From assembly GCA_002269645.1 (NCBI GenBank), contig NIVC01001803.1, positions 30,123 to 94,122 of the forward strand: 64,000 bases of DNA, in the 5' to 3' direction. The stretch is from Macrostomum lignano. Taxonomy: Eukaryota. A program made the translations under genes and the position numbers. A model generated the notes under the pieces. It was given only the letters and a program-made list of their open reading frames with translations, was not told the DNA's origin and ran no database searches. This document shows, in pieces, positions 1-64,000 of the stretch; position 1 is the first letter of the stretch, and each line of letters starts with the position of its first letter.

Positions 1-570
1 GGGACTGGAGCTGGGGCTGGGGCTGGAGCTGAGGCTGGGACTGGAGCTGGGGCTGGGACTGGGGCTTGGACTGGAGCTGGGGCTGGGACTGGAGCTGGGG
101 CTGGGGCTGGGGCTGGAGCTGGAGCTGGGGCTGGGACTGTAGCTGGGGCTGGGGCTGGAGCTGGGGCTGGGACTGGAGCTGGGGCTGGGGTTGGAGCTGA
201 GGCTGGGACTGGAGCTGGGGCTGGGGCTGGGGCTGGGAGTGGAGCTGGGGCTGGGACTGAAGCTAGGGCTGGGACTGGGGCTGGAGCTGGTGCTGGGACT
301 GGAGCTGGAGCTGGGACTGGGGCTGGAGCTGGGACTGGAGCTGGGGCTGGGACTGGAGCTGGGGCTGGGACTGAGGCTGGAGCTGGGGCTGGAGCTGGGG
401 CTGGAGCTGGGGCTGGAGCTGGGGCTGGAGCTGGGGCTGGAGCTGGGGCTGGAGCTGGGGCTGGAGCTGGGGCTGGAGCTGGGGCTGGAGCTGGGGCTGG
501 GATTTGGACTGGGGCTGGTGCTGGGAATGGAGCTGGGGCTGGAGCTGGGGCTGGGACTGGAGACTGGGAC
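1..570. repeat. G-rich hexamer tandem repeat (GGGCTG/GAGCTG/GGACTG)n, running off the window start
   Basis: Directly visible 6-bp periodicity. The 191..601 (LE/LG)n ORF is a translation of the repeat. Confidence 0.97.
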
Positions 571-1052
571 ATACTGTAAATTGTCAAAAAAATTGTTTTG
601 ATTTTGTTTAACAGTGTATCTCTAATAAAAGCGGTGCACTGAGAAATCTTGGCTAATTAGAAATTTGAACCCCCGTTGTTGACGGCGGCGAGCTCAGCCC
701 CGCCTAATTCTGCATCATTTAGAGCTGTCAGCCTCCTCACTGCAGAGAATCTGACCAGCTCATTGTGCTTTCGAACTGACCGCCTTCTGCTCTGCTAAAC
801 AGAAGAAACTCTTGTTAGATCATTCGAGCTGCACCCTTCGGACTGCCTTTGGCTTGGGAAGACCGCTCAGCAACTTCTCAAAGCACCGCTCACTGCACTC
901 TCTTCTCAGCTTTTCTTACCTGACGGAGCAGCACCTGGCAGGCTGCACACTTGTGCAACTGCTGGCAGCCCAGCCCCATCTCCACGTGCCTGCCCTCTGT
1001 CGGGTCTCCTGCCGCTGCCCCGCTCCGCAGCAGCAGCTCTGAGTCAGTGCGA

Positions 1053-1937
1053 ATCGGATCCCAGCTCAGCTTCTCTATTCTCCATCAGATCCCAGCTCAG
1101 CTTCTCTATTCTCCATCAGATCCCAGCTCAGCTTCTCTATTTTCCATCAGATTCCAGCTCAGCTTCTCTACTCTCCATCAGATCCCAGCTCAGCTTCTCT
1201 ATTCTCCATCAGATCCCAGCTCAGCTTCTCTATTCTCCATCAGATCCCAGCTCAGCTTCTCTACTCTCCATCAGATCCCAGCTCAGCTTCTCTATTTTCC
1301 ATCAGATCCCAGCTCAGCTTCTCTATTCTCCATCAGATCCCAGCTCAGCTTCTCTATTTTCCATCAGATCCCAGCTCAGCTTCTCTATTTTCCATCAGAT
1401 CCCAGCTCAGCTTCTCTACTCTCCATCAGATCCCAACTCAGCTTCTCTACTCTCCATCAGATCCCAGCTCAGCTTCTCTATTTTCCATCAGATCCCAGCT
1501 CAGCTTCTCTACTCTCCATCAGATCCCAGCTCAGCTTCTCTACTCTCCATCAGATCCCAGCTCAGCTTCTCTACTCTCCATCAGATCCCAGCTCAGCTTC
1601 TCTATTCTCCATCAGATCCCAGCTCAGCTTCTCTATTCTCCATCAGATCCCAGCTCAGCTTCTCTATTTTCCATCAGATCCCAGCTCAGCTTCTCTACTC
1701 TCCATCAGATCCCAGCTCAGCTTCTCTATTTTCCATCAGATCCCAGCTCAGCTTCTCTACTCTCCATCAGATCCCAGCTCAGCTTCTCTACTCTCCATCA
1801 GATCCCAGCTCAGCTTCTCTACTCTCCATCAGATCCCAGCTCAGCTTCTCTATTCTCCATCAGATCCCAGCTCATCTTCTCTATTCTCCATCAGATCCCA
1901 GCTCAGCTTCTCTATTCTCCATCAGATCCCAGCTCAG
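1053..1937. repeat. 31-bp minisatellite, about 28 copies (ATCAGATCCCAGCTCAGCTTCTCTAYTYTCC)
   Basis: Unit read directly. The 951..1967 ORF has the 31-aa period expected from a 31-bp unit. Confidence 0.96.
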
Positions 1938-2449
1938 ACTCCGTCCAATAAAATTTGCTTTCTCTAGTTTTTAGAAACCTAAAGAAGCAAAAAAAGTGCA
2001 GCTGGCCGCCAGCCCAGCCTCCGCCCGTCATATCTGAGCACAGACGCGAAGGTGCAGTGGGGGACAGGCAGGTTGCTCAAGCACAATGCAGAATCTCCAT
2101 TGTGCAAGGCAGGGGCTGCAACTCAGACAATCGCCAATTGAATCTCGCTTTGGCAGTGGCTTCAAAATGCCTGACTAAAATATGCGATATACATGTATGA
2201 GACAGCCTGACAAAATGAATTCAGCTCAGTGTCTCTGCCCTCTCATGCTGAGATCTCTGACGCTCTCAGTTTTAGATTTGCGGAGTTGTCTTGCGCCCAC
2301 CAGCTATCGTCTGCACAAGGACCACTAGGAATTCACTTCAAGTCTAGCAGTCCTTGCGTTTGCATTGAGCCAGTTCTGCTTAGCATTGCCTATGAGCTCA
2401 AGAAATTTTTGTGCCTGGAGTTAGAGTTGTAGTTCTGCCATCTCTTTAC

Positions 2450-3024
2450 TCTCTCTGCTCTAATCTCTCTGCAGCTGGCTCTACTCTCTCTGCAGCTGCT
2501 CTAATCTCTCTGCAGCTGGCTCTACTCTCTCTGCAGCTGCTCTAATCTCTCTGCAGCTGGCTCTACTCTCTCTGCAGCTTCTCTACACTCTCTGCAGCTT
2601 CTCTACTCTCTCTGCAGCTGCTCTACTATCTCTGCAGCTGTCTCTACTCTCTCTGCAGCTGCTCTAATCTCTCTGCAGCTGCTCTAATCTCTCTGCAGCT
2701 GGCTCTACTCTCTCTGCAGCTTCTCTACACTCTCTGCAGCTTCTCTACTCTCTCTGCAGCTGCTCTACTATCTCTGCAGCTGCTCTAATCTCTCTGCAGC
2801 TGGCTCTACTCTCTCTGCAGCTTCTCTACACTCTCTGCAGCTTCTCTACTCTCTCTGCAGCTGCTCTACTATCTCTGCAGCTGCTCTAATCTCTCTGCAG
2901 CTGGCTCTACTCTCTCTGCAGCTTCTCTACACTCTCTGCAGCTTCTCTACTCTCTCTGCAGCTGCTCTACTATCTCTGCAGCTGTCTCTACTATCTCTGC
3001 AGCTGTCTCTACTATCTCTGCAGC
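2450..3024. repeat. About 20-21-bp pyrimidine-rich minisatellite (CTCTACTCTCTCTGCAGCTG variants) with higher-order repetition
   Basis: Directly visible tandem units with recurring variant order. Confidence 0.93.
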
Positions 3025-3904
3025 TAATATTTCAGAATCTCACTCTCTTTCACTCCCCTAATTTCATACAATTTTTTCAGCAGTTGAGTTAAACAAACAC
3101 GACAGCCCCTCAGTGCTGAGAGTTGTGCAGTTCCGATATGCTAGAGAGTCACACATGAGTATATTTGATCGATTCGTCAGTAGAGCTCAAAAAAGCGACA
3201 GCAACTGATGAGAAATAGCAAAGAGCTTCAGTACAAATTGGCATTTGAGCAGCTTGAGGGAGGGCAGAGAGTAAAAGACTGGTGGGGAGGAGAAACAAAC
3301 AGGCCGTAACGCATGCGGTGCAGATAAACAGTTTGTGCTCAAAATTAAAAGTTCATGGGAGCATCTGGCACTCAGTCTAAGGGAAATTAAAGCAGTCATA
3401 GCCTATGTCTGCGGGAAATTTATAAAACTGTTCTGAGATAAAGGCGAAAATCGGGACAACTCGAGACAAGAAATTGAAAAGTTGAATAAATTTTGTCTGA
3501 CATTCAAGCAGGCTAAACAAAATATTTGAGCCGAGTCAAAAATTTGCAGTTTGTTGGAAAATCCTCCTTAATTGATTACAAAGTGCTGGAAAAATTATAA
3601 AGCGGTCTCAATGCCATTCAATTCCTGAATGCGACTTTGTAGAAATAGGACTTAGCACTCGTAGTTAAAGTTAGATTAGCCAGTCACAGACAATTCGATA
3701 AAACTTTTGTATGTTTTATTTGCGCTAAAGTACAAAGCACAAAACTAAAAGTGCATACGCTGGTATCAAAACTTTCGTTGAAATGTTGAAATCGAAACGC
3801 TAACCGAAGCATGCATATCATTACATGTAGGGATGAAATTAGGGAAAGTTCAAAGACAATTATTGTAAGCTAGACTGCAAAAGCAGAAATTTTCAGACAC
3901 AGTT

Positions 3905-4873
3905 TTAAAACCATCTCGGCTTAGCTCGTAGCGTATACGAGCCAGGCTTTTTCGTCAGGAACTCGTGCTCCAGCAACTGCTGCGCTGAGTTTCTCTCGCT
4001 GCGGGTCTTGGCGGTGCAGCGGCTGTAGAAGTCCCTCAGCTCTGCGGACCGGCCGTCCGGCAATGCGGGCGCGCCCCTCCTGTCAAGATATTGGGCCATT
4101 TCCCAGAAGCTTTTGAATCTGGAGAACGGTCTGGCACCGGACGCCATCTGGAAGACCAAGCAGCCGAATGCCCAGATGTCCGACTCTCTGCTGCTGCTGC
4201 ATTGCATGCTGTCAAAGGTCCCAATTCCGAGCAGCTCCGGCGCCAAGAAGTTCAGAGTGCCTTTGGGTGACTGAGTGGAGGCTGAGATGTGGCTGACTGA
4301 CTGCTCCAGCTTGATTGACAGACCGAAGTCGATCAGCTTGATTCGCGTGTTGTCAGCACAAACAATTATGTTGGAGCAGTTGATGTCTCTGTGGATCACG
4401 GGCGGCTGTCGGCAGTGCAGGTAGAGCAGCGCGCGGCAGATCTGCGAGCGGTCGGTCAGTGAGCAGTCATCATTCATTGGAAAATGGAACAGGAGCATCA
4501 AGGATGCACAATGCTCACCTGCTCGCTGAAGTCTCGAATCTTTGGCTCGTCCAGCGGCTTGTTGTTGATAAACCTCTCCAAGCTCCGGCCGTCCAGCAGC
4601 TCCATGAACACAACGACTGTGGCGGGCTCCGTCTGAGCGATGTGCAAGAACCTGACGATGTTGGGATGCCGCAGTCGGCACAGGTTTTTCTCGCTCTCAA
4701 CAGCTTTATCGATATTCTTCATTTTCGTCTCCTTCTGATCGCCGAGCTGCACAGGCAGTCTGAGAGTCTTGGCGGCGCACCTGATGCCTCTGTCAGTGAC
4801 AACTTCCTGGATGTCACCAAAAAATCCCCTGGCAACAAAGCGAATGGAGTCCCAGCTGTCCTTGAAAACGGAG
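3905..4873 (-). CDS. Protein kinase domain A1 (STE/MAP3K-like fold, atypical catalytic loop); exons 4873-4519 and 4441-3905
   Basis: Spliced translation: SVFKDSWDSIRFVARGFFGDIQEV..CAAKTL..ESEKNL..FSEQ|ICRALLYLH..HRDINCSN..DFG..GTLNFLAPE..SDIWAFG. A 77-bp GT-AG intron lies at 4442-4518 and a phase-2 acceptor (TTCCAACAG) at 4874. Confidence 0.85.
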
Positions 4874-5291
4874 CTGTTGGAACAATTTGGAAAGCGAGTC
4901 AGAAAGCGTTGAGCCGCTTATCAGAATTTTTGGCATCGCCTGACAGAAAGGCTAAAATAAGGAGATGCACGGGAGCCTCAGCAGATGGAGGGATTGGTTG
5001 GATTTCATATTCAGTAAAACTCAGCTGCTTATAATTTGCAGCAACTCCCTCGAACTGTTTTTGAGTCTGAGCAGGGCTTCTGCTTTATCAAAGAAATTGA
5101 GCTCAATTCTATTACTCTTAGATTCAAGCTGGCGCTTCGGTGCCCACTGCTCAAAGTAGACGGCGCATCTTTAGCGTGAGCACAGGGAGCCGCTTGACTA
5201 CTGATAGAAAAATGTTACACTGGTCTCCCCTCAGCATGAGCATCATATCGCACAGGTATCTCAGGCTAGCCGAATTACTGTAAATTTGTAC

Positions 5292-6220
5292 CTCACGATA
5301 AGAAACTCGTGCCCCATCAGCTCCAGAGCGGATTTTCTGCTTTTGCGGTCCATGGCGGTGCAGCGGCTGTAGAAGTCCTGCAGCTCCGCTGAGCAGCCCG
5401 TCGGCAGGGTGGGGGCGCCGCTGCTTCTCAGCTTCTCGGGCAGCGTGTGTCGCATTTTGTGTTCAGCGAAGGGCCGCCTGCCCGAGGCCATCTGGAAGAC
5501 CGAGCAGCCGAACGCCCAGATGTCCGACTCTCTGCTGTACCGCGGGTTGTCCGACTCCTCCGGTGCCAGCAGCTCCGGAGCCATGAAGTTCAGAGTGCCT
5601 TTGGGTGACTGAGTGGAGGCTGACATGTGGCTGACTGACTGCTCCAGCTTGATTGACAGGCCGAAGTCGATCAGCTTGATTCGCGTGTTGTCAGCACAAA
5701 CAATTATGTTCGAGCAGTTGATGTCTCTGTGGATCACGGGCGGCTGCCGGCTGTGCAGGTAGAGCAGCGCGCGGCAGATCTGCGAGCGGTCGGTCAGTGA
5801 GCAGTCATCATTCATGGGAAAATGGAACAGGAGCATCAAGGATGCACAATGCTCACCTGCTCGCTGAAGTCTCGAATAGTCAGCTCGTCCAGCGGCTTGT
5901 TGTTGATAAACCTCTCCAAGCTCCGGCCGTCCAGCAGCTCCATGAACACAACGACTATGGCGGGCTCCGGCTGAGCGATGTGCAAGAACGTGACGATGTT
6001 GGGATGCCGCAGTCGGCACAGGTTTTTCTCGCTCTCGACAGCTCTGTGGATCTCTGTGCTCACAGAGTCCAGCTCATCACCGAGCTGCACAGGCAGTCTG
6101 AGAGTCTTGGCAGCGCACGTGACGCCCGTGTCAGTTCGAACTTCGTGGACATCGCCGAAGCCTCCGCGGCCGATGAGGCGAACGACGTCCCAGCGCTCCA
6201 GGAACGGGGGGCCTTCGGGT
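5292..6220 (-). CDS. Protein kinase domain A2; exons 6220-5857 and 5779-5292
   Basis: PEGPPFLERWDVVRLIGRGGFGDV..CAAK..ESEKNL..HRDINCSN..DFG..GTLNFMAPE..SDIWAFG..HEFLIV. A 77-bp intron lies at 5780-5856, the acceptor CCCCTCAG at 6221-6222, and a candidate phase-2 donor AG|GTACAA at 5291. Confidence 0.88.
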
Positions 6221-6251
6221 CTGAGGGGATGCGAATTGAGGGATAATTTGC

Positions 6252-7648
6252 ATGCTGTCGCTGTGTGCTGTAGCTGTGTGCTGTAGCTGTGTGTGCTGTC
6301 GCTGTGTGCTGTAGCTGTGTGTTCTGTAGCTGTGTGCTGTAGCTGTGTGTGCTGTAGCTGTGTGCTGTAGCTGTATGTGCTGTAGCTGTGTGTGCTGTAG
6401 CTGTGTGTGCTGTAGCTGTGTGTGCTGTAGCTGTGTGTGCTGTAGCTGTGTGTGCTGTATCTGTGTGTGCTGTAGCTGTATGTGCTGTAGCTGTGTGCTG
6501 TAGCTGTGTGTGCTGTAGCTGTATGTGCTGTAGCTGTGTGCTGTAGCTGTATGTGCTGTAGCTGTGTGCTGTAGCTGTGTGTGCTGTAGCTGTGTGTGCT
6601 GTAGCTGTGTGCTGTAGCTGTGTGTGCTGTAGCTGTGTGCTGTAGCTGTGTGTGCTGTAGCTGTGTGTGCTGTAGCTGTGTGTGCTGTATCTGTGTGTGC
6701 TGTAGCTGTATGTGCTGTAGCTGTGTGCTGTAGCTGTGTGTGCTGTAGCTGTGTGTGCTGTAGCTGTGTGCTGTAGCTGTGTGTGCTGTAGCTGTGTGCG
6801 CTGTAGCTGTGTGTGCTGTAGCTGTGTGTGCTGTAGCTGTGTGTGCTGTAGCTGTGTGTGCTGTATCTGTGTGTGCTGTAGCTGTATGTGCTGTAGCTGT
6901 GTGCTGTAGCTGTGTGTGCTGTAGCTGTGTGTGCTGTAGCTGTGTGCTGTAGCTGTGTGTGCTGTAGCTGTATGTGCTGTAGCTGTGTGCTGTAGCTGTG
7001 TGTGCTGTAGCTGTGTGTGCTGTAGCTGTGTGCTGTAGCTGTGTGTGCTGTAGCTGTGTGCTGTAGCTGTGTGTGCTGTAGCTGTGTGTGCTGTAGCTGT
7101 GTGTGCTGTAGCTGTGTGTGCTGTATCTGTGTGTGCTGTAGCTGTATGTGCTGTAGCTGTGTGCTGTAGCTGTGTGTGCTGTAGCTGTGTGTGCTGTAGC
7201 TGTGTGCTGTAGCTGTGTGTGCTGTAGCTGTGTGCGCTGTAGCTGTGTGTGCTGTAGCTGTGTGTGCTGTAGCTGTGTGTGCTGTAGCTGTGTGTGCTGT
7301 ATCTGTGTGTGCTGTAGCTGTATGTGCTGTAGCTGTGTGCTGTAGCTGTGTGTGCTGTAGCTGTGTGTGCTGTAGCTGTGTGCTGTAGCTGTGTGTGCTG
7401 TAGCTGTGTGCGCTGTAGCTGTGTGTGCTGTAGCTGTGTGTGCTGTAGCTGTGTGTGCTGTAGCTGTGTGTGCTGTATCTGTGTGTGCTGTAGCTGTATG
7501 TGCTGTAGCTGTGTGCTGTAGCTGTGTGTGCTGTAGCTGTGTGCGCTGTAGCTGTGTGTGCTGTAGCTGTGTGCGCTGTAGCTGTGTGCTGTAGCTGTGT
7601 GTGCTGTAGCTGTGTGTGTTGTAGCTGTGTGTGCTGTAGCTGTGTGCG
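6252..7648. repeat. Intronic 13/15-bp minisatellite (GCTGTAGCTGTGT[GT]) in the ankyrin-to-kinase intron
   Basis: Directly visible. The same repeat occupies the equivalent intron position in copies B (20755-20945) and C (29348-29385). Confidence 0.95.
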
Positions 7649-8145
7649 GTACTCATTGATGCTAATCGAAGTAGCCCTCTCTTTCAAATCTGAAACATTT
7701 TGACCATGAATTTTTTTAGATTTTTTGGATCCTAAAAATACTTTAATACTAAAAGTTAAATTAATTCATACATATTAAAACATCCAATGTATCAATACAA
7801 TTAATTTTTTACTAATATTACTTGCAAGATTTGTTCTGTTTTAAATTCTGACTTCCATTTCTTCTTTTATTTTGGACTCAGCAAAATGCTTGCTGGTGTC
7901 TCACAGCTCGCAGGCAGCTGAACATTAATATTCAACTGGCAATCTGCAGTCAAACTGCACTGCAAACTCCCTCAATGCAGCTCAGTCAGTCCTTGCTGCC
8001 CATTTAAACTACAAAAATGTAAAAATGCCCACTCAGAGCAACTGCAGTCAGCTGCTCAAAATTCAATCATAAATTATTACAGTATAGTTTTTATCAATGA
8101 TAAATCAAAGTCAGAGAGACATTCTCAGTCGACATCGAAACTCAC

Positions 8146-8683
8146 CCACGCGGCAGCTCAGCCAGTTCGCTTTTCCACCCAGCAGCCAGAGCAGTCCTGC
8201 CGCCTCTGGCCTTCAGGCTCCCATCCGCCACTGAGTCAAGCGATTTCCACCGATTCCCGGCATTGTAGGAGGCTCCAGCAGCCAGCAGAGCGGAGGCTGC
8301 GGCAGAATTGCCAGCACTGGCTGCATGGTGCAGACAACTGGCAGCTACTATATCCACACAGGTGGGGTCACCCAGCTGCACCAGCTGCTCCCACAGAGCC
8401 TCATCACCGCACGTGCAGTTCCGAGCTGCATGCATCAACGCGGTGCGACCCCATTTGTCAGGAAGGTCGCAGCTGCCGCGGGTCGCCGCTCGCCGCAGCC
8501 CCGCCCAGTCGCCCGCCTCGGCCAGCCGCTGCAGTTTGTGTCGATCCGCCTCCTCCTGCAAAGGCAAGCGGGAAATTTGAGCACAGCTGCTCAGCTGCAG
8601 CCGCATCGGCACCGCAGATGCCGCTCACCTGGGCTGTCAGGCCGCAGATATCGCCATGTGCATCCAAAATTAGCCGCATCTCC
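8146..8683 (-). CDS. Second ankyrin-repeat block of gene A (exons 8683-8629 and 8555-8146), splicing in phase 2 to kinase A2
   Basis: EEADRHKLQRLAEAGDW..DKWGRTALMHAA..SCLHHAASAGN..GRTAL..LAELPR. The donor CGTGG|GTGAGT (8145) is phase 2 and matches the kinase acceptor CAG|A CCC GAA (6221), giving ..LPR-G-PEGPPF. Confidence 0.78.
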
Positions 8684-9218
8684 CTGCAACAGCAGCAAAT
8701 TTGCGATTTTCTCAAATCCGAAAACTACGATTGCCAAAAACGTCTGTACAATATAATTTTTATGATAAATTTAGTAAAAACAAATTCCTTAATTATTTGA
8801 GCTGCTCGCAGATGGAGTTTCCAAGAGGACTGCAGCAGCTCTGCAACAATCAGCATTGGCGAGAGCGTATCCGACTTCTCACATGCAGCTCATTTTCCAT
8901 TTCTGCAGCATGAGTTTCCTTCCATCTCACAATGTCTCACAAAGCATTCACGTACAGCCTCCCAGTTCTCCATCTGCAGCTCAACCCACACACTCTCACT
9001 GCACACCGAGGCCCTACAGCTTCCATTCTCGACTGAGATCAACCGGCACCCTATTGACTGGGAGGCAGCCAGCCAATCACAGCTCTCGCCCATCAAGCGG
9101 TTAGCCAGAGACAAGATCAGCTGACTGGCTCTGATTGGCTGGCCTGAGACTGCAGCTCTGGCCACCCCAGCCGAATGCTGCAAAACTTGATGAACACAGC
9201 AGCGAACTGCTCACTCAC

Positions 9219-9947
9219 CGCTCGATGTAGCTGGCCAGCTCTGGGTAGCCGCTGCGCCTCGCCAGGTCCGACGCAGAACGACGCTCGCGATTCTTCAGTC
9301 CGATCAGCCGCGACCTTTTCGAGTTTTCACGATTCTCATACTCGTTGAACCCGTCCTGCCTGAGCAGGTGCAGTAGGTGCTTGACGCATTTCCAGCTTCC
9401 AGTCCGCGCCGCCTCAATCAGCGGAGTGGCGCCGTTGTCGTTCCGCAGCCACTTCGCATCGAACGACTGCAGCGTCAGCAGCCGCAGGTGGTCCCGCCGG
9501 GCTGCCAGGTGCGCAGCCGTGTCGCCATTCGCGTCAGCCGCCTTGGGGTTCGCGCCCAGCTCAAATAAGTACAAGATGCACTTTTCAGTGTGCACGGGAG
9601 TCTCAGGAGCGTCGGCCACCAGCATGAGGACGGTCCGACGAGCTGCATCAGCGCTGGTGACCAGCTTGCGCGTTGCCAGCCGCCGCACCTGTCCGAAGTC
9701 ACCTCGGATGACGTCGTGAGCGAGAGTGTGGAGATCGGCTGGTGAGTCTCCGACTCTTGCCCGGTTTCTGGGGTCCGGCTGAGTGAGTTTCTGCAACTGC
9801 AATCGAGGCACCCAAGCTGCACATTCAAACATGTGAGTGAGTTGCTGCAACTGCATTTGAGAATAAAATATTACTAAGCTTGCATTTGTTTAACTTAACT
9901 CTACTTACTTTTTCGTCAGGAAATGGTAATATCCATGGCTCCATCAT
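9219..9947 (-). CDS. N-terminal exons and first ankyrin-repeat block of gene A (exons 9947-9909 and 9850-9219)
   Basis: MMEPWILPFPDEK|LQQLTHMF..ARRTVLMLVA..DANGDTAAHLAARRDH..NDNGATPLIEAARTG..RRSASDLARRSG. Canonical GTAAGT and GTGAGT donors. The start codon is inferred. Confidence 0.75.
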
Positions 9948-10403
9948 GACTGGAGCTCAGTCGCAGGTGTCTCAGCTCAGCCCGAGAGTCCGGCAGGGCA
10001 CCGGCCGCCTCTGCAGCAGATTTTATTGGCCCTGGAGCAGCTGCAGCGAACTCCTTCTCAAACTGCCTGCTCAGATTGCGGCTGCTTTTGCTGGCTTGTG
10101 CGGTCGCCTCTGCCCAGCTTTCTGCCTCTCCCATTGGCTCTGAGGTAACAGCAGAACTGCTGCAATATCAGTGCGTGGCTACTTGAGTTAGTAGTGCATT
10201 GAGCAGGCGTGAATCAGATTGAGCCCTGAGTGTGCAGTCAGATTAAACGAGAAAGTAGTTAGCAATATTGAGTGATTTTTTAAAGAGATTAAAAATTATC
10301 AATTGAAGGTATCAAGCTGAAATGAATTAATCCCAAATGTTTTATTAATTATTCATTTTATTCATTGAAAGAAATTCGGTTTGTGATTTGACTCATATTT
10401 TTG

Positions 10404-10700
10404 TGTGATATCCTAAAACGCTGTTGTCGAAAGTTTTAAGTAAAAAAACAAATCCAGCTCATTTCTGTGGCTGCGTTTTTAATTACTGTGTGGTTTATCT
10501 TCACCTTCCTGGCTTGGCAGCAACTTCTTGACGCAGCACTTTGGCCATCGAAACGAGTTCTTAAGCGAAAGTGCGTACGCACTAATATCATATCCTCCAT
10601 TTTGTTGTAGCCTGTCTGGTGATGCACCAACTCGAGTTTGGTACTGCCGCATGGTGGAGCCTCCACGGTTCTCCGCTGTCGTCGGTGTTTGAGTTTCTGT
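10404..10700 (-). mobile_element. Decayed Gypsy 3' end: pol C-terminus, purine tract and LTR remnant
   Basis: The minus strand reads MRQYQTRVGASPDRLQQ, similar to RRYPTRVRAPPDRLMLQ at the end of the intact element. It is followed by AATGGAGGATA and a TGATAT...ATATCACA bounded segment. Confidence 0.55.
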
Positions 10701-11329
10701 TCTCCGGAGTGTGATAGATCAGCTATGCTGCTTGTTTCAAGTGGTAGAAGAACACGTGAGAGCTATCGAAGCTCTGATGTCTGTATTTATATTGTAAAGC
10801 GATGCTACGTGCGCAAGAGCAATGACATAATTTTAGCGTACACAGATTGCCCATAACTCAATTGACAATAACTCAAACCTAACGTGCCAAGCTTGCGTAG
10901 ATAATAAGAGATAAAGAAATAATAAGAAAGTACAAATACGAATCAATACTCACACTGGGTGCATGCACATACTAGAGATTACGATTTCTGACTTGATAAA
11001 ATGGGAGATCGGTATCGGTACCCGGAGATCCTGATCAAAGCTTAGTTTTGAACTCGTGACGAAGATTGGCAAACGGTGCAGAATCTCCTGGGGACAACAG
11101 AATCTGGTTTAGGATCTCCGGATGGGGAGAACTGACCATGCCCCGGAGATCCCACAATAGATACGGATCTCCCGCGGAGACCCATAACCTTTTGTAGTCT
11201 CCGAAGGCGATCCTAAACCCTTTAAGGTCTCCGGTCGCAGATCCCAGCCCGTTTGCAGTCTCCGAATCGGCGACCTAAAACTGTCCGGAGCCCCGTACGC
11301 TCGTAGATTATAATTCGTAACACGTGTTG

Positions 11330-11770
11330 GCGGCGTGGCGGGAATGCTGCAGATGCGTCAGTTGCCGCAGAGACAGTCGGTGGATCTGAATGAACGGGGA
11401 ACTGGGAAGTTTTTAGCAAATCTGGACTGGGCCCTCTAGCAGCTGCATGGTCCGTGTGCCGGGCCTGCACGGTGCGCCCAGAATCGACAGTGCAGTTTCA
11501 AGCGTCAGGTGTGCAATAACGACTCTCTCAGCTCAGCGATTGCTGGCTGTCGTCGGCTCTGCATGGCCTCGAGAGATTGGAATTGACGTACTGGCTGCTG
11601 CAGCTGCAGTTGCCGTTGCTGCCGCTGCTGCATGCGATCGTGGCCTGGCCGATGGTCGCTGTGTGGAATGGCTCTGAGAAAATGTGCTGAATGCAATTAT
11701 TAGAACTGGTGAGCAGTTCCCTATTTGTTATCATGAATGCATTGCTCACAAGAAACAACCTAAACGCCAA
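11330..11770 (-). mobile_element. Decayed Gypsy integrase C-terminal fragment
   Basis: RMQQRQQRQLQLQQPVRQFQ resembles AMQQRQQHQFQQQRPARQFQ of the 39.7-43.6 kb pol. Confidence 0.7.
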
Positions 11771-12659
11771 ATTTAGTTCCGTGTTTTATTTTACAGTACT
11801 GAGTTTCAAAGTGCTTGCATGTGTAATTTCAGAAAAGTGAAAGATAAGATTTTATATTCGGAACCTTATTCTTTACTTCGAGCCAGATGGTTGCTAGAAT
11901 AACTCGATATGAAAGACGAACTATATGATACGCTATAGAAACGATAAAAAACGAAAAGGCCTTTTGAGCGAGATGCTCTGGGTCGATAGATTTATAAATT
12001 AAGTGAAAGCGTACAATACACGATTGAGCGTAATATCGGGTTTGGCGATCAGTAAAGAGTGAATGTGGTGTGATCAATAATTGGGGGCTGCACGTATGAA
12101 CAGCATAAATATTCTAACCTAATTGAGTGTACATTTAGCTATTGCAAACGAAAAAGTGCAAGAAATACCACGACACAATGGCAGCTCCAGAACACCAGAA
12201 CTGCCGCATGAACCGAGTGCACCCCTTCTTTCCTGTATTTGGATTTGTGCACAAGAGGGAATATTTTTGTTGTAAATTATTTTTTTGAGATGGTGAGGAC
12301 CCTGTACTGATGGTTGAAAGTCGTTGAGATCAGGTTTTGGGCAGCAAAATAGATGCAGTTTGAGGAATGCGAATTGAAAATGAATAATGCGTATAATGAA
12401 TAATCATTAATGAATGATGAATCATTGCTATTTCTTTGGGGATGATACTACATATAGAATCAATGGGGTTATTGAAGCTGTGGAGAATTCTGTTCTGAAA
12501 GTGCCTGATTAGGGATTGGTCAAGCGGCAGGTAAAAGAATTATTATGCTCAAAGATTTTCAAAATATTTCAACCATATTTTTTTGATTTCTTTGGGAATA
12601 CTCGATATAGAATTATGGGATTATAGAGCAATTGGACAAATTGAAAACGCTGTTGACGA

Positions 12660-14230
12660 GATTCGCTAATAAAACAAATCCAGCTGCTTGCTGGGTGGGA
12701 CGGGGCTGAGAGAATGTGCCGAATGCCGTTGGCCTTGACGACTTCGGCCAAATCAGCACTTGGAGGTGAATGGATGCCGGTTTTCCGACACCAGAGTGCT
12801 TGAAAGACCAAGACGAGCGAAGATCTGCAGACAGCTGATCTGTACAGCTATAGCAGCGCTGCTCATGACCTGCATCTCTGGCCCCTTGGTGTGCGCATCT
12901 ACCACGAGATCACCGCGAAGTCTATATGCAGCCGCTCACGCGGCTCGGTAGGTAACGACCTTGGCTGCATGGGGGCCTCGAAAGGTTCCGGTTGGTTGAG
13001 CTGACAGGTGCCACAGGCTTTGACAGCAGCCTCGAGATCCTTGTCGACGTTCGGCCACCAGACGCCAGCTTCTGGCCAGAGCGCGCATCAGGCAGATGGC
13101 TGATTAATATCATGATGAATTTCACGGAGCACCAGCTATCGATACCGCGACTCAGGTGCCCTACAGCCTTGATCTGTGTGCGCCGCGCCACTGTCTAGAC
13201 GAATGATGATAGACGAATCCGTGTCTTCGTCGAGCAGCAGAAAATTGACGGTCGCCTCTTCTTCGAACTGCTGAGGCAGCGACAGTCGTGACAGCGAATC
13301 GTAGTTGGCATGCTTCTACGACAGCCGGAACTCGAGTGAGCAGTCGTAGCTGACCGGCCGGGCAGCAGTGTTCGTCTGGATGCCCTTGAGCTCGCAGAGC
13401 AGCTCGAGCAGTGGCAGGATGGTCAGTGACGATGGTAAACATGCGACCGTAAAGCAACTGGTGAAACCGGTGCAGCCCGAAGATGATTGCTAGTGCCTCC
13501 TTGTCGAGCTGAGAGTAGCCGCGCTGAGCTGAGTTGAGGCTAGCGAACACCGACTTCGTCAGGACACGGGTCCTAGTTGCCGACACCGCAGGGTGAGGCA
13601 TCACATTCCAGCCGCAGAGTCAGCTCCGGGTTGTAGTGGAAGAGCACTGGCTTCTAGCAGAAGCTTCTTGGCCTCGCTGAACGCATTCTGCTGAGGCAGG
13701 CCCCGGTTCCACTGGACATCCTTGGCCAGCAGCTGGTTGAGAGGCGCCACCACGGTAGACAGGTTAGGCAGAAACCGGCCTTACTGTGTCAGCACGCCGA
13801 AGAAGGAGCGCAGCTGACTGACGTCATTGGGCGCCGGGGCGTCTTACACAACCGCGACCTGGTCCTTTAGTGGTCTGTGTGCAATCAATGAAGGATTGGG
13901 ACTTCTGTTTGTTCAGGCGGACTCCGGACTCCAGCAGGCGCCGCAGAACTTCTGTCAGATTATTCTTGTGCTCCTGCAGCGACTTGACTATGACAAGGAT
14001 GTTATCGACGAACACTTGGACGGTCTCAAGATCGGGAGTCCAGTGTCCTTTGGAAAATCACTGTGGTGCGCTTGATTCCGAATGGCATGCGGCTGAACTG
14101 GAAGAGCCCCTCGGTGTGTTGATGGTGGTGAATGCCATGCTGTCATCGCCCAGCAGAAGCTGCAGAAAGGCGATCGATGGACAAGTCCAGCTTTCTCCTC
14201 TTGCAGCCACCACTGAGCATGGCAAACGGA
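12660..14230 (-). mobile_element. Decayed Mag-type Gypsy pol (RT, RNase H, integrase) with many frameshifts
   Basis: Fragments FVDNILV..RLNKQKSQ, FASLNSAQRGYSQLDKEALAIIFGLHRFHQ and NGIRHILSAP.HPAS are collinear with the intact element. Confidence 0.9.
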
Positions 14231-14235
14231 GTCTG

Positions 14236-14590
14236 AGTGCTGGGTGTCTGAGAGCTGAGTGTCTGAGGGCTGGGTGTCTGAGTGCTTGGTGTCTGGGTAC
14301 TGGGTATCTGAGTGCTGGATTTCTGAGTGCTGGGTGTCAGAGTGGTGGGTGACAGAGTTCTAGGTGTCTGAGTGCTGGGTGTCTGAGTGCTGGGTGTCTG
14401 AGTGCTGGGTGTCTGAGGGCTGGGTGTCTGAGGGCTGGGTGTCTGAGTGCTGGGTATCTGAGGGCTGGGTGTCTGAGTGCTGGGTATCTGAGGACTGGCT
14501 GTCTGAGGGCTGGGTGTCTGAGTGCAGGGTGTCTGAGGGCTGGGTGTCTGAGGGTTGGGTGTATGAGTGCTTGGTGTCTGAGTGCAGGGC
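14236..14590. repeat. 15-bp minisatellite (GAGTGCTGGGTGTCT)
   Basis: Directly visible tandem units. Confidence 0.93.
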
Positions 14591-15199
14591 TTGGTGGATA
14601 TGGAACGATCAGCTCAAGTTGTAGAAACAACAAGAGCTACAGGTGAGGGTTTCCTCCTCAGACGTACATTGAGTCAATCTTCACCGCTGCCTAAGGGCGG
14701 AATCAGAAGGATCCGCATGGCAACAGACCTCAGTAGAGTTGGTATAGGGCTGACAGTCAATATTGATGAACTTCCGTGATTGCCTGGAGTTTAAGGCCAC
14801 TAAATAGCTTTAGGCAAAGGACCAGGTTCAAGCAGTCACTGCTGATGAGGGGAGCGGGTTGCTCAACGATGCTGGGTGAGCCATCCGGATGTGGCCTGTG
14901 GCGGTCCGGATCACCAGAAGAGTCCTCCGAGTCTGGGGAAGGTGGGCTACGCTTAGCTGGTGAAGCTGATAGTCCAACTAGTGAAAGAGGCGGGATCAAA
15001 TAATGCAAAACTATTTGAAGGCCCGCTTTGTTTACGTGTATTTAGCGATGTTTGCCTTCACAAAAGCATTCTGTTCGACTGGTTTAAAGAACCCTGCACT
15101 GGGCCTGAAGCTTTGTGCCTCGGAAACGCCGAAATAGGTGTATGCAGAATTTGCTAAGGTTCTTAAATTATTTGTAAGATAAACCTGTCGGCCTCTCCG

Positions 15200-15540
15200 A
15201 GCGGGACTCTGCCGCTTCGAGAGCACCACGGTGGCAGCTTTGCTGTTGGCTTGGGACGCGACTATCATGCAGACCTGCGCCCCCAGTCACCTGCACCTCG
15301 CTGCCACCTCGGCCGAGGACCGCAAAGCAGCCAAGTACTTCGATCTGGGCGACCACCACGACTTCCGCATGGTCGGTGTGGAGACTCTAGGCCCCTTGGC
15401 CCCCATGCCCTGGAGCTGGTTGTCGCTCTTGCGGCCCGCATTCTGGGGAGCGGGGGACCCGGGTGCGCATCTTACGGCGACTCGAGGCGGCTGTGCAGGC
15501 TGGAAACGCCCGCACAAAGCTTTCTGCGGTAGGCCGTCTG
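15200..15540 (+). mobile_element. 3' fragment of an RLE-type (CRE/NeSL-like) non-LTR retrotransposon, frameshifted
   Basis: LLAWDATIMQTCAPSH..SAEDRKAAKYFDL..FRMVGVETLGP..ALELV..RRLEAAVQAGNA matches the WD-T / AE.RK..KY / ET.G / R.S.A.Q.GNA pattern of restriction-like endonuclease domains (family knowledge). Confidence 0.75.
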
Positions 15541-15894
15541 AGTTTTAATTCCTGCTCTCATTTAAATTATTGGCAGATATTATGGTAAAATAATTATAAC
15601 ATTGTAAACTTTACTGCAATAGGTATAGCTATTGGATTTTGGATAATAGATATGCTATATTTTAATATTTTTAGTTGTTTAAATTTTGTCATTCCATGCA
15701 AAGTTTCCAAAGAACGCGAGTGTCGTGTCCTTCTACTTTAGTAGTCCGTGATCGCTTCTAGTCCAGTGGTTTCAAGAAGCCCATTTTTTTACGACTTGCT
15801 TCCAATCCAGGAGATTTAGGAAGTCCCTTCAACATAGCTTATTCACAAAAAAACAAAATAAACTTTAGCTCTCACATAGCTATGATAAAAATAT

Positions 15895-16148
15895 GGCTGG
15901 TGAATGGCTGCCTGAGCACGGAATTGTTGAGCACTGCAGCTGGTGAATGGCTGCCTGAGCACGGAATTGTTGAGCACTGCAGCTGGTGAATGGCTGCCTG
16001 AGCACGGAATTGTTGAGCACTGCAGCTGGTGAATGGCTGCCTGAGCACGGAATTGTTGAGCACTGCAGCTGGTGAATGGCTGCTTGAGCACGGATTGTTG
16101 AGCACTGCAGCTGGTGAATGGCTGCTTAAGCACGGATTGTTGAGCACT
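15895..16148. repeat. 43-bp minisatellite, about 6 copies
   Basis: The unit CTGGTGAATGGCTGCCTGAGCACGGAATTGTTGAGCACTGCAG recurs at 15897, 15940 and onward, with no spacers. Confidence 0.95.
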
Positions 16149-16281
16149 GGCTTTGGCTCTGTCCAGATTTAGTGCTGGCTTGAGGCTGGAAGATCAAAAG
16201 CAGCGCAGCAACTCCTCCAATGCAAGGCAGCCAATGCACATTTTCAGTACAGGCCTGTAGGTGGGCGACTTCCTCATCGGT

Positions 16282-16950
16282 ATCTCAGAATCGCTCAGTA
16301 TCTCTCAGAATCTCAGAATCTCTCAGCACCTCAGAATCCTCAGCATCTCAGAATCTCTCAGCATCTCAGAATCTCTCAGCATCTCAGAATCTCTCAGCAT
16401 CTCAGAATCTCTCAGCATCTCAGAGTCTCTTAGCATCTCAGAATCTCTCAGCATCTCAGAGTCTCCCAGCATCTCAGAATCTCTCAGCATCTCAGAATCT
16501 CTCAGCACCTCAGAATCTCTCAGCATCTCAGAATCTCTCAGCATCTCAGAATCTCTCAGCACCTCAGAATCTCTCAGCATCTCAGAATCTCTCAGCATCT
16601 CAGAATCTCTCAGCATCTCAGAGTCTCTTAGCATCTCAGAATCTCTCAGCATCTCAGAGTCTCCCAGCATCTCAGAATCTCTCAGCATCTCAGAATCTCT
16701 CAGCACCTCAGAATCTCTCAGCACCTCAGAATCTCTCAGCATCTCAGAATCTCTCAGCACCTCAGAATCTCTCAGCATCTCAGAATCTCTCAGCACCTCA
16801 GAATCTCTCAGCACCTCAGAATCTCTCAGCACCTCAGAATCTTCAGCACCTCAGAATCTCTCAGCACCTCAGAATCTCTCAGCATCTCAGAATCTCTCAG
16901 CATCTCAGAGTCTCTCAGCATCTCAGAATCTCCCAGCATCTCAGAATCTC
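16282..16950. repeat. 18-bp minisatellite (TCTCAGAATCTCTCAGCA)
   Basis: Directly visible. The SQNLSA and SESLSI ORFs are its translations. Confidence 0.95.
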
Positions 16951-19174
16951 AACCATCTTAAGAATTTTTTTGCACTCTCATCAAAACAAAATACTAGCGA
17001 AAATAATTTCTCAGATTCATTTTTTCGGTTTCAAATTTAAACAAAAATAAGCACATTCAGCTTTAATAAGTCCTGATAGTAGTATGAAATGGAACAAGTT
17101 AAACAATGATCACTTGCGAAGCGCAAAATTACCAAAGGATTGCTGAACAGCCCAATTGCGCGATTCTTGAGCTTTCCGCTGCAGTCAAAGTGCCCAGCTC
17201 ACTGTGATGTCAGCAAGCGACAGGCAATGTTTATCTTATCACAAAGCTTCAACGATTGCACAGCTACTCAAAATAGTCAACAGTTAAACAGCTGCTCAGG
17301 CAGCTGTCTTGCCCAGTGTTGCTTTCGACCCAGCTTGACGTCACTGTCAGCTGATTTTTGGGCTGCATGGCTGCTCTTCTCATGCCAGCTCTTCGCGACT
17401 CTCTTATCGGGATGAGCTTGCTCTGATCTGCGTTGCAGCTTCGGTGGCTCAACTTATCTTGTTTTCTCCTGGGTCTGATTTTAGGTGCAACCTGTGGCAC
17501 TTTTGCCTTTTTCGGTCTGGCCTTGCTGCGAATATGAAGCTTTTGTTTGGTAATCGTTTTCGTGAGACATCTCGCTTGCACTCCAGTGTCCAGTTCGACC
17601 TCCGCCTGCCTTGGTCAGGTGACTTCGACAGTTAACATGCTCAGCAAGGCATTTGAACAAATAAATGCTAGCATGTGGTAGGGTTTCCAGCTAAAATAAT
17701 AATTCTACACACCTGCTCATGGATCTGTTACTCCACAGACAGCCTCCCAGCCTCTGCAAGCCATGGATCTGACATTACATTCTTTAAAACAATGAAACTA
17801 TCAGCACTCATGGCTAATGCATAGAAAATTTGCAGACAAGTTAGCAGGGCCGAAGAAGTTTATCTGATAAACACTCAAATGCACGTGATTCAGCTTGAAA
17901 CAGTCACAAATTTTCAAAGAATTCATACTTTAGGAATGCTTCACCTTTAAGCATTTGGGCATACACAGAGCCGCAGGCAGGCAAACTCCAGCGCCAAGTT
18001 GCCTCGAGTCCGGCTTATCTGCTTTTAAGAAACTTTTAAGCGACTTTTCGCTGCTCTTGGAAAGCAAAAAAACTGGCACGAGGCGCTGCAGAGTCTTTCG
18101 ATACGATTCCGAAAAAAACTTTAGCAAAACTCACTAGGAGGTTTTTGGAGAAGCCAACATATTGCTAATGCTTGGCATGAATTGCAATTCTGCAACATGA
18201 TGAAGTGAAGCATTTGTGCTGCAATGCATCCGAATTCAACTGTCAAGACTTTGTTTTCAGTCAATGCAGGTGCCCACCCAGCCTGCAAAGATGAAGGCAC
18301 CAACCCCGCCTCAGTCATGAATGAACTCCAATGTATAAGTAAATTATTTCAATGCAATGTACTTCTGGGGAAACCAATGAAAAACACTTGTGCAATCAAG
18401 AAGATGCTTTACTCCGCGATAGCCGCTCTCTGCTTCATCAGATCCCAGCTGAAACGTGTACAGTCCGATTTCGCGGCAGAACAGCCTGAGGACCTTCAAC
18501 TTCGCAGGACATGGATAGCTTGCTTCCATGAATTCGCAACAGCTTCATGACTTGCTATATCATTTTTCTATGCTCGCGGCAACAGTTAACTGATTACTTG
18601 GTTCATTCTCTAAAGGCTGATCTAATGTAGCGCATATATTTAGCTCGTAGTTATAGCATGGTAAAGTTGAATCGTTACACGATTGCACCGACTGTCATAG
18701 GCAAAAACAGAAGTAAAAATAGTCAGAATGATCCATACAACAAGAGATACAGTCACAAAGCTTCAATATGACTAAAAAGCGACAAAATGAGTTGAATCCG
18801 AGTCGGGAATCAGCGAATAAAGGTGATTCCCACATGCCCAGGTCTGCGAGCTGCGCTGCTGTGCTCATCCCCATATCTTTGAATGATTCTTTATCGGCTC
18901 CCATTTTGAGGCAAGAAGCAGCTCAATCGGGCTGAACAGTGCCTGCAAACAGCAGCTATTGAGACGCTCCCTGTGTGTTGGGTTGCTTCTTTTCTGAAAC
19001 CACTGCTAATTCCAAAGGAAATCCACATTTAGCAGTCGGATTTTTAGCAGAAAGGTTGCGTTATAGGGTTGATGCTCGGGATGCTGGGTGAATGATGAGG
19101 GGTCAATTCGCTGGGTGAATGATGGGATGGATGATCCAGGGTTATTTTTTATTAGAGGCAGGGGTTGTGTGCAC

Positions 19175-19469
19175 CCTGGCGCACTTTAAGCGACATAGGC
19201 ACACAACCGGCGAGAGGCATTACTGCCCATTCCGCCGACTCCCCTGAGCAGGCATACAAGCGCGCGGATACATACGCAGGCACACACTCACACAGGAGTG
19301 TACAGCGGCCCTAACTTTATTTTATCGTTAGGCATGTACACTTCACTGCGCCTTGGGTGGTTGGCTCTCAAGGCCGTTAATTGCACGAGCAGAGCCAAGC
19401 CGAGATTCAAATTCAGCCCCAAATTAATTCGCACCAGAGCCTGCGCTAGACCGCTGGGCTACGGCCCCC
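19175..19469 (-). mobile_element. Old tRNA-derived SINE
   Basis: The minus strand starts GGGGCCGTAGCCCAGCGGTCTAGCGC (tRNA-like 5' arm and A box) and has a degenerate B box (GAATTTGAATCTC). No complete cloverleaf. Confidence 0.6.
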
Positions 19470-19741
19470 TATGATCCAGGGTTAGTTGTTTTGTGAATGC
19501 TGGGTGGGAGAAAACAATCCTGTCACACTTAACAAGCCGCATCAGCTATCAATACCAGCGACAACAAGGAAAGCAACCCCGCACTGTCTCTTCACAGTTG
19601 GTGAAAGGGAAAGAGTTTGCTTGGACTCCAACGGCTTGGATATCTGAATGAAGGCATGAAGGAATGAAGACATCCAACTTAGCCTCACTGGATTTCTACT
19701 CTCAGCTCTACTCTATCTTTTACTCTACAGCTCAGATTCTG

Positions 19742-20716
19742 TCATTTCCATGCACCGAAAAACGAGCTAAAAAATCCCAGCTGCAGCTTCCTGTCCGTCA
19801 GGAACTCGTGCTCCAGCAGCTCCTGTGCCGATTTTCTTCTGCGGTCCTTGGCGGTGCAGCGGCTGTGGAAGTCCCTCAGCTCTGCGGATCGGCCGTCGGG
19901 CAGGACGGGGGCGCCCCTCCTCTCAATCAGCTGGGCCATTCCTAAAAAGTTCCTGGCGTCTGCAAACGGCCTCGCGCCAGACACCATCTGATATACCGAG
20001 CAGCCGAAAGCCCAGATGTCTGACTCTCTGCTGTACTGCACGCTGTCCGACTCTCCTGCTCCGAGCAGCTCTGGCGCCATGAAGTTCAGAGTGCCTTTGG
20101 GTGACTGAGTTGAGGTTAAGATGTGGCTGACTGACTGCTCCAGCTTGATTGACAGGCCGAAGTCGATCAGCTTGATTCGCGTGTTGTCAGCACAAACAAT
20201 TATGTTGGAGCAGTTGATGTCTCTGTGGATCACGGGCGGCTGCCGGCTGTGCAGGTAGAGCAGCGCGCGGCAGATCTGCGAGCGGTCGGTCAGTGAGCAG
20301 TCATCATTCATGGGAGCATGTAACAGGAGCATCAAGGATGCACAATGCTCACCTGCTTGCTGAAGTCTCGAATCGTCACCTCGTCGAGCGGCTTTTTGTC
20401 GATAAACCTCTCCAAGCTCCGGCCGTTCAGCAGCTCCATGAACACAACGACTGTGGCGGGCTCCGGCTGAGCGATGTGCAAGAACCTGACGATGTTGGTA
20501 TGCCGCAGTCGGCACAGGTTTCTTTCGCTCTCGACAGCTCTGTGGATCTCTGAGCTCATAGAGAGCAGCTCATCACCGAGCTGCACAGGCAGTCTGAGAG
20601 TCTTGGCAGCGCACGTGACGCCCGTGTCAGTTCGAACTTCGTGGACTTCGCCGAAGCCTCCGCGGCCGATGAGACGAACGACGTCCCAGCGCTCCAGGAA
20701 CGGGGGGCCTTCGGGT
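19742..20716 (-). CDS. Protein kinase domain of gene B; exons 20716-20353 and 20275-19742
   Basis: IGRGGFGEV..CAAK..ESERNL..HRDINCSN..DFG..GTLNFMAPE..SDIWAFG. A 77-bp intron lies at 20276-20352 and the phase-2 acceptor at 20717. Confidence 0.88.
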
Positions 20717-21874
20717 CTGAGGGGATGCGAATTGAGGCAGTTAACGTTAGTTTGCATGCTGTAGCTGTGTGTGCTGTAGCTGTGTGTTGTAGTTGAGTGT
20801 GCTGTAGCTGTGTGCTGTAGTTGAGTGTGCTGTAGCTGTGTGTGCTGTAGCTGTGTGCTGTAGCTGTGTATGCTGTAGCTGTGTGTGCTGTAGCTGTGTG
20901 CTGTAGCTGTGTGCTGTAGCTGTGTATGCTGTAGCTGTGTGTGCGGTAGTTACGAGTATGTGCTGTGGGAACTGAAAGATGCTGAAGGAACTTACGGCAG
21001 TTCCAGAGGCTCGTCGAAGTAAATCCTGCCGTCGTACCTAAATAGGCGATGCACAGTCTGTTAGGGAATTCAGAGAGTCCACGCTTTTTGGTTTATTGTA
21101 TCACTTTATCAATTTTCATTTGTTTTAAGTGTCGAGCAGGCAAAGTTGATCTTTTTGCAATAATACAGAAGAGGACCACAAAAGGAACTATCCATGTTAT
21201 TTTGAACTTAAACAGCAAAATGGTGGCTGGTTTTTCAGAGCTCGCAGGAAACTAAACCTTATTATTTAAATTGCAATCGGGAGTCAAACTGCACTGCAAA
21301 CTCCTGAATCCCACTCAGTCATTTTAAACTAAATAGGCGTGCAGGAATGTTTTTTGAGCACGCCAATTGAGAAAATTGGAATTGAGAAATGCGCAAGGTT
21401 TGCTTATAACAAAGATTTTTTTAATTTTTATTTTAGTTATAAAAAGATTTTTTAAAATCTAAAATACTGTTGAAACTTCCGGATTTTTATCCTGCTGAAT
21501 TCCAATCATCTGAACTATTTTTAATACTTTCTTGAGTCTAAAGTCATACTAAAAAAAAAGTGTTTTTAGCTAATATGGAGGTAAACAAAAGTGAAGTAAA
21601 TTCGTGTTAAATTAAGATTTAAAGCCTTCTGTCCTCTCCTAAATCTTCTTCTCGCTCTCCTCTATCCTTACTCTTGTCTTCAGTCTCCTTTTTCGCGGAA
21701 TAACTTTTGGATTTTATAATGTTTTCACATACATGTATAGTTTCTAGGATTCAAAATCAGCAGATTTATACTACGCTGGTTACAACAGTATGTTCAATCA
21801 AAAATTACAGCACCTTGTTTATCAATGATAAATCAAAGTCAGAGAGACATTCTCAAGTCGCCATGGAAACTCAC

Positions 21875-22673
21875 CCACGCAGCAGCTCAGCCAGTCCGCT
21901 GTTTCCCTTTTGTGTGGCCAAATCCAGCGCAGTCCTGCCGTCTCTGTCCTTCAGGCTCCAATCCGCCCCTAAGTCCAGCAGAACCCGACCGACTGCGGCG
22001 GCGGTGGCGGGGGGCGCAAAGAAGGCTGCCAGCATGAGGGGCGTGGAGTGACAGTCATTCCTGGCATTGGCGGAAGCTCCGGCAGCCAGCAGATCAAAGG
22101 CTGCGGCAAAATTGCCAGAACGTGCTGCCGAGTGCAGGCAAGTGGTAGAAGATATATCCGCAGAGGTAGGGTCACCCAGCTGCACCAGCTGCTTCCACAG
22201 AGCCTCCTCACTGCACGAGCTGTTCTGAGCAGCCCACATCAACGCAGTGTGACTCCAACTGTCAGGCAGGTCGCAGCTGTTGCGAGTCGCTGCTCGCCGC
22301 AGCCCCCCCCCCCCGAGTTGCCCGAATCGGCCAGCCGCTGCAGTTCCTGTCGATCTGCCTCCTCCTGCAATGGCAAGTGAGAAATTTGAGCACAGCTGCT
22401 CAGCTGCAGCCGCATCGGCACCTCAGATGTCACTCACCTGAGCTGTCAGGCCGGAGATCCTGCCACGTGCATTCACAATTAGCCGCATCTCCCTGCAGCA
22501 GCAAAAATTAGAAGCAAATCCGCAATTTTCTTGACTCCAACAATTACGAGCGTACGATTGTCAAATAAAACTTTAAGTTGCGCAATACTATTTCCATGAT
22601 AAATTTAGTAAGCAAAAATCCCTAACTTTCTGAGCTGCTCGCAGATGCACTTTCCAAGAGGCCTGCAGTAGCT
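21875..22673 (-). CDS. Linker exons and second ankyrin block of gene B (exons 22673-22627, 22492-22438, 22364-21875); apparent frameshift in the C12 run at 22303-22314
   Basis: SYCRPLGKCICEQLRK|EMRLIVNARGRISGLTAQ|EEADRQ..TALMWAA..TCLHSAARSGN..STPLMLAA..KDRDGRTALDLATQKG..LAELLR. The phase-2 donor at 21874 matches the kinase acceptor. Confidence 0.75.
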
Positions 22674-23048
22674 CTGCAACAATCAGCATTGGCGAGAGCG
22701 CATCCGACGTCTCACACTCCCTCTCATTTTCCATTTCTGCAGCATGAGTTTCCTTCCATCTTACAATAACAAAGCACTCACGCACAGCCTCCCAGTTCTC
22801 CATCTGCAGCACAACCCACACACTATCACTGCACACCAAGGCCCTACAGCTTCCATTCTCGACTGAGATCAACCGGCACCCCATTGGCTGGGAGGCAGCC
22901 AGCCAATCACAGCTCTCGCCCATCAAGCAGTCAGCCAGAGAGAAGCTCAGCTGACTGGCTCTGATTGGCTGGCCTGAGACTGCAGCTCTGGCCACCCCAG
23001 CCGAATGCTGCAAAACTTGCTGGACACAGCAGCGAACTGCTCACTCAC

Positions 23049-23843
23049 CGGTCGATGTAGCTGGCCAGCTCTGAGTGGCCGCTGAGCCTCGCCAGGTCCG
23101 ACGCCTTCCGACCCTCGCGATTCTTCAGTTCGAGCAGCCGCGACCTCTTCGAGTTTTCGTGCTTCCCGCACTCATTGAACCTTTCCTGCCTGAGCAGGTG
23201 CAGTAGGTGCTTGGCGCATTTCCAGCTTCCAGTCCGCGCCGCCTCCATCAGCGGAGTGGCGCCGTTGTCGTTCAGCAGCCACTTCGCATTGAACGATAGC
23301 AGCGTTAGCAGCCGCAGGTGGTCCCGCCGGGCTGCCAGGTGCGCAGCCGTGTCGCCATTCGCGTCAGCCGCCTTGGGGTTCGCGCCCAGCTCAAATAAGT
23401 ACAAGATGCACTTTTCAGTGTGCACGGGAGTCTCAGGAGCGTCGGCCACCAGCATGAAGACGGTCCGACGAGCTGCATCAGCGCTGGTGACCAGCTGGCG
23501 CGTTGCCAGCCGCCGCACCTGTCCGAAGTCTCCTTGGATGACGTCCTGGGCGAGATTGTGAAGATCGGCTGGTGAGTCTCCGACGCTTGTCCGGTTGGTG
23601 GGGTCCGGCAGAGTCAGCTGAATCATGCTTTGCTCAAAAAGAAGTTCGTCAGCGACTTTAGTCAGCTGCAATTGAGGCACCCAAGCTGCACAATCAAACA
23701 TGGGAGCCAGTTCTTGCAACTGCAATTAAGCCTCCAATATAAATATGCTTCAATTTTATCTCTTTAACTGTACTTACCCGTTTGACAACATCCTCTCTCG
23801 TCATAAGATGATCGTCATAAGATGATCTCAGTCGCTCTGCCAT
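23049..23843 (-). CDS. N-terminal exons and first ankyrin block of gene B (exons 23843-23778 and 23719-23049)
   Basis: MAERLRSSYDDHLMTREDVVKR|LQELAPMF..DANGDTAAHLAARRDH..NDNGATPLMEAARTG..EGRKASDLARLSG. Paralogous to 9219-9947. Confidence 0.8.
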
Positions 23844-24539
23844 GGCTGCAAGCTCAGTCACAGGTGTCTCAACTCAGCCCGAGAGTCCGGCAGGGCAGCG
23901 GCCGCCTCTGCAGCAGATTTTATTGGCCTTGAAGCAGCTGCAGCGAATTCCTTCTCACCCTGCCTGCTCAGATTGCGGCTGCTTTTGTTGGCTTGTGCGG
24001 CCGCCTCTGCCCAGTCTTCTGCCTCTCCCATTGGTTCTGAGCTCTGAGTGTGCTGTATTTGGATTTGTGCAATGGGTGCGGTTGGGCGTAATACAATGTG
24101 GACCTGGTGACGCAACTGAGAAGAATTTTATTGCAAATTGTTATTTCAAGATGGTGAGGAACCTGCGCTGACGGTTGAAGGTTGTTGAGATCTGGTTTTT
24201 AGGCAGCGAATTGAATGAGGTTCGAATATAAATGGCTTTCGAAAATGAAAAATTAAAGGATTTTACTAGTAGCGAGTAGTAGTATGTTGGAAAGTTTTAG
24301 TCATTTTTAGTGATAATACAGATAGAATTAATAGGATTATAAAAGCTGTGGAGGATTCTGTCCTGATAGTGACTGATTGGGAATCAAGCAAGTTGCACAT
24401 GCATTGGGTTGAAGACCTTCTTTGGGAATAATCGGTATAGAAGTACATGTAATGGGATTATGGAGCAAGTGAAAACACAGCCCCAGAATTCCCTCTGCCT
24501 ACATTGTGACATCTGGAACACTGCTGAAGTCGTTAGTCA

Positions 24540-25190
24540 CAGATGAAGCAAAACCAGGTCCTTGCTCGCTGGTTGTTGGCTTTGACGATTTCGGCAAACT
24601 CGGCACTCGAAGGTGAATTGAGGTCCATTGTTCGGCATCAGGACCTTTGCAAGGCCAAGGCGAGCGAAGATCTCCTGTCGACAGTTGATCATTGCAGCTG
24701 CACAGTGCTGCGCATTATTTGCATCTTCCTCTTTGAACTGGGGAGACAGCGAGCCTTAATTGGCATGATTCTCCATTGGCTGGAACTCAAGTGAGTAGCC
24801 GTAGCTCGATGGTGAACCTGCGGCTATAGAGTGAAACCGGTGCAGCTCGAAGACGATTGCCAGCAGCAATTCTTGTCGAGCTGCGCTGAGGCTGCGGCTG
24901 GCGAAGGCCACGTACGGCGCGGTGCTGGTCGCCGATTCGGTGGGACAGCACCACACCGACACCGTAGGATATGAGCACTGCGGTTGAACTGAGAGCCCGC
25001 CCTCCGAGTTTTAATGGTGACGAATGTCATGCTCTCGTCGTCCAGCAGAAGCTGCACTCGGTCGTTAGAGAAGTAGAACTGAGTCCACTTGCTTGGCAAA
25101 CAGGTGGGGTCCTCGGTGAGGGACAGCGGCTACTGCTCAGCCTGGCACGCTGGGTTCAAGGTCTGCGTAAAGTCGCTGTCTCATAAAGAC
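24540..25190 (-). mobile_element. Decayed Gypsy pol fragment (RT, RNase H, integrase), part of the A/B segmental duplication
   Basis: YGVGVVLSHRI..VAFASRSLSAA..LLAIVFELHRFH. Its flank 24040-24500 is homologous to 12200-12650. Confidence 0.8.
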
Positions 25191-25779
25191 ACTTGGAGTA
25201 GATTTTGAGACACAAGTTGAGTTGTCAAAAGATGCTTAAGCAGCTGACTTAAGCATGCAATTGTCGACATTAAAGACACTATACTCGTACTGTAGTTGAA
25301 TTTTCAAAGAATTGGGAATTTTCGAAGACATTTTACATGTGTAAGAACGAGGGCGTCATGAACAGGTAAGCTGTGTCCGGTTCCATTCTAAAACTCGGAA
25401 ATTTGCGATTTGAAATTTATGTTTTGGTTCTTAGAATTTGGGTTTCACCGGGCTCGCTTTCAGTCCAAAATGTTCTAGAAATCCATGAATTTTCTGACTT
25501 GTTTCCAGTCCAGGTGGTTCCAGGGGTTATATTTGGGCTTGTCGGAGACGAGCAATAGTAATTTGAAGCCGGGGGAGTCACCGGGTATTAAGTTGGCAAC
25601 CGGTTTTAAGCCTCTTGGCTCTTCATCAGAATAAAAATGTATCTAAGGTGCACTTGAACTAGAAAACCTAAGGACAAAGAATGATTGAAATAACAACTAA
25701 CAAGATTAATATTCCTGAATGGCCAATAACTTGAGTATAATAGTATTAATGCGTCATCCTGCGGCTCGTTATTGCGGCC

Positions 25780-26450
25780 GTCGAATTTGCCTTGCTTGGT
25801 AAGCGGCTCATCAAAAACCCGGCCTCTCCCACCTCCGGCAGGAGCGATGGAGAGCGGCGCTGAGCCCAGCGTCGCAATTGCTGAATCCAGCAGACACGCC
25901 AGTGCCTTCCGCCCATCGGTTGCCGCTGCCAGTCCTTGCGTTGGAGCTGAAGTGGCGCAGCAGAACTCGGTCGCTGACTTGGAGCTCGAGCGCATGCGGC
26001 TGCTGCTCCACCAACCGCTCTTGACGCTGCCGCACACTGCTCGTCAGCGATGACATCAGCAGGTACAGCCGGCTGCGCAGTCTGTGGCCGGTGAGCAGCT
26101 GGCTGGGGAGCCTCGCGCCTCGCCAGTGAACGATTGCGGCGTGCTGCGGTAGGACATCAGCACTCGCTACAGGGCTGCCGTTGAGTGCCCGCTCCTGAAA
26201 AGATGTCGGTTGTTGCCGGGTGGAACGGGAATGGGAAAATGTAGCGGATGCAGTTGCACCTCGCTGAACTGCGCGGAGATAAACTAGGAAGACTGCGACT
26301 CATGGAAAATACATCGCAGAGTCGCTCGATGATGACAGCAGACGTTTTGCTCTGCACCTGCTGCACCTCTGGCCACACACTAAAGGCTTCCACGATGACC
26401 AGGTACGTGTGACCGTCACGGGGCCTGCGAAGTCAAGGTGCAGCCTCGCC
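25780..26450 (-). mobile_element. Decayed Gypsy integrase fragment
   Basis: VIVEAFSVWPEV..SAVIIERLCDVF and QRQERLVEQQPHALELQVSDRVLLRHF resemble the intact integrase. Confidence 0.7.
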
Positions 26451-26689
26451 CAGGGTTCGGAAGGATCCCCCAATTTCATTTTTATAAGCAGTTGAGTTAA
26501 GCAAACATGGCAGCCACTCAGTGCTGAGAGTCGGGCAGCTCCGGTATGCTAGAGTCACACATGAGTATATTTGATCAATTCGTTACAAAGCTCACAACAT
26601 AGCGATAGCAGCTGATGGTAAACAGCAAAGAGCCTGAGTACAATTTGGCATTTGAGCAGCATTACTGCTTGAGAGTAAAATAAATCATA

Positions 26690-27992
26690 CGAGGGGTATT
26701 CAATAAGTTTCCGGATGCACGAAGTGGGAATGTTATCTACACAATTTAGCATAGCAGGTATAATAATGTACATTATTTTTTATTATATTTGTGCAATATT
26801 AGACAAATTGACTCTATAAAGCCTGTGCTGCGCACACTAAAAGTTAGCATACCCCTTTAACACGGATAATACACAATGGAGCTCAACAGAGGCCATTGGA
26901 GAGCAATGGTTTATAATAACTACAAAATGGGTTTAAGGCAGCAGGAGAGCTTTGAGAAACTTTAAGCGGCTTTTGTCAATGAAGCACCTTCCAGCACTAT
27001 ATTTTTTGAGTGGTTTGCCGAAGTTTCGACGTGGCCAGCGGAGTCTGGATGATGAAGAGTGCAGTGGCTGGCCCACCTCCGCAGCAAGGAATGAGAATGT
27101 TTCTGCTATTCGGGCCATTATTTAGGATGATGCCAGGGTTGACTGTGTCTCAGATAGAGGCCGAAATGGGCATCTCATCGGGAGCCATCCGCAAGATACT
27201 GCACTCGGGCTCAACCTGAGCAAGGTTTCTGCACGTTGGGTGCCTCATCACCTGACGGAGGAGCAAAGGAGGCTCGGGTGGCTTGGTGCCATGCCATGCT
27301 TGATAGATTTGATGGTGGCCGCTTAAACTCGGTCTGGAAACTCGTCAGTGGTGACGAATCCTGGATCTGTAGTTTTGACCCAGAGACCGAGCAGCAGTCG
27401 ACCCAGTGGACACGAGTTGCAGACGCTCCATCATTGAAGCTGCAGCGAGAGAGCAGCGTGGCAAAGCAGATGGTGGCCGTTTTTGTGATGAAAGCTGGTC
27501 ACCTAGCGACCGTGCCACTTGTGCAGCAGCGCACGGTCACCGGCAACTGGTATACCAACTGCTGCCTGCCAGAAGTGCTGAATTGTCTCTCTAGTTGCCG
27601 CCTCAAAGACTCGAGCTCGGGGTGTGCTTCTTCATCACGACAACGCTCCCGCCCACAAGTCCAGGCAAGTGGTCGAATTCCTGGCTGGAGAAGGCACTGA
27701 AGAGCTCGGCCATCCATCCTACAGCCCAGACCTGACCCCGTGCGACTTCTACGTGTTTCCGCAAACCAAGAGGAAGATGTGTGGCAGTCGCTATTTATCG
27801 CCAGAAGCTGCAGTCAAGGCCTTCATCAAGCATGTCAGGGGGTGCGAAGTTCAGAGTGGTCCGGCTGTTTCAATAATTGGTTTGAAGGGATGCAACAGTG
27901 CATAAACTCTTCTTGAGAGTGCTTTGAAAAAATATGACTGTCAGTTGCTCTATAACTATTTCAGTCTTTTCACATTCGGAAACTTATTGAAT
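26690..27992 (+). mobile_element. Decayed mariner (DD34D) element inserted downstream of kinase C
   Basis: TA|CGAGGGGTATTCAATAAGTTTCCGGATG is the 5' TIR; the partial 3' TIR CATTCGGAAACTTATTGAAT lies at 27973-27992. The frameshifted transposase from ATG 26876 has WVPHHL, GDESW, HHDNAPAH and YSPDLTPCDF. The flanks rejoin sequence homologous to 3060-3490. Confidence 0.92.
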
Positions 27993-28305
27993 TCAAAGAG
28001 TTTAAGCGCAGTCACAGCCTGTCTGCGGGAAATTCATAAAAAAGTTCTAGGATAAATAAAGTGAAAATCGAGAGAACTTGAGACAATGAAAATTTAAGTA
28101 GACTTTGCCTGAACTTTGAGCAGCTCAATAAAAGATGAAAAATCTATGCCAAAGTACAAATCACAAAGTACGAGTACAGGTACATACGATGGTGTGTAAT
28201 TTTCAGCCCTACAAAAACGCTCTAGTGGAAAAAATCTGAAGAATCGAAACGCCAACTGAGGCGCCCTATGAAAAGTTCCAAAGCCGAGTATTGTAGGCAG
28301 GACTG

Positions 28306-29307
28306 TCAAAACTTTGCTCGCTTAGCTCTGTGAGTCTGACTTGGCGGGTCATTTCTAAAAATTTTTTTCGCATTTTCAGTCTGGATTCTTTCGCTTGTCA
28401 GAAACTCGTGCTCCAGCAGCTCCTGTGCTGAGTTTCTCTTCCTGCTGTCCTTGGCGGTGCAGCCGCTGTAGAAATCCGTCAGCTCTGCGGACCGGCCGCT
28501 CCTGCCAAGATGCTTAAACAACTCACGGGCGCTTCTAGCATCGACGAAAGGCTTGGTGCCCGAGACAATCTGGAAGACCGAGCAGCCGAACGCCCAGATG
28601 TCCGACTCTCTGCTGTGCTGCACGCTGTTCGACTCTACCAACTCTCCCGCTCCGAGCAGCTCAGGCGCCATGAAGTTCAGAGAGCTTTTGGGTGTCTCTG
28701 GGAAAGATGCGTGGCGGATGACTATCTGCTCCAGCTTGATTGACAGGCCGAAGTCGATCAGCTTCATTCGCGTGTTGTCAGCACAAACAATCATGTTGGA
28801 GCAGTTGATGTCTCTGTGGATCACGGGCGGCTGCCGGCTGTGCAGGTAGAGCAGCGCGCGGCAGATCTGGGAGCGGTCGGTCAGTGAGCAGTCATCATTC
28901 TGGGAACATGGAACAGGAGCATCAAGGATGCACAATGCTCACCTGCTCGCTGAAGTCTCGAATCGTCAGCTCGTCCAGCGGCTTTTTGTCGATAAACCTC
29001 TCCAAGCTTCGGCCGTCTAGCAGCTGCATGAACACAACGACTGTGTTGGGCTCCGGCTGAGCGATGTGCAAGAACCTGACGATGTTGGTATGCCGCAGTC
29101 GGCACAGGTTTCTCTCGATCTCGACAGCTCTGTGGATCTCTGTGCTCACAGAGGTTTGCTCTTCACCGAGCTGCACAGGCAGTCTGAGAGTCTTGGTAGC
29201 GCACGTGACGCCCGTGTCAGTTCGAACTTCGTGGACTTCGCCGAAGCCTTCGCGGCCGATAAGGCGAACGGCGTCCCAGCGCTCCAGGAACGGGGGGGCC
29301 TTCGGGT
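28306..29307 (-). pseudogene. Kinase copy C lacking upstream ankyrin exons; degraded
   Basis: Same exon structure (intron 28867-28942) and HRDINCSN/DFG/APE motifs. Lesions: Gly-loop GREGFG, KSSLNFMAPE, a 7-aa deletion in the C-lobe and an extra G in the run at 29292-29298. Confidence 0.75.
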
Positions 29308-29385
29308 CTGAGAGAATGCGAATTGAGGCAATGAGGGATAATTTGCATGCTGTAGCTGTGTGTGCTGTAGCTGTGTGCTGTAGCT

Positions 29386-29950
29386 GCCGGCGACCAGCCT
29401 GCCGGCGACCAGCCTGTCGGCGACCAGCCTGTTGGCGACCAGCCTGCCGGCGACCAGCCTGCCGGCGACCAGCCTGTCGGCGACCAGCCTGTTGGCGACC
29501 AGCTTGTTGGCGACCAGCCTGCCGGCGACCAGCCTGTCGGCGACCAGCCTGTTGGCAACCAGCCTGCCGGCGACCAGCCTGCCGGCGACCAGCCTGCCGG
29601 CTACCAACCTGCCGGCGACCAGCCTGCCGGCGACAGCCTGCCGGCGACCAGCCTGCCGGCGACCAGCCTGCCGGCGACCAGCCTGCCGGCGAGCAGCCTG
29701 CCGGCGACCAGCCTGTCGGCGACCAGCCTGTCGGCGACCAGCCTGTTGGCGACCAGCCTGTCGGCGACCAGCCTGCCGGCGAGCAGCCTGCCGGCGACCA
29801 GCCTGTCGGCGACCAGCCTGTTGGCGACCAGCCTGTTGGCGACCAGCCTGTTGGCGACCAGCCTGTCGGCGATCAGCCTGCCGGCGACCAGTCTGTAAAC
29901 GACCAGCCTGTCGGCAACCAGTCTGTTAATGACCAGCCCGCTGGCGAGCA
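29386..29950. repeat. 15-bp minisatellite (GGCGACCAGCCTGYC), translating as QPAGD/QPVGD
   Basis: Directly visible. A 1-bp loss near 29634 shifts its frame. Confidence 0.93.
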
Positions 29951-30116
29951 GCATCTATTATGTCCTGTTTGCAGGAGTTTTGCAATTCCAGCGGCTTTTA
30001 AAGTTGTGGTGCCATGTGGCCACGGCGTTGGTGCTGACACTATTTGGCGCATGCAGCAGCGCTGTCCGTTGTGCCGCGGGCGTTTGGACATGCACATGCG
30101 TATAATTGGTGGGTAG
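29634..30116 (+). CDS. Candidate ORF: QPAGD repeats followed by a degenerate C-terminal RING-HC finger
   Basis: LLCPVCRSF..VVVPCGHGVGADT..RCPLCRGRLDMHMRIIGG*. The first CxxC, PCGH and final CPLCR are present, but the third CxxC pair is lost. No clear start codon. Confidence 0.45.
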   Translation, partial: QPAGDQPAGDQPAGDQPAGEQPAGDQPVGDQPVGDQPVGDQPVGDQPAGEQPAGDQPVGDQPVGDQPVGDQPVGDQPVGDQPAGDQSVNDQPVGNQSVNDQPAGEQHLLCPVCRSFAIPAAFKVVVPCGHGVGADTIWRMQQRCPLCRGRLDMHMRIIGG

Positions 30117-30194
30117 TTTGTTGGATAGGTTTTTCTGAAGTTTATTTAAAATTTGTTGTGACCAAAAAATAAAGGTGGAATTGCACTTTAAAAT

Positions 30195-30865
30195 TGCCGC
30201 CCACATGATTGATAGCTTTGGTAGCGCTTTGTGACCAGATGGCCAAGGACCCACATGGACCCCACCTGTAGCCAAGGTGCAATAGTTGGTCACTCGATCA
30301 TGGTATGACCGAGTGGCTGCCACCACTCTATGTGACCTGGCGCACCTGGATCTTTCTACCAGACCTCTCGAGGCTAGAGCCCCGCCTGGGATGGTTATCA
30401 GGAGATTTAGGCTAACAGGGGAGACACATGCAGCCAAGTACAGGGACTCTGCTTGGGGCATGATCGGGAACTCTGGGCTCAATCTGGAGGATTTCTCAGC
30501 AGGGGATCCTTTGTGGCTGTGAGCGAGGCTGACTTGCGACTCTGATTACTAAGAGTAGTATGAGGCGAACATGTACTGTCTATAGTTTAGATTGCTCAGG
30601 GCGAAGGGACGAGTTAACATGGGGCTGCAACCTTCCTGCTGCCATTCTGTGCCAAGATTCGCTAATCCATCTACTGCACGCACGCACGGCCCCGCAGCAC
30701 GCACTCACAGGCGAGCTTTGCACGGGGGAGGCCATTAGCTTACCCAAACTTCCTTATGCTTTGCCACCCCGGGAGAAAGGCTTAGCAAGCCATGGGTGAA
30801 ATGATGGTGAAAGAGTGAATAATGATGAGGTTAGTTAATAGTTAATTAGGCCCTTAGGCAAATAA
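30195..30865 (+). repeat. Dispersed repeat, 5'-truncated copy, inverted relative to 37732-38487
   Basis: About 670 bp aligns by eye with the reverse complement of 37732-38367, with scattered substitutions. Confidence 0.88.
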
Positions 30866-31329
30866 TCAGGCAATTAGGCGGCTTCACTATTAAGTAAAAA
30901 TACAGCAAAAGGTACGGTATTACAACTGGCTAAGCTCTCTAATCAGACAATGAAAAAATAGGCAAACTCCGGATAAGCAAAGGCAATTAGAGCACAAATT
31001 AGTAATAGGAACTCACCGGCAGCTGCACAGAGAGAGAGAGAGAGAGGCGGAGTGACCGAGGGCGGCTGTAGGCTGCAGTCAGGCAGGCAGTGAAGCGGCG
31101 ATGCGCTGAGGCGACGAGGCGCTGGTGTAGATCAGGCGAAGCTGATGATGCTGGGCGGTATCAGACCGCTGGCCAATAGGCGAGCTCACTTGGGGAGCTG
31201 AAGATAACTTGGCGGTAACAGACCGCGGACCGGCAGGGATTCGTCTCATAGACGAATGGGTCAGAACTCAGTCTGACGGTAAGCCCAAAGAGGCGAAGAG
31301 TTGAGGATTCTCATGCCGAAATCGCTTCC

Positions 31330-31420
31330 TTTTATAGCCTTCCCAGCCGCCGCTCCAAGGTCGTTTCCATGACTCCCTCTCTCTGATTGGCTGCCGGCAG
31401 AATGACGTCAGAATGAGTCA
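31330..31420 (-). promoter_or_regulatory. Candidate Pol II promoter on the minus strand
   Basis: TATAAA (31330-31335), CCAAT (31386-31390), TGACGTCA (31403-31410) and TGAGTCA (31414-31420) occur in the expected order, with a GTGAGT donor about 290 nt downstream (31016). Motif-only evidence. Confidence 0.4.
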
Positions 31421-33382
31421 TGATGAGAAGCATGAGACCAGCATAGCAACATGAGAAATAGAGAAATTGCGCAATCCGGAGGCGGGGTGGGGGGATAATT
31501 GGCGCAGCGGGAGGTCGCGAAAGTGTTGCGTAAGCAAACATTGAGAACAATGGGGCTGGGGTCGAGAACAAAGGAATTGGAAATCGGGGATAATTGGGGA
31601 GAATCGAGAACAATGGAAAAGTAAACATTGGAGAAAAGGTGATAATTAGGTGCGAAAACGAGAAAAGAAAGAGAAAATCGGAGAAAATGTGATAATTGGT
31701 GGGGGTAAAGAGAACAAAAGAATCGAAAATGAGAACAATAGTTCAAGCGGAGGTGGGGTGGGGGTCGCATGAGAAATTTGGGGAGGAGAACAATGGCATG
31801 AGAGAAGGTTGCGCAAGAGAGCGGGATGATTCATCGATGAGTCATCGAGGGGAAGAAGGGGTCACACGACTTGCGTCACCGTTTGGGAGTTTGGGAAAGG
31901 ATGGGAGATCGACGAGCACACAACATACTGTAAGTAGACGTAGAGAAAGAGGGGACAGCGCAAGAAAAGAGTGCAGAGAGAGACAAAAAGAGGGGGGATA
32001 GGGAAAGTACAAGAAGAATAGGGCGGAGCGCAGGGGAGATAAGGTAGAGGGGAGGGTACAGAGAGGGACAGGGAGCTCCGGAAAGGCAGGTGTGGCGGCA
32101 GGGGAGACGGAACCAAGGCAGCAGGGGGGTGCAGCAGAGCGGGAGTCTCCAGGCCTGGTCGGAAACCTGGCCGAGTCTCGACAGCTCTGTGCAGGGGGGG
32201 GGGGTACACGGGATAGGAGGCACTTACGAAAAAGTTCCCATGCCCTATCCCGCGACCAGAGCGTGGTTACATCAGAAGACTGAATTTTTTCGATACAAAA
32301 AAATTCGGCTTTCATTTTTGCCTTTGCGTTTTTTCTTATTGTTGTAGAGAACAACAGATCGGGAACGCGAAATCACAAATTTCAACAATCACTCACGATT
32401 TCATTTTATCACTAGCTACCGTGATTTGTTTCTTCAAATTTCAATTTGAAACAAGTACTGTTTACAGGGTTCTACCGTGTTAAGAATTTGTAGCGAAATG
32501 AAACAGGGTTACCGGTTATCATCCGCTCAAAGAATGGATATTGACAGAATGTTTTTATCAGAGCATAAAACTGTGAATTGGCTGTCTTATACCGATTTGA
32601 ACTATACTGCTTCGTGCGTTGGGCTGCTCAATTTTAGCTTACCACTTTAGACCCTCCCCCTCCACTGAACTGATCGATTTACACTGATCGATCGGTACAG
32701 TACTTCTTCGCAATGTACATCGTTCGTCCTAACTACATGTACTCAGTTCTATAATACAATATAAAGGACCAACGCGTCAGTTAAGAAACGCTGTTTACAA
32801 CTTGCGGCTCAAGCCAATTCAATCGCTTCGTCTCAATCTTAATTCATCACAAAAACTGTAAGTGAAATTAGTAGGACTATTAGTGCTTCACATTCTGCTG
32901 TTTGACGCTATCTTATTTCTAAAAGAAGTAAAATCACTCGAAGGGAAAACGAAAAAAAATGGAATTTTGAACATGTGATTTATATTGGCACCCTTGTTAA
33001 GAAATCTGAGGGACGCATCTCAGCTGGTGGCATCTGCCTAAAATTGAAGTTCTTATGTATTTAGTAACAGCCTATATTTATAACTGTGAAGCAAACAAAA
33101 CCTATTTATGCTTCAGAACAGAAGTTGGGGATTCTCTTGGTCTTTGTTCCTGCTTTGGTTTCTCTTGGCTTTAGAAAAAGCATAACTTCTCGAAGCCTTT
33201 GTTCGCTTCGCTGACCAGTTTTCCACAGACATACAGAAAAATACGGTCTAATTACTTATATGCTCTGTAGTCATATTTACCCATGGATGAATCACAGACC
33301 TAGATCTCCTCTTAGCCTCTCGTATATACAGCAATATGTTTTGTTATATATTTTATACGTAAATGTATAGTAATAAATACTA

Positions 33383-33927
33383 CAGGGTGGGCGGAAAGTA
33401 ACTCCCTATTTTAAATTACTTATAAATTGTATATAATTTGTTACTGCTTTGTCATATTTTTATGATTAATTCTCTCAAATGGCACAATTTTATTGATAGT
33501 TTCGTTTTTGATTTCAGATAAAACTGTAACATGGCTCAGCAGTTAACACTTCAGGAGCGTGCCCAGTTGGCGTCACGATTTGAAGGGGTGGTCCACATGA
33601 ATGGCCATCCAGGAGCCCGGATTTGACGCCCTGCGACTTTTTTCTTTGGAGTTGGGTAAAGGAAGAAGTCTACCGGTCCAAACCAACGACACTCGAAGAA
33701 CTGGAGGATCAAATAAAGGGAGTCATGTCCACCATCCCAGCGGAGTTTCTGAGAAAGTCAGTGGATACCATTCCTGAACGTTTGCAGCAGCTGGTGGAAA
33801 GATCTGGGGCACATATTGAATTTTAGAGATAACTTACCATTTATGCCTACCTTTTATGATTAATTTTTTGAGAAGAAATAAATATAATGTACATATTAAA
33901 ATAGGGAGTTACTTTCCGCCCACCCTG
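33383..33927 (+). mobile_element. Internally deleted Tc1/mariner-superfamily element (DD41D/rosa-like signature), 545 bp
   Basis: Perfect 32-bp TIRs CAGGGTGGGCGGAAAGTAACTCCCTATTTTAA with a TA on both sides. The transposase N-terminus MAQQLTLQERAQLASRFE is fused to the C-terminus WPSRSPDLTPCDFFLWSWVKEEVY..GAHIEF*. Confidence 0.92.
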
Positions 33928-34204
33928 TATATGACCCCTTCGAGAGGAGTACTTAGTAAGTAATGTTTAAAAATCCTCAGATAAAGGGGATCTTTTGTGG
34001 AAAAGAAGCACGTGTGTAGCTAGCTACATCCAATATGATTGTATTGTTGATCTAGCTTTCCGGTGCAATATTATAAAGTAACGGTACATAAAGAGCCGCG
34101 AAGTGGAAAGCGACATTTCTTAAAATATCTACATGTATATTACGATATTGATAGCTCGTATTTATCATATTTCGATCTTGGATGGGCATTGTCATGAATT
34201 GGTT

Positions 34205-35050
34205 TTCGAAGTTATGATATTTCGGGTTTGTGATGGGCGTTGCTATTTTGGTTTTCGGAGATATGATTTTTCGGGTTTATGATGGACTTTGCTAGCACTT
34301 TCGGAGTTACGATATTTCGGGTTTATGATATTTCGGGTTTGTGATATTTCGGGTTTGTGATATTTCGGGTTTATGATATTTCGAGTTTATGATGAAAAGC
34401 ACTTTTCGGAGTTGTGATTTTTCGGGTTTATGATGCCCCCCATGGTGGCTCTTTAATGTTTGACATGGTAGCCATGACATGGTTCAAGGCAGCCTTCCCT
34501 CTAGGCTACCCCTCCTACTCTACCCCTCCCAGGCAGCCTTCCCAGGCTACCCTTCCCATTCAACCTCTCTTAGGCTGCTACCCTTCCCAGTCAGCCCTAC
34601 TAGGCTACCACTCTACCCTTCCTATTAAACCCATCAGGCTTCCTCCCATTCTACCCCTCCCAGGCTACCCTTTCCAGGCTACCCTTCCCAGGCTACCCTT
34701 TCTAGGCTACCTCTCCAGGCAATCATTCCTGGCTACCCTTCCCAGGCAGCCCTCCCAGGCTAACACTCCCAGGATACCCTTCCCAGGGAGCTATCCCAAG
34801 CTACCCCGTCGAGTTTACCCCTTCCACTATACCCTTCCCAGGCTACCTCTCCTAGGCAACCCTCCCAGGCTAACCCTTCCAGGCTACCCCTGCCACTCTA
34901 CCTCTCCTAGGCATCCCTCCCAGACAGCCCCTCAGACTCCCCTCCTACTCTACCCTTCCCAGGCAGCCCTTCCAGTCTACCCCTCCCAGGCAGCCCTTCC
35001 AGGCTACTCCTCCCAGGCTACCCCTTCCATGGCAACCACTTCCAGGCTCC
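34205..35050. repeat. Two adjacent degenerate tandem arrays (GATATTTCGGGTTTRT; CCAGGCTACCCT)
   Basis: Directly visible. They explain the Pro-rich 34414..35094 ORF. Confidence 0.8.
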
Positions 35051-36148
35051 CACTGTGCCCCTGTGTACTGTCTCTATTTATGTTCGAAACTTAAAAGATT
35101 GTTTCGTTTCGGTATTATTAAAAAAGATAATAAGCTTCATTATTTACATCAGAAGCATCACTCTCATTTCAGGTGCGTACATGCGAGTCAGCTAACGCTG
35201 ACGCCGCACTTTGTATTCGGCTTTCCAACGGGGAACTGTGCGTTTATGAAAGCCATTTGGGATTTGGAATGCCAGAAAAGATATTATATTTTGCAAGGAT
35301 CAGATAAATGCTGCCAGGCTTCGGCTGCAGTGACCACTGGCTCAAGCGGAGGACGATCGATGCTCCGTGTGCTATCACCGGTTCCGCGACGACCTTAGCG
35401 AACAGAGGCAAAGTGAGAGTAATTTAATAAACATTATTATGACCTGAACGATTGTCTGAAGTGATACGTGTTCGTGGGACTTACACCCTGGCGATGCGCA
35501 GTTCTGTACCAGCGGTTTGTAGTTGCTGTGTAGCGAAGTTTCTGCGGGCAGCTCTATGTTGCGCGCATTACTTCAGTTGTTTTTGCGTAGCTGCAAAAAT
35601 TTATTCTATCCAAGCGGCACATTACCTTTGCGTTTACTGAGAGTGTAAATATTTTTTGTCTGAATAACAAATAAAAAGCATTTTGCTCGATCGATGTCAC
35701 CCCGGTAATTTGGCTGTTGCGCCACGCATTTTCGCGCAGATTTAGAAGTGTCCGAAATCGTCCAAGTAAAACTTTAATTTGGCTACTGATATATGTTTTT
35801 CGTCAATTTTGTATGTAGTAATACCAGTTTCTCTTATCTAAAATCACTATTGAATACAAGCTAATTATATGAAGAAATTATTTATATATGATTCTCAAAT
35901 TAAATTTGATCTGTTCAATCATGATGACATGTTTAAGGATATGACCAAGACTAACAACAATAGCTAGTTGAACATTATGTTTTCCTGCGGATATTAAGGA
36001 GTGCCATAGAATTTTTTATTCTTGCAAATAGAGTATTGCAAATAGGATTTAATCATTTCCTATATGTATAAAATACTGCGTGTTTACCATAAACAGTAAA
36101 ATGCTCGTTTCTAAATGCTATTATATCATGATATTTTGATATTATCAG

Positions 36149-39100
36149 ATCAACAGAAGGAGTTGGCAGCCAAGTTTAGGTCTCTCAGCGAGACGGAAAA
36201 ACAACGGCTGGCTGCAAACGGCAGCTAAGACTGCCCCGAAGCTCTCAACGATAGAGAAAATGGTAACAGCATTTTTATATTTGCTTAGCAGACTCACTTT
36301 TATATCACTATAAAACTTGCTGTCACCTATCGCAAAAATTTAGCTTCGCAAGGACCCATCGTGGAGATTTTTTTATTGTGGCCCGCGAGAATAGGCAGCC
36401 ATACTTTTCATGCAGCCCAGAAGACGTAGAACCCCATCAATTGGCGCGGCAAGTGGCAGAGGTATGAGCCACCTCTAATCGGTTAATTACTGTCTCACGC
36501 TTTCTCTTGCTGAATGAATAATGCTCTAATTGAACAAATTTTTAGAAGCTTCTGGGCCATTTACCATTGCTAACATTTTTAAGTTATTTTTTTATTTGCA
36601 CTGCTTCATTAAGCAATGCGATAAAGGTAATTTTATTTACTGGAGATCAGTTTGTGTTTTGAGATTAAAACACATGTAGCATGTTCTGTTTCTGTTTCCC
36701 CTTAATCACTGAGACTGAGTTATCCGTCTTTAAAGGTGATGAAATAACTTTTGCATTTTTGTCTATAAGGACCTGTGAATTTAAATGGCGATCTTGTTCG
36801 TTTGTTCTACATTTCGTTCTTCGTTCACCACATAAACGTTTTACTAACGTTCTAAATTATTAGTTTTCTCATATGAGGCAAGTAATATAAGTGTTAAGAA
36901 AAATACAATAATTTCAAATGACTAAGGCATAATATTTGATTTCTTTCCAGTTCCAGGCGACGTCAGCAAATCCGAAGTCAACGAGCAATTCGAATATCTT
37001 AACTGGCCGAACGGGCCGCACTCTGGCGGGCCGAACTCCGGCAAGCCGAACTCCAAGGGGCCGCACTCTGGCGGCCCAAGAAGCAGAGGGCCGAACTCCG
37101 GCGAGCTGCTTTCCGGCGGGCTGCACTCCGGCAAGCTGAACTTCAAGGGACCGCACTTCGGCGGGCCGCACTCCGGCGGGCCGCACTTCGGCGGGCCGCA
37201 CTCCGGCGGGCTGCACTCCGGTGGGCCGCACTCCGGCGGGCCGCACTCCGGTGGGCCGCACTCCGGCGGGCCGCACTCCGGCGAGCCGCACTCTTGCGGG
37301 GCGAACTTCGGCGGGCCGAATTCCAAGGGGCCGCACTCTGGCGGCCCAAGAGGCAGAGGGCCGAACTTCGGCGGGCCAAGAAGCAGTGAAGGAGAAAATG
37401 TTTTCTACGAAGATCGAGAAATTTTAGTTCTTGCCGACTAATTCATTCTTGCGCTTATTTGTTAGCACAAAAAAATGATAAAATGATTATAATTTGATCG
37501 TTGGGGGATAGGCAGCTAGGTTTCGGGGGCAGGGCAGCTGTGTTGGGGGGGGGGGTAGGGCAGCTAGGTTGGGGATAGGCAGCTAGATAAGGGGCAGGGC
37601 AGCTGGGTTGGCGGGGCAGGGCGGCTGGGTTGGCGGGGCAGGGCAGCTAGCTGGGTTAGCAAAGATTAAATTTGCTATCTTTGTTATCTAATCGTTTCAA
37701 AAAATTGTTTGAAAAGTTTTTCAGTTACTTAATTTGCCTAAGGGCCTAATTATTACCTATTAACTAACATCACTCATGGCTTGCTAAGCCTTTCTCCCGG
37801 GGTGGCAAAGCATAAGGAAGTTTGGGTAAGCTCTCCCCGTGCAAAGCCCGCCTGTGTGTGAGTGCTGCGGGTCCGTGTGTGTGTGCAGTAGAGGGAATTA
37901 GCGGGTCTTGGCACAGAATGACAGTAGGAAGGTTGCAACCCCATGCTGACGCGTCCCTTCGCCCTGAGCAATCTAAACTATAGACAGCACATGTTCGCCT
38001 CACACTACTCTTAGTAATTGAAGCTGCAAATCAGCCTCGCTCACAGCCACAAAGGATCTCCTGCTGAGAAATCCTTTAGATTGAGCCCAGAGTTCGCTAT
38101 CATGCCCCAAGCAGAGTCCATGTACTCGGCTGCATGTGTCTCCCCTGTTCGCCCAAATCCCCTGGTAACCAATCCAGGCGGGGCTCTAGCCTCGAGAGGT
38201 TTGGTAGTAAGATCCAGGTGCGCCAGGTCACATAGAGTGGTGGCAGCCACTCGGTCATACTATGACCGAGTGACCAACTATTGCACCTTGGCTACAGGTG
38301 GGGTCCATGTGGGTCCTTGGCCCTCTGGTCACGAAGCGCTACCAAAGCTATCAATCATGTGGGCGGGACAGTCTGGTGCTGGAGGTCCGTCAGGTCATTG
38401 CCCGGTCATAGGCAGCCTACGGTCATTGTCCCCTCTGGTCATGCGTTCGTCTCCCAACGGAGCGGACGGGCGACAAGGGCGGTTACATCATGATGTATTA
38501 ATTATAGAATGCTATGTATCATTACACAGTAGATTTACAATTAACTATAAAAAAGAGCTAAATTCTATTTCAATTGCAACCAGATGGCCCAGCCTGCCAA
38601 AACAACAAGCAGATGAGATCGGACAATCTCCAATCACATCTCGCGGAAAAAACATCTGGCCAATCAAAAAGTAATTGATGTGACGCTTAAGTTTTCGCAT
38701 GCAAAAACCAAGCAATGAGTATTAATGTGCAGTTTTTTGCACCTGCTTCAGGCTGCGAGCTGGCCTTTGGGACCACATGAAGGCGGTGCAGTCCCAAACT
38801 CCTGCGCAGCTGAAGGCAATTTTCGACAAAACGGAATTACTGTTAAACTATTCGCAAGAATATTTTAACAGTTTTGAAGACTTTTTGGCCAGCGGTGCCT
38901 GGCCTGCGAATCTGCCGCCGCACCCTGCCACCGTAAGTCGGCCGAGCGCAAGCGCCAGTGTCGGCGCTGGCACTGTCGCTGAAGCTGCCGACAGGGTGAG
39001 TCTGCCGCTGTAAGCCGGCCGAGCCCAAGTGCCAGCAGTGTTACTGAAGACGCCGAAACTGCCGGCAGCAAAAGACGAAGGCTCTCGGCGGCTGCCGAGC

Positions 39101-42100
39101 AGCAGTCTTTGGTAAGTTTTATGTTTAGAAAGTTAGGCTAACAATGCATGCACATTTTGTTACTTTCATGCCAAGAATTTCGACTTGCAATAAGAATCAG
39201 TAGTTGTTTAAACAATATCATGTGAACCGTATTTCATATTAACTTTCAACAGACTAGTGGCCCAGATTACGAGCATGGCGAAATTGCCGAGGCCTACAGC
39301 CTCCTGCGGCAGGCCGTGCATCAGGCTGGACTAGAGGTAATTTTGTGTAGCTGTCAATATATTTATTGTAAATTGTTGTTAGTCATTACTTACTGTAGCA
39401 ATTTGTGATAACTTTGTTAAGCGAGGCAGAAGTGTGGAATTGCAGGAGTGAGTAAAAGGTGCTCGCTTGAGAGCTAGGCTGTTCTCATTTATTATTTAGC
39501 ACTGAGGTGGTGGGTGTAGACAGATTCAAACGCGCGCATGGGGTGGGGTGGAATAAAATACAATCTCTAAGCCGATCAATAATAACTTCACTGCTAGTGA
39601 GTCAACACTACAGTGCATGCAACCTATAGCAAAGTTCATCGTGTCACTATGTCACATCTCCCCCCTAAGTTAACACCCTCACTGCAGCATCAATCTGTCA
39701 GGTGGTGCTCGAACTCGAGTTGGGTAGCGCCGGGGTGCCTCGTTAGCAGAGTCAGCCGTGTCTGCCTGCGGCGAGGCTGGCGTGCCGCCAGCGTCAGGTG
39801 CCGCGCAGTCCTCGGCCGGAGTTGTGCTGCTATTCGACTCGGCCAACCCAGCGGGAGCCGCCAGCAGCTGGTCAGCGTGTCGCGCTTGTACGCCGCGCCC
39901 AGAATCTACTGTGCAGTTGCGAGTGCCGGCATTGACAATGACACCTTCGGCCCAGCGGCTGCTTTCTCCTGCACGAGCAGCAGTGCTGAAATCGCGGTAG
40001 AGCACACGATCTCCAGGCTGGAACTGGCGCGCTGGCCGCTGCTGCTGAAACTGATGCTGCTGTCGCTGTTGCATGGCCGAAGTCAACGATGGTGTCAGGA
40101 GATCTAGCCGGCTGCGCAGCCGGCGGCCAATGAGCAGCTGACTCGGCGCGGTGCCACTGACGCTGTGCGGAGTGTTGCGGTAGGCCATCAGCAGTCGTTG
40201 AAGTTGCGCGTCGGAGTGACCGCACTTACTCAGATGCCGCTTCTGCACCTGGACGAAGCGCTCGGCCTGGCCGTTGGTCGCCGGGTGGAATGGCGCCGAG
40301 AAGATGTGCCGGATGCCGTTGGAACTGATGAACTCAGCGAACTCGGCTGAAGCGAATTGTGGCCCGTTGTCCGACACCAAGGTTCTCGGTAGGCCGAGAC
40401 GAGCGAAGATTTCTCGCAGGCAGCTGATCGTCGCAGTTGCAGTGGTGCTGCTCATCCTGTGCACCTCTGGCCACTTACTGTGCGCGTCGACCAGGACCAG
40501 GTAAGTGCGGCCGTCCACAGGTCCCGCGTAGTCGATGTGCAACCGCTCCCATGGCTCAGTCGGGAATGGCCAGGGCTGCACCGGGGCCTTGGATGGATCC
40601 GCCTGATTGAGCTGGCAGGTGCGACAGGCTTTTACTGCAGCTTCCAGGTCTTTGTCGATACTTGGCCACCAGACGTAGCTTCTCGCGAGGGCGCGCATGC
40701 GGCTGATGCCAGGGTGGGCTTGGTGCAGCTCGTTCAACACTTGTTGTCGCAAGGCGGCTGGCACCACAACTCGAGCGCCCCACAGCACGCAGCCCTGGTC
40801 AATGGACAGCTCGCTCTGGCGCCTGGCGAAGTCGGTCAGGTCGGCGCAGATGGTCGAACCCGTCTGCAGACAGCGCAGCACGCGCCCTAGCACCACATCC
40901 GTCCTGGTGAGCCGCGCCATCGTCGCTGCAGTGGCGGCCGAACCTGCGCCCTCGTCGATCAGCAGCGAGTTAACCGCTGTCTCCTCCTCGAACTGCTGCG
41001 GCAATGGCAGCCGGGACAGCGAGTCGCAGTTGGCGTGCTTCTCCGTCGGCCGAAACTCGAGCGCATAGTCATAGCTCGCCAGCCGGATCGCCCACCGCTG
41101 CATGCGGGCTGCAGCATGTGCCGGGATGCCTTTCCGCTCGCCCAGAAGCCCGAGTAGCGGCAGGTGATCAGTGACTATCGTGAATCTCCGGCCGTAGAGG
41201 AATTGATGGAAGCGGTGCAGCCCGAACATTATGGCCAGCGCTTCCTTGTCGAGCTGCGAGTAGCCCCGCTGTGCTGCGTTCAGGGTGCGGCTAGCGAATG
41301 CCACTGCGCAGTCTTTGTTGTCGATGCGATGGGACAACACCACGCCCACTCCGTATGGTGAAGTGTCACACTCGAGCCGCAGCGGCAGATCCGGATTGTA
41401 ATGCACCAGCACAGGTGAATGGAGCAGCAGACGCTTAGCTTCGCTGAAGGCGGTTTGCTGCGGCTTGTCCCACGTCCAACGAACGTCCTTGGCCAGCAGC
41501 TGATTGAGCGGCGCCACTACGGTGGACAGGTTAGGCAGGAACCGGCCGTACTGAGTCAGCATGCCGAGGAACGAGCGCAGCTGGCTGATATCCTTCGGCG
41601 CTGGGGCGTCTTGAATTGCGGCCACCCTGTCCGTCAGCGGGCTGAGTCCACATGCGTCAATGCGGTAACCCAGATACTCGACAGAGTCCACGAAGAACTG
41701 GCTCTTTTGCTTGTTCAGCCTGAGTCCCGAATCAAGAAGGCGCTGCAGAACTTCTTCCAGGTTTTTCTTATGTTGGTGCATCGTCTTGCCGGTGACCAGG
41801 ATGTCATCGACAAACACCTGGACAGAGTCGAGATCTCCTAGCAGAGTGTCCAGCGTCCGTTGGAAGATCGCAGTGGCGCACTTGATCCCAAAAGGCATGC
41901 GATTGAACTGGTAGAGTCCCTTCGGCGTGTTGATCGTGACGAAGGCTTTGCTGTCTTCGGCGAGCGGAAGCTGCAGGAAGGCATTGGACAGATCGAGTTT
42001 TGTCCACTTGCAGCCGCCTCCCAGCTTGGCAAACAGGTCCTCGATCTTGGGTAGAGGGTACTGCTCGGTCAGGCACGCCGGGTTGAAAGTTTGCGTATAA

Positions 42101-44079
42101 TCACCGCAAATCCTGACGCCGCCATCCTTCTTGACCACCGGAACGATCGGAGAGGCCCAATCGCTGTGCTTAACCGCCGAAATGATGCCGTTGGCCTCCA
42201 GTCTCTGCAACTCCTCGTCCACGCGCTCTCGTAGTGCATACGGAACCGGGCGGGCTTTAAAGAACCGAGGTTGTGCACCGTCGACGACGTTGAGCCGCAC
42301 TTTACCGTGTCGATATTCGCCAAGTCGGTCCTCGAACACCGCAGCAAATCTCTCATGCAGGTCACTGATGTCGCTATCGGTCGACACGGCGTGCACCTGG
42401 GCCATAATTGTCGGCCAGTCCAGCCGAAGGTGAGCCAGCCAGTCTCGTCCCAGCAGTGCCGTGTCTCCTTTGTCGACTACAAGCAGCGGTAGCTGTAGCT
42501 GCTGGGCGTTGTGCTGGACGCAGACTGTGGCTTGGCCTCGCGGATGAAAGCGTTCATTGGTGAAGGTTCGCAGCACTGCAGCCGATGGAGCCAGTTGTAG
42601 CTGAGGGAGTAACTTTTGCTGCAGCTGCTGCGGCATCAGCGTGACTGCAGAGCCGGTGTCGATGACAAACTGGCATTCCTGGCCGTTGACGAGCAGCATG
42701 ACTGTCGGTCCAGCGTTTCTGCCTGTTGGTCGGACTGCGAAGATGGGCACCTGGGTGTCACACGCGCCTTCGACAGTAGGTGCCATCCGCTCCTCTTGTA
42801 GCATGTGTAGCTTGGCCTGCTTGGTGGACTGGCAGACCTTGCGGATATGGCCGACCTTGCCGCATGCATGGCACTTGGCGTCCCTGAAATTGCATGAATG
42901 ACGCTCGTGTGAACCGCCACAGCTTTTGCATGAGCTGCCACCGCCACCGTTGCCGCTGCCGTTGCCGCTGCCGTTGCCGCTGCCGCCGTTGCCGCTGCCG
43001 CCGTTGTCGCTGCCGCTGACCCGATGCCCTCTGTGGTGCGCTGAGGGTGTCACCTGCTTGCGGCTACCTCTCTTGCTGACAAATTGCAGATTGGCAACAG
43101 ACTCCGATGCCCTTTGTGACATCTCCAGGGACGAACGCTCTGCAGACTCCAGCGACATAGCCTTTGTTTGCAGGGATTCGAAAGTCGGCTCAACGACTTC
43201 CAGCAGCTTGGCTCGATAGGCGTCGCTTCGAAGGCCGAACACGAGTTGGTCTCGGAGCCCCTCATTTAGCGACTCACGGAAGTTGCAGTCAGCTGACAGA
43301 GCCTGAAGCCCCGCGATGAATGCCGTGAAGCTCTCGCCTGCTTGCTGAGTTCGTTGTTGGAAACGGAACCTCGCAGCTAGCTCCGAAGGCTTGGTTGCGA
43401 AGTGCGTTGTCAGCAGCTTCTTCAGGTCAGCGTAAGACTTCTGCGCCACTTGGACCGGCTGGCACAGACTCCGCAGTGTGATGTAAGCCTCCTCTCCAAT
43501 CGACGTGATCAGAGTTGCCACTTTTGCCTCATCCTTCACCTCCTTGCAGATGAAGTACTGCTCGAGACGCTCTAGGAAGATCTCGATGTTTGTAGATGGT
43601 AGCAGTTGGCCCAGCGTGGGCAGACTCGTCGCCATTGTGATAACTTTGTTAAGCGAGGCAGAAGTGTGGAATTGCAGGAGTGAGTAAAAGGTGCTCGCTT
43701 GAGAGCTAGGCTGTTCTCATTTATTATTTAGCACTGAGGTGGTGGGTGTAGACAGATTCAAACGCGCGCATGGGGTGGGGTGGAATAAAATACAATCTCT
43801 AAGCCGATCAATAACAACTTCACTGCTAGTGAGTCAACACTACAGTGCATGCAACCTATAGCAAAGTTCATCGTGTCACTATGTCACACAATTAATGAGC
43901 TACAATATTAAATTTAAAACTGGCTAACTCTAGCACAAAATGCCCCCCACTTTGATTCTGAGCTTGCAAATAACATCGAAATAAAATACCTGGCTGCAGA
44001 CAAACTTTTGCATCTCCAGAGTCAGGCCGGCCCCGCCAATGGCGCTGCATCCGCCGTCACGGCGTCACCCGACGACACT
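36149..44079 (+). CDS. Unidentified spliced gene or pseudogene (exons about 36149-36262, 36344-36461, 38584-38670, 38752-38932, 39253-39336, 43934-44079), with the Gypsy element in an intron
   Basis: Protein-like GT-AG exons: QKELAAKFRSLSETEKQRL (HMG-helix-like), RFFIVARENRQPYFSC, LRAGLWDHMKAVQ..FLASGAWP, TSGPDYEHGEIAEAYSLLRQAVHQAGLE, HFDSELANNIEIKYLAADKLL. Some junction phases fit; frameshifts fall mostly in homopolymers. Confidence 0.5.
36995..37385. repeat. 15-bp GC-rich minisatellite (GGGCCGCACTCCGGC variants)
   Basis: Directly visible. The CGPPE and GVRPA ORFs are its translations. Confidence 0.9.
37732..38487 (-). repeat. Dispersed repeat, longer copy starting TGTAACC (possibly LTR-like)
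   Basis: Inverted homologue of 30195-30865 that extends about 120 bp further 5'. Confidence 0.85.
39404..43888 (-). mobile_element. Full-length, very young Ty3/Gypsy (Mag-type) LTR retrotransposon
   Basis: 253-bp LTRs at 39404-39656 and 43636-43888 (TG..CA; one substitution seen) with a CAATT target-site duplication. PBS TGGCGACGAG lies next to the 5' LTR and the PPT AGGGGGGAGA before the 3' LTR. Confidence 0.98.
39679..43635 (-). CDS. gag-pol: Single Gag-Pol polyprotein, 1318 aa
   Basis: Two CCHC knuckles, protease DTGS, RT (LPKIEDL..FVDD), RNase H (CDTSPYG..KEALA), integrase HHCC and core (HIDYAGP..SDNGPQF..NGQAERFV). Uninterrupted ORF. Confidence 0.97.
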   Translation of the reverse strand: MATSLPTLGQLLPSTNIEIFLERLEQYFICKEVKDEAKVATLITSIGEEAYITLRSLCQPVQVAQKSYADLKKLLTTHFATKPSELAARFRFQQRTQQAGESFTAFIAGLQALSADCNFRESLNEGLRDQLVFGLRSDAYRAKLLEVVEPTFESLQTKAMSLESAERSSLEMSQRASESVANLQFVSKRGSRKQVTPSAHHRGHRVSGSDNGGSGNGGSGNGSGNGSGNGGGGSSCKSCGGSHERHSCNFRDAKCHACGKVGHIRKVCQSTKQAKLHMLQEERMAPTVEGACDTQVPIFAVRPTGRNAGPTVMLLVNGQECQFVIDTGSAVTLMPQQLQQKLLPQLQLAPSAAVLRTFTNERFHPRGQATVCVQHNAQQLQLPLLVVDKGDTALLGRDWLAHLRLDWPTIMAQVHAVSTDSDISDLHERFAAVFEDRLGEYRHGKVRLNVVDGAQPRFFKARPVPYALRERVDEELQRLEANGIISAVKHSDWASPIVPVVKKDGGVRICGDYTQTFNPACLTEQYPLPKIEDLFAKLGGGCKWTKLDLSNAFLQLPLAEDSKAFVTINTPKGLYQFNRMPFGIKCATAIFQRTLDTLLGDLDSVQVFVDDILVTGKTMHQHKKNLEEVLQRLLDSGLRLNKQKSQFFVDSVEYLGYRIDACGLSPLTDRVAAIQDAPAPKDISQLRSFLGMLTQYGRFLPNLSTVVAPLNQLLAKDVRWTWDKPQQTAFSEAKRLLLHSPVLVHYNPDLPLRLECDTSPYGVGVVLSHRIDNKDCAVAFASRTLNAAQRGYSQLDKEALAIMFGLHRFHQFLYGRRFTIVTDHLPLLGLLGERKGIPAHAAARMQRWAIRLASYDYALEFRPTEKHANCDSLSRLPLPQQFEEETAVNSLLIDEGAGSAATAATMARLTRTDVVLGRVLRCLQTGSTICADLTDFARRQSELSIDQGCVLWGARVVVPAALRQQVLNELHQAHPGISRMRALARSYVWWPSIDKDLEAAVKACRTCQLNQADPSKAPVQPWPFPTEPWERLHIDYAGPVDGRTYLVLVDAHSKWPEVHRMSSTTATATISCLREIFARLGLPRTLVSDNGPQFASAEFAEFISSNGIRHIFSAPFHPATNGQAERFVQVQKRHLSKCGHSDAQLQRLLMAYRNTPHSVSGTAPSQLLIGRRLRSRLDLLTPSLTSAMQQRQQHQFQQQRPARQFQPGDRVLYRDFSTAARAGESSRWAEGVIVNAGTRNCTVDSGRGVQARHADQLLAAPAGLAESNSSTTPAEDCAAPDAGGTPASPQADTADSANEAPRRYPTRVRAPPDRLMLQ

Positions 44080-44379
44080 GTAAGTCTTCTGGAGATGCAA
44101 AACATTTCTTACTAAATTAGTTACTATCAAAAGAGTTTATTCAATCGATTTAATTGAGGCCTACATATGAAACTGAAAGCTAAACTGTATTATAAAACGT
44201 TTGCTAAAACTAGAAAAAATGCCTCACATTTGATCCTCTGTTGGTACAGGAGGCCACCCGGCGACACCCGGCGACACTGTAGGTCTTCTGGCGATGCAAA
44301 ACTTTCTTACTAAATTAGTTACTGTTGTGTTGTGCACTGTTGTGCACAGTGCCAGTGCATCTAGCCTCCCAGCGGGCTG

Positions 44380-47300
44380 AGTTTAGAGTTTTCGGAGCAG
44401 ACTTCGCTACCAATCTGTCTCTAGATTTTTTACCACTAGTTGAAATGATAGAGCTGTCCTAGGGACTGCAATTTAATCACTGGAAAATTGATTCGGGTGG
44501 CATCGACTTATACAAACTATTTTTAAAAAGTGTTGTTTATTATATGACAAGCTGACACGTAATTGTCGAAGTTGATGTTGGACAAGAAACAGAAAGTCAA
44601 GGAAGACATCGGGGCATAGTAAAGATAAAGTACAACTTTGGGAAGAGAGGGCTACTGATAACGCAGTCAGATGTTGAAGTCGTCTCCGTCAAGCTTTCAA
44701 ATTTTGGAAAGACGGCAATCGCTCAAACAATTAAGGATGTGGAAGATGCTTTTAAAGATATGCGTCGGAATCGTTGCAAACAGAAGATTTGGTTGTCTTC
44801 GTGGACAAGTACATCTGCAGTTAGAACACGTGAGTAGTAGTATAGTGAAATGGAGCTGGGCCACATCAAGTGTTCGGGCGCAGTTCGCGCCACTCACAAG
44901 ATGGCTCATCCCCTTTTATTATACTACTACAACCAGGAGGTCAGAGTTACAACAGGCGGGTATAGACATGGCGTGGGGGCAGAGGGTGAGGAGCATTGGC
45001 TCCTCACCCTCAATGCCCATGGAGGGGCATTGGCATATGGTATATTTCGCAGAACACCGATTTTCAGAATTTTTTACACTTAAAAAAGGGGGTGCCCTGA
45101 CCCTCATGCCCTTACTCATTTGAAAATCACTAAAAACAGGTGAAAATGGTCTGAAAACAGCGATTTTTTTGTCGTTTTTAAATATTTGGAAAAAGTGTCA
45201 TTTTCGAGATCTCGTGAGTAAAACCACGAGAAATGTGTGGTTTGGGGGTTAATTCAATGCAATTTCAGGCGCATACAAATTGAAATTGGCATTAAATTTA
45301 AGATTGCTTACTCTTTTCATTATAAAAATGACCTTCAGTAAACATTATTTCTAGGTTCTTCTTTAGATATTCAGTCAGCTATAACAAAACTACCACCCAT
45401 CTCCACTGGAAAACAACCAGGAGAATTTCATATAACATCATATAATTTTCTCTCTTTCGCAAGCAAACAGCTGACTCACAATGCTGATGATGTGTCAGAA
45501 CTCCTTGGCAGCTTACCCTTTCTTCAATAAAAATTATGCCCATCACATACCGGTACTTTGCATCAGCCAGCGTGCCTTAACTCTCTATCCGACTCAACAA
45601 AAAAGAAACTTGCTCTTGCTCAGGAGAACAATGCCTCCCTCACACCTGCTCTCACACCGCAGTACTCCAGAGACGTAAGAGAAAAACACCTTTGTAAATC
45701 CAAAAACCCTAGTAATAGACTTATATGAAGGGATGAGTCACTTTTGAGTGTGCGAATGTTTTCGCAATCTTTCTTTCTAAAAACTTCTTGCGTCCCTGCC
45801 TCACCTGTAGTATGATATTCCATACTAGCCCATTCATGGAGAGGAGAAATAATACCATATATGGTAGTGGTCGTTACGTTCAAAAGCTTCCCTTCGCAAA
45901 GACGAACCCTTATTTGTCCAACCCACCTTTCTTTTTCATCTCTCAGAATTTGAAGGGTATTTAGATTCATCGTTGCAGCTTCATAGCATAGACTCTAACT
46001 GGCACATCATCAGTAACTATTCTTGATTTCGACATGGCTGGTGGTAAGAAAATTATCGAATCTAAGATAAAAAATCTCAAGGAGGTTCAGTTGGCAGATG
46101 ACACAAGTGTAATAATTGCAATCAATGAACTTGGCGATGCCGACAAGGATCCTCTTCGAGTGCTAACAACGATATCCGACAAAATAACTCCATAAGAAAG
46201 GTCAACTGATGAGAAGAAGCCACGCGAGAAGGCAACATTCATGACTAATTTGAAAATTAATTTGGACACTATTAAGAGAACTGGAATAGCTGTAATGACT
46301 GACTACCAGGAGTATGCTGAAGACTCAAGTCTCGACATATCGGAACTGAACAAAGCTGATCTAATCCACACATTCAACAAGCTCACCGTAGCAGTTGCTT
46401 CACATGCAAATGCCTCTTGGAAGCTAAGCAAGGGAAAAAATCTCAATCCCAACGGCGAAGGGATAGACAATCGACCGTTCGACACCTTGGAGGAAAAGCT
46501 GAAGCTGCTCCCAAAACCAATTGTAATTGTTTAATTTTCCTAGAAAAAATGGAAGCTGATAACCCAAATGTTCGAAATGCTCTGCTACAAAAAATACTAT
46601 TATTCTATTATACCTTTTCTCAAACAAGAGACCCTAGTCGAAAGGCTCGACTAATTGAAGAAATTGATAAAGCCTATGATGAATATAAAGCAGAAATATT
46701 AAAACACACAAATTGCAAATGCCCACCATATTTAAAGTCATTCAGAGTATATCTTGTGCACGTTGATAAATGGGCACTAATTGATAGGCAACGAGGTAAC
46801 AAGTCACGAGGTTTTGTGCGTTCTCGGGCAGAGGAGAATACCGTGCTATAAATAAGGACCCCCTCCCCCTTTTTTCCGTCAAGGAGTTTCTTGTTCGCTA
46901 GTTTCTGAGAGTCTAAGTTTCCGAGTCTGAGTCACTCGTTCTCTAAGTGTCTGTCAGAACTGAACGCCCGTGCTGCGTACAACTAACCCTCTACTATTGG
47001 TCTAACTGAGACCCACTAAAGCCAACCCCGAGCCTACGAGAGGCTAACGCAGCCCTCCCATCCACCAACCAAGCCCGACAGGTACTGCTGACGAGACGCC
47101 CTGTACGTTAAGCTGCAAATCTGCACGTTGTGCTGAATTCGTTGACTTATTTCTTTTGTTACGACGGGAAGCTCACCTCACCGAAGGCTGAGACCTGAAG
47201 GAACTGGTGGGCAGCACTACATACGCTACAAAGAGCTAAGAAGGCTTCCGACAAGAGAAAATGCTCGAGACTTAACCTCTTCAAGACGGTAAAGATATTT

Positions 47301-48100
47301 GTCACTCTCCGTTTCAGTCGGATGGGTCGGAATCGGGCCATAGACACTTTCTGGCTGCAAAACGCAGACTCGGTCTTGATTCTGACGAATGCTATTGAAA
47401 TTTGAATAAAACTTTCCCGCTATGTTTGCTGGTTTGTTACTGTTGTTACTGTTAATACGAGAGCCATCTTTGCAAAGTTGTTTCCTTTACCTCTATTATT
47501 GGTCGAGTTCGAACCATAACCGACTGGAACGGTGGGTAGAGAATTTGTGCGCTGGCCATAGGTATTTTGAACCAACTGCGCTGGGCCGAAGTTGTAAGAG
47601 GCCACTGGTATTTTCCTTTTCATTTTTGTTCTTAAAATGTAGAGTTTAGAAACAACCTTTTCTGCTAATTTTAGTATCAGTTATAATCGCCGATTGGCCT
47701 GTGAAATGGGGTTGGTTTTCGCTGCTGTGTATTGGTCGATGGCTAGGTCATTTGTATTCTGTCTGGGGTCGTCCCCCGTTTATATTTGGCTCGCTGATAC
47801 AGAAATAGTCGCGCATGGGTAAAGCCTATGAACTGAATTAAAAAATGCGTGCCAAGCAAAGGCATACTAGCAATTCAATAGTCTATGGTTACAAGTCGCA
47901 TTCATGCGATTGACTGCAGAATTTCGCGTTTTCCGTGTCGGTTATTTCGATTGTTTTCAAGTTTAGATGAATGAATGAGACTTAGATTTTCGATTGAATT
48001 AGAATTGTCGCTGATTTATCACTTTAGTCAATTTGGAGTTATGTTCAATTGTGATTGATCCTTTATTTCTTTCGTATTTATTTTGGGATATGTCGCCATG
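44380..48100. other. Block of decayed, intronless, tightly packed ORFs of unknown origin (candidate endogenous viral element)
   Basis: Long plus-strand frames with sparse stops (44380-44960, 45310-46025), ORF 46034-46534 with one internal stop and ORF 46549-46851. Convergent minus-strand frames end near 47159. No recognisable motif. Confidence 0.35.
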
Positions 48101-48662
48101 TTGATTTACGTGATTCACAATCGATTTCTGTGTTGAAATATCTGAACAAAACGATAAATGTACAATAACCTTTTCATTATTTGCGGGTCAAGTCCTGATA
48201 CTGTCTTTATCAAGCCACTGCACGACTGCACTGCACGAGTCAATACTTAATCCATTAGCCAATAGCCACTGCACTGCATCTTATATTACGCATCATTATC
48301 TGTATTAACTCATAATGTCGATCGTCTTCACGGATGCAGCAACGAACTCACAACCTGAGCCACCACTAGTGGTATTCTACAGCATGGCTTGGAGCAGGTG
48401 AGCCAGTGTTGATTGTGTCATTTTATCATGCTTTCCATTGTGAAGGGCACCCGGTGGAAGGGCATCCACTAACTTTAACTAAAATGCGAATGCAAGGTAG
48501 CTGAAGCGCATTATGATCTATTATAGGGTACTTAATTTTATATATTACTTGAATTAAGTAACATTTGCAAACATTTTATCCTATATTGATAAAAAATTAG
48601 GATAAACACTTGGCATGCTTTCTAAATTATTTTAGCCACATGGCATGGTACCCTATTGTAGT

Positions 48663-51600
48663 CACTCTTCCCCTGAAGTAGGATATTGGTCCATGAAGTA
48701 TACCAAGAAAGCGGTTTGTTTCCCATGGATCAGTGTCCCTACAGTAGCCCAAAACAATGTTCACTGAAATCATATCGCATTGTCTGTACACCGTACAGGT
48801 ATATTAATTAGTCCAGTACTAGCTGGCTGTTATAGTTAGTATTTACTTCACACTAGGGCCTCTGAATTGAATATTTATAGTAAAATTCAGACATGGATAT
48901 GCAGTTAAATACTTCAATAGATTCAATCCATTCGCACCTGCATATATCAACATTTGCACCTGTGTAATAACTACCTTTATATGCACCTTGACACCTTTAA
49001 TTTTTTTACCGTAAGTACTGCGAAAAAATCCATATAATAGATGAGCAAGGGGTAAAAACTATATATTCTACAGCTGTCACTTCAAAAAGCTAAAAGCACA
49101 ACAGACTTTGTTTGTCAATCAAGATTTTCAAGCCTTGTCAGTGGTAGGCTTATGAGAAGGGAAATTTTAAATCGATCTCTTCCATAGACATTTGATTTTG
49201 TTTCACAAGTTTTTGTTGGTATGTACACTGGTGTTGAGGGTTTGGCCATAGACAAAAGTCTTGAGGAGATGAGCTGACTGTCAGTGTGAAATTTATGCCT
49301 TTATATTTTTTGGCTTTCATTGCTTCTCAAAATGCCTAACAGTAGGCGAACACACGAAGAAAGTCGAAACAGTGTGTGCATTTTATGCTTTCGCAAGGGT
49401 GACCGACAATTGACTGTAAGTCTGGAAGCCTTAATCGAGTGCTATGTCCTGCCTGGATTTGCTCAACACCGAGCATTTCTGCCGTCAGGTATCTGCAACT
49501 CCTGCCGGATCAAGTTGTCATCGCAGAACAGTGCAGCACCAGCACCTCTTCCGCCTCGCTTGCCATACGAAAAAGTAATAGATGATCTGCACTACCTTCC
49601 ACCACTCACTCGTGAACGTCCTGAGTGCAGCTGCTGGATCTGCAATGTCGCCTCCAGCAGGGCTAACAAGAACGTGAATGTAGCGCACCCCTACATGTCA
49701 GAGGAGTTCAATTCAGGGGTAGCAACTCCACTTGGCCGTCCTCTGAACTGTGCACCTGGATCCGTGAAAGACAGCGTCAAACATTGCGGCACATGCTCGT
49801 CACCAGTGGCGCGGGGAGTGCGACATGAATGCGGACAAGCCGCGAAGCTGCGCTACCTCAGCACCTTGAGTCCAAGTTCAATGGAGCATGTAGCCTGCAG
49901 TTTTCTCCGCGAAAAACTAAACGCAGCAGACGTGTCTTCTTCCGGAGATGCTGCAACAGCTAGTCTGTCTTCTGGTTTCGGTGGGCATCCAATCCAAGTC
50001 CAAGCTGTTGACACATCAACCAGCCATGTCCCACAAATGTTGCACAGCACAATGAGGGCCATGAAAACTGCCTTGAACCTAAGCACCAACCAGACCATTC
50101 AAGCTGCGCAAGTGATAAGAGAGGCGTCTGGCAACAGAAAAGCAATTCAACCTGGATTGAAGGAGTTCCTGTTTTCTGAAGGCCAGAGTGTCGCTCATTT
50201 CTTTGCTGTGGAGCAGCTCCAGTTCATCTGCAAGCAACCATCTGGGCAAGTAATTTCAATTGATCGTTCAGCTGTGTTCTGTTGCAATGTGAGTGAGTTC
50301 TTGGCTTATGTTTGCAGTTTGAGAGGCATGGCTGAGATGGAACATCATCTCAAGCTTGGAATTGATGGTGGAGGGAATTCATTGAAGATTTGCATCAGCG
50401 TTACTGATAGTGATGGGCTCCCGGCGCAAGCTTCAATGCCTGGGCCATCCAATAGATTTCTCAACTCGGGGGTTAAAAAGCTTTTCGTCCTGGCCATTGT
50501 AGAGGATGTCAAAGAGTGTTACGAGAATGTCAAAACTCTATTATCCACCATGGACATCAGTTCCTTCCTATTCACTTTGGCCTGTGACTTCAAGCTAGCC
50601 AACATCATCTGTGGCATTCAAAGCCATGCTTCGACGCATCCTTGCCTTTACTGCGAGGGCAAGTCTCCATGGACCACTCCAGCACCAAGCAGAACACTTG
50701 GCTCAGTGAGGCGGCTGGCAAACGAGTTTCAGTTGGCCGGCGGACATCAGCCTGCTGCCAAACACTTTGCCAACTGTGTTCAGTCTCCACTGCTGCCTGG
50801 ACTGGATTCCACTGAACTGATTGAGTTGGTGCCACCACCTGAGCTGCACATTATGCTTGGCATTGTGAACCGTTTGCTGGATGAGCTCAACAACCGATGG
50901 GGCAATGATATGGCCTACAAGTGGGCCCATGGAGCAGGGATCTGTCGTCAGCAGTATCATGGAGGTTGCTTGGAAGGTCCAGCATGCAAGAAGCTGCTTC
51001 TAAAGGCTGGCGAGCTATGGAACATTTTACCTGCGCACCTGAAAATGTTTGCCGTTGCACTTCAGGATTTCAATGCAATTCGGCTAGCCTGCTTTGGCCA
51101 AACTCTTGCCAATGACTTTGCTTTGCATATTGCTCGATTTCAGACGACATGCCAGTTCCTCCAGCTAAATGTGACACCCAAGATGCATGCACTATTCCAC
51201 CATGTGCCAACATTCTGTTCAAAGTCTGGCAAGGCATTGGGGAGCTTTAGTGAGCAGACAGTGGAGTCAGCTCACAGTGATTTCGAGGCCACCTGGCAAA
51301 GATATCGGCGCCCTTTCAATCATCCACAGTATGCCGCAAACCTTCTTCAGGCTGTTGTGAACTATAATTCGTTTCATATTTGAACTTCTAACGTTATGGT
51401 TTGATCAACTGGACATAAACTGACTGACCTTGCCTGATTTATTTGTTTCTTCAATAGTGAGTTGCTAGTCTGTTTTAGTTGTATTGTATGGTTCTTTGTA
51501 TTGTATTGTCTTTTGTATGGTTCTATTTCTGGTTTCTATTTCTAAACAATGTTCTATTCAGCAACATCTTTCGTATACATTCAGAATACAAGCAACTTTT

Positions 51601-52004
51601 TAGACTTACTTATTATATCACTTTCAATCACTGTGGATTTTTTCGCAGTACTTTCGGTAGAAAAAATTAAAGGTGTCAAGGTGCATATAAAGGTAGTTAT
51701 TACACAGGTGCAAGTGTTGATATATGCAGGTGCAAATGGATTGAATCTATTGAAGTATTTAACTGCATATCCATGTCTGAATTTTACTATAAATATTCAA
51801 TTCAGAGGCCCTAGTGTGAAGTAAATACTAACTATAACAGCCAGCTAGTACTGGACTAATTAATATACCTATACGGTGTACAGACAATGCGATAGGATTT
51901 CAGTGAACATTGTTTTAGGCTACTATAAGGACACTGATCCATGGGAAACAAACTGCTTTCTTGGTATATTTCATGGACCAATATCCTACTTCAGGGGAAG
52001 AGTG
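48663..52004 (+). mobile_element. Complete Chapaev (CMC) DNA transposon
   Basis: About 370-bp TIRs (48663-49032 and 51634-52004) with CAC...GTG termini and a 4-bp TSD TAGT on both sides. Confidence 0.9.
49332..51383 (+). CDS. Chapaev transposase, intact ORF (about 683 aa from ATG)
   Basis: N-terminal Chapa-type zinc motif H-x7-CxxC..PSGICNSC..CxCxxC. Core motifs GIDGG, CDFK, HPCLYC, PELHIMLG, TPKMH and SEQTVESAH. Confidence 0.9.
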   Translation: MPNSRRTHEESRNSVCILCFRKGDRQLTVSLEALIECYVLPGFAQHRAFLPSGICNSCRIKLSSQNSAAPAPLPPRLPYEKVIDDLHYLPPLTRERPECSCWICNVASSRANKNVNVAHPYMSEEFNSGVATPLGRPLNCAPGSVKDSVKHCGTCSSPVARGVRHECGQAAKLRYLSTLSPSSMEHVACSFLREKLNAADVSSSGDAATASLSSGFGGHPIQVQAVDTSTSHVPQMLHSTMRAMKTALNLSTNQTIQAAQVIREASGNRKAIQPGLKEFLFSEGQSVAHFFAVEQLQFICKQPSGQVISIDRSAVFCCNVSEFLAYVCSLRGMAEMEHHLKLGIDGGGNSLKICISVTDSDGLPAQASMPGPSNRFLNSGVKKLFVLAIVEDVKECYENVKTLLSTMDISSFLFTLACDFKLANIICGIQSHASTHPCLYCEGKSPWTTPAPSRTLGSVRRLANEFQLAGGHQPAAKHFANCVQSPLLPGLDSTELIELVPPPELHIMLGIVNRLLDELNNRWGNDMAYKWAHGAGICRQQYHGGCLEGPACKKLLLKAGELWNILPAHLKMFAVALQDFNAIRLACFGQTLANDFALHIARFQTTCQFLQLNVTPKMHALFHHVPTFCSKSGKALGSFSEQTVESAHSDFEATWQRYRRPFNHPQYAANLLQAVVNYNSFHI

Positions 52005-52597
52005 TAGTCATTAGGTGATCTAGCAAGGTGGCTACCTGGCGCCATTACCCATCATCTCTACCTTCTTCTATACCCTCCCTTTGCCCCTGTGGCCAATCCT
52101 ATTACCTTGCTCTATGGTTTCCCTCTTTTTTCCTTAGACTATTATCTTCCCTTTGCTCTCTATCCCTTCCTGGCAGTTGGCACCTTTTTCATTCTTTGCC
52201 CCTTAATGTTTCCCTGCTATTAACGATTATATTCCTAATAATGCCCCTGTAGCTATTATTTCCTCTTGTCCTTCTCTATCCCCCTCAGCTTTAAGTTGAA
52301 GTGCCGAGGCAGCTTGACAAACTAGGAGGTGTAAGTGGTACATTGAAACACAATTTTAAGGTGTTATTTGGCACCTGAACTCCAAAATCAAGGTGCCATT
52401 TGTGATTTTGAGATGCCAAAGTGCTATTTTGGCATAAGATCCCTGTTTAGGATGGAGTTGTTTTGTGCAACTATTTTGAAATTGGTTCTACAATTCAGAA
52501 AGGAAAGCATGTTATTTTAAGATACGTACTATTTTATTGGAGACAACAGGATTGAAAATTCTAATTGTCCCTTTCTGGCAATAGCAAAGGTCTTTAA

Positions 52598-53881
52598 CCT
52601 TTTCAAGCCTGAATTCCTAAATAGAAAGCTCCGTTCCTGCCGGCATGGTCAGCAGAGCTGACCATAGACTATTTCAAGTTTTCAGTGAACTGAATTGCAT
52701 TGCCACTCCTGCCGATAAGCCAGCCATCGCTGGTCTAATCTAGGGTTGAAGGAGAATGTACATTTGGAATGGGTTGCACACACGCTTATCAAAACTGTAC
52801 AAGACTGGCCATAGACAGTCCAGTTTTAGTATATTAAGGGCTGTGCCAAATTCTGTACAATTCTATTCATGTAATTCAAATCAATCCAAATATGGATATT
52901 CTGTTGACTTCCGACTCCGAAAGTGACGCTGGAATAGCGGAGAACTCCGAGTCGTCTGAGTCGGTCACTATCAGCGAAGTAGAAGACGATTGGCAGTTTG
53001 TGGAGCCAGGCGAAGACATTGTTGAAGACGGCCCCAGTTTCACTGGAATTTCGGGTGTAAACCCCAGCATTGTCCTTCCCGAAGACCGTGAAGACATCCA
53101 ATATTTTCTACGACTGTTTCTAACCGATGAGCTGCTGGATAAGATCGTGGAGTGGACAAACGCAAAAGCTTGGGCTGAGTATGAGCAGGCGACACATGAT
53201 GGAGATGTTTCGAGCTTGCTGAAGTCATGGAAGGACACAAACCGCAGTGAGATATCCAAGCTGTTGGGTATGTACCTGTTCATGGGCATCTCACGGAAGC
53301 CGGAACTGCATGATTACTGGAGCACCAGTGTCATTCACAGTACTCCGTTTTTTCAATCGCCCAATGGCTTGACCCGTGACCGATTCAAGCAGCTGCTGGC
53401 CTTCCTTCGTTTCTACGATGCACGAGCACCCGCCTCGAACGACCCACTGCACAAGATTCGGCCGCTGCTCCGTCTGGCTCAGCAGCTCTGCGCGAACGTG
53501 TACCAGCCGGAGCAGCAGGTCAGCGTCGACGAGTCCCTGATTCTGTACAAGGGGCGCCTTCAGTTTAGGCAGTACATCCCATCGAAGAGAGCCAGAGTTG
53601 GAATTAAAATGTACTGCGCCTGTGAGTCTGCATCTGGCTACCTGTATAACTTTCTAGTACATTCGACTGCTGAAGAGAACTCTCATTTTGGCGACGACCT
53701 CGGTTGTGACCAGCTGTCTCTAAGCGAGAAAATCGTAGTGCACCTTTGCAAGGACCTGCTCGGTTTCGGCTATCACCTTTTCGTCGACAAGTGGTTTGCT
53801 TCAGTACGGCTTGCGACTTTTCTGTACGAACGCAGCACACTGCTGACAGCAACTGTTCGAGCCGACCGTGGAGTGTTATAA
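52598..53881 (+). mobile_element. 3'-truncated piggyBac element with a 329-aa partial transposase (52892-53881)
   Basis: TTAA|CCTTTT 5' end. The protein has RDRFKQL..KIRPL..SVDESLILYKGR..QYIPSKR..GIKMY..FVDKWF and stops before the third catalytic Asp. No 3' TIR seen. Confidence 0.92.
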
Positions 53882-54181
53882 CTGTGTTATTACTTCAAAT
53901 GTATTATTTTGTTTGAGCTTGTTTATACTAATAAACTTTTATATAAAGTAATGATACTTGCCCACAAATTACATAGCAGCATTATGCCTAGACAATCTAG
54001 ACAATAAAATTTGCCAGTATTAGTGCTAATTGGAACTGCTTTACAGCTTGCAACCCTTTTTACTGCTGACAATATTTTTATGCAACATGATTTAATGTCA
54101 TGCTTCAGGCAAAGTCGTTTCGGGGACTCTTCAGGAGCCTAGGCTGTAGAAGGTGAAGTTACAGTGGGAGATTTTTAGCTG

Positions 54182-57100
54182 CTTGAAGAACCCAATGGCC
54201 CTAGCCGTTATGATGCCCGATGTGAAAAGGAGAAATGGGCATTGCTCAGTGAACAGCTGGCTGATGGTGTGGCAGCTTACTTTTTTATCAAAGGCAATTG
54301 CTTAATCTGTTAGGAATCAGAGGGCTTATTTCGTTGTGAAAGCTGTCACCTTCAGGTGTGTAAGACCTGTCTTGAAGCTGCTCATGGCCACAATCCACCT
54401 CATGCAGTTCGAAAGTGGAATGTAAGTAAAATTCACACCAACATGTATCTTTTATATAGCAGTGATGTGGCCGCAGCTTTCTGCTGCAAGCATAGGGCCG
54501 CAGTCACATCTTAGGCGCTGTTGTACGCTGCTAGTATCTGTAATAATAATAATTTTATAATAATTGATTACACCTGCCCAATGGGCAGATGTGCAACCGA
54601 CAGCTCAGCCGCAGCTATTGCGCGGCGCATCTGAAGGCTGCGTACGGCTGTTCAGTCCAAGGACTGGGGGTCGCCACACACACCCTCAATTACCCCAGCT
54701 AATGCTGGTACCCATTTTACAGCTGGGTAAACTGAAACAACGCAGAGTTAAGTGTCTTGCTCAAGGACACAAATTGTTGCAGAGGGATCGGGAATCGAAC
54801 CCCCGACCTTCAAGTCGTGAGTCCGACGCCCTAACCACTAGGCTACAACCCCTTACTAGGCTACAACCCCTTACTAGGCTACAACCCCTTACTAGGCTAC
54901 AACCCCTTACTAGGCTACTCCGCCATCTGTAATAGGAACTGTTCTGCTGCCTCCATGCACTCTAAGCAGCCTTCCTTGGCGCTAAGAAGTTGCACAATAT
55001 GGCGCAATCGAGTCATCATAATGAGGCTCATTAACATAAAAATTAGGAAGTTTTTCTAGCCTAGGGTTAGTTAGTGGAAGCCGCCAAATTTGGCGCTTGC
55101 CTGTACTGTTGTTGCCTGGCCTGCCGCGTACAATTGCTCAGTGTATGCAATTCTAGATAGCTGCACTCCTCCCCTTGTGCGCTCGCTGGACCCTTCCCCC
55201 TTCTGCTCTTTCGTTCCTCCGCCACCTAACGGCCGTGGACTAGACAGACAATCCACTTAACAAAAAATACCTGACTAGATAGTGAGTCCACGCACCTAAC
55301 GGCCCGCCGATAGCGGAGCCCATCCCACGCTAAAAATAGCCCGTTAACGGGACCCAGCCCACGGTGGGATGGGCTCCCTTAGAGAGGGCCAGCCCACGAG
55401 CGGAGAGGGGTGGGGTGGGGTGGGGTGAGTGTGGAACGCTAGTGCGCACTAGCGTACTAGCACTGTACTAGCAATGAAGCAAGCTAAAAACGCTGCACAT
55501 CCGGGACTCATTTCTCGTACGGTATATTAATGTATACTGGATGAAGACGGCTTTGTCTTTGGCAAGCAAACGTGGCCGGTTGGTCCTAAATTGCATTGTA
55601 ATCATTTTCTTTCTTTTATGTCTAGCTTAGCTTAGAATTGCAATATGCTACGAATCTATAGTCTTCTGTTTTTAAATTTAGTGGAAATTTGGTCAGAGAA
55701 AAATAGTACAGGCGCAAGAAACGAGGACTAGTTAGTCACCCATTTTCGTTTTGAATGTTTTTTTAGCAAAGTAAGGTACCAAGCGAGATATTTATAATTG
55801 ATAGACAGGCCAATTTCCTAATTCACGAAGTGCCAGTTTTCTAATTTCTAGATGTTTGATAAAGGCATAAAATTAATCGCCTTTGTACTTGGATTTGTCC
55901 TTGGAGGTAATATACTGCATCCGTTTGTAAATATTATGCGAAAAAGACTAATTTTATTCAAATTCAAATAATTTTAGAATTTTCGCATGAAGTTAAAACA
56001 AACTAAAAATTGAAACAAAATAAAAATTCACGCGGAAATTTAAAATTTCACATTCGTTGAATTCAAAATTAAAATATTAATCAACTCGTAGAATCGTAGG
56101 GCACTGTACACTAATTAAATTAAGTTAAGGTTGCTACATCTACATGCGATAGCAATTCCACTGTACTTTATGTCAGTACATGGGCTTTGCCCTTATTTCG
56201 TTTACTGCATAGATTTTTGTCTAGATCTTGTCTATCTCTCTAGTCATGTCTATGAGAATTATATTTTAACGTCGTAGTAGTTAGTATTCGCGCAGTAATT
56301 TTGTATAGTTTTATGCCATAGAAAATATTTATTATCTGTGTCATCGTGGTGTTATTGTTTGTATTAACTAAAAATGTTGGGCTATCTGACTAGAAATCAG
56401 ATTATCATACAAACGATAATTTTTTAAAATTTTTATTAACTTTAGAAATTGATGAACAGGCGTCGGGATTATTTTGACTAGTAAATACTAGTGACTACTC
56501 CTGGCGAGCGGTAATTCCTTTCAGTGCTTACGAGTACTAGTTATCCTTTATGATTTTTGAACACCAGTTATTTTGCTTGTTTTACAGCCTTAACTACAGC
56601 GAGTGCATGGTTCAGCAGATGCTGCGCGATATTCCTCCCCACGTTTCAATAATCGTATCTTACGACATAAGTTGCAAACTGGCTGGTTGATTCTGCGATC
56701 CAATATTAACTTTTGTCTTGCCGGTGTTGCACGTTTATGGTCACGTTCTTCTTTGTCAGTTGTTGTTCGGCATTCGTGCCACCGAGTCTGTGGGCCTGAT
56801 AGATGGCGAAAGCTTTGAGCGCATTTGGCTGCATTCCGCAGATTTGGACTTCAAGTAAAGGAGATGGTGCATGATAATCGATAATTTTCTGAATTACGTC
56901 GCTGACACTATGAACTTCGCACGCATCATGTCGATCAGTTAGTATTTTATTTGTTTGAATTAATTCGTATGTCATTGTGATATTGTATGTTCATATTTAT
57001 TATTTTTTCATATATTATCAGTCTGAATGAAAAATTGGTTTTCATCCATTTTCAGCTGCTTGGTTGCAAAGTCGCCGAAAGGTTGAAGAGATGGCATTTT

Positions 57101-57250
57101 TGCGCTTTGAGACAGAGTTCGCAAAGTTTTTGGAAGAAAGCAAAAGCACTCGTGAGTTTTTATGGGAAATCCGTTTGACTTCATGAACTTCGAGAAGGCC
57201 GGTGTGATGATGTCCATGGGCGACTTGGAGTTCCGTACGGATGTTGACTT
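54182..57250 (+). mobile_element. Decayed, intron-containing KDZ (Kyakuja-Dileera-Zisupton) transposase with an N-terminal CxC cysteine cluster
   Basis: 54182-54421: CLIC*..FRCESC...CKTC...H...PPHAVRKW. 56588-56854: VSYDISC..LPVLHVYGHVLLCQLLF..GLIDGESFERIW, the diagnostic KDZ motifs. In-frame stops are present. Confidence 0.8.
54541..54924 (-). mobile_element. tRNA-derived SINE with a CORE-like central domain and (ATT)n tail
   Basis: A box TAGCCTAGTGG and B box GGTTCGATTCC. GTGTCCTTGAGCAAGACACTTAAC..CAGTTTACCCAGCTGTAAAATGGG resembles the MIR/CORE block. An 18-bp piece of the head is tandemly amplified. Confidence 0.85.
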
Positions 57251-57447
57251 CTGAGGTGACCACTAAAAAGCAGCCTGGCACATTGTAGATTGCGTAGAAA
57301 TCATTGTCTCTTGGACAATGTTTCCTACGGCACGTATTGGCCAGCAACCTATAGGTTTTGGGTCACCGACCTATAGAATGAGTGACCCCTGAACGCTAAA
57401 GCGGCCTTCTCAGGGCCACCAAATTATTGATGCTTGCGCTAGTCAAA

Positions 57448-57507
57448 TCTTTTAACTCCGCCATTGCCGGTCCCCAGCCCCCGGAATGAAAAAAGAGGAG
57501 AGAAAGG
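57448..57507 (+). ncRNA. Twister ribozyme, type P1 (copy 1, partly degenerate)
   Basis: TCTTT-TAA-CTCC-GC-CATTG-CCGG-TCCCCAGC-CC-CCGG-AATGAAAAA-AGAG-GAGA-G-AAAGG follows the P1/L1/P2/T2/P4/T1 layout. It has two extra C, one P2 mismatch and GAGA instead of GAGG. Confidence 0.7.
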
Positions 57508-58803
57508 TTCGGGCTGGGGAAGGGAAAGGGTTCGGGCTTGGCCTGCTAGGAGCTGCATTGGAACAGCTGAATATAACGATACTGCGAGTGCATAAAGCTG
57601 CGTGTCCTGTATTGGTGCATTGAGGTGCAAATAAATATTCTCTCCTCATTCTACCCCTTCTCGCCTACATTCTACCCTTCTCTCCTCCATTCTTCTACCC
57701 CTCCTCCCTTAGTGAGGGACACAGAAAATAGAGGCACGCAAAGCTGAAACTATACTATTGCAAAACTTGTAATTAAGAGTTTTAGTATTCGTGTATTACG
57801 AGTTTGCAACGTACACAATAGAAATTTACTAAAAATACAATATTTTTGCTCATTTATTTTTTCATGCTGAGTAAAATAAGCTGAGTTCGCTACTTGAAGT
57901 AGGAGATGCGCGACACGCAGGAATAGAAATAAAATGTAAGTCTAAAGACTAAGGAGTACTGTAAGCGGACGCGCCACTCACAAAATGCAATACAATATGG
58001 CATCACTAATTACTTGTTGATGACAAATCCAAAAAACACGCACCAACGATGTTGTTTTATCATGCACAAAGCATATGTACAGTAGCCTTGTTTTTCTATT
58101 ATTTTTTACCTCAGGCTGGAGCGGAGATGAGTAGAGATAAGCGGAGGTGGATCGTTGGTGGCTAGGTGGGGAGTTGGGTGGCTAGATGGGGAGTTGGGTG
58201 GCTAGGTGGGCAGTTGGCTAGATGTTGGCTAGTTTTTTTATTTTTTGTGGGATTATCATTTCTGTTCACAAAATGATTCCAGGGCTGTCTATTGTCGCGC
58301 CAGTCTGCTACTGAGGTGGCAGAAGATGAATGGTGCCCCTTGCACCATTAAGGCTGCTGCCGAAAGTTGCTGGCGAATACGTGCCGTAGGAAACATTGTC
58401 CAAGAGACAATGATTTCTACGCAATCTGCAATGGGCCAGGCTGCTTTTGGGGGCAAACTTCATGGTGCAAGGGGCCAGCTGTGCCAGCTCCAGCGCCAGC
58501 TCGTGTTCTACCTCCGCGCCGCCTAAGCCCGGTTTCGACTGGCAACGCTGCGCAGTGCGGACCGTTTTTGCAAAATATCGTTGGTCAGTTCGTTTGGCTG
58601 CCAAACGTGCCGCAACTGGCAAAGTGCCAAGCCTAGCCACGCTGGCCAGTCTGGCGGCTTGCAGAAGTGGACCACTGCCACTGCACTTATGCAGTCGTGG
58701 TGTGCGTAAGGTCTTGGTCACCGACCTATAAATGAGTGACCCCTGAACGACAAAACAGCCCTTCTCAGGGCCACCAAATTTGTGATTCTTGCGTTTAGTC
58801 AAA

Positions 58804-58860
58804 TCTTTTAATTCCGCTATTCCCGGTCCCCAGCCCGGATGAAAAAGGAGGAGGAAAAGA
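58804..58860 (+). ncRNA. Twister ribozyme, type P1 (copy 2, near canonical)
   Basis: TCTTT-TAA-TTCC-GC-TATTC-CCGG-TCCCCAGC-CCGG-ATGAAAAA-GGAG-GAGG-A-AAAGA aligns element by element with the rice Osa-1-4 twister as I recall it. All stems can pair. Predicted cleavage is at T58809/A58810. Confidence 0.85.
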
Positions 58861-59639
58861 AAATATACACATGCTCACGTTCGTGTCACTGTTTTTCTGT
58901 TTTCATTATTGCTAAAACTGTCTTGCCATTTTTCACTTGAAATGTTTTATGATGCTTCTTGTCTTTCTTATTTTCCGCCTAATAGTATTTTGACATGGTG
59001 GACATTGTGTGTAGTATTTACAACTTTGCTTAAAACATGTATATTAGAGGCTATAATAAAAAAAATCAACTATACATTTTTAATTGAATTTCATATCTAC
59101 GCATAGCGTTCTAAATTTATTTTTGTACATTGTTGTTATACTGTGTAGTTTTGATTTGGACCAATCTTTAAATGTTAATCAACATGACTTGGACAGCCAT
59201 TTCTAAAAACAAGCGAAACAAGCGAACCTAATAAAAACAGATTCATAGAAGCGGACAATAACTTCCACTCCAGTTTTGTCAAACATTATAGGAAAGTAAA
59301 ACTTCAAGGTTAAGGGAATAAGTTGCAAGTTTTACAAGAATGTCAATTGGTATCTGAATCTGACTTACTATTTCTTCCCTATTCTAAAAATGCCTACTAT
59401 GTATGCCAGTTTTGGGCCACCATTAAAACTTGTGGTGGCCTAAAGGCCCGCAGCAACTAAATAAGTTTGAATATAGTTCTAAGTAACTATATAGTTCAAG
59501 ATAAAAAACAAAAGTTGCCTTGTCAAGTTTTTTGTTCCAAAAAAGCAAGGCAACAGGCTCAGGCTAGCTTGAGTAGACTTCTGGCAGCAAAGCCAATAGG
59601 CAGTAGCCAGTTTTCTTATGGCTATATTACCCTAGATAG

Positions 59640-60460
59640 AAGATCCAGCAGTGTCAGTTACACAGCTGTTAGGGACTAGTTATGGTGCTGGAACTCTAGC
59701 CATAACCATCTTTGCAGCTCTGCTTGCAGCTGCTGAGCTGCATGACTACGCATGTATATAACTTTGGCGGATTGGTTTTTACCAACATTAAAACTGATGT
59801 TAAAATGTACATAGTAAGAGTGGGGTGGCTATATACTAGACGACAAAAATTATGGGGTAGCTGACCAAGGAGTGAGGGGTGACGGGTGAGTGAGTCATCA
59901 TGTGGAATCATGCACATGCTTTGTACATTTTAACATTGGTTTTAACGTTGGTAAAAATTATCAGCCAAAGTTATTTTCATGACAAGGCATATGCCTATAT
60001 TCAATCAGTAATGGACAATGGTAATGGCTAGAGTTCTGGCACCGGAACCCGTTTTCTAGCAGTTATGGATCCAGCAGTGCCATATAGAAGCATATAATTC
60101 AATACTACTAAGAATAATTTTAAGAAATCTGTTCCATCTCTATAATAATGGCACTGCCAGATCCATAGCCGTTAGAAAATGGGTTCCGGTGCTGGAACTC
60201 TAGGAATCTAGCCATTGCCTATGAGCTATACTCAGTTATAACAGTTATAACCTGTTAAATATGATACAGCCACTGGAAATGACTAGTTCTAGCACCAGAA
60301 CCAGTTCTCTAACAGCTGTCACAGTGTAAATGGCAATGGAAGCCTAACTTTAATGTATAAACATCTTATAATGATGGCTGGCAATGCTTCATTTATAATT
60401 TCTTATTTTAATTTTGCAAATGTTCATTTTCTAACAGCTATGAATCTAGCAGTAGCAGTG
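59640..60460. repeat. Cluster of short inverted and direct repeats (MITE-like family)
   Basis: About 57-bp imperfect inverted pair at 60029-60085 and 60149-60204, with partial copies near 59640, 60280 and 60430. Confidence 0.6.
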
Positions 60461-60580
60461 CCATTTAAAAGCATATAATTTTTTTAAAAACTCCTAAGCT
60501 AAGATTAATAAGTTAAGAATATATTGTCAATTGTCAAAAGTTCTAATCAAGCATTAGTTGGAATTAAAAGTGTAACAAGC

Positions 60581-61168
60581 GTTATTCTTCTGTCTATGAA
60601 ATTATTCTTAAAGCTGCCACCAAAGTTGTGGTAGGGACCAAAGTTGTGGTAGGGGTGACTTCTTTCTTGATAATATCCCACTAATGCCACCAAGTTGTGA
60701 CAGGTTTTTTGCCTCTATACTAATATTTCTTAGTAATTTCTTGGAATTTTTATTTAAATATAGCGGTTTCAGTAGCGTACGGATAGCGTCTTATGTATTA
60801 GTCTGGTAGCGTCCTATATATTAGTCTGGTAGCGTCTTATGTATTAGTCTGGTAGCGTCTTATATATTAGTCTGGTTATTCTTCTGTCTATGAAATTATT
60901 CTTAAAGCTGCCACCAAAGTTGTGGTAGGGACCAAAGTTGTGGTAGGGGTGACTTCTTTCTTGATAATATCCCACTAATGCCACCAAGTTGTGACAGGTT
61001 TTTTGCCTCTATACTAATATTTCTTAGTAATTTCTTGGAATTTTTATTTAAATATAGCGGTTTCAGTAGCGTACGGATAGCGTCTTATGTATTAGTCTGG
61101 TAGCGTCCTATATATTAGTCTGGTAGCGTCTTATGTATTAGTCTGGTAGCGTCTTATATATTAGTCTG
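60581..61168. repeat. Apparently perfect 294-bp tandem duplication containing a 22-bp subrepeat
   Basis: 60581-60874 repeats at 60875-61168; the subrepeat TATTAGTCTGGTAGCGTCTTAT continues to about 61225. Confidence 0.9.
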
Positions 61169-61310
61169 GTAGCGTCTTATGTATTAGTCTGGTATCGTCT
61201 TATGTATGTCTGGTAGCGTCTTATGTATGGCCTGAGCAGTCTAGTACAGGTACATGAACTTCAATAATGAGTCCTAGTCGGGTGTTCCCGAGATTAGAGG
61301 GTCACAGCAC

Positions 61311-61312
<2 letters not shown>

Positions 61313-61385
<73 letters not shown>
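61313..61385. repeat. (CT)n microsatellite
   Basis: Directly visible. Confidence 0.98.
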
Positions 61386-64000
61386 CGAATCTTTCTTGTA
61401 TATTTCCCCATCCTTTCTCTCAGTACTTTTCTCAGTACTTACTTAGATGGTAATTGTTTCAAGTGTTAACCATAACCATAAGTGTTAACTGTCTCGCTAG
61501 ACGCTTGTCACCATAACAATAACAACTGCCCATATTTTAATGGCAATGGCAATGCAAGATCCATATCCATAGCTGTTAGTAGGGACTTCAATGAGATAAA
61601 TATAAATATGACCAAATGAAAAAATGTGAAAAAAAACTTTTTTCTAGCTTAAAAATAACCTAGATAACAAAGAATAGAAATAAGTGGTAGAAAAAGACAT
61701 ATTCTATTGGAAAAATACTTTCCAATAATATATCATATGGATTAATTGATTAAATTCTTGCAATTAAGAAAATTGTTTTAGTCAATGTATTTTGCCTATA
61801 AAAATTTAATGCAATTATTTTGTTAAGCACCATGGGTTTTTATTTTTCCATTTAATTTCTTATGCAAAAATGATTACAAATTTATATTTTGCAAAAAAGT
61901 TTTGCCTAGCTCTTGGTGCTCACTAAAATAAGTGTATCAATAAATTACAAACGAATTCCCATAAGAAATCATATTTTAAAATGAGGTGAAAGAGGCAGCT
62001 CTAACTTTTTTTTATTTTCTAATTGGAAAACAATGCAGAGATAAGTTAGATAAAATTGCATGTTACTACACAATGGCACACTGATAAAAAGATAGCTTTT
62101 TGTATATTCATAGGCATAATATACATATAGCTATTTTTTCTTCTATAGCCTAAAAATAAATTAAATTATTTTTAATAGAAGTAACACTCAATCTTAAGTA
62201 CAAGTTTAATTTAAAATAAGTACAAAAAACTCTGACTTTTTACAAATCAGTCAATCTATTTTTACATCCAATTTGTGATTGATGATTATTATGCATGGCA
62301 GCCGTGCCTATAAGCTCCCATATTAGAGACATGGCCACCCACAGTGTCGTGTGAACCCATTCAATATTAATGATACAGCTGCCATGCAAGTTTCATTGAC
62401 ATGGTGGTCATGTCTCTAATAGTGACTGGCGACCATGTCTATAAGTTTTTGCCTATAGATTTATCAATGAATGATTTATCAATGAATATGTGAATTTATC
62501 TCACTTATCTCTTCAGATTTCCATGGATTCATTCATTGAAGAAAACACGCTGTATTATACAGCGCTAGAGGTTAGTTTCTTCTTGACGATTACCTTCTCT
62601 GTTCATTTTTATTGATATTGAAATCTTATACTGTAAAATAAGAGGTGACTTGGCGACTTGGTGACTTGGCTTGTGCGCTGTGGGTGGAGTTGCATGTGTA
62701 ATGTACTCTATGCACCTTGTGCCATCGCTTAATCCCCCTTAACTCACTTGTCAAGGGTGTGCTTCATCACTTAGAAACTTGCGTTGACTTGTAGTCCCCT
62801 AATCCTTCGCACAATCATTACATGCACACTTAGGCATCGACTGAAAATATATAGTGCGTCGTTTCTTTACAGAAATCCTCCATATAAGTGAGTAAAAACA
62901 ACTTGACTCCCCCAAACTCTGAATGCAGCGTTTCATTCCTAAGTGTGGAATGACTTTCTGTTACTCGAATTTGCATTTAGCGCTTGCATCTTTCAGCAGC
63001 TTAAGTTGCGTGTTCAGGCCCTAAATCTTATATAACTAAAGTAGCAACCCCCTCCTGACTACCCCCTAGAAGTTCTACTTGAATGCAGGGAAAGCTTGCT
63101 GTCTGCTGGGGGAATGCTTGCTGTCTGCTGTGGAAATTTGCTGTCTACTGGGGGATGCTTGCTGAAGATAGTTACGACAATGCAGCAACCCTTGACAACA
63201 ATACGACAAGCCTTGAGAGTTAAAATGTATGTTTAATATTTGCCCACCCTGAAAGGGTTGCTCAGATTGTAGTTCTTTATTTCCGCAGTTTGCCGAGCCC
63301 GGAGTCCAAGTCCGCGGACAGTGGCGCGCCGCCCGGACACGGCGCCGGCCCCAGCACGGATGATCATGAGGAGGACTAGCTTCTAAAGTCCTAGCTACAC
63401 TAGCTGCAATTGTCAGGAAAATCCTGAATTGTCAAAATGAAACATTTAATTTCGTTCAAAGCATTTTACTTAACATAAGTAGCAAGTTAAAAACATCTTT
63501 TGCTGGCCAAGCCAGAACTTCATACGAATAAAGTAGCATTTTACCATCTTTGGATTGACAAAAACGCGTCTTCAATTTTTTCATTATAAAAATGCCAAAG
63601 ATTTCTGAAGAATATAACTGAATTACATTCCGGAAAAGGAAATAGAGATATTTTTAGCTTCTTGGCACAATAATTGTACTAAAATATCACAGTAAAAATG
63701 GGCTTCAGTAAGCAGATTTTTCTAGGAACAGGATTAGATATTTAGACCGCAATGACTCATAGAGATGCTGAAAAAAACATCTTTAAATCCAGAAGAAGCT
63801 CTAGCAAAGAAGCATATAGCTGATGAAAAAATGATAGCTGATTTAGATGCGATTCCAACCAGTGACTTGTCTGTGAAAGAGAGACTCATTCGAATCTAGT
63901 AAAACGTAAGTAGTAGTATGATATAAGAGGCTGCGCCACACTTAATGCTCGGGCGCATTTCGCGCCAGCTCGCTGGATGACTCAGCCCCTTATATCATAC

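What the first reader, a model, noticed from the sequence alone, without database searches (positions are those of the whole stretch)
57361..58860. Pair of twister ribozymes ending two copies of an uncharacterised repeat: a possible twister-based retrozyme or circular-RNA retroposon
Seen: two ~150-bp direct repeats (57361-57507 and about 58711-58860), each ending in a motif with the full type-P1 twister layout. Stem differences between the copies keep most pairing (P2 CTCC/AGAG vs TTCC/GGAG; P1' AAAGG vs AAAGA). Predicted cleavage sites (T57453/A57454 and T58809/A58810) are 1356 nt apart on the same strand. Homology between the copies crosses the cleavage site and stops at the ribozyme 3' end. 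Established: twisters self-cleave at this U-A step, and retrozymes and Penelope-like elements use hammerhead ribozymes in repeats to release monomeric, circularising RNAs. Inference: this is an analogous mobile RNA system built on twister, copied into DNA from an uncleaved or re-ligated RNA. Caveats: both copies have CA where the reference loop has AA, and the two copies could be independent neighbouring insertions rather than the ends of one element.
Basis: partly seen in the sequence, partly recalled or inferred. Interest (0 to 1): 0.88.

Follow-up and report, generated by a model that had tools for sequence, protein, structure and literature searches.

The report
Two decaying twister ribozyme repeats
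Two neighbouring copies of a 154-bp repeat in a flatworm (Macrostomum lignano) genome each end in a genuine twister-type self-cutting RNA motif, one probably still able to cut and one probably dead, but nothing testable here shows that they form a circular-RNA mobile element.

Summary
Two same-strand repeats (57353-57506 and 58709-58859) are 85% identical (blastn E 3e-41). Each ends in a type-P1 twister that lacks the optional P3 stem. The predicted U|A cleavage sites are 1356 nt apart.

Both twisters fall below Rfam's gathering score (43.7 and 32.9 bits against 67.2). Their window-wide E-values are still 2.4e-6 and 0.003. Fully canonical P3-less phage twisters score only 49.5-53 bits on the same model.

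Copy 2 keeps the catalytic A and G and all four indispensable nucleotides, so it is plausibly active. Copy 1 has G48A at an indispensable position, a P2 mismatch, a 2-nt loop insertion and a competing downstream hairpin, so it is probably dead. The "CA for AA" loop change recurs in bona fide phage twisters and is reported as tolerated.

The window is Macrostomum lignano. Twisters in flatworm repeats and retrotransposons are already known from Schistosoma.

The retrozyme reading is not supported by any hallmark I could test:
- No target-site duplications, primer-binding site or polypurine tract.
- No tandem unit and no RT/endonuclease ORF.
- No further copy in about 150 kb of M. lignano DNA.
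- No extra conservation of the ribozyme relative to the rest of the repeat.
- No viroid-like folding of the 1356-nt unit.

It is not excluded. Genome-wide copy number and RNA ends could not be examined.

The parts
57353..57506 (+). Repeat copy 1 (154 nt): about 96 nt of non-coding upstream part plus a twister
   Evidence: blastn 85.3% identity to 58709-58859, E 2.9e-41. Alignments.
57449..57506 (+). Twister copy 1, degraded. Layout: P1 CUUU/AAAG, U57453|A57454 cleavage step, P2 CUCC/AGAG with a C.A mismatch, L4 UCCCCAGC plus 2 extra C, general-base G57498. A57501 replaces the indispensable G48.
   Evidence: RF03160 32.9 bits, E 0.003 window-wide. G48 is indispensable in Osa-1-4 (PMC5113685). 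With 40 nt of downstream sequence the minimum-energy fold pairs 57471-57480 with 57511-57520 instead of forming the twister.
58709..58859 (+). Repeat copy 2 (151 nt)
58805..58859 (+). Twister copy 2, near canonical and P3-less. Layout: P1 CUUU/AAAG, U58809|A58810, P2 UUCC/GGAG, G58816-C58817 pairing G58833-C58834 (pseudoknot T2/PK1), P4 CCGG/CCGG, L4 UCCCCAGC, general base G58851, then A58852, G58853, G58854, and A58855 in place of G49.
   Evidence: RF03160 43.7 bits, E 2.4e-6 window-wide. Canonical P3-less phage twisters score 49.5-53 bits. All four indispensable positions G13, G30, A46 and G48 are kept (mapping against PMC5113685).
57507..58708 (.). 1202-nt intervening sequence: non-coding, with two short tandem arrays (57638-57693, 58157-217), an AT-rich stretch and a 141-nt hairpin. 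No copy elsewhere in the DNA examined.
57398..57442 (+). Histone-3'-stem-loop-like hairpin inside repeat copy 1 (weak; one C lost from the 5' arm)
   Evidence: RF00032 15.9 bits
58752..58796 (+). Histone-3'-stem-loop-like hairpin inside repeat copy 2: (A)GCCCU UCUC AGGGC(C) ACCA, 38 nt before the cleavage site
   Evidence: RF00032 21.5 bits. E is 0.006 in the 1.8-kb search but 0.22 window-wide, so it is not significant on its own.
57266..57348 (+). 83-nt hairpin-forming element abutting the 5' end of repeat copy 1. Its inverted twin lies at 58366-58448.
   Evidence: 96% complementary inverted repeat I1; fold z -2.4
58335..58475 (.). 141-nt near-perfect hairpin containing the inverted 83-nt element, 233 nt upstream of repeat copy 2
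   Evidence: dG -78.9 kcal/mol, z -8.65, 0 of 200 shuffles as stable

Best explanation
These are two old, diverged copies of one roughly 154-bp non-coding repeat of Macrostomum lignano. Its last 55-58 nt are a P3-less type-P1 twister self-cleaving ribozyme. I read them as relics of a ribozyme-carrying repetitive element, of the kind already known to litter flatworm genomes.

Inferred mechanism: if the + strand is transcribed, copy 2 should cut itself between U58809 and A58810. That would leave upstream RNA ending in a 2',3'-cyclic phosphate and downstream RNA starting with the folded ribozyme. Copy 1 has most likely lost activity.

Inferred origin: the two copies share both boundaries and are the only ones in about 150 kb of M. 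lignano DNA examined. They therefore probably arose in one event. That event could be terminal repeats of a single roughly 1.5-kb insertion. It could equally be a local DNA duplication and rearrangement, which also left the inverted 83-nt pair. They have since drifted neutrally.

Shown: the repeats, the twister anatomy and the state of each key nucleotide. Inferred: self-cleavage, origin in one event, and neutrality.
For: Repeat pair: (85%, E 3e-41).

Twister identity: (E 2.4e-6 and 0.003). The calibration shows that canonical P3-less twisters also miss the gathering score.

The P2 helix CUCC/GGAG and the GC...CCGG...GGAG GAGGG layout match the Schistosoma mansoni twisters tabulated in PMC8501958.

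Copy 2 keeps A (general acid), G45 (general base), G13, G30, A46 and G48. Its deviations are C15U in the variable L2, A28C, and G49A at the end of pseudoknot PK2. A-to-C at the A.A contact and terminal C.A mismatches are reported as tolerated in natural twisters (PMC11662667). The same L4 C variant occurs in at least 8 phage twisters, two of which pass the Twister-P5 gathering score.

Copy 1 has G48A (any substitution there gave relative activity <0.2 in Osa-1-4), a P2 C.A mismatch, a 2-nt L4 insertion and a competing hairpin.

Where the copies differ, one or the other always carries the consensus base (GCC, GGAG, GAGGG). This is consistent with descent from a canonical ancestor.

Divergence is equal inside and outside the ribozyme.

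The organism is M. lignano.
Against: Only two sequences are available, so neither family membership nor neutrality can be established.

No second copy was seen elsewhere, so calling it a repetitive element rests on analogy.

Cleavage activity is predicted from mutational data on other twisters (Osa-1-4 and natural pools), not measured.

The conserved part lies upstream of the ribozyme. That is the opposite of the only functionally characterised flatworm arrangement (Perere-3).
Confidence: 0.55

Rival explanations
1. First reader's model. The two repeats are the ends of one twister-based, retrozyme-like non-autonomous retroelement. Read-through transcripts are cut at both twisters. The 1356-nt RNA is ligated into a circle and copied back into DNA over more than one turn, which creates the terminal redundancy.
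For: Two same-strand ribozymes sit in direct repeats that flank a non-coding core. This is the general layout of plant LTR retrozymes (PMC7761336).

The repeat ends exactly at the ribozyme's 3' end and crosses the cleavage site. That needs an uncleaved, religated or circular template if the copy went through RNA.

The pair is isolated in about 150 kb, which argues for a single origin.
Against: No TSD, and no PBS or PPT.

No tandem units, and the 1356-nt spacing is far from the 150-300 bp of metazoan retrozymes.

No other copy in the DNA examined.

Copy 1 is mutated at an indispensable G.

The ribozyme is not better conserved than its flanks.

The circular fold z-score is only -1.4 without the local hairpin.

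The 83-nt inverted pair points to DNA-level rearrangement at this locus.
Confidence: 0.13
2. The twisters are the 5' processing ribozymes of RTE/Perere-3-type LINEs, as in Schistosoma. The conserved 100 nt upstream would be the 3' tail of a head-to-tail upstream copy. The LINE bodies would have been lost.
For: This is the only experimentally supported role of flatworm twisters (PMC8501958; PMC7761336). The P2/L1 sequences resemble the Schistosoma type.
Against: No APE or RT domain occurs in any + frame from 57400 to 64000, nor in the other window ORFs scanned.

Homology stops at the ribozyme's 3' end in both copies, whereas a LINE body should follow.

The sequence just upstream of the cleavage site is conserved rather than a variable target or TSD.
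Confidence: 0.1
3. A purely local DNA duplication of a single ribozyme-bearing segment, possibly 83-nt hairpin plus repeat (57266-57506), with later inversion and insertion. No RNA-mediated mobility is involved in making the pair.
For: The 83-nt element abuts copy 1 and recurs inverted 260 nt upstream of copy 2. Its divergence is not significantly different from that of the repeat (Fisher p 0.08). There are no TSDs. Neither the repeat nor the 83-nt element is seen elsewhere.
Against: The remaining flanks show no duplicated sequence. A simple tandem duplication would have copied the spacer too. This model does not explain why the repeat ends exactly at the ribozyme boundary.
Confidence: 0.17
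4. A cellular or element-encoded 3'-end module. A histone-type stem-loop is followed by a twister that cuts 38 nt downstream, giving a non-polyadenylated, stem-loop-terminated RNA.
For: RF00032 matches lie at the same place in both copies. Combining the two copies gives a perfect GGCCCU/AGGGCC stem with a UCUC loop and an ACCA tail. A similar motif occurs in another M. lignano contig (L005 21300-21346, 28.8 bits, E 1.4e-4).
Against: The window-wide E-value is 0.22. No histone or other ORF lies upstream. The L005 motif has no twister after it and no ORF before it. Both copies here carry stem defects.
Confidence: 0.03
5. Chance resemblance: not twister-derived at all.
For: Neither hit reaches Rfam's gathering score. 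The minimum free energies are not better than shuffles.
Against: E 2.4e-6 window-wide. The match is full-length, with every core element in order. Canonical P3-less twisters also fall below the gathering score.
Confidence: 0.02

Closest known systems
Type-P1 twister ribozymes without P3/P5, e.g. Oryza sativa Osa-1-4 (Rfam RF03160)
   Same: Same order and spacing of P1, the UAA cleavage loop, P2, GC(C), a 3-5 nt L2, P4 CCGG, the 8-nt L4, CCGG, the A-rich L2 strand, P2', GAGGx and P1'. The catalytic A and G are present in both copies.
   Different: L4 has C for the first A (A28C). Copy 2 also has C15U and G49A. Copy 1 has G48A, a P2 mismatch and 2 extra nt in L4. Scores are 43.7 and 32.9 bits, against 49.5-53 for canonical P3-less examples.
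Schistosoma mansoni twisters / T-variants at the 5' end of Perere-3 (RTE) LINEs (Liu et al. 2021, PMC8501958)
   Same: Flatworm host. P2 CUCC/GGAG, the CCGG...CCGG P4 and the GGAG-GAGGG 3' strand are shared. Both are associated with repeated, non-genic DNA.
   Different: Schistosoma twisters carry a P3 stem, start the element at the cleavage site with variable target sequence upstream, and are followed by APE/RT ORFs. Here P3 is absent, the conserved sequence is upstream, and nothing conserved or coding follows.
Plant LTR retrozymes (hammerhead ribozymes in ~350-bp LTRs; Cervera et al. 2016, PMC4918200; review PMC7761336)
   Same: Two same-strand self-cleaving ribozymes in direct repeats flank a non-coding core of about 1 kb.
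   Different: The ribozyme class is twister, not hammerhead. The repeats are 154 bp. No 4-bp TSD, tRNA-Met PBS or PPT is present. There is no evidence of copies or circles.
Metazoan non-LTR retrozymes and schistosome Sm-alpha SINE-like hammerhead repeats
   Same: Animal, and in the schistosome case flatworm, short non-coding units in which conserved sequence precedes a self-cleaving ribozyme (PMC6765202).
   Different: Those are tandem arrays of 150-400-bp units with type I hammerheads, and Sm-alpha has a pol III promoter. Here only two units exist, 1356 nt apart, with unrelated sequence between them. I recognised no A or B boxes.
Phage twisters with the L4 UCCCCAGC variant (IMG/VR contigs L008, L012, L021, L024, L025)
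   Same: Identical CCGGUCCCCAGCCCGG core. This shows the C variant is a recurrent natural form.
   Different: Their context is bacterial or phage, next to hammerhead, pistol and RAGATH-28 RNAs. Their PK2 (GAGGG) is fully canonical.

Membership tests
Twister ribozyme, type P1 (RF03160) | Covariance-model score at or above Rfam's gathering score (67.2 bits) | tested here: not met
   43.7 and 32.9 bits. Canonical P3-less phage twisters also fail at 49.5-53 bits, so the threshold mainly penalises the missing optional P3. Window-wide E-values are 2.4e-6 and 0.003.
Twister ribozyme, type P1 (RF03160) | Helices P1, P2 and P4 with a U-A cleavage step one nucleotide 3' of P1 | tested here: met
   Copy 2: P1 4-5 bp, P2 4 bp including one U.G, P4 4 bp. 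Copy 1: the same, but with one C.A mismatch in P2.
Twister ribozyme, type P1 (RF03160) | Two pseudoknots: GC of L2 with GC of L4, and CCC(A) of L4 with (A)GGG of the 3' L1 strand | tested here: inconclusive
   The GC/GC pseudoknot is intact in both copies. In the second pseudoknot, copy 2 has two G-C pairs plus a terminal C.A and the A28C contact. Copy 1 has a central C.A mismatch from G48A (sequence; rules).
Twister ribozyme, type P1 (RF03160) | Indispensable nucleotides G13, G30, A46 and G48, plus general acid A and general base G45 (Osa-1-4 numbering) | tested here: inconclusive
   Copy 2 has all of them (G58816, G58833, A58852, G58854, A58810, G58851). Copy 1 has A57501 in place of G48; the others are present.
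Twister ribozyme, type P1 (RF03160) | Site-specific self-cleavage | not testable with these tools
   Needs in vitro transcription or RNA end mapping.
LTR retrozyme (plant type) | Hammerhead ribozyme inside each long terminal repeat | tested here: not met
   The ribozyme is a twister. There is no hammerhead hit in 57200-59000 at E<=10. Only the layout of a ribozyme in each direct repeat is analogous.
LTR retrozyme (plant type) | 4-bp target-site duplication flanking the element | tested here: not met
   No direct repeat of 5 nt or more lies adjacent to the boundaries, and the flanking 4-mers differ (CTAT against AAAA).
LTR retrozyme (plant type) | tRNA primer-binding site after the 5' repeat and a polypurine tract before the 3' repeat | tested here: not met
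   57507 onward reads GTTCGGGCTGGGG, with no TGG-type PBS. 58680-58708 reads ...CAGTCGTGGTGTGCGTA and is not purine-rich.
LTR retrozyme (plant type) | Multi-copy family expressed as circular RNA | not testable with these tools
   No access to the whole M. lignano genome or its RNA-seq. There are 0 further copies in 62 + 87 kb.
Metazoan non-LTR retrozyme | Tandem arrays of 150-300(400)-bp units, each with a ribozyme | tested here: not met
   Only two ribozymes, 1356 nt apart. The sequence between them and after them is not repeated.
Perere-3/RTE LINE with 5' twister | APE and RT ORF downstream of the ribozyme | tested here: not met
   No Pfam family at E<=1 in the three + frames of 57400-64000.
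Perere-3/RTE LINE with 5' twister | Element starts at the cleavage site; upstream sequence is unrelated target or TSD | tested here: not met
   About 96 nt upstream of the cleavage site are 90% identical between the copies, and nothing downstream of the ribozyme is.
Histone 3' stem-loop (RF00032) | Score at or above gathering (34 bits), downstream of a histone ORF | tested here: not met
   21.5 and 15.9 bits, window-wide E 0.22, no histone ORF upstream.

The most novel reading that the evidence does not exclude
The pair is the footprint of a twister-based, retrozyme-like element: direct repeats carrying twisters that release a roughly 1.36-kb RNA able to circularise. This would be the first case of a circular-RNA retroelement built on a ribozyme other than the hammerhead, found in an early-branching flatworm.
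Probability: 0.12. Interest if true: 0.8.

Novelty: new member of a known kind. Interest (0 to 1): 0.35.

Why it matters
Twisters are abundant in flatworm genomes. Their only demonstrated role there is 5' processing of an RTE-type LINE in Schistosoma. This locus adds a free-living, experimentally tractable flatworm (M. lignano) as a host. It also shows a different arrangement: a P3-less twister at the 3' end of a short repeat, present as a direct pair. If genome-wide analysis showed this to be a family with paired or tandem ribozymes and circular RNAs, the retrozyme principle would extend beyond hammerheads. As it stands, the locus is most simply a pair of decaying ribozyme relics. It is of modest interest, mainly as a lead for a genome-wide search.

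Tried and rejected
1. Looking for more copies through predicted proteins. The minus-strand ORF over repeat 2 (58311-58874) gave no hit at E<=10. Exact look-ups of ORFs over either copy found nothing.

2. Sampling other M. lignano DNA. L001, L002, L003 and L005 (87 kb from GCA_002269645.1) contain no copy of the repeat, the 83-nt element or the spacer, and no twister. L003 shares only a 3.3-kb transposon with the window, so the window is not contig NIVC01000718.1.

3. Looking for the allelic or homeologous locus through the piggyBac-like ORF. The best M. lignano hit is only 51% identical.

4. Metagenome pattern scan (stem-loop plus twister core). One hit in a GC-rich bacterial coding region, with no twister there; I judged it chance.

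5. Extending the repeat upstream after excising the 83-nt element. No further homology.

6. TSD search for each copy, for the composite and for the 83-nt elements. Nothing adjacent to any boundary.

7. RT/APE search on the + strand downstream, upstream and in other window ORFs. The only finds were an LTR-element RNase H fragment, DDE transposases, and a KDZ transposase remnant upstream.

8. Viroid-like folding of the 1356-nt unit. z is -4.5, but it is driven entirely by the 141-nt hairpin; without it z is -1.4.

9. Histone stem-loop idea. Not significant window-wide. The L005 look-alike has no ORF or twister nearby. Its similarity to the repeat is marginal (nhmmer E 0.014; local alignment within the shuffle range).

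10. Literature. No paper in the searchable library links Macrostomum with ribozymes or describes a twister retrozyme.
Full report
**What is there.** Bases 57353-57506 and 58709-58859 are direct repeats on the + strand. They are 85.3% identical over 156 aligned columns (blastn E 2.9e-41; repeat families D2-D4 and D7). They are the only two copies in the window (nhmmer --max).

Homology begins at AGGT(Y)TTGG and ends at the last base of ...GAAAG. It does not continue on either side, even after excising the 83-nt element that abuts copy 1. The region has no convincing ORF. No Pfam domain appears in any + frame from 57400 to the window end.

**Are the 3' ends twisters?** At Rfam's gathering thresholds only a tRNA is reported in the window. 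With E-value reporting, RF03160 (type-P1 twister) matches 58805-58859 at 43.7 bits and 57449-57506 at 32.9 bits. Both matches are full length. In a whole-window search their E-values are 2.4e-6 and 0.003, and they are the top non-tRNA hits.

Both copies lack the optional P3 stem, which the Rfam model expects. As a calibration I fetched phage contigs that contain the same CCGGUCCCCAGCCCGG core. Their fully canonical P3-less type-P1 twisters sit next to hammerhead, pistol and RAGATH-28 RNAs. They score only 49.5-53 bits, and one with a short P3 scores 61.1. Missing the 67.2-bit threshold is therefore expected for this architecture. Copy 2 is about 6 bits and copy 1 about 17-20 bits below a clean P3-less twister.

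**State of each ribozyme.** I use Osa-1-4 numbering (Kobori and Yokobayashi 2016, PMC5113685).

Copy 2 reads U6|A7 A8, P2 UUCC, G13 C14 U15, AUU, P4 CCCGG, L4 U C C C C28 A29 G30 C31, CCGG, AUGAAAAA, P2' GGAG, G45 A46 G47 G48 A49, P1' AAAG.
- The general acid A (A58810) and the general base G (G58851) are kept.
- All four positions where any substitution abolished activity (G13, G30, A46, G48) are kept.
- Its deviations are C15U, in the variable L2; A28C; and G49A, a terminal C.A in the longer pseudoknot.
- McKinley et al. 2024 (PMC11662667) found A-to-C at the trans A.A contact statistically indistinguishable from controls. C.A mismatches were among the better tolerated. Two imperfections in that pseudoknot lowered the mean fraction cleaved from 0.76 to 0.55.

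Copy 1 has A57501 at G48, an indispensable position. It also has a C.A mismatch in P2 and two extra C in L4. With 40 nt of downstream sequence, its minimum-energy fold pairs CCCCAGCCC (57471-57480) with GGGCUGGGG (57511-57520) instead of forming the twister.

I therefore rate copy 2 as plausibly active (about 0.6) and copy 1 as probably inactive (about 0.2 active). Both figures are inference, not measurement.

**The CA caveat.** The same variant occurs in at least eight phage twisters. Two of them exceed the Twister-P5 gathering score (L021 54.4 bits, L012 43.9 bits). The literature cited above also reports the change as tolerated. It is a recurrent natural variant, not a disqualifier.

**Evolution of the pair.** Where the two copies differ in the ribozyme, one or the other carries the consensus base: GCC against GCU, GGAG against AGAG, and GAGAG against GAGGA, both one step from GAGGG. 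Both are therefore consistent with descent from a canonical twister that already had A28C.

The stem differences are all one-sided, so there is no compensatory covariation. Ungapped identity is 87.3% in the ribozyme and 90.4% in the upstream 96 nt (Fisher p 0.59). The ribozyme has thus not been preserved better than its surroundings since the copies separated.

**Organism and known context.** A 3.3-kb TIR transposon in the window is 99.8% identical to one in Macrostomum lignano contig NIVC01000718.1, and its ORF matches BOX15_Mlig011119g7. The window is therefore M. lignano, though not that contig.

In flatworms, twisters are already known in large numbers. Liu et al. 2021 (PMC8501958) showed that Schistosoma mansoni twisters sit at the 5' end of Perere-3 (RTE) LINEs. 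There the element starts at the cleavage site, TSDs abut it, and APE/RT ORFs follow. The same association was noted for the RTE superfamily generally (PMC7761336). The P2 helix (CUCC/GGAG) and the 3' strand of copy 1 match the Schistosoma sequences.

**Testing the mobile-element readings.**

Retrozyme, LTR type (defined):
- No TSD at the outer boundaries.
- No TGG-type PBS after repeat 1 and no polypurine tract before repeat 2.

Retrozyme, metazoan type:
- That type requires tandem 150-300-bp units. Here there are only two ribozymes, 1356 nt apart, and neither the spacer nor the flanks are repeated.

RTE/Perere-3 type:
- No APE/RT downstream.
- The conserved sequence is upstream of, not downstream of, the cleavage site.

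SINE-like single insertions:
- No TSDs for either copy.
- ARAGORN finds no tRNA in the repeats, and I recognised no A or B boxes by eye.

Copy number:
- None of the repeat, the 83-nt element or the spacer occurs in 87 kb of other M. lignano DNA.
- The Rfam scans of that DNA found no twister.
- With zero further copies in about 150 kb, two independent insertions 1.4 kb apart in the same orientation are unlikely (inference). A single origin for the pair is more probable.

Circular RNA:
- The putative 1356-nt circle folds with z -4.5 against dinucleotide shuffles. This is entirely due to one 141-nt hairpin; without it z is -1.4. There is no viroid-like global self-pairing.

**DNA-level rearrangement at the locus.** An 83-nt hairpin-forming element lies directly 5' of repeat 1 (57266-57348). 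It recurs inverted at 58366-58448 with 96% identity. There it forms the core of a 141-nt near-perfect hairpin (dG -78.9 kcal/mol, z -8.65). Its divergence is not significantly lower than that of the repeats (p 0.08). The original duplicated segment may therefore have been hairpin plus repeat. This favours a local duplication and inversion history at least as much as an RNA-mediated one.

**Histone-like stem-loop.** Each repeat holds a match to RF00032, 38 nt before the cleavage site (21.5 and 15.9 bits). Combining the two copies gives a perfect GGCCCU/AGGGCC stem with a UCUC loop and an ACCA tail. The window-wide E-value is 0.22 and no histone ORF lies upstream.

A similar motif in another M. 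lignano contig (L005 21300-21346, 28.8 bits) has neither an ORF before it nor a twister after it. I treat this as an unexplained lead, not a finding.

**Verdict.** These are real twister-derived motifs in a direct repeat pair. The best explanation (0.55) is a pair of old, drifting relics of a twister-bearing repeat. Copy 2 is possibly still self-cleaving and copy 1 is probably dead.

The retrozyme-like reading (0.13) fails every hallmark I could test, but it cannot be excluded without the genome and RNA data. Twisters in flatworm repeats are a known kind. The 3'-terminal position in a short repeat, and the pairing, are the only unusual aspects.

Noticed in passing
window 57266-57348 and 58366-58448; hairpin 58335-58475: An 83-nt hairpin-forming element is present twice in inverted orientation (96% identity). 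The right copy is the core of a 141-nt near-perfect hairpin (dG -78.9 kcal/mol, z -8.65). The left copy is flanked by CTA on both sides. Neither copy is found in 87 kb of other M. lignano DNA. It could be a MITE-like foldback or a small-RNA precursor.
   Followed up: partly
window 57398-57442 and 58752-58796; L005 21300-21346: Histone-3'-stem-loop-like hairpins (RF00032; 15.9, 21.5 and 28.8 bits) occur in non-histone contexts in M. lignano DNA. The two in the window sit 38 nt upstream of the twister cleavage sites.
   Followed up: partly
window 57503-57541: Right after twister copy 1 there is a roughly 21-nt tandem duplication, AAAGG(G)TTCGGGCT(G/T)GG. It contains a partial tRNA B-box-like GGTTCGGGC and is complementary to the ribozyme's L4/P4 strand.
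   Followed up: partly
window 56592-56846 (+): A remnant of a KDZ (Kyakuja-Dileera-Zisupton) DNA-transposase domain (PF18758, E 3.6e-12, interrupted by stops) lies about 500-750 nt upstream of repeat copy 1.
   Followed up: no
window 48662-52004: A 3.3-kb DNA transposon with terminal inverted repeats of about 370 bp encodes a 687-aa ORF with no Pfam domain. It is 99.8% identical to a copy in M. lignano contig NIVC01000718.1, so it was recently active.
   Followed up: partly
window 54779-54918 (-): A tRNA-Val(CAC) gene whose first 16-18 nt are tandemly repeated 4.6 times (18-nt unit, 100% identical) immediately upstream of the gene.
   Followed up: no
window 39679-43635 (-): An uninterrupted 1318-aa ATG-to-stop ORF that I read from its sequence as the gag-pol of an LTR retrotransposon; I did not scan it against Pfam. 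No identical protein is on record in the collection. An RNase H-like fragment of another retroelement (PF17917) lies at 13164-13619.
   Followed up: partly
window 52838-53878 (+) and 27158-27902 (+): A piggyBac-type transposase fragment (PF13843, E 8e-57) and mariner/DDE_3-type transposase fragments. The closest annotated M. lignano piggyBac protein is only 51% identical.
   Followed up: partly
window 3900-30100: A cluster of paralogous ORFs whose sequences look like protein-kinase domains (3905-4681, 5261-6019, 19742-20515, 28306-28935) and ankyrin repeats (9215-9856, 23045-23725); I did not scan them against Pfam. They are interleaved with long 15-43-nt tandem arrays that stay open as repetitive ORFs.
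   Followed up: no
window 60581-61170: A perfect two-copy 294-bp tandem repeat containing internal 18- and 23-nt arrays, in the AT-rich region downstream of copy 2. Several foldback inverted repeats lie at 59679-60203.
   Followed up: no
L008, L014, L024, L025, L028, L038, L012, L021 (IMG/VR phage contigs): Phage twisters carrying the L4 UCCCCAGC variant sit within a few kb of type II hammerhead, pistol and RAGATH-28 RNAs. The canonical type-P1 examples I scanned (in L008, L024 and L025) fall below Rfam's RF03160 gathering score at 49.5-61.1 bits.
   Followed up: partly
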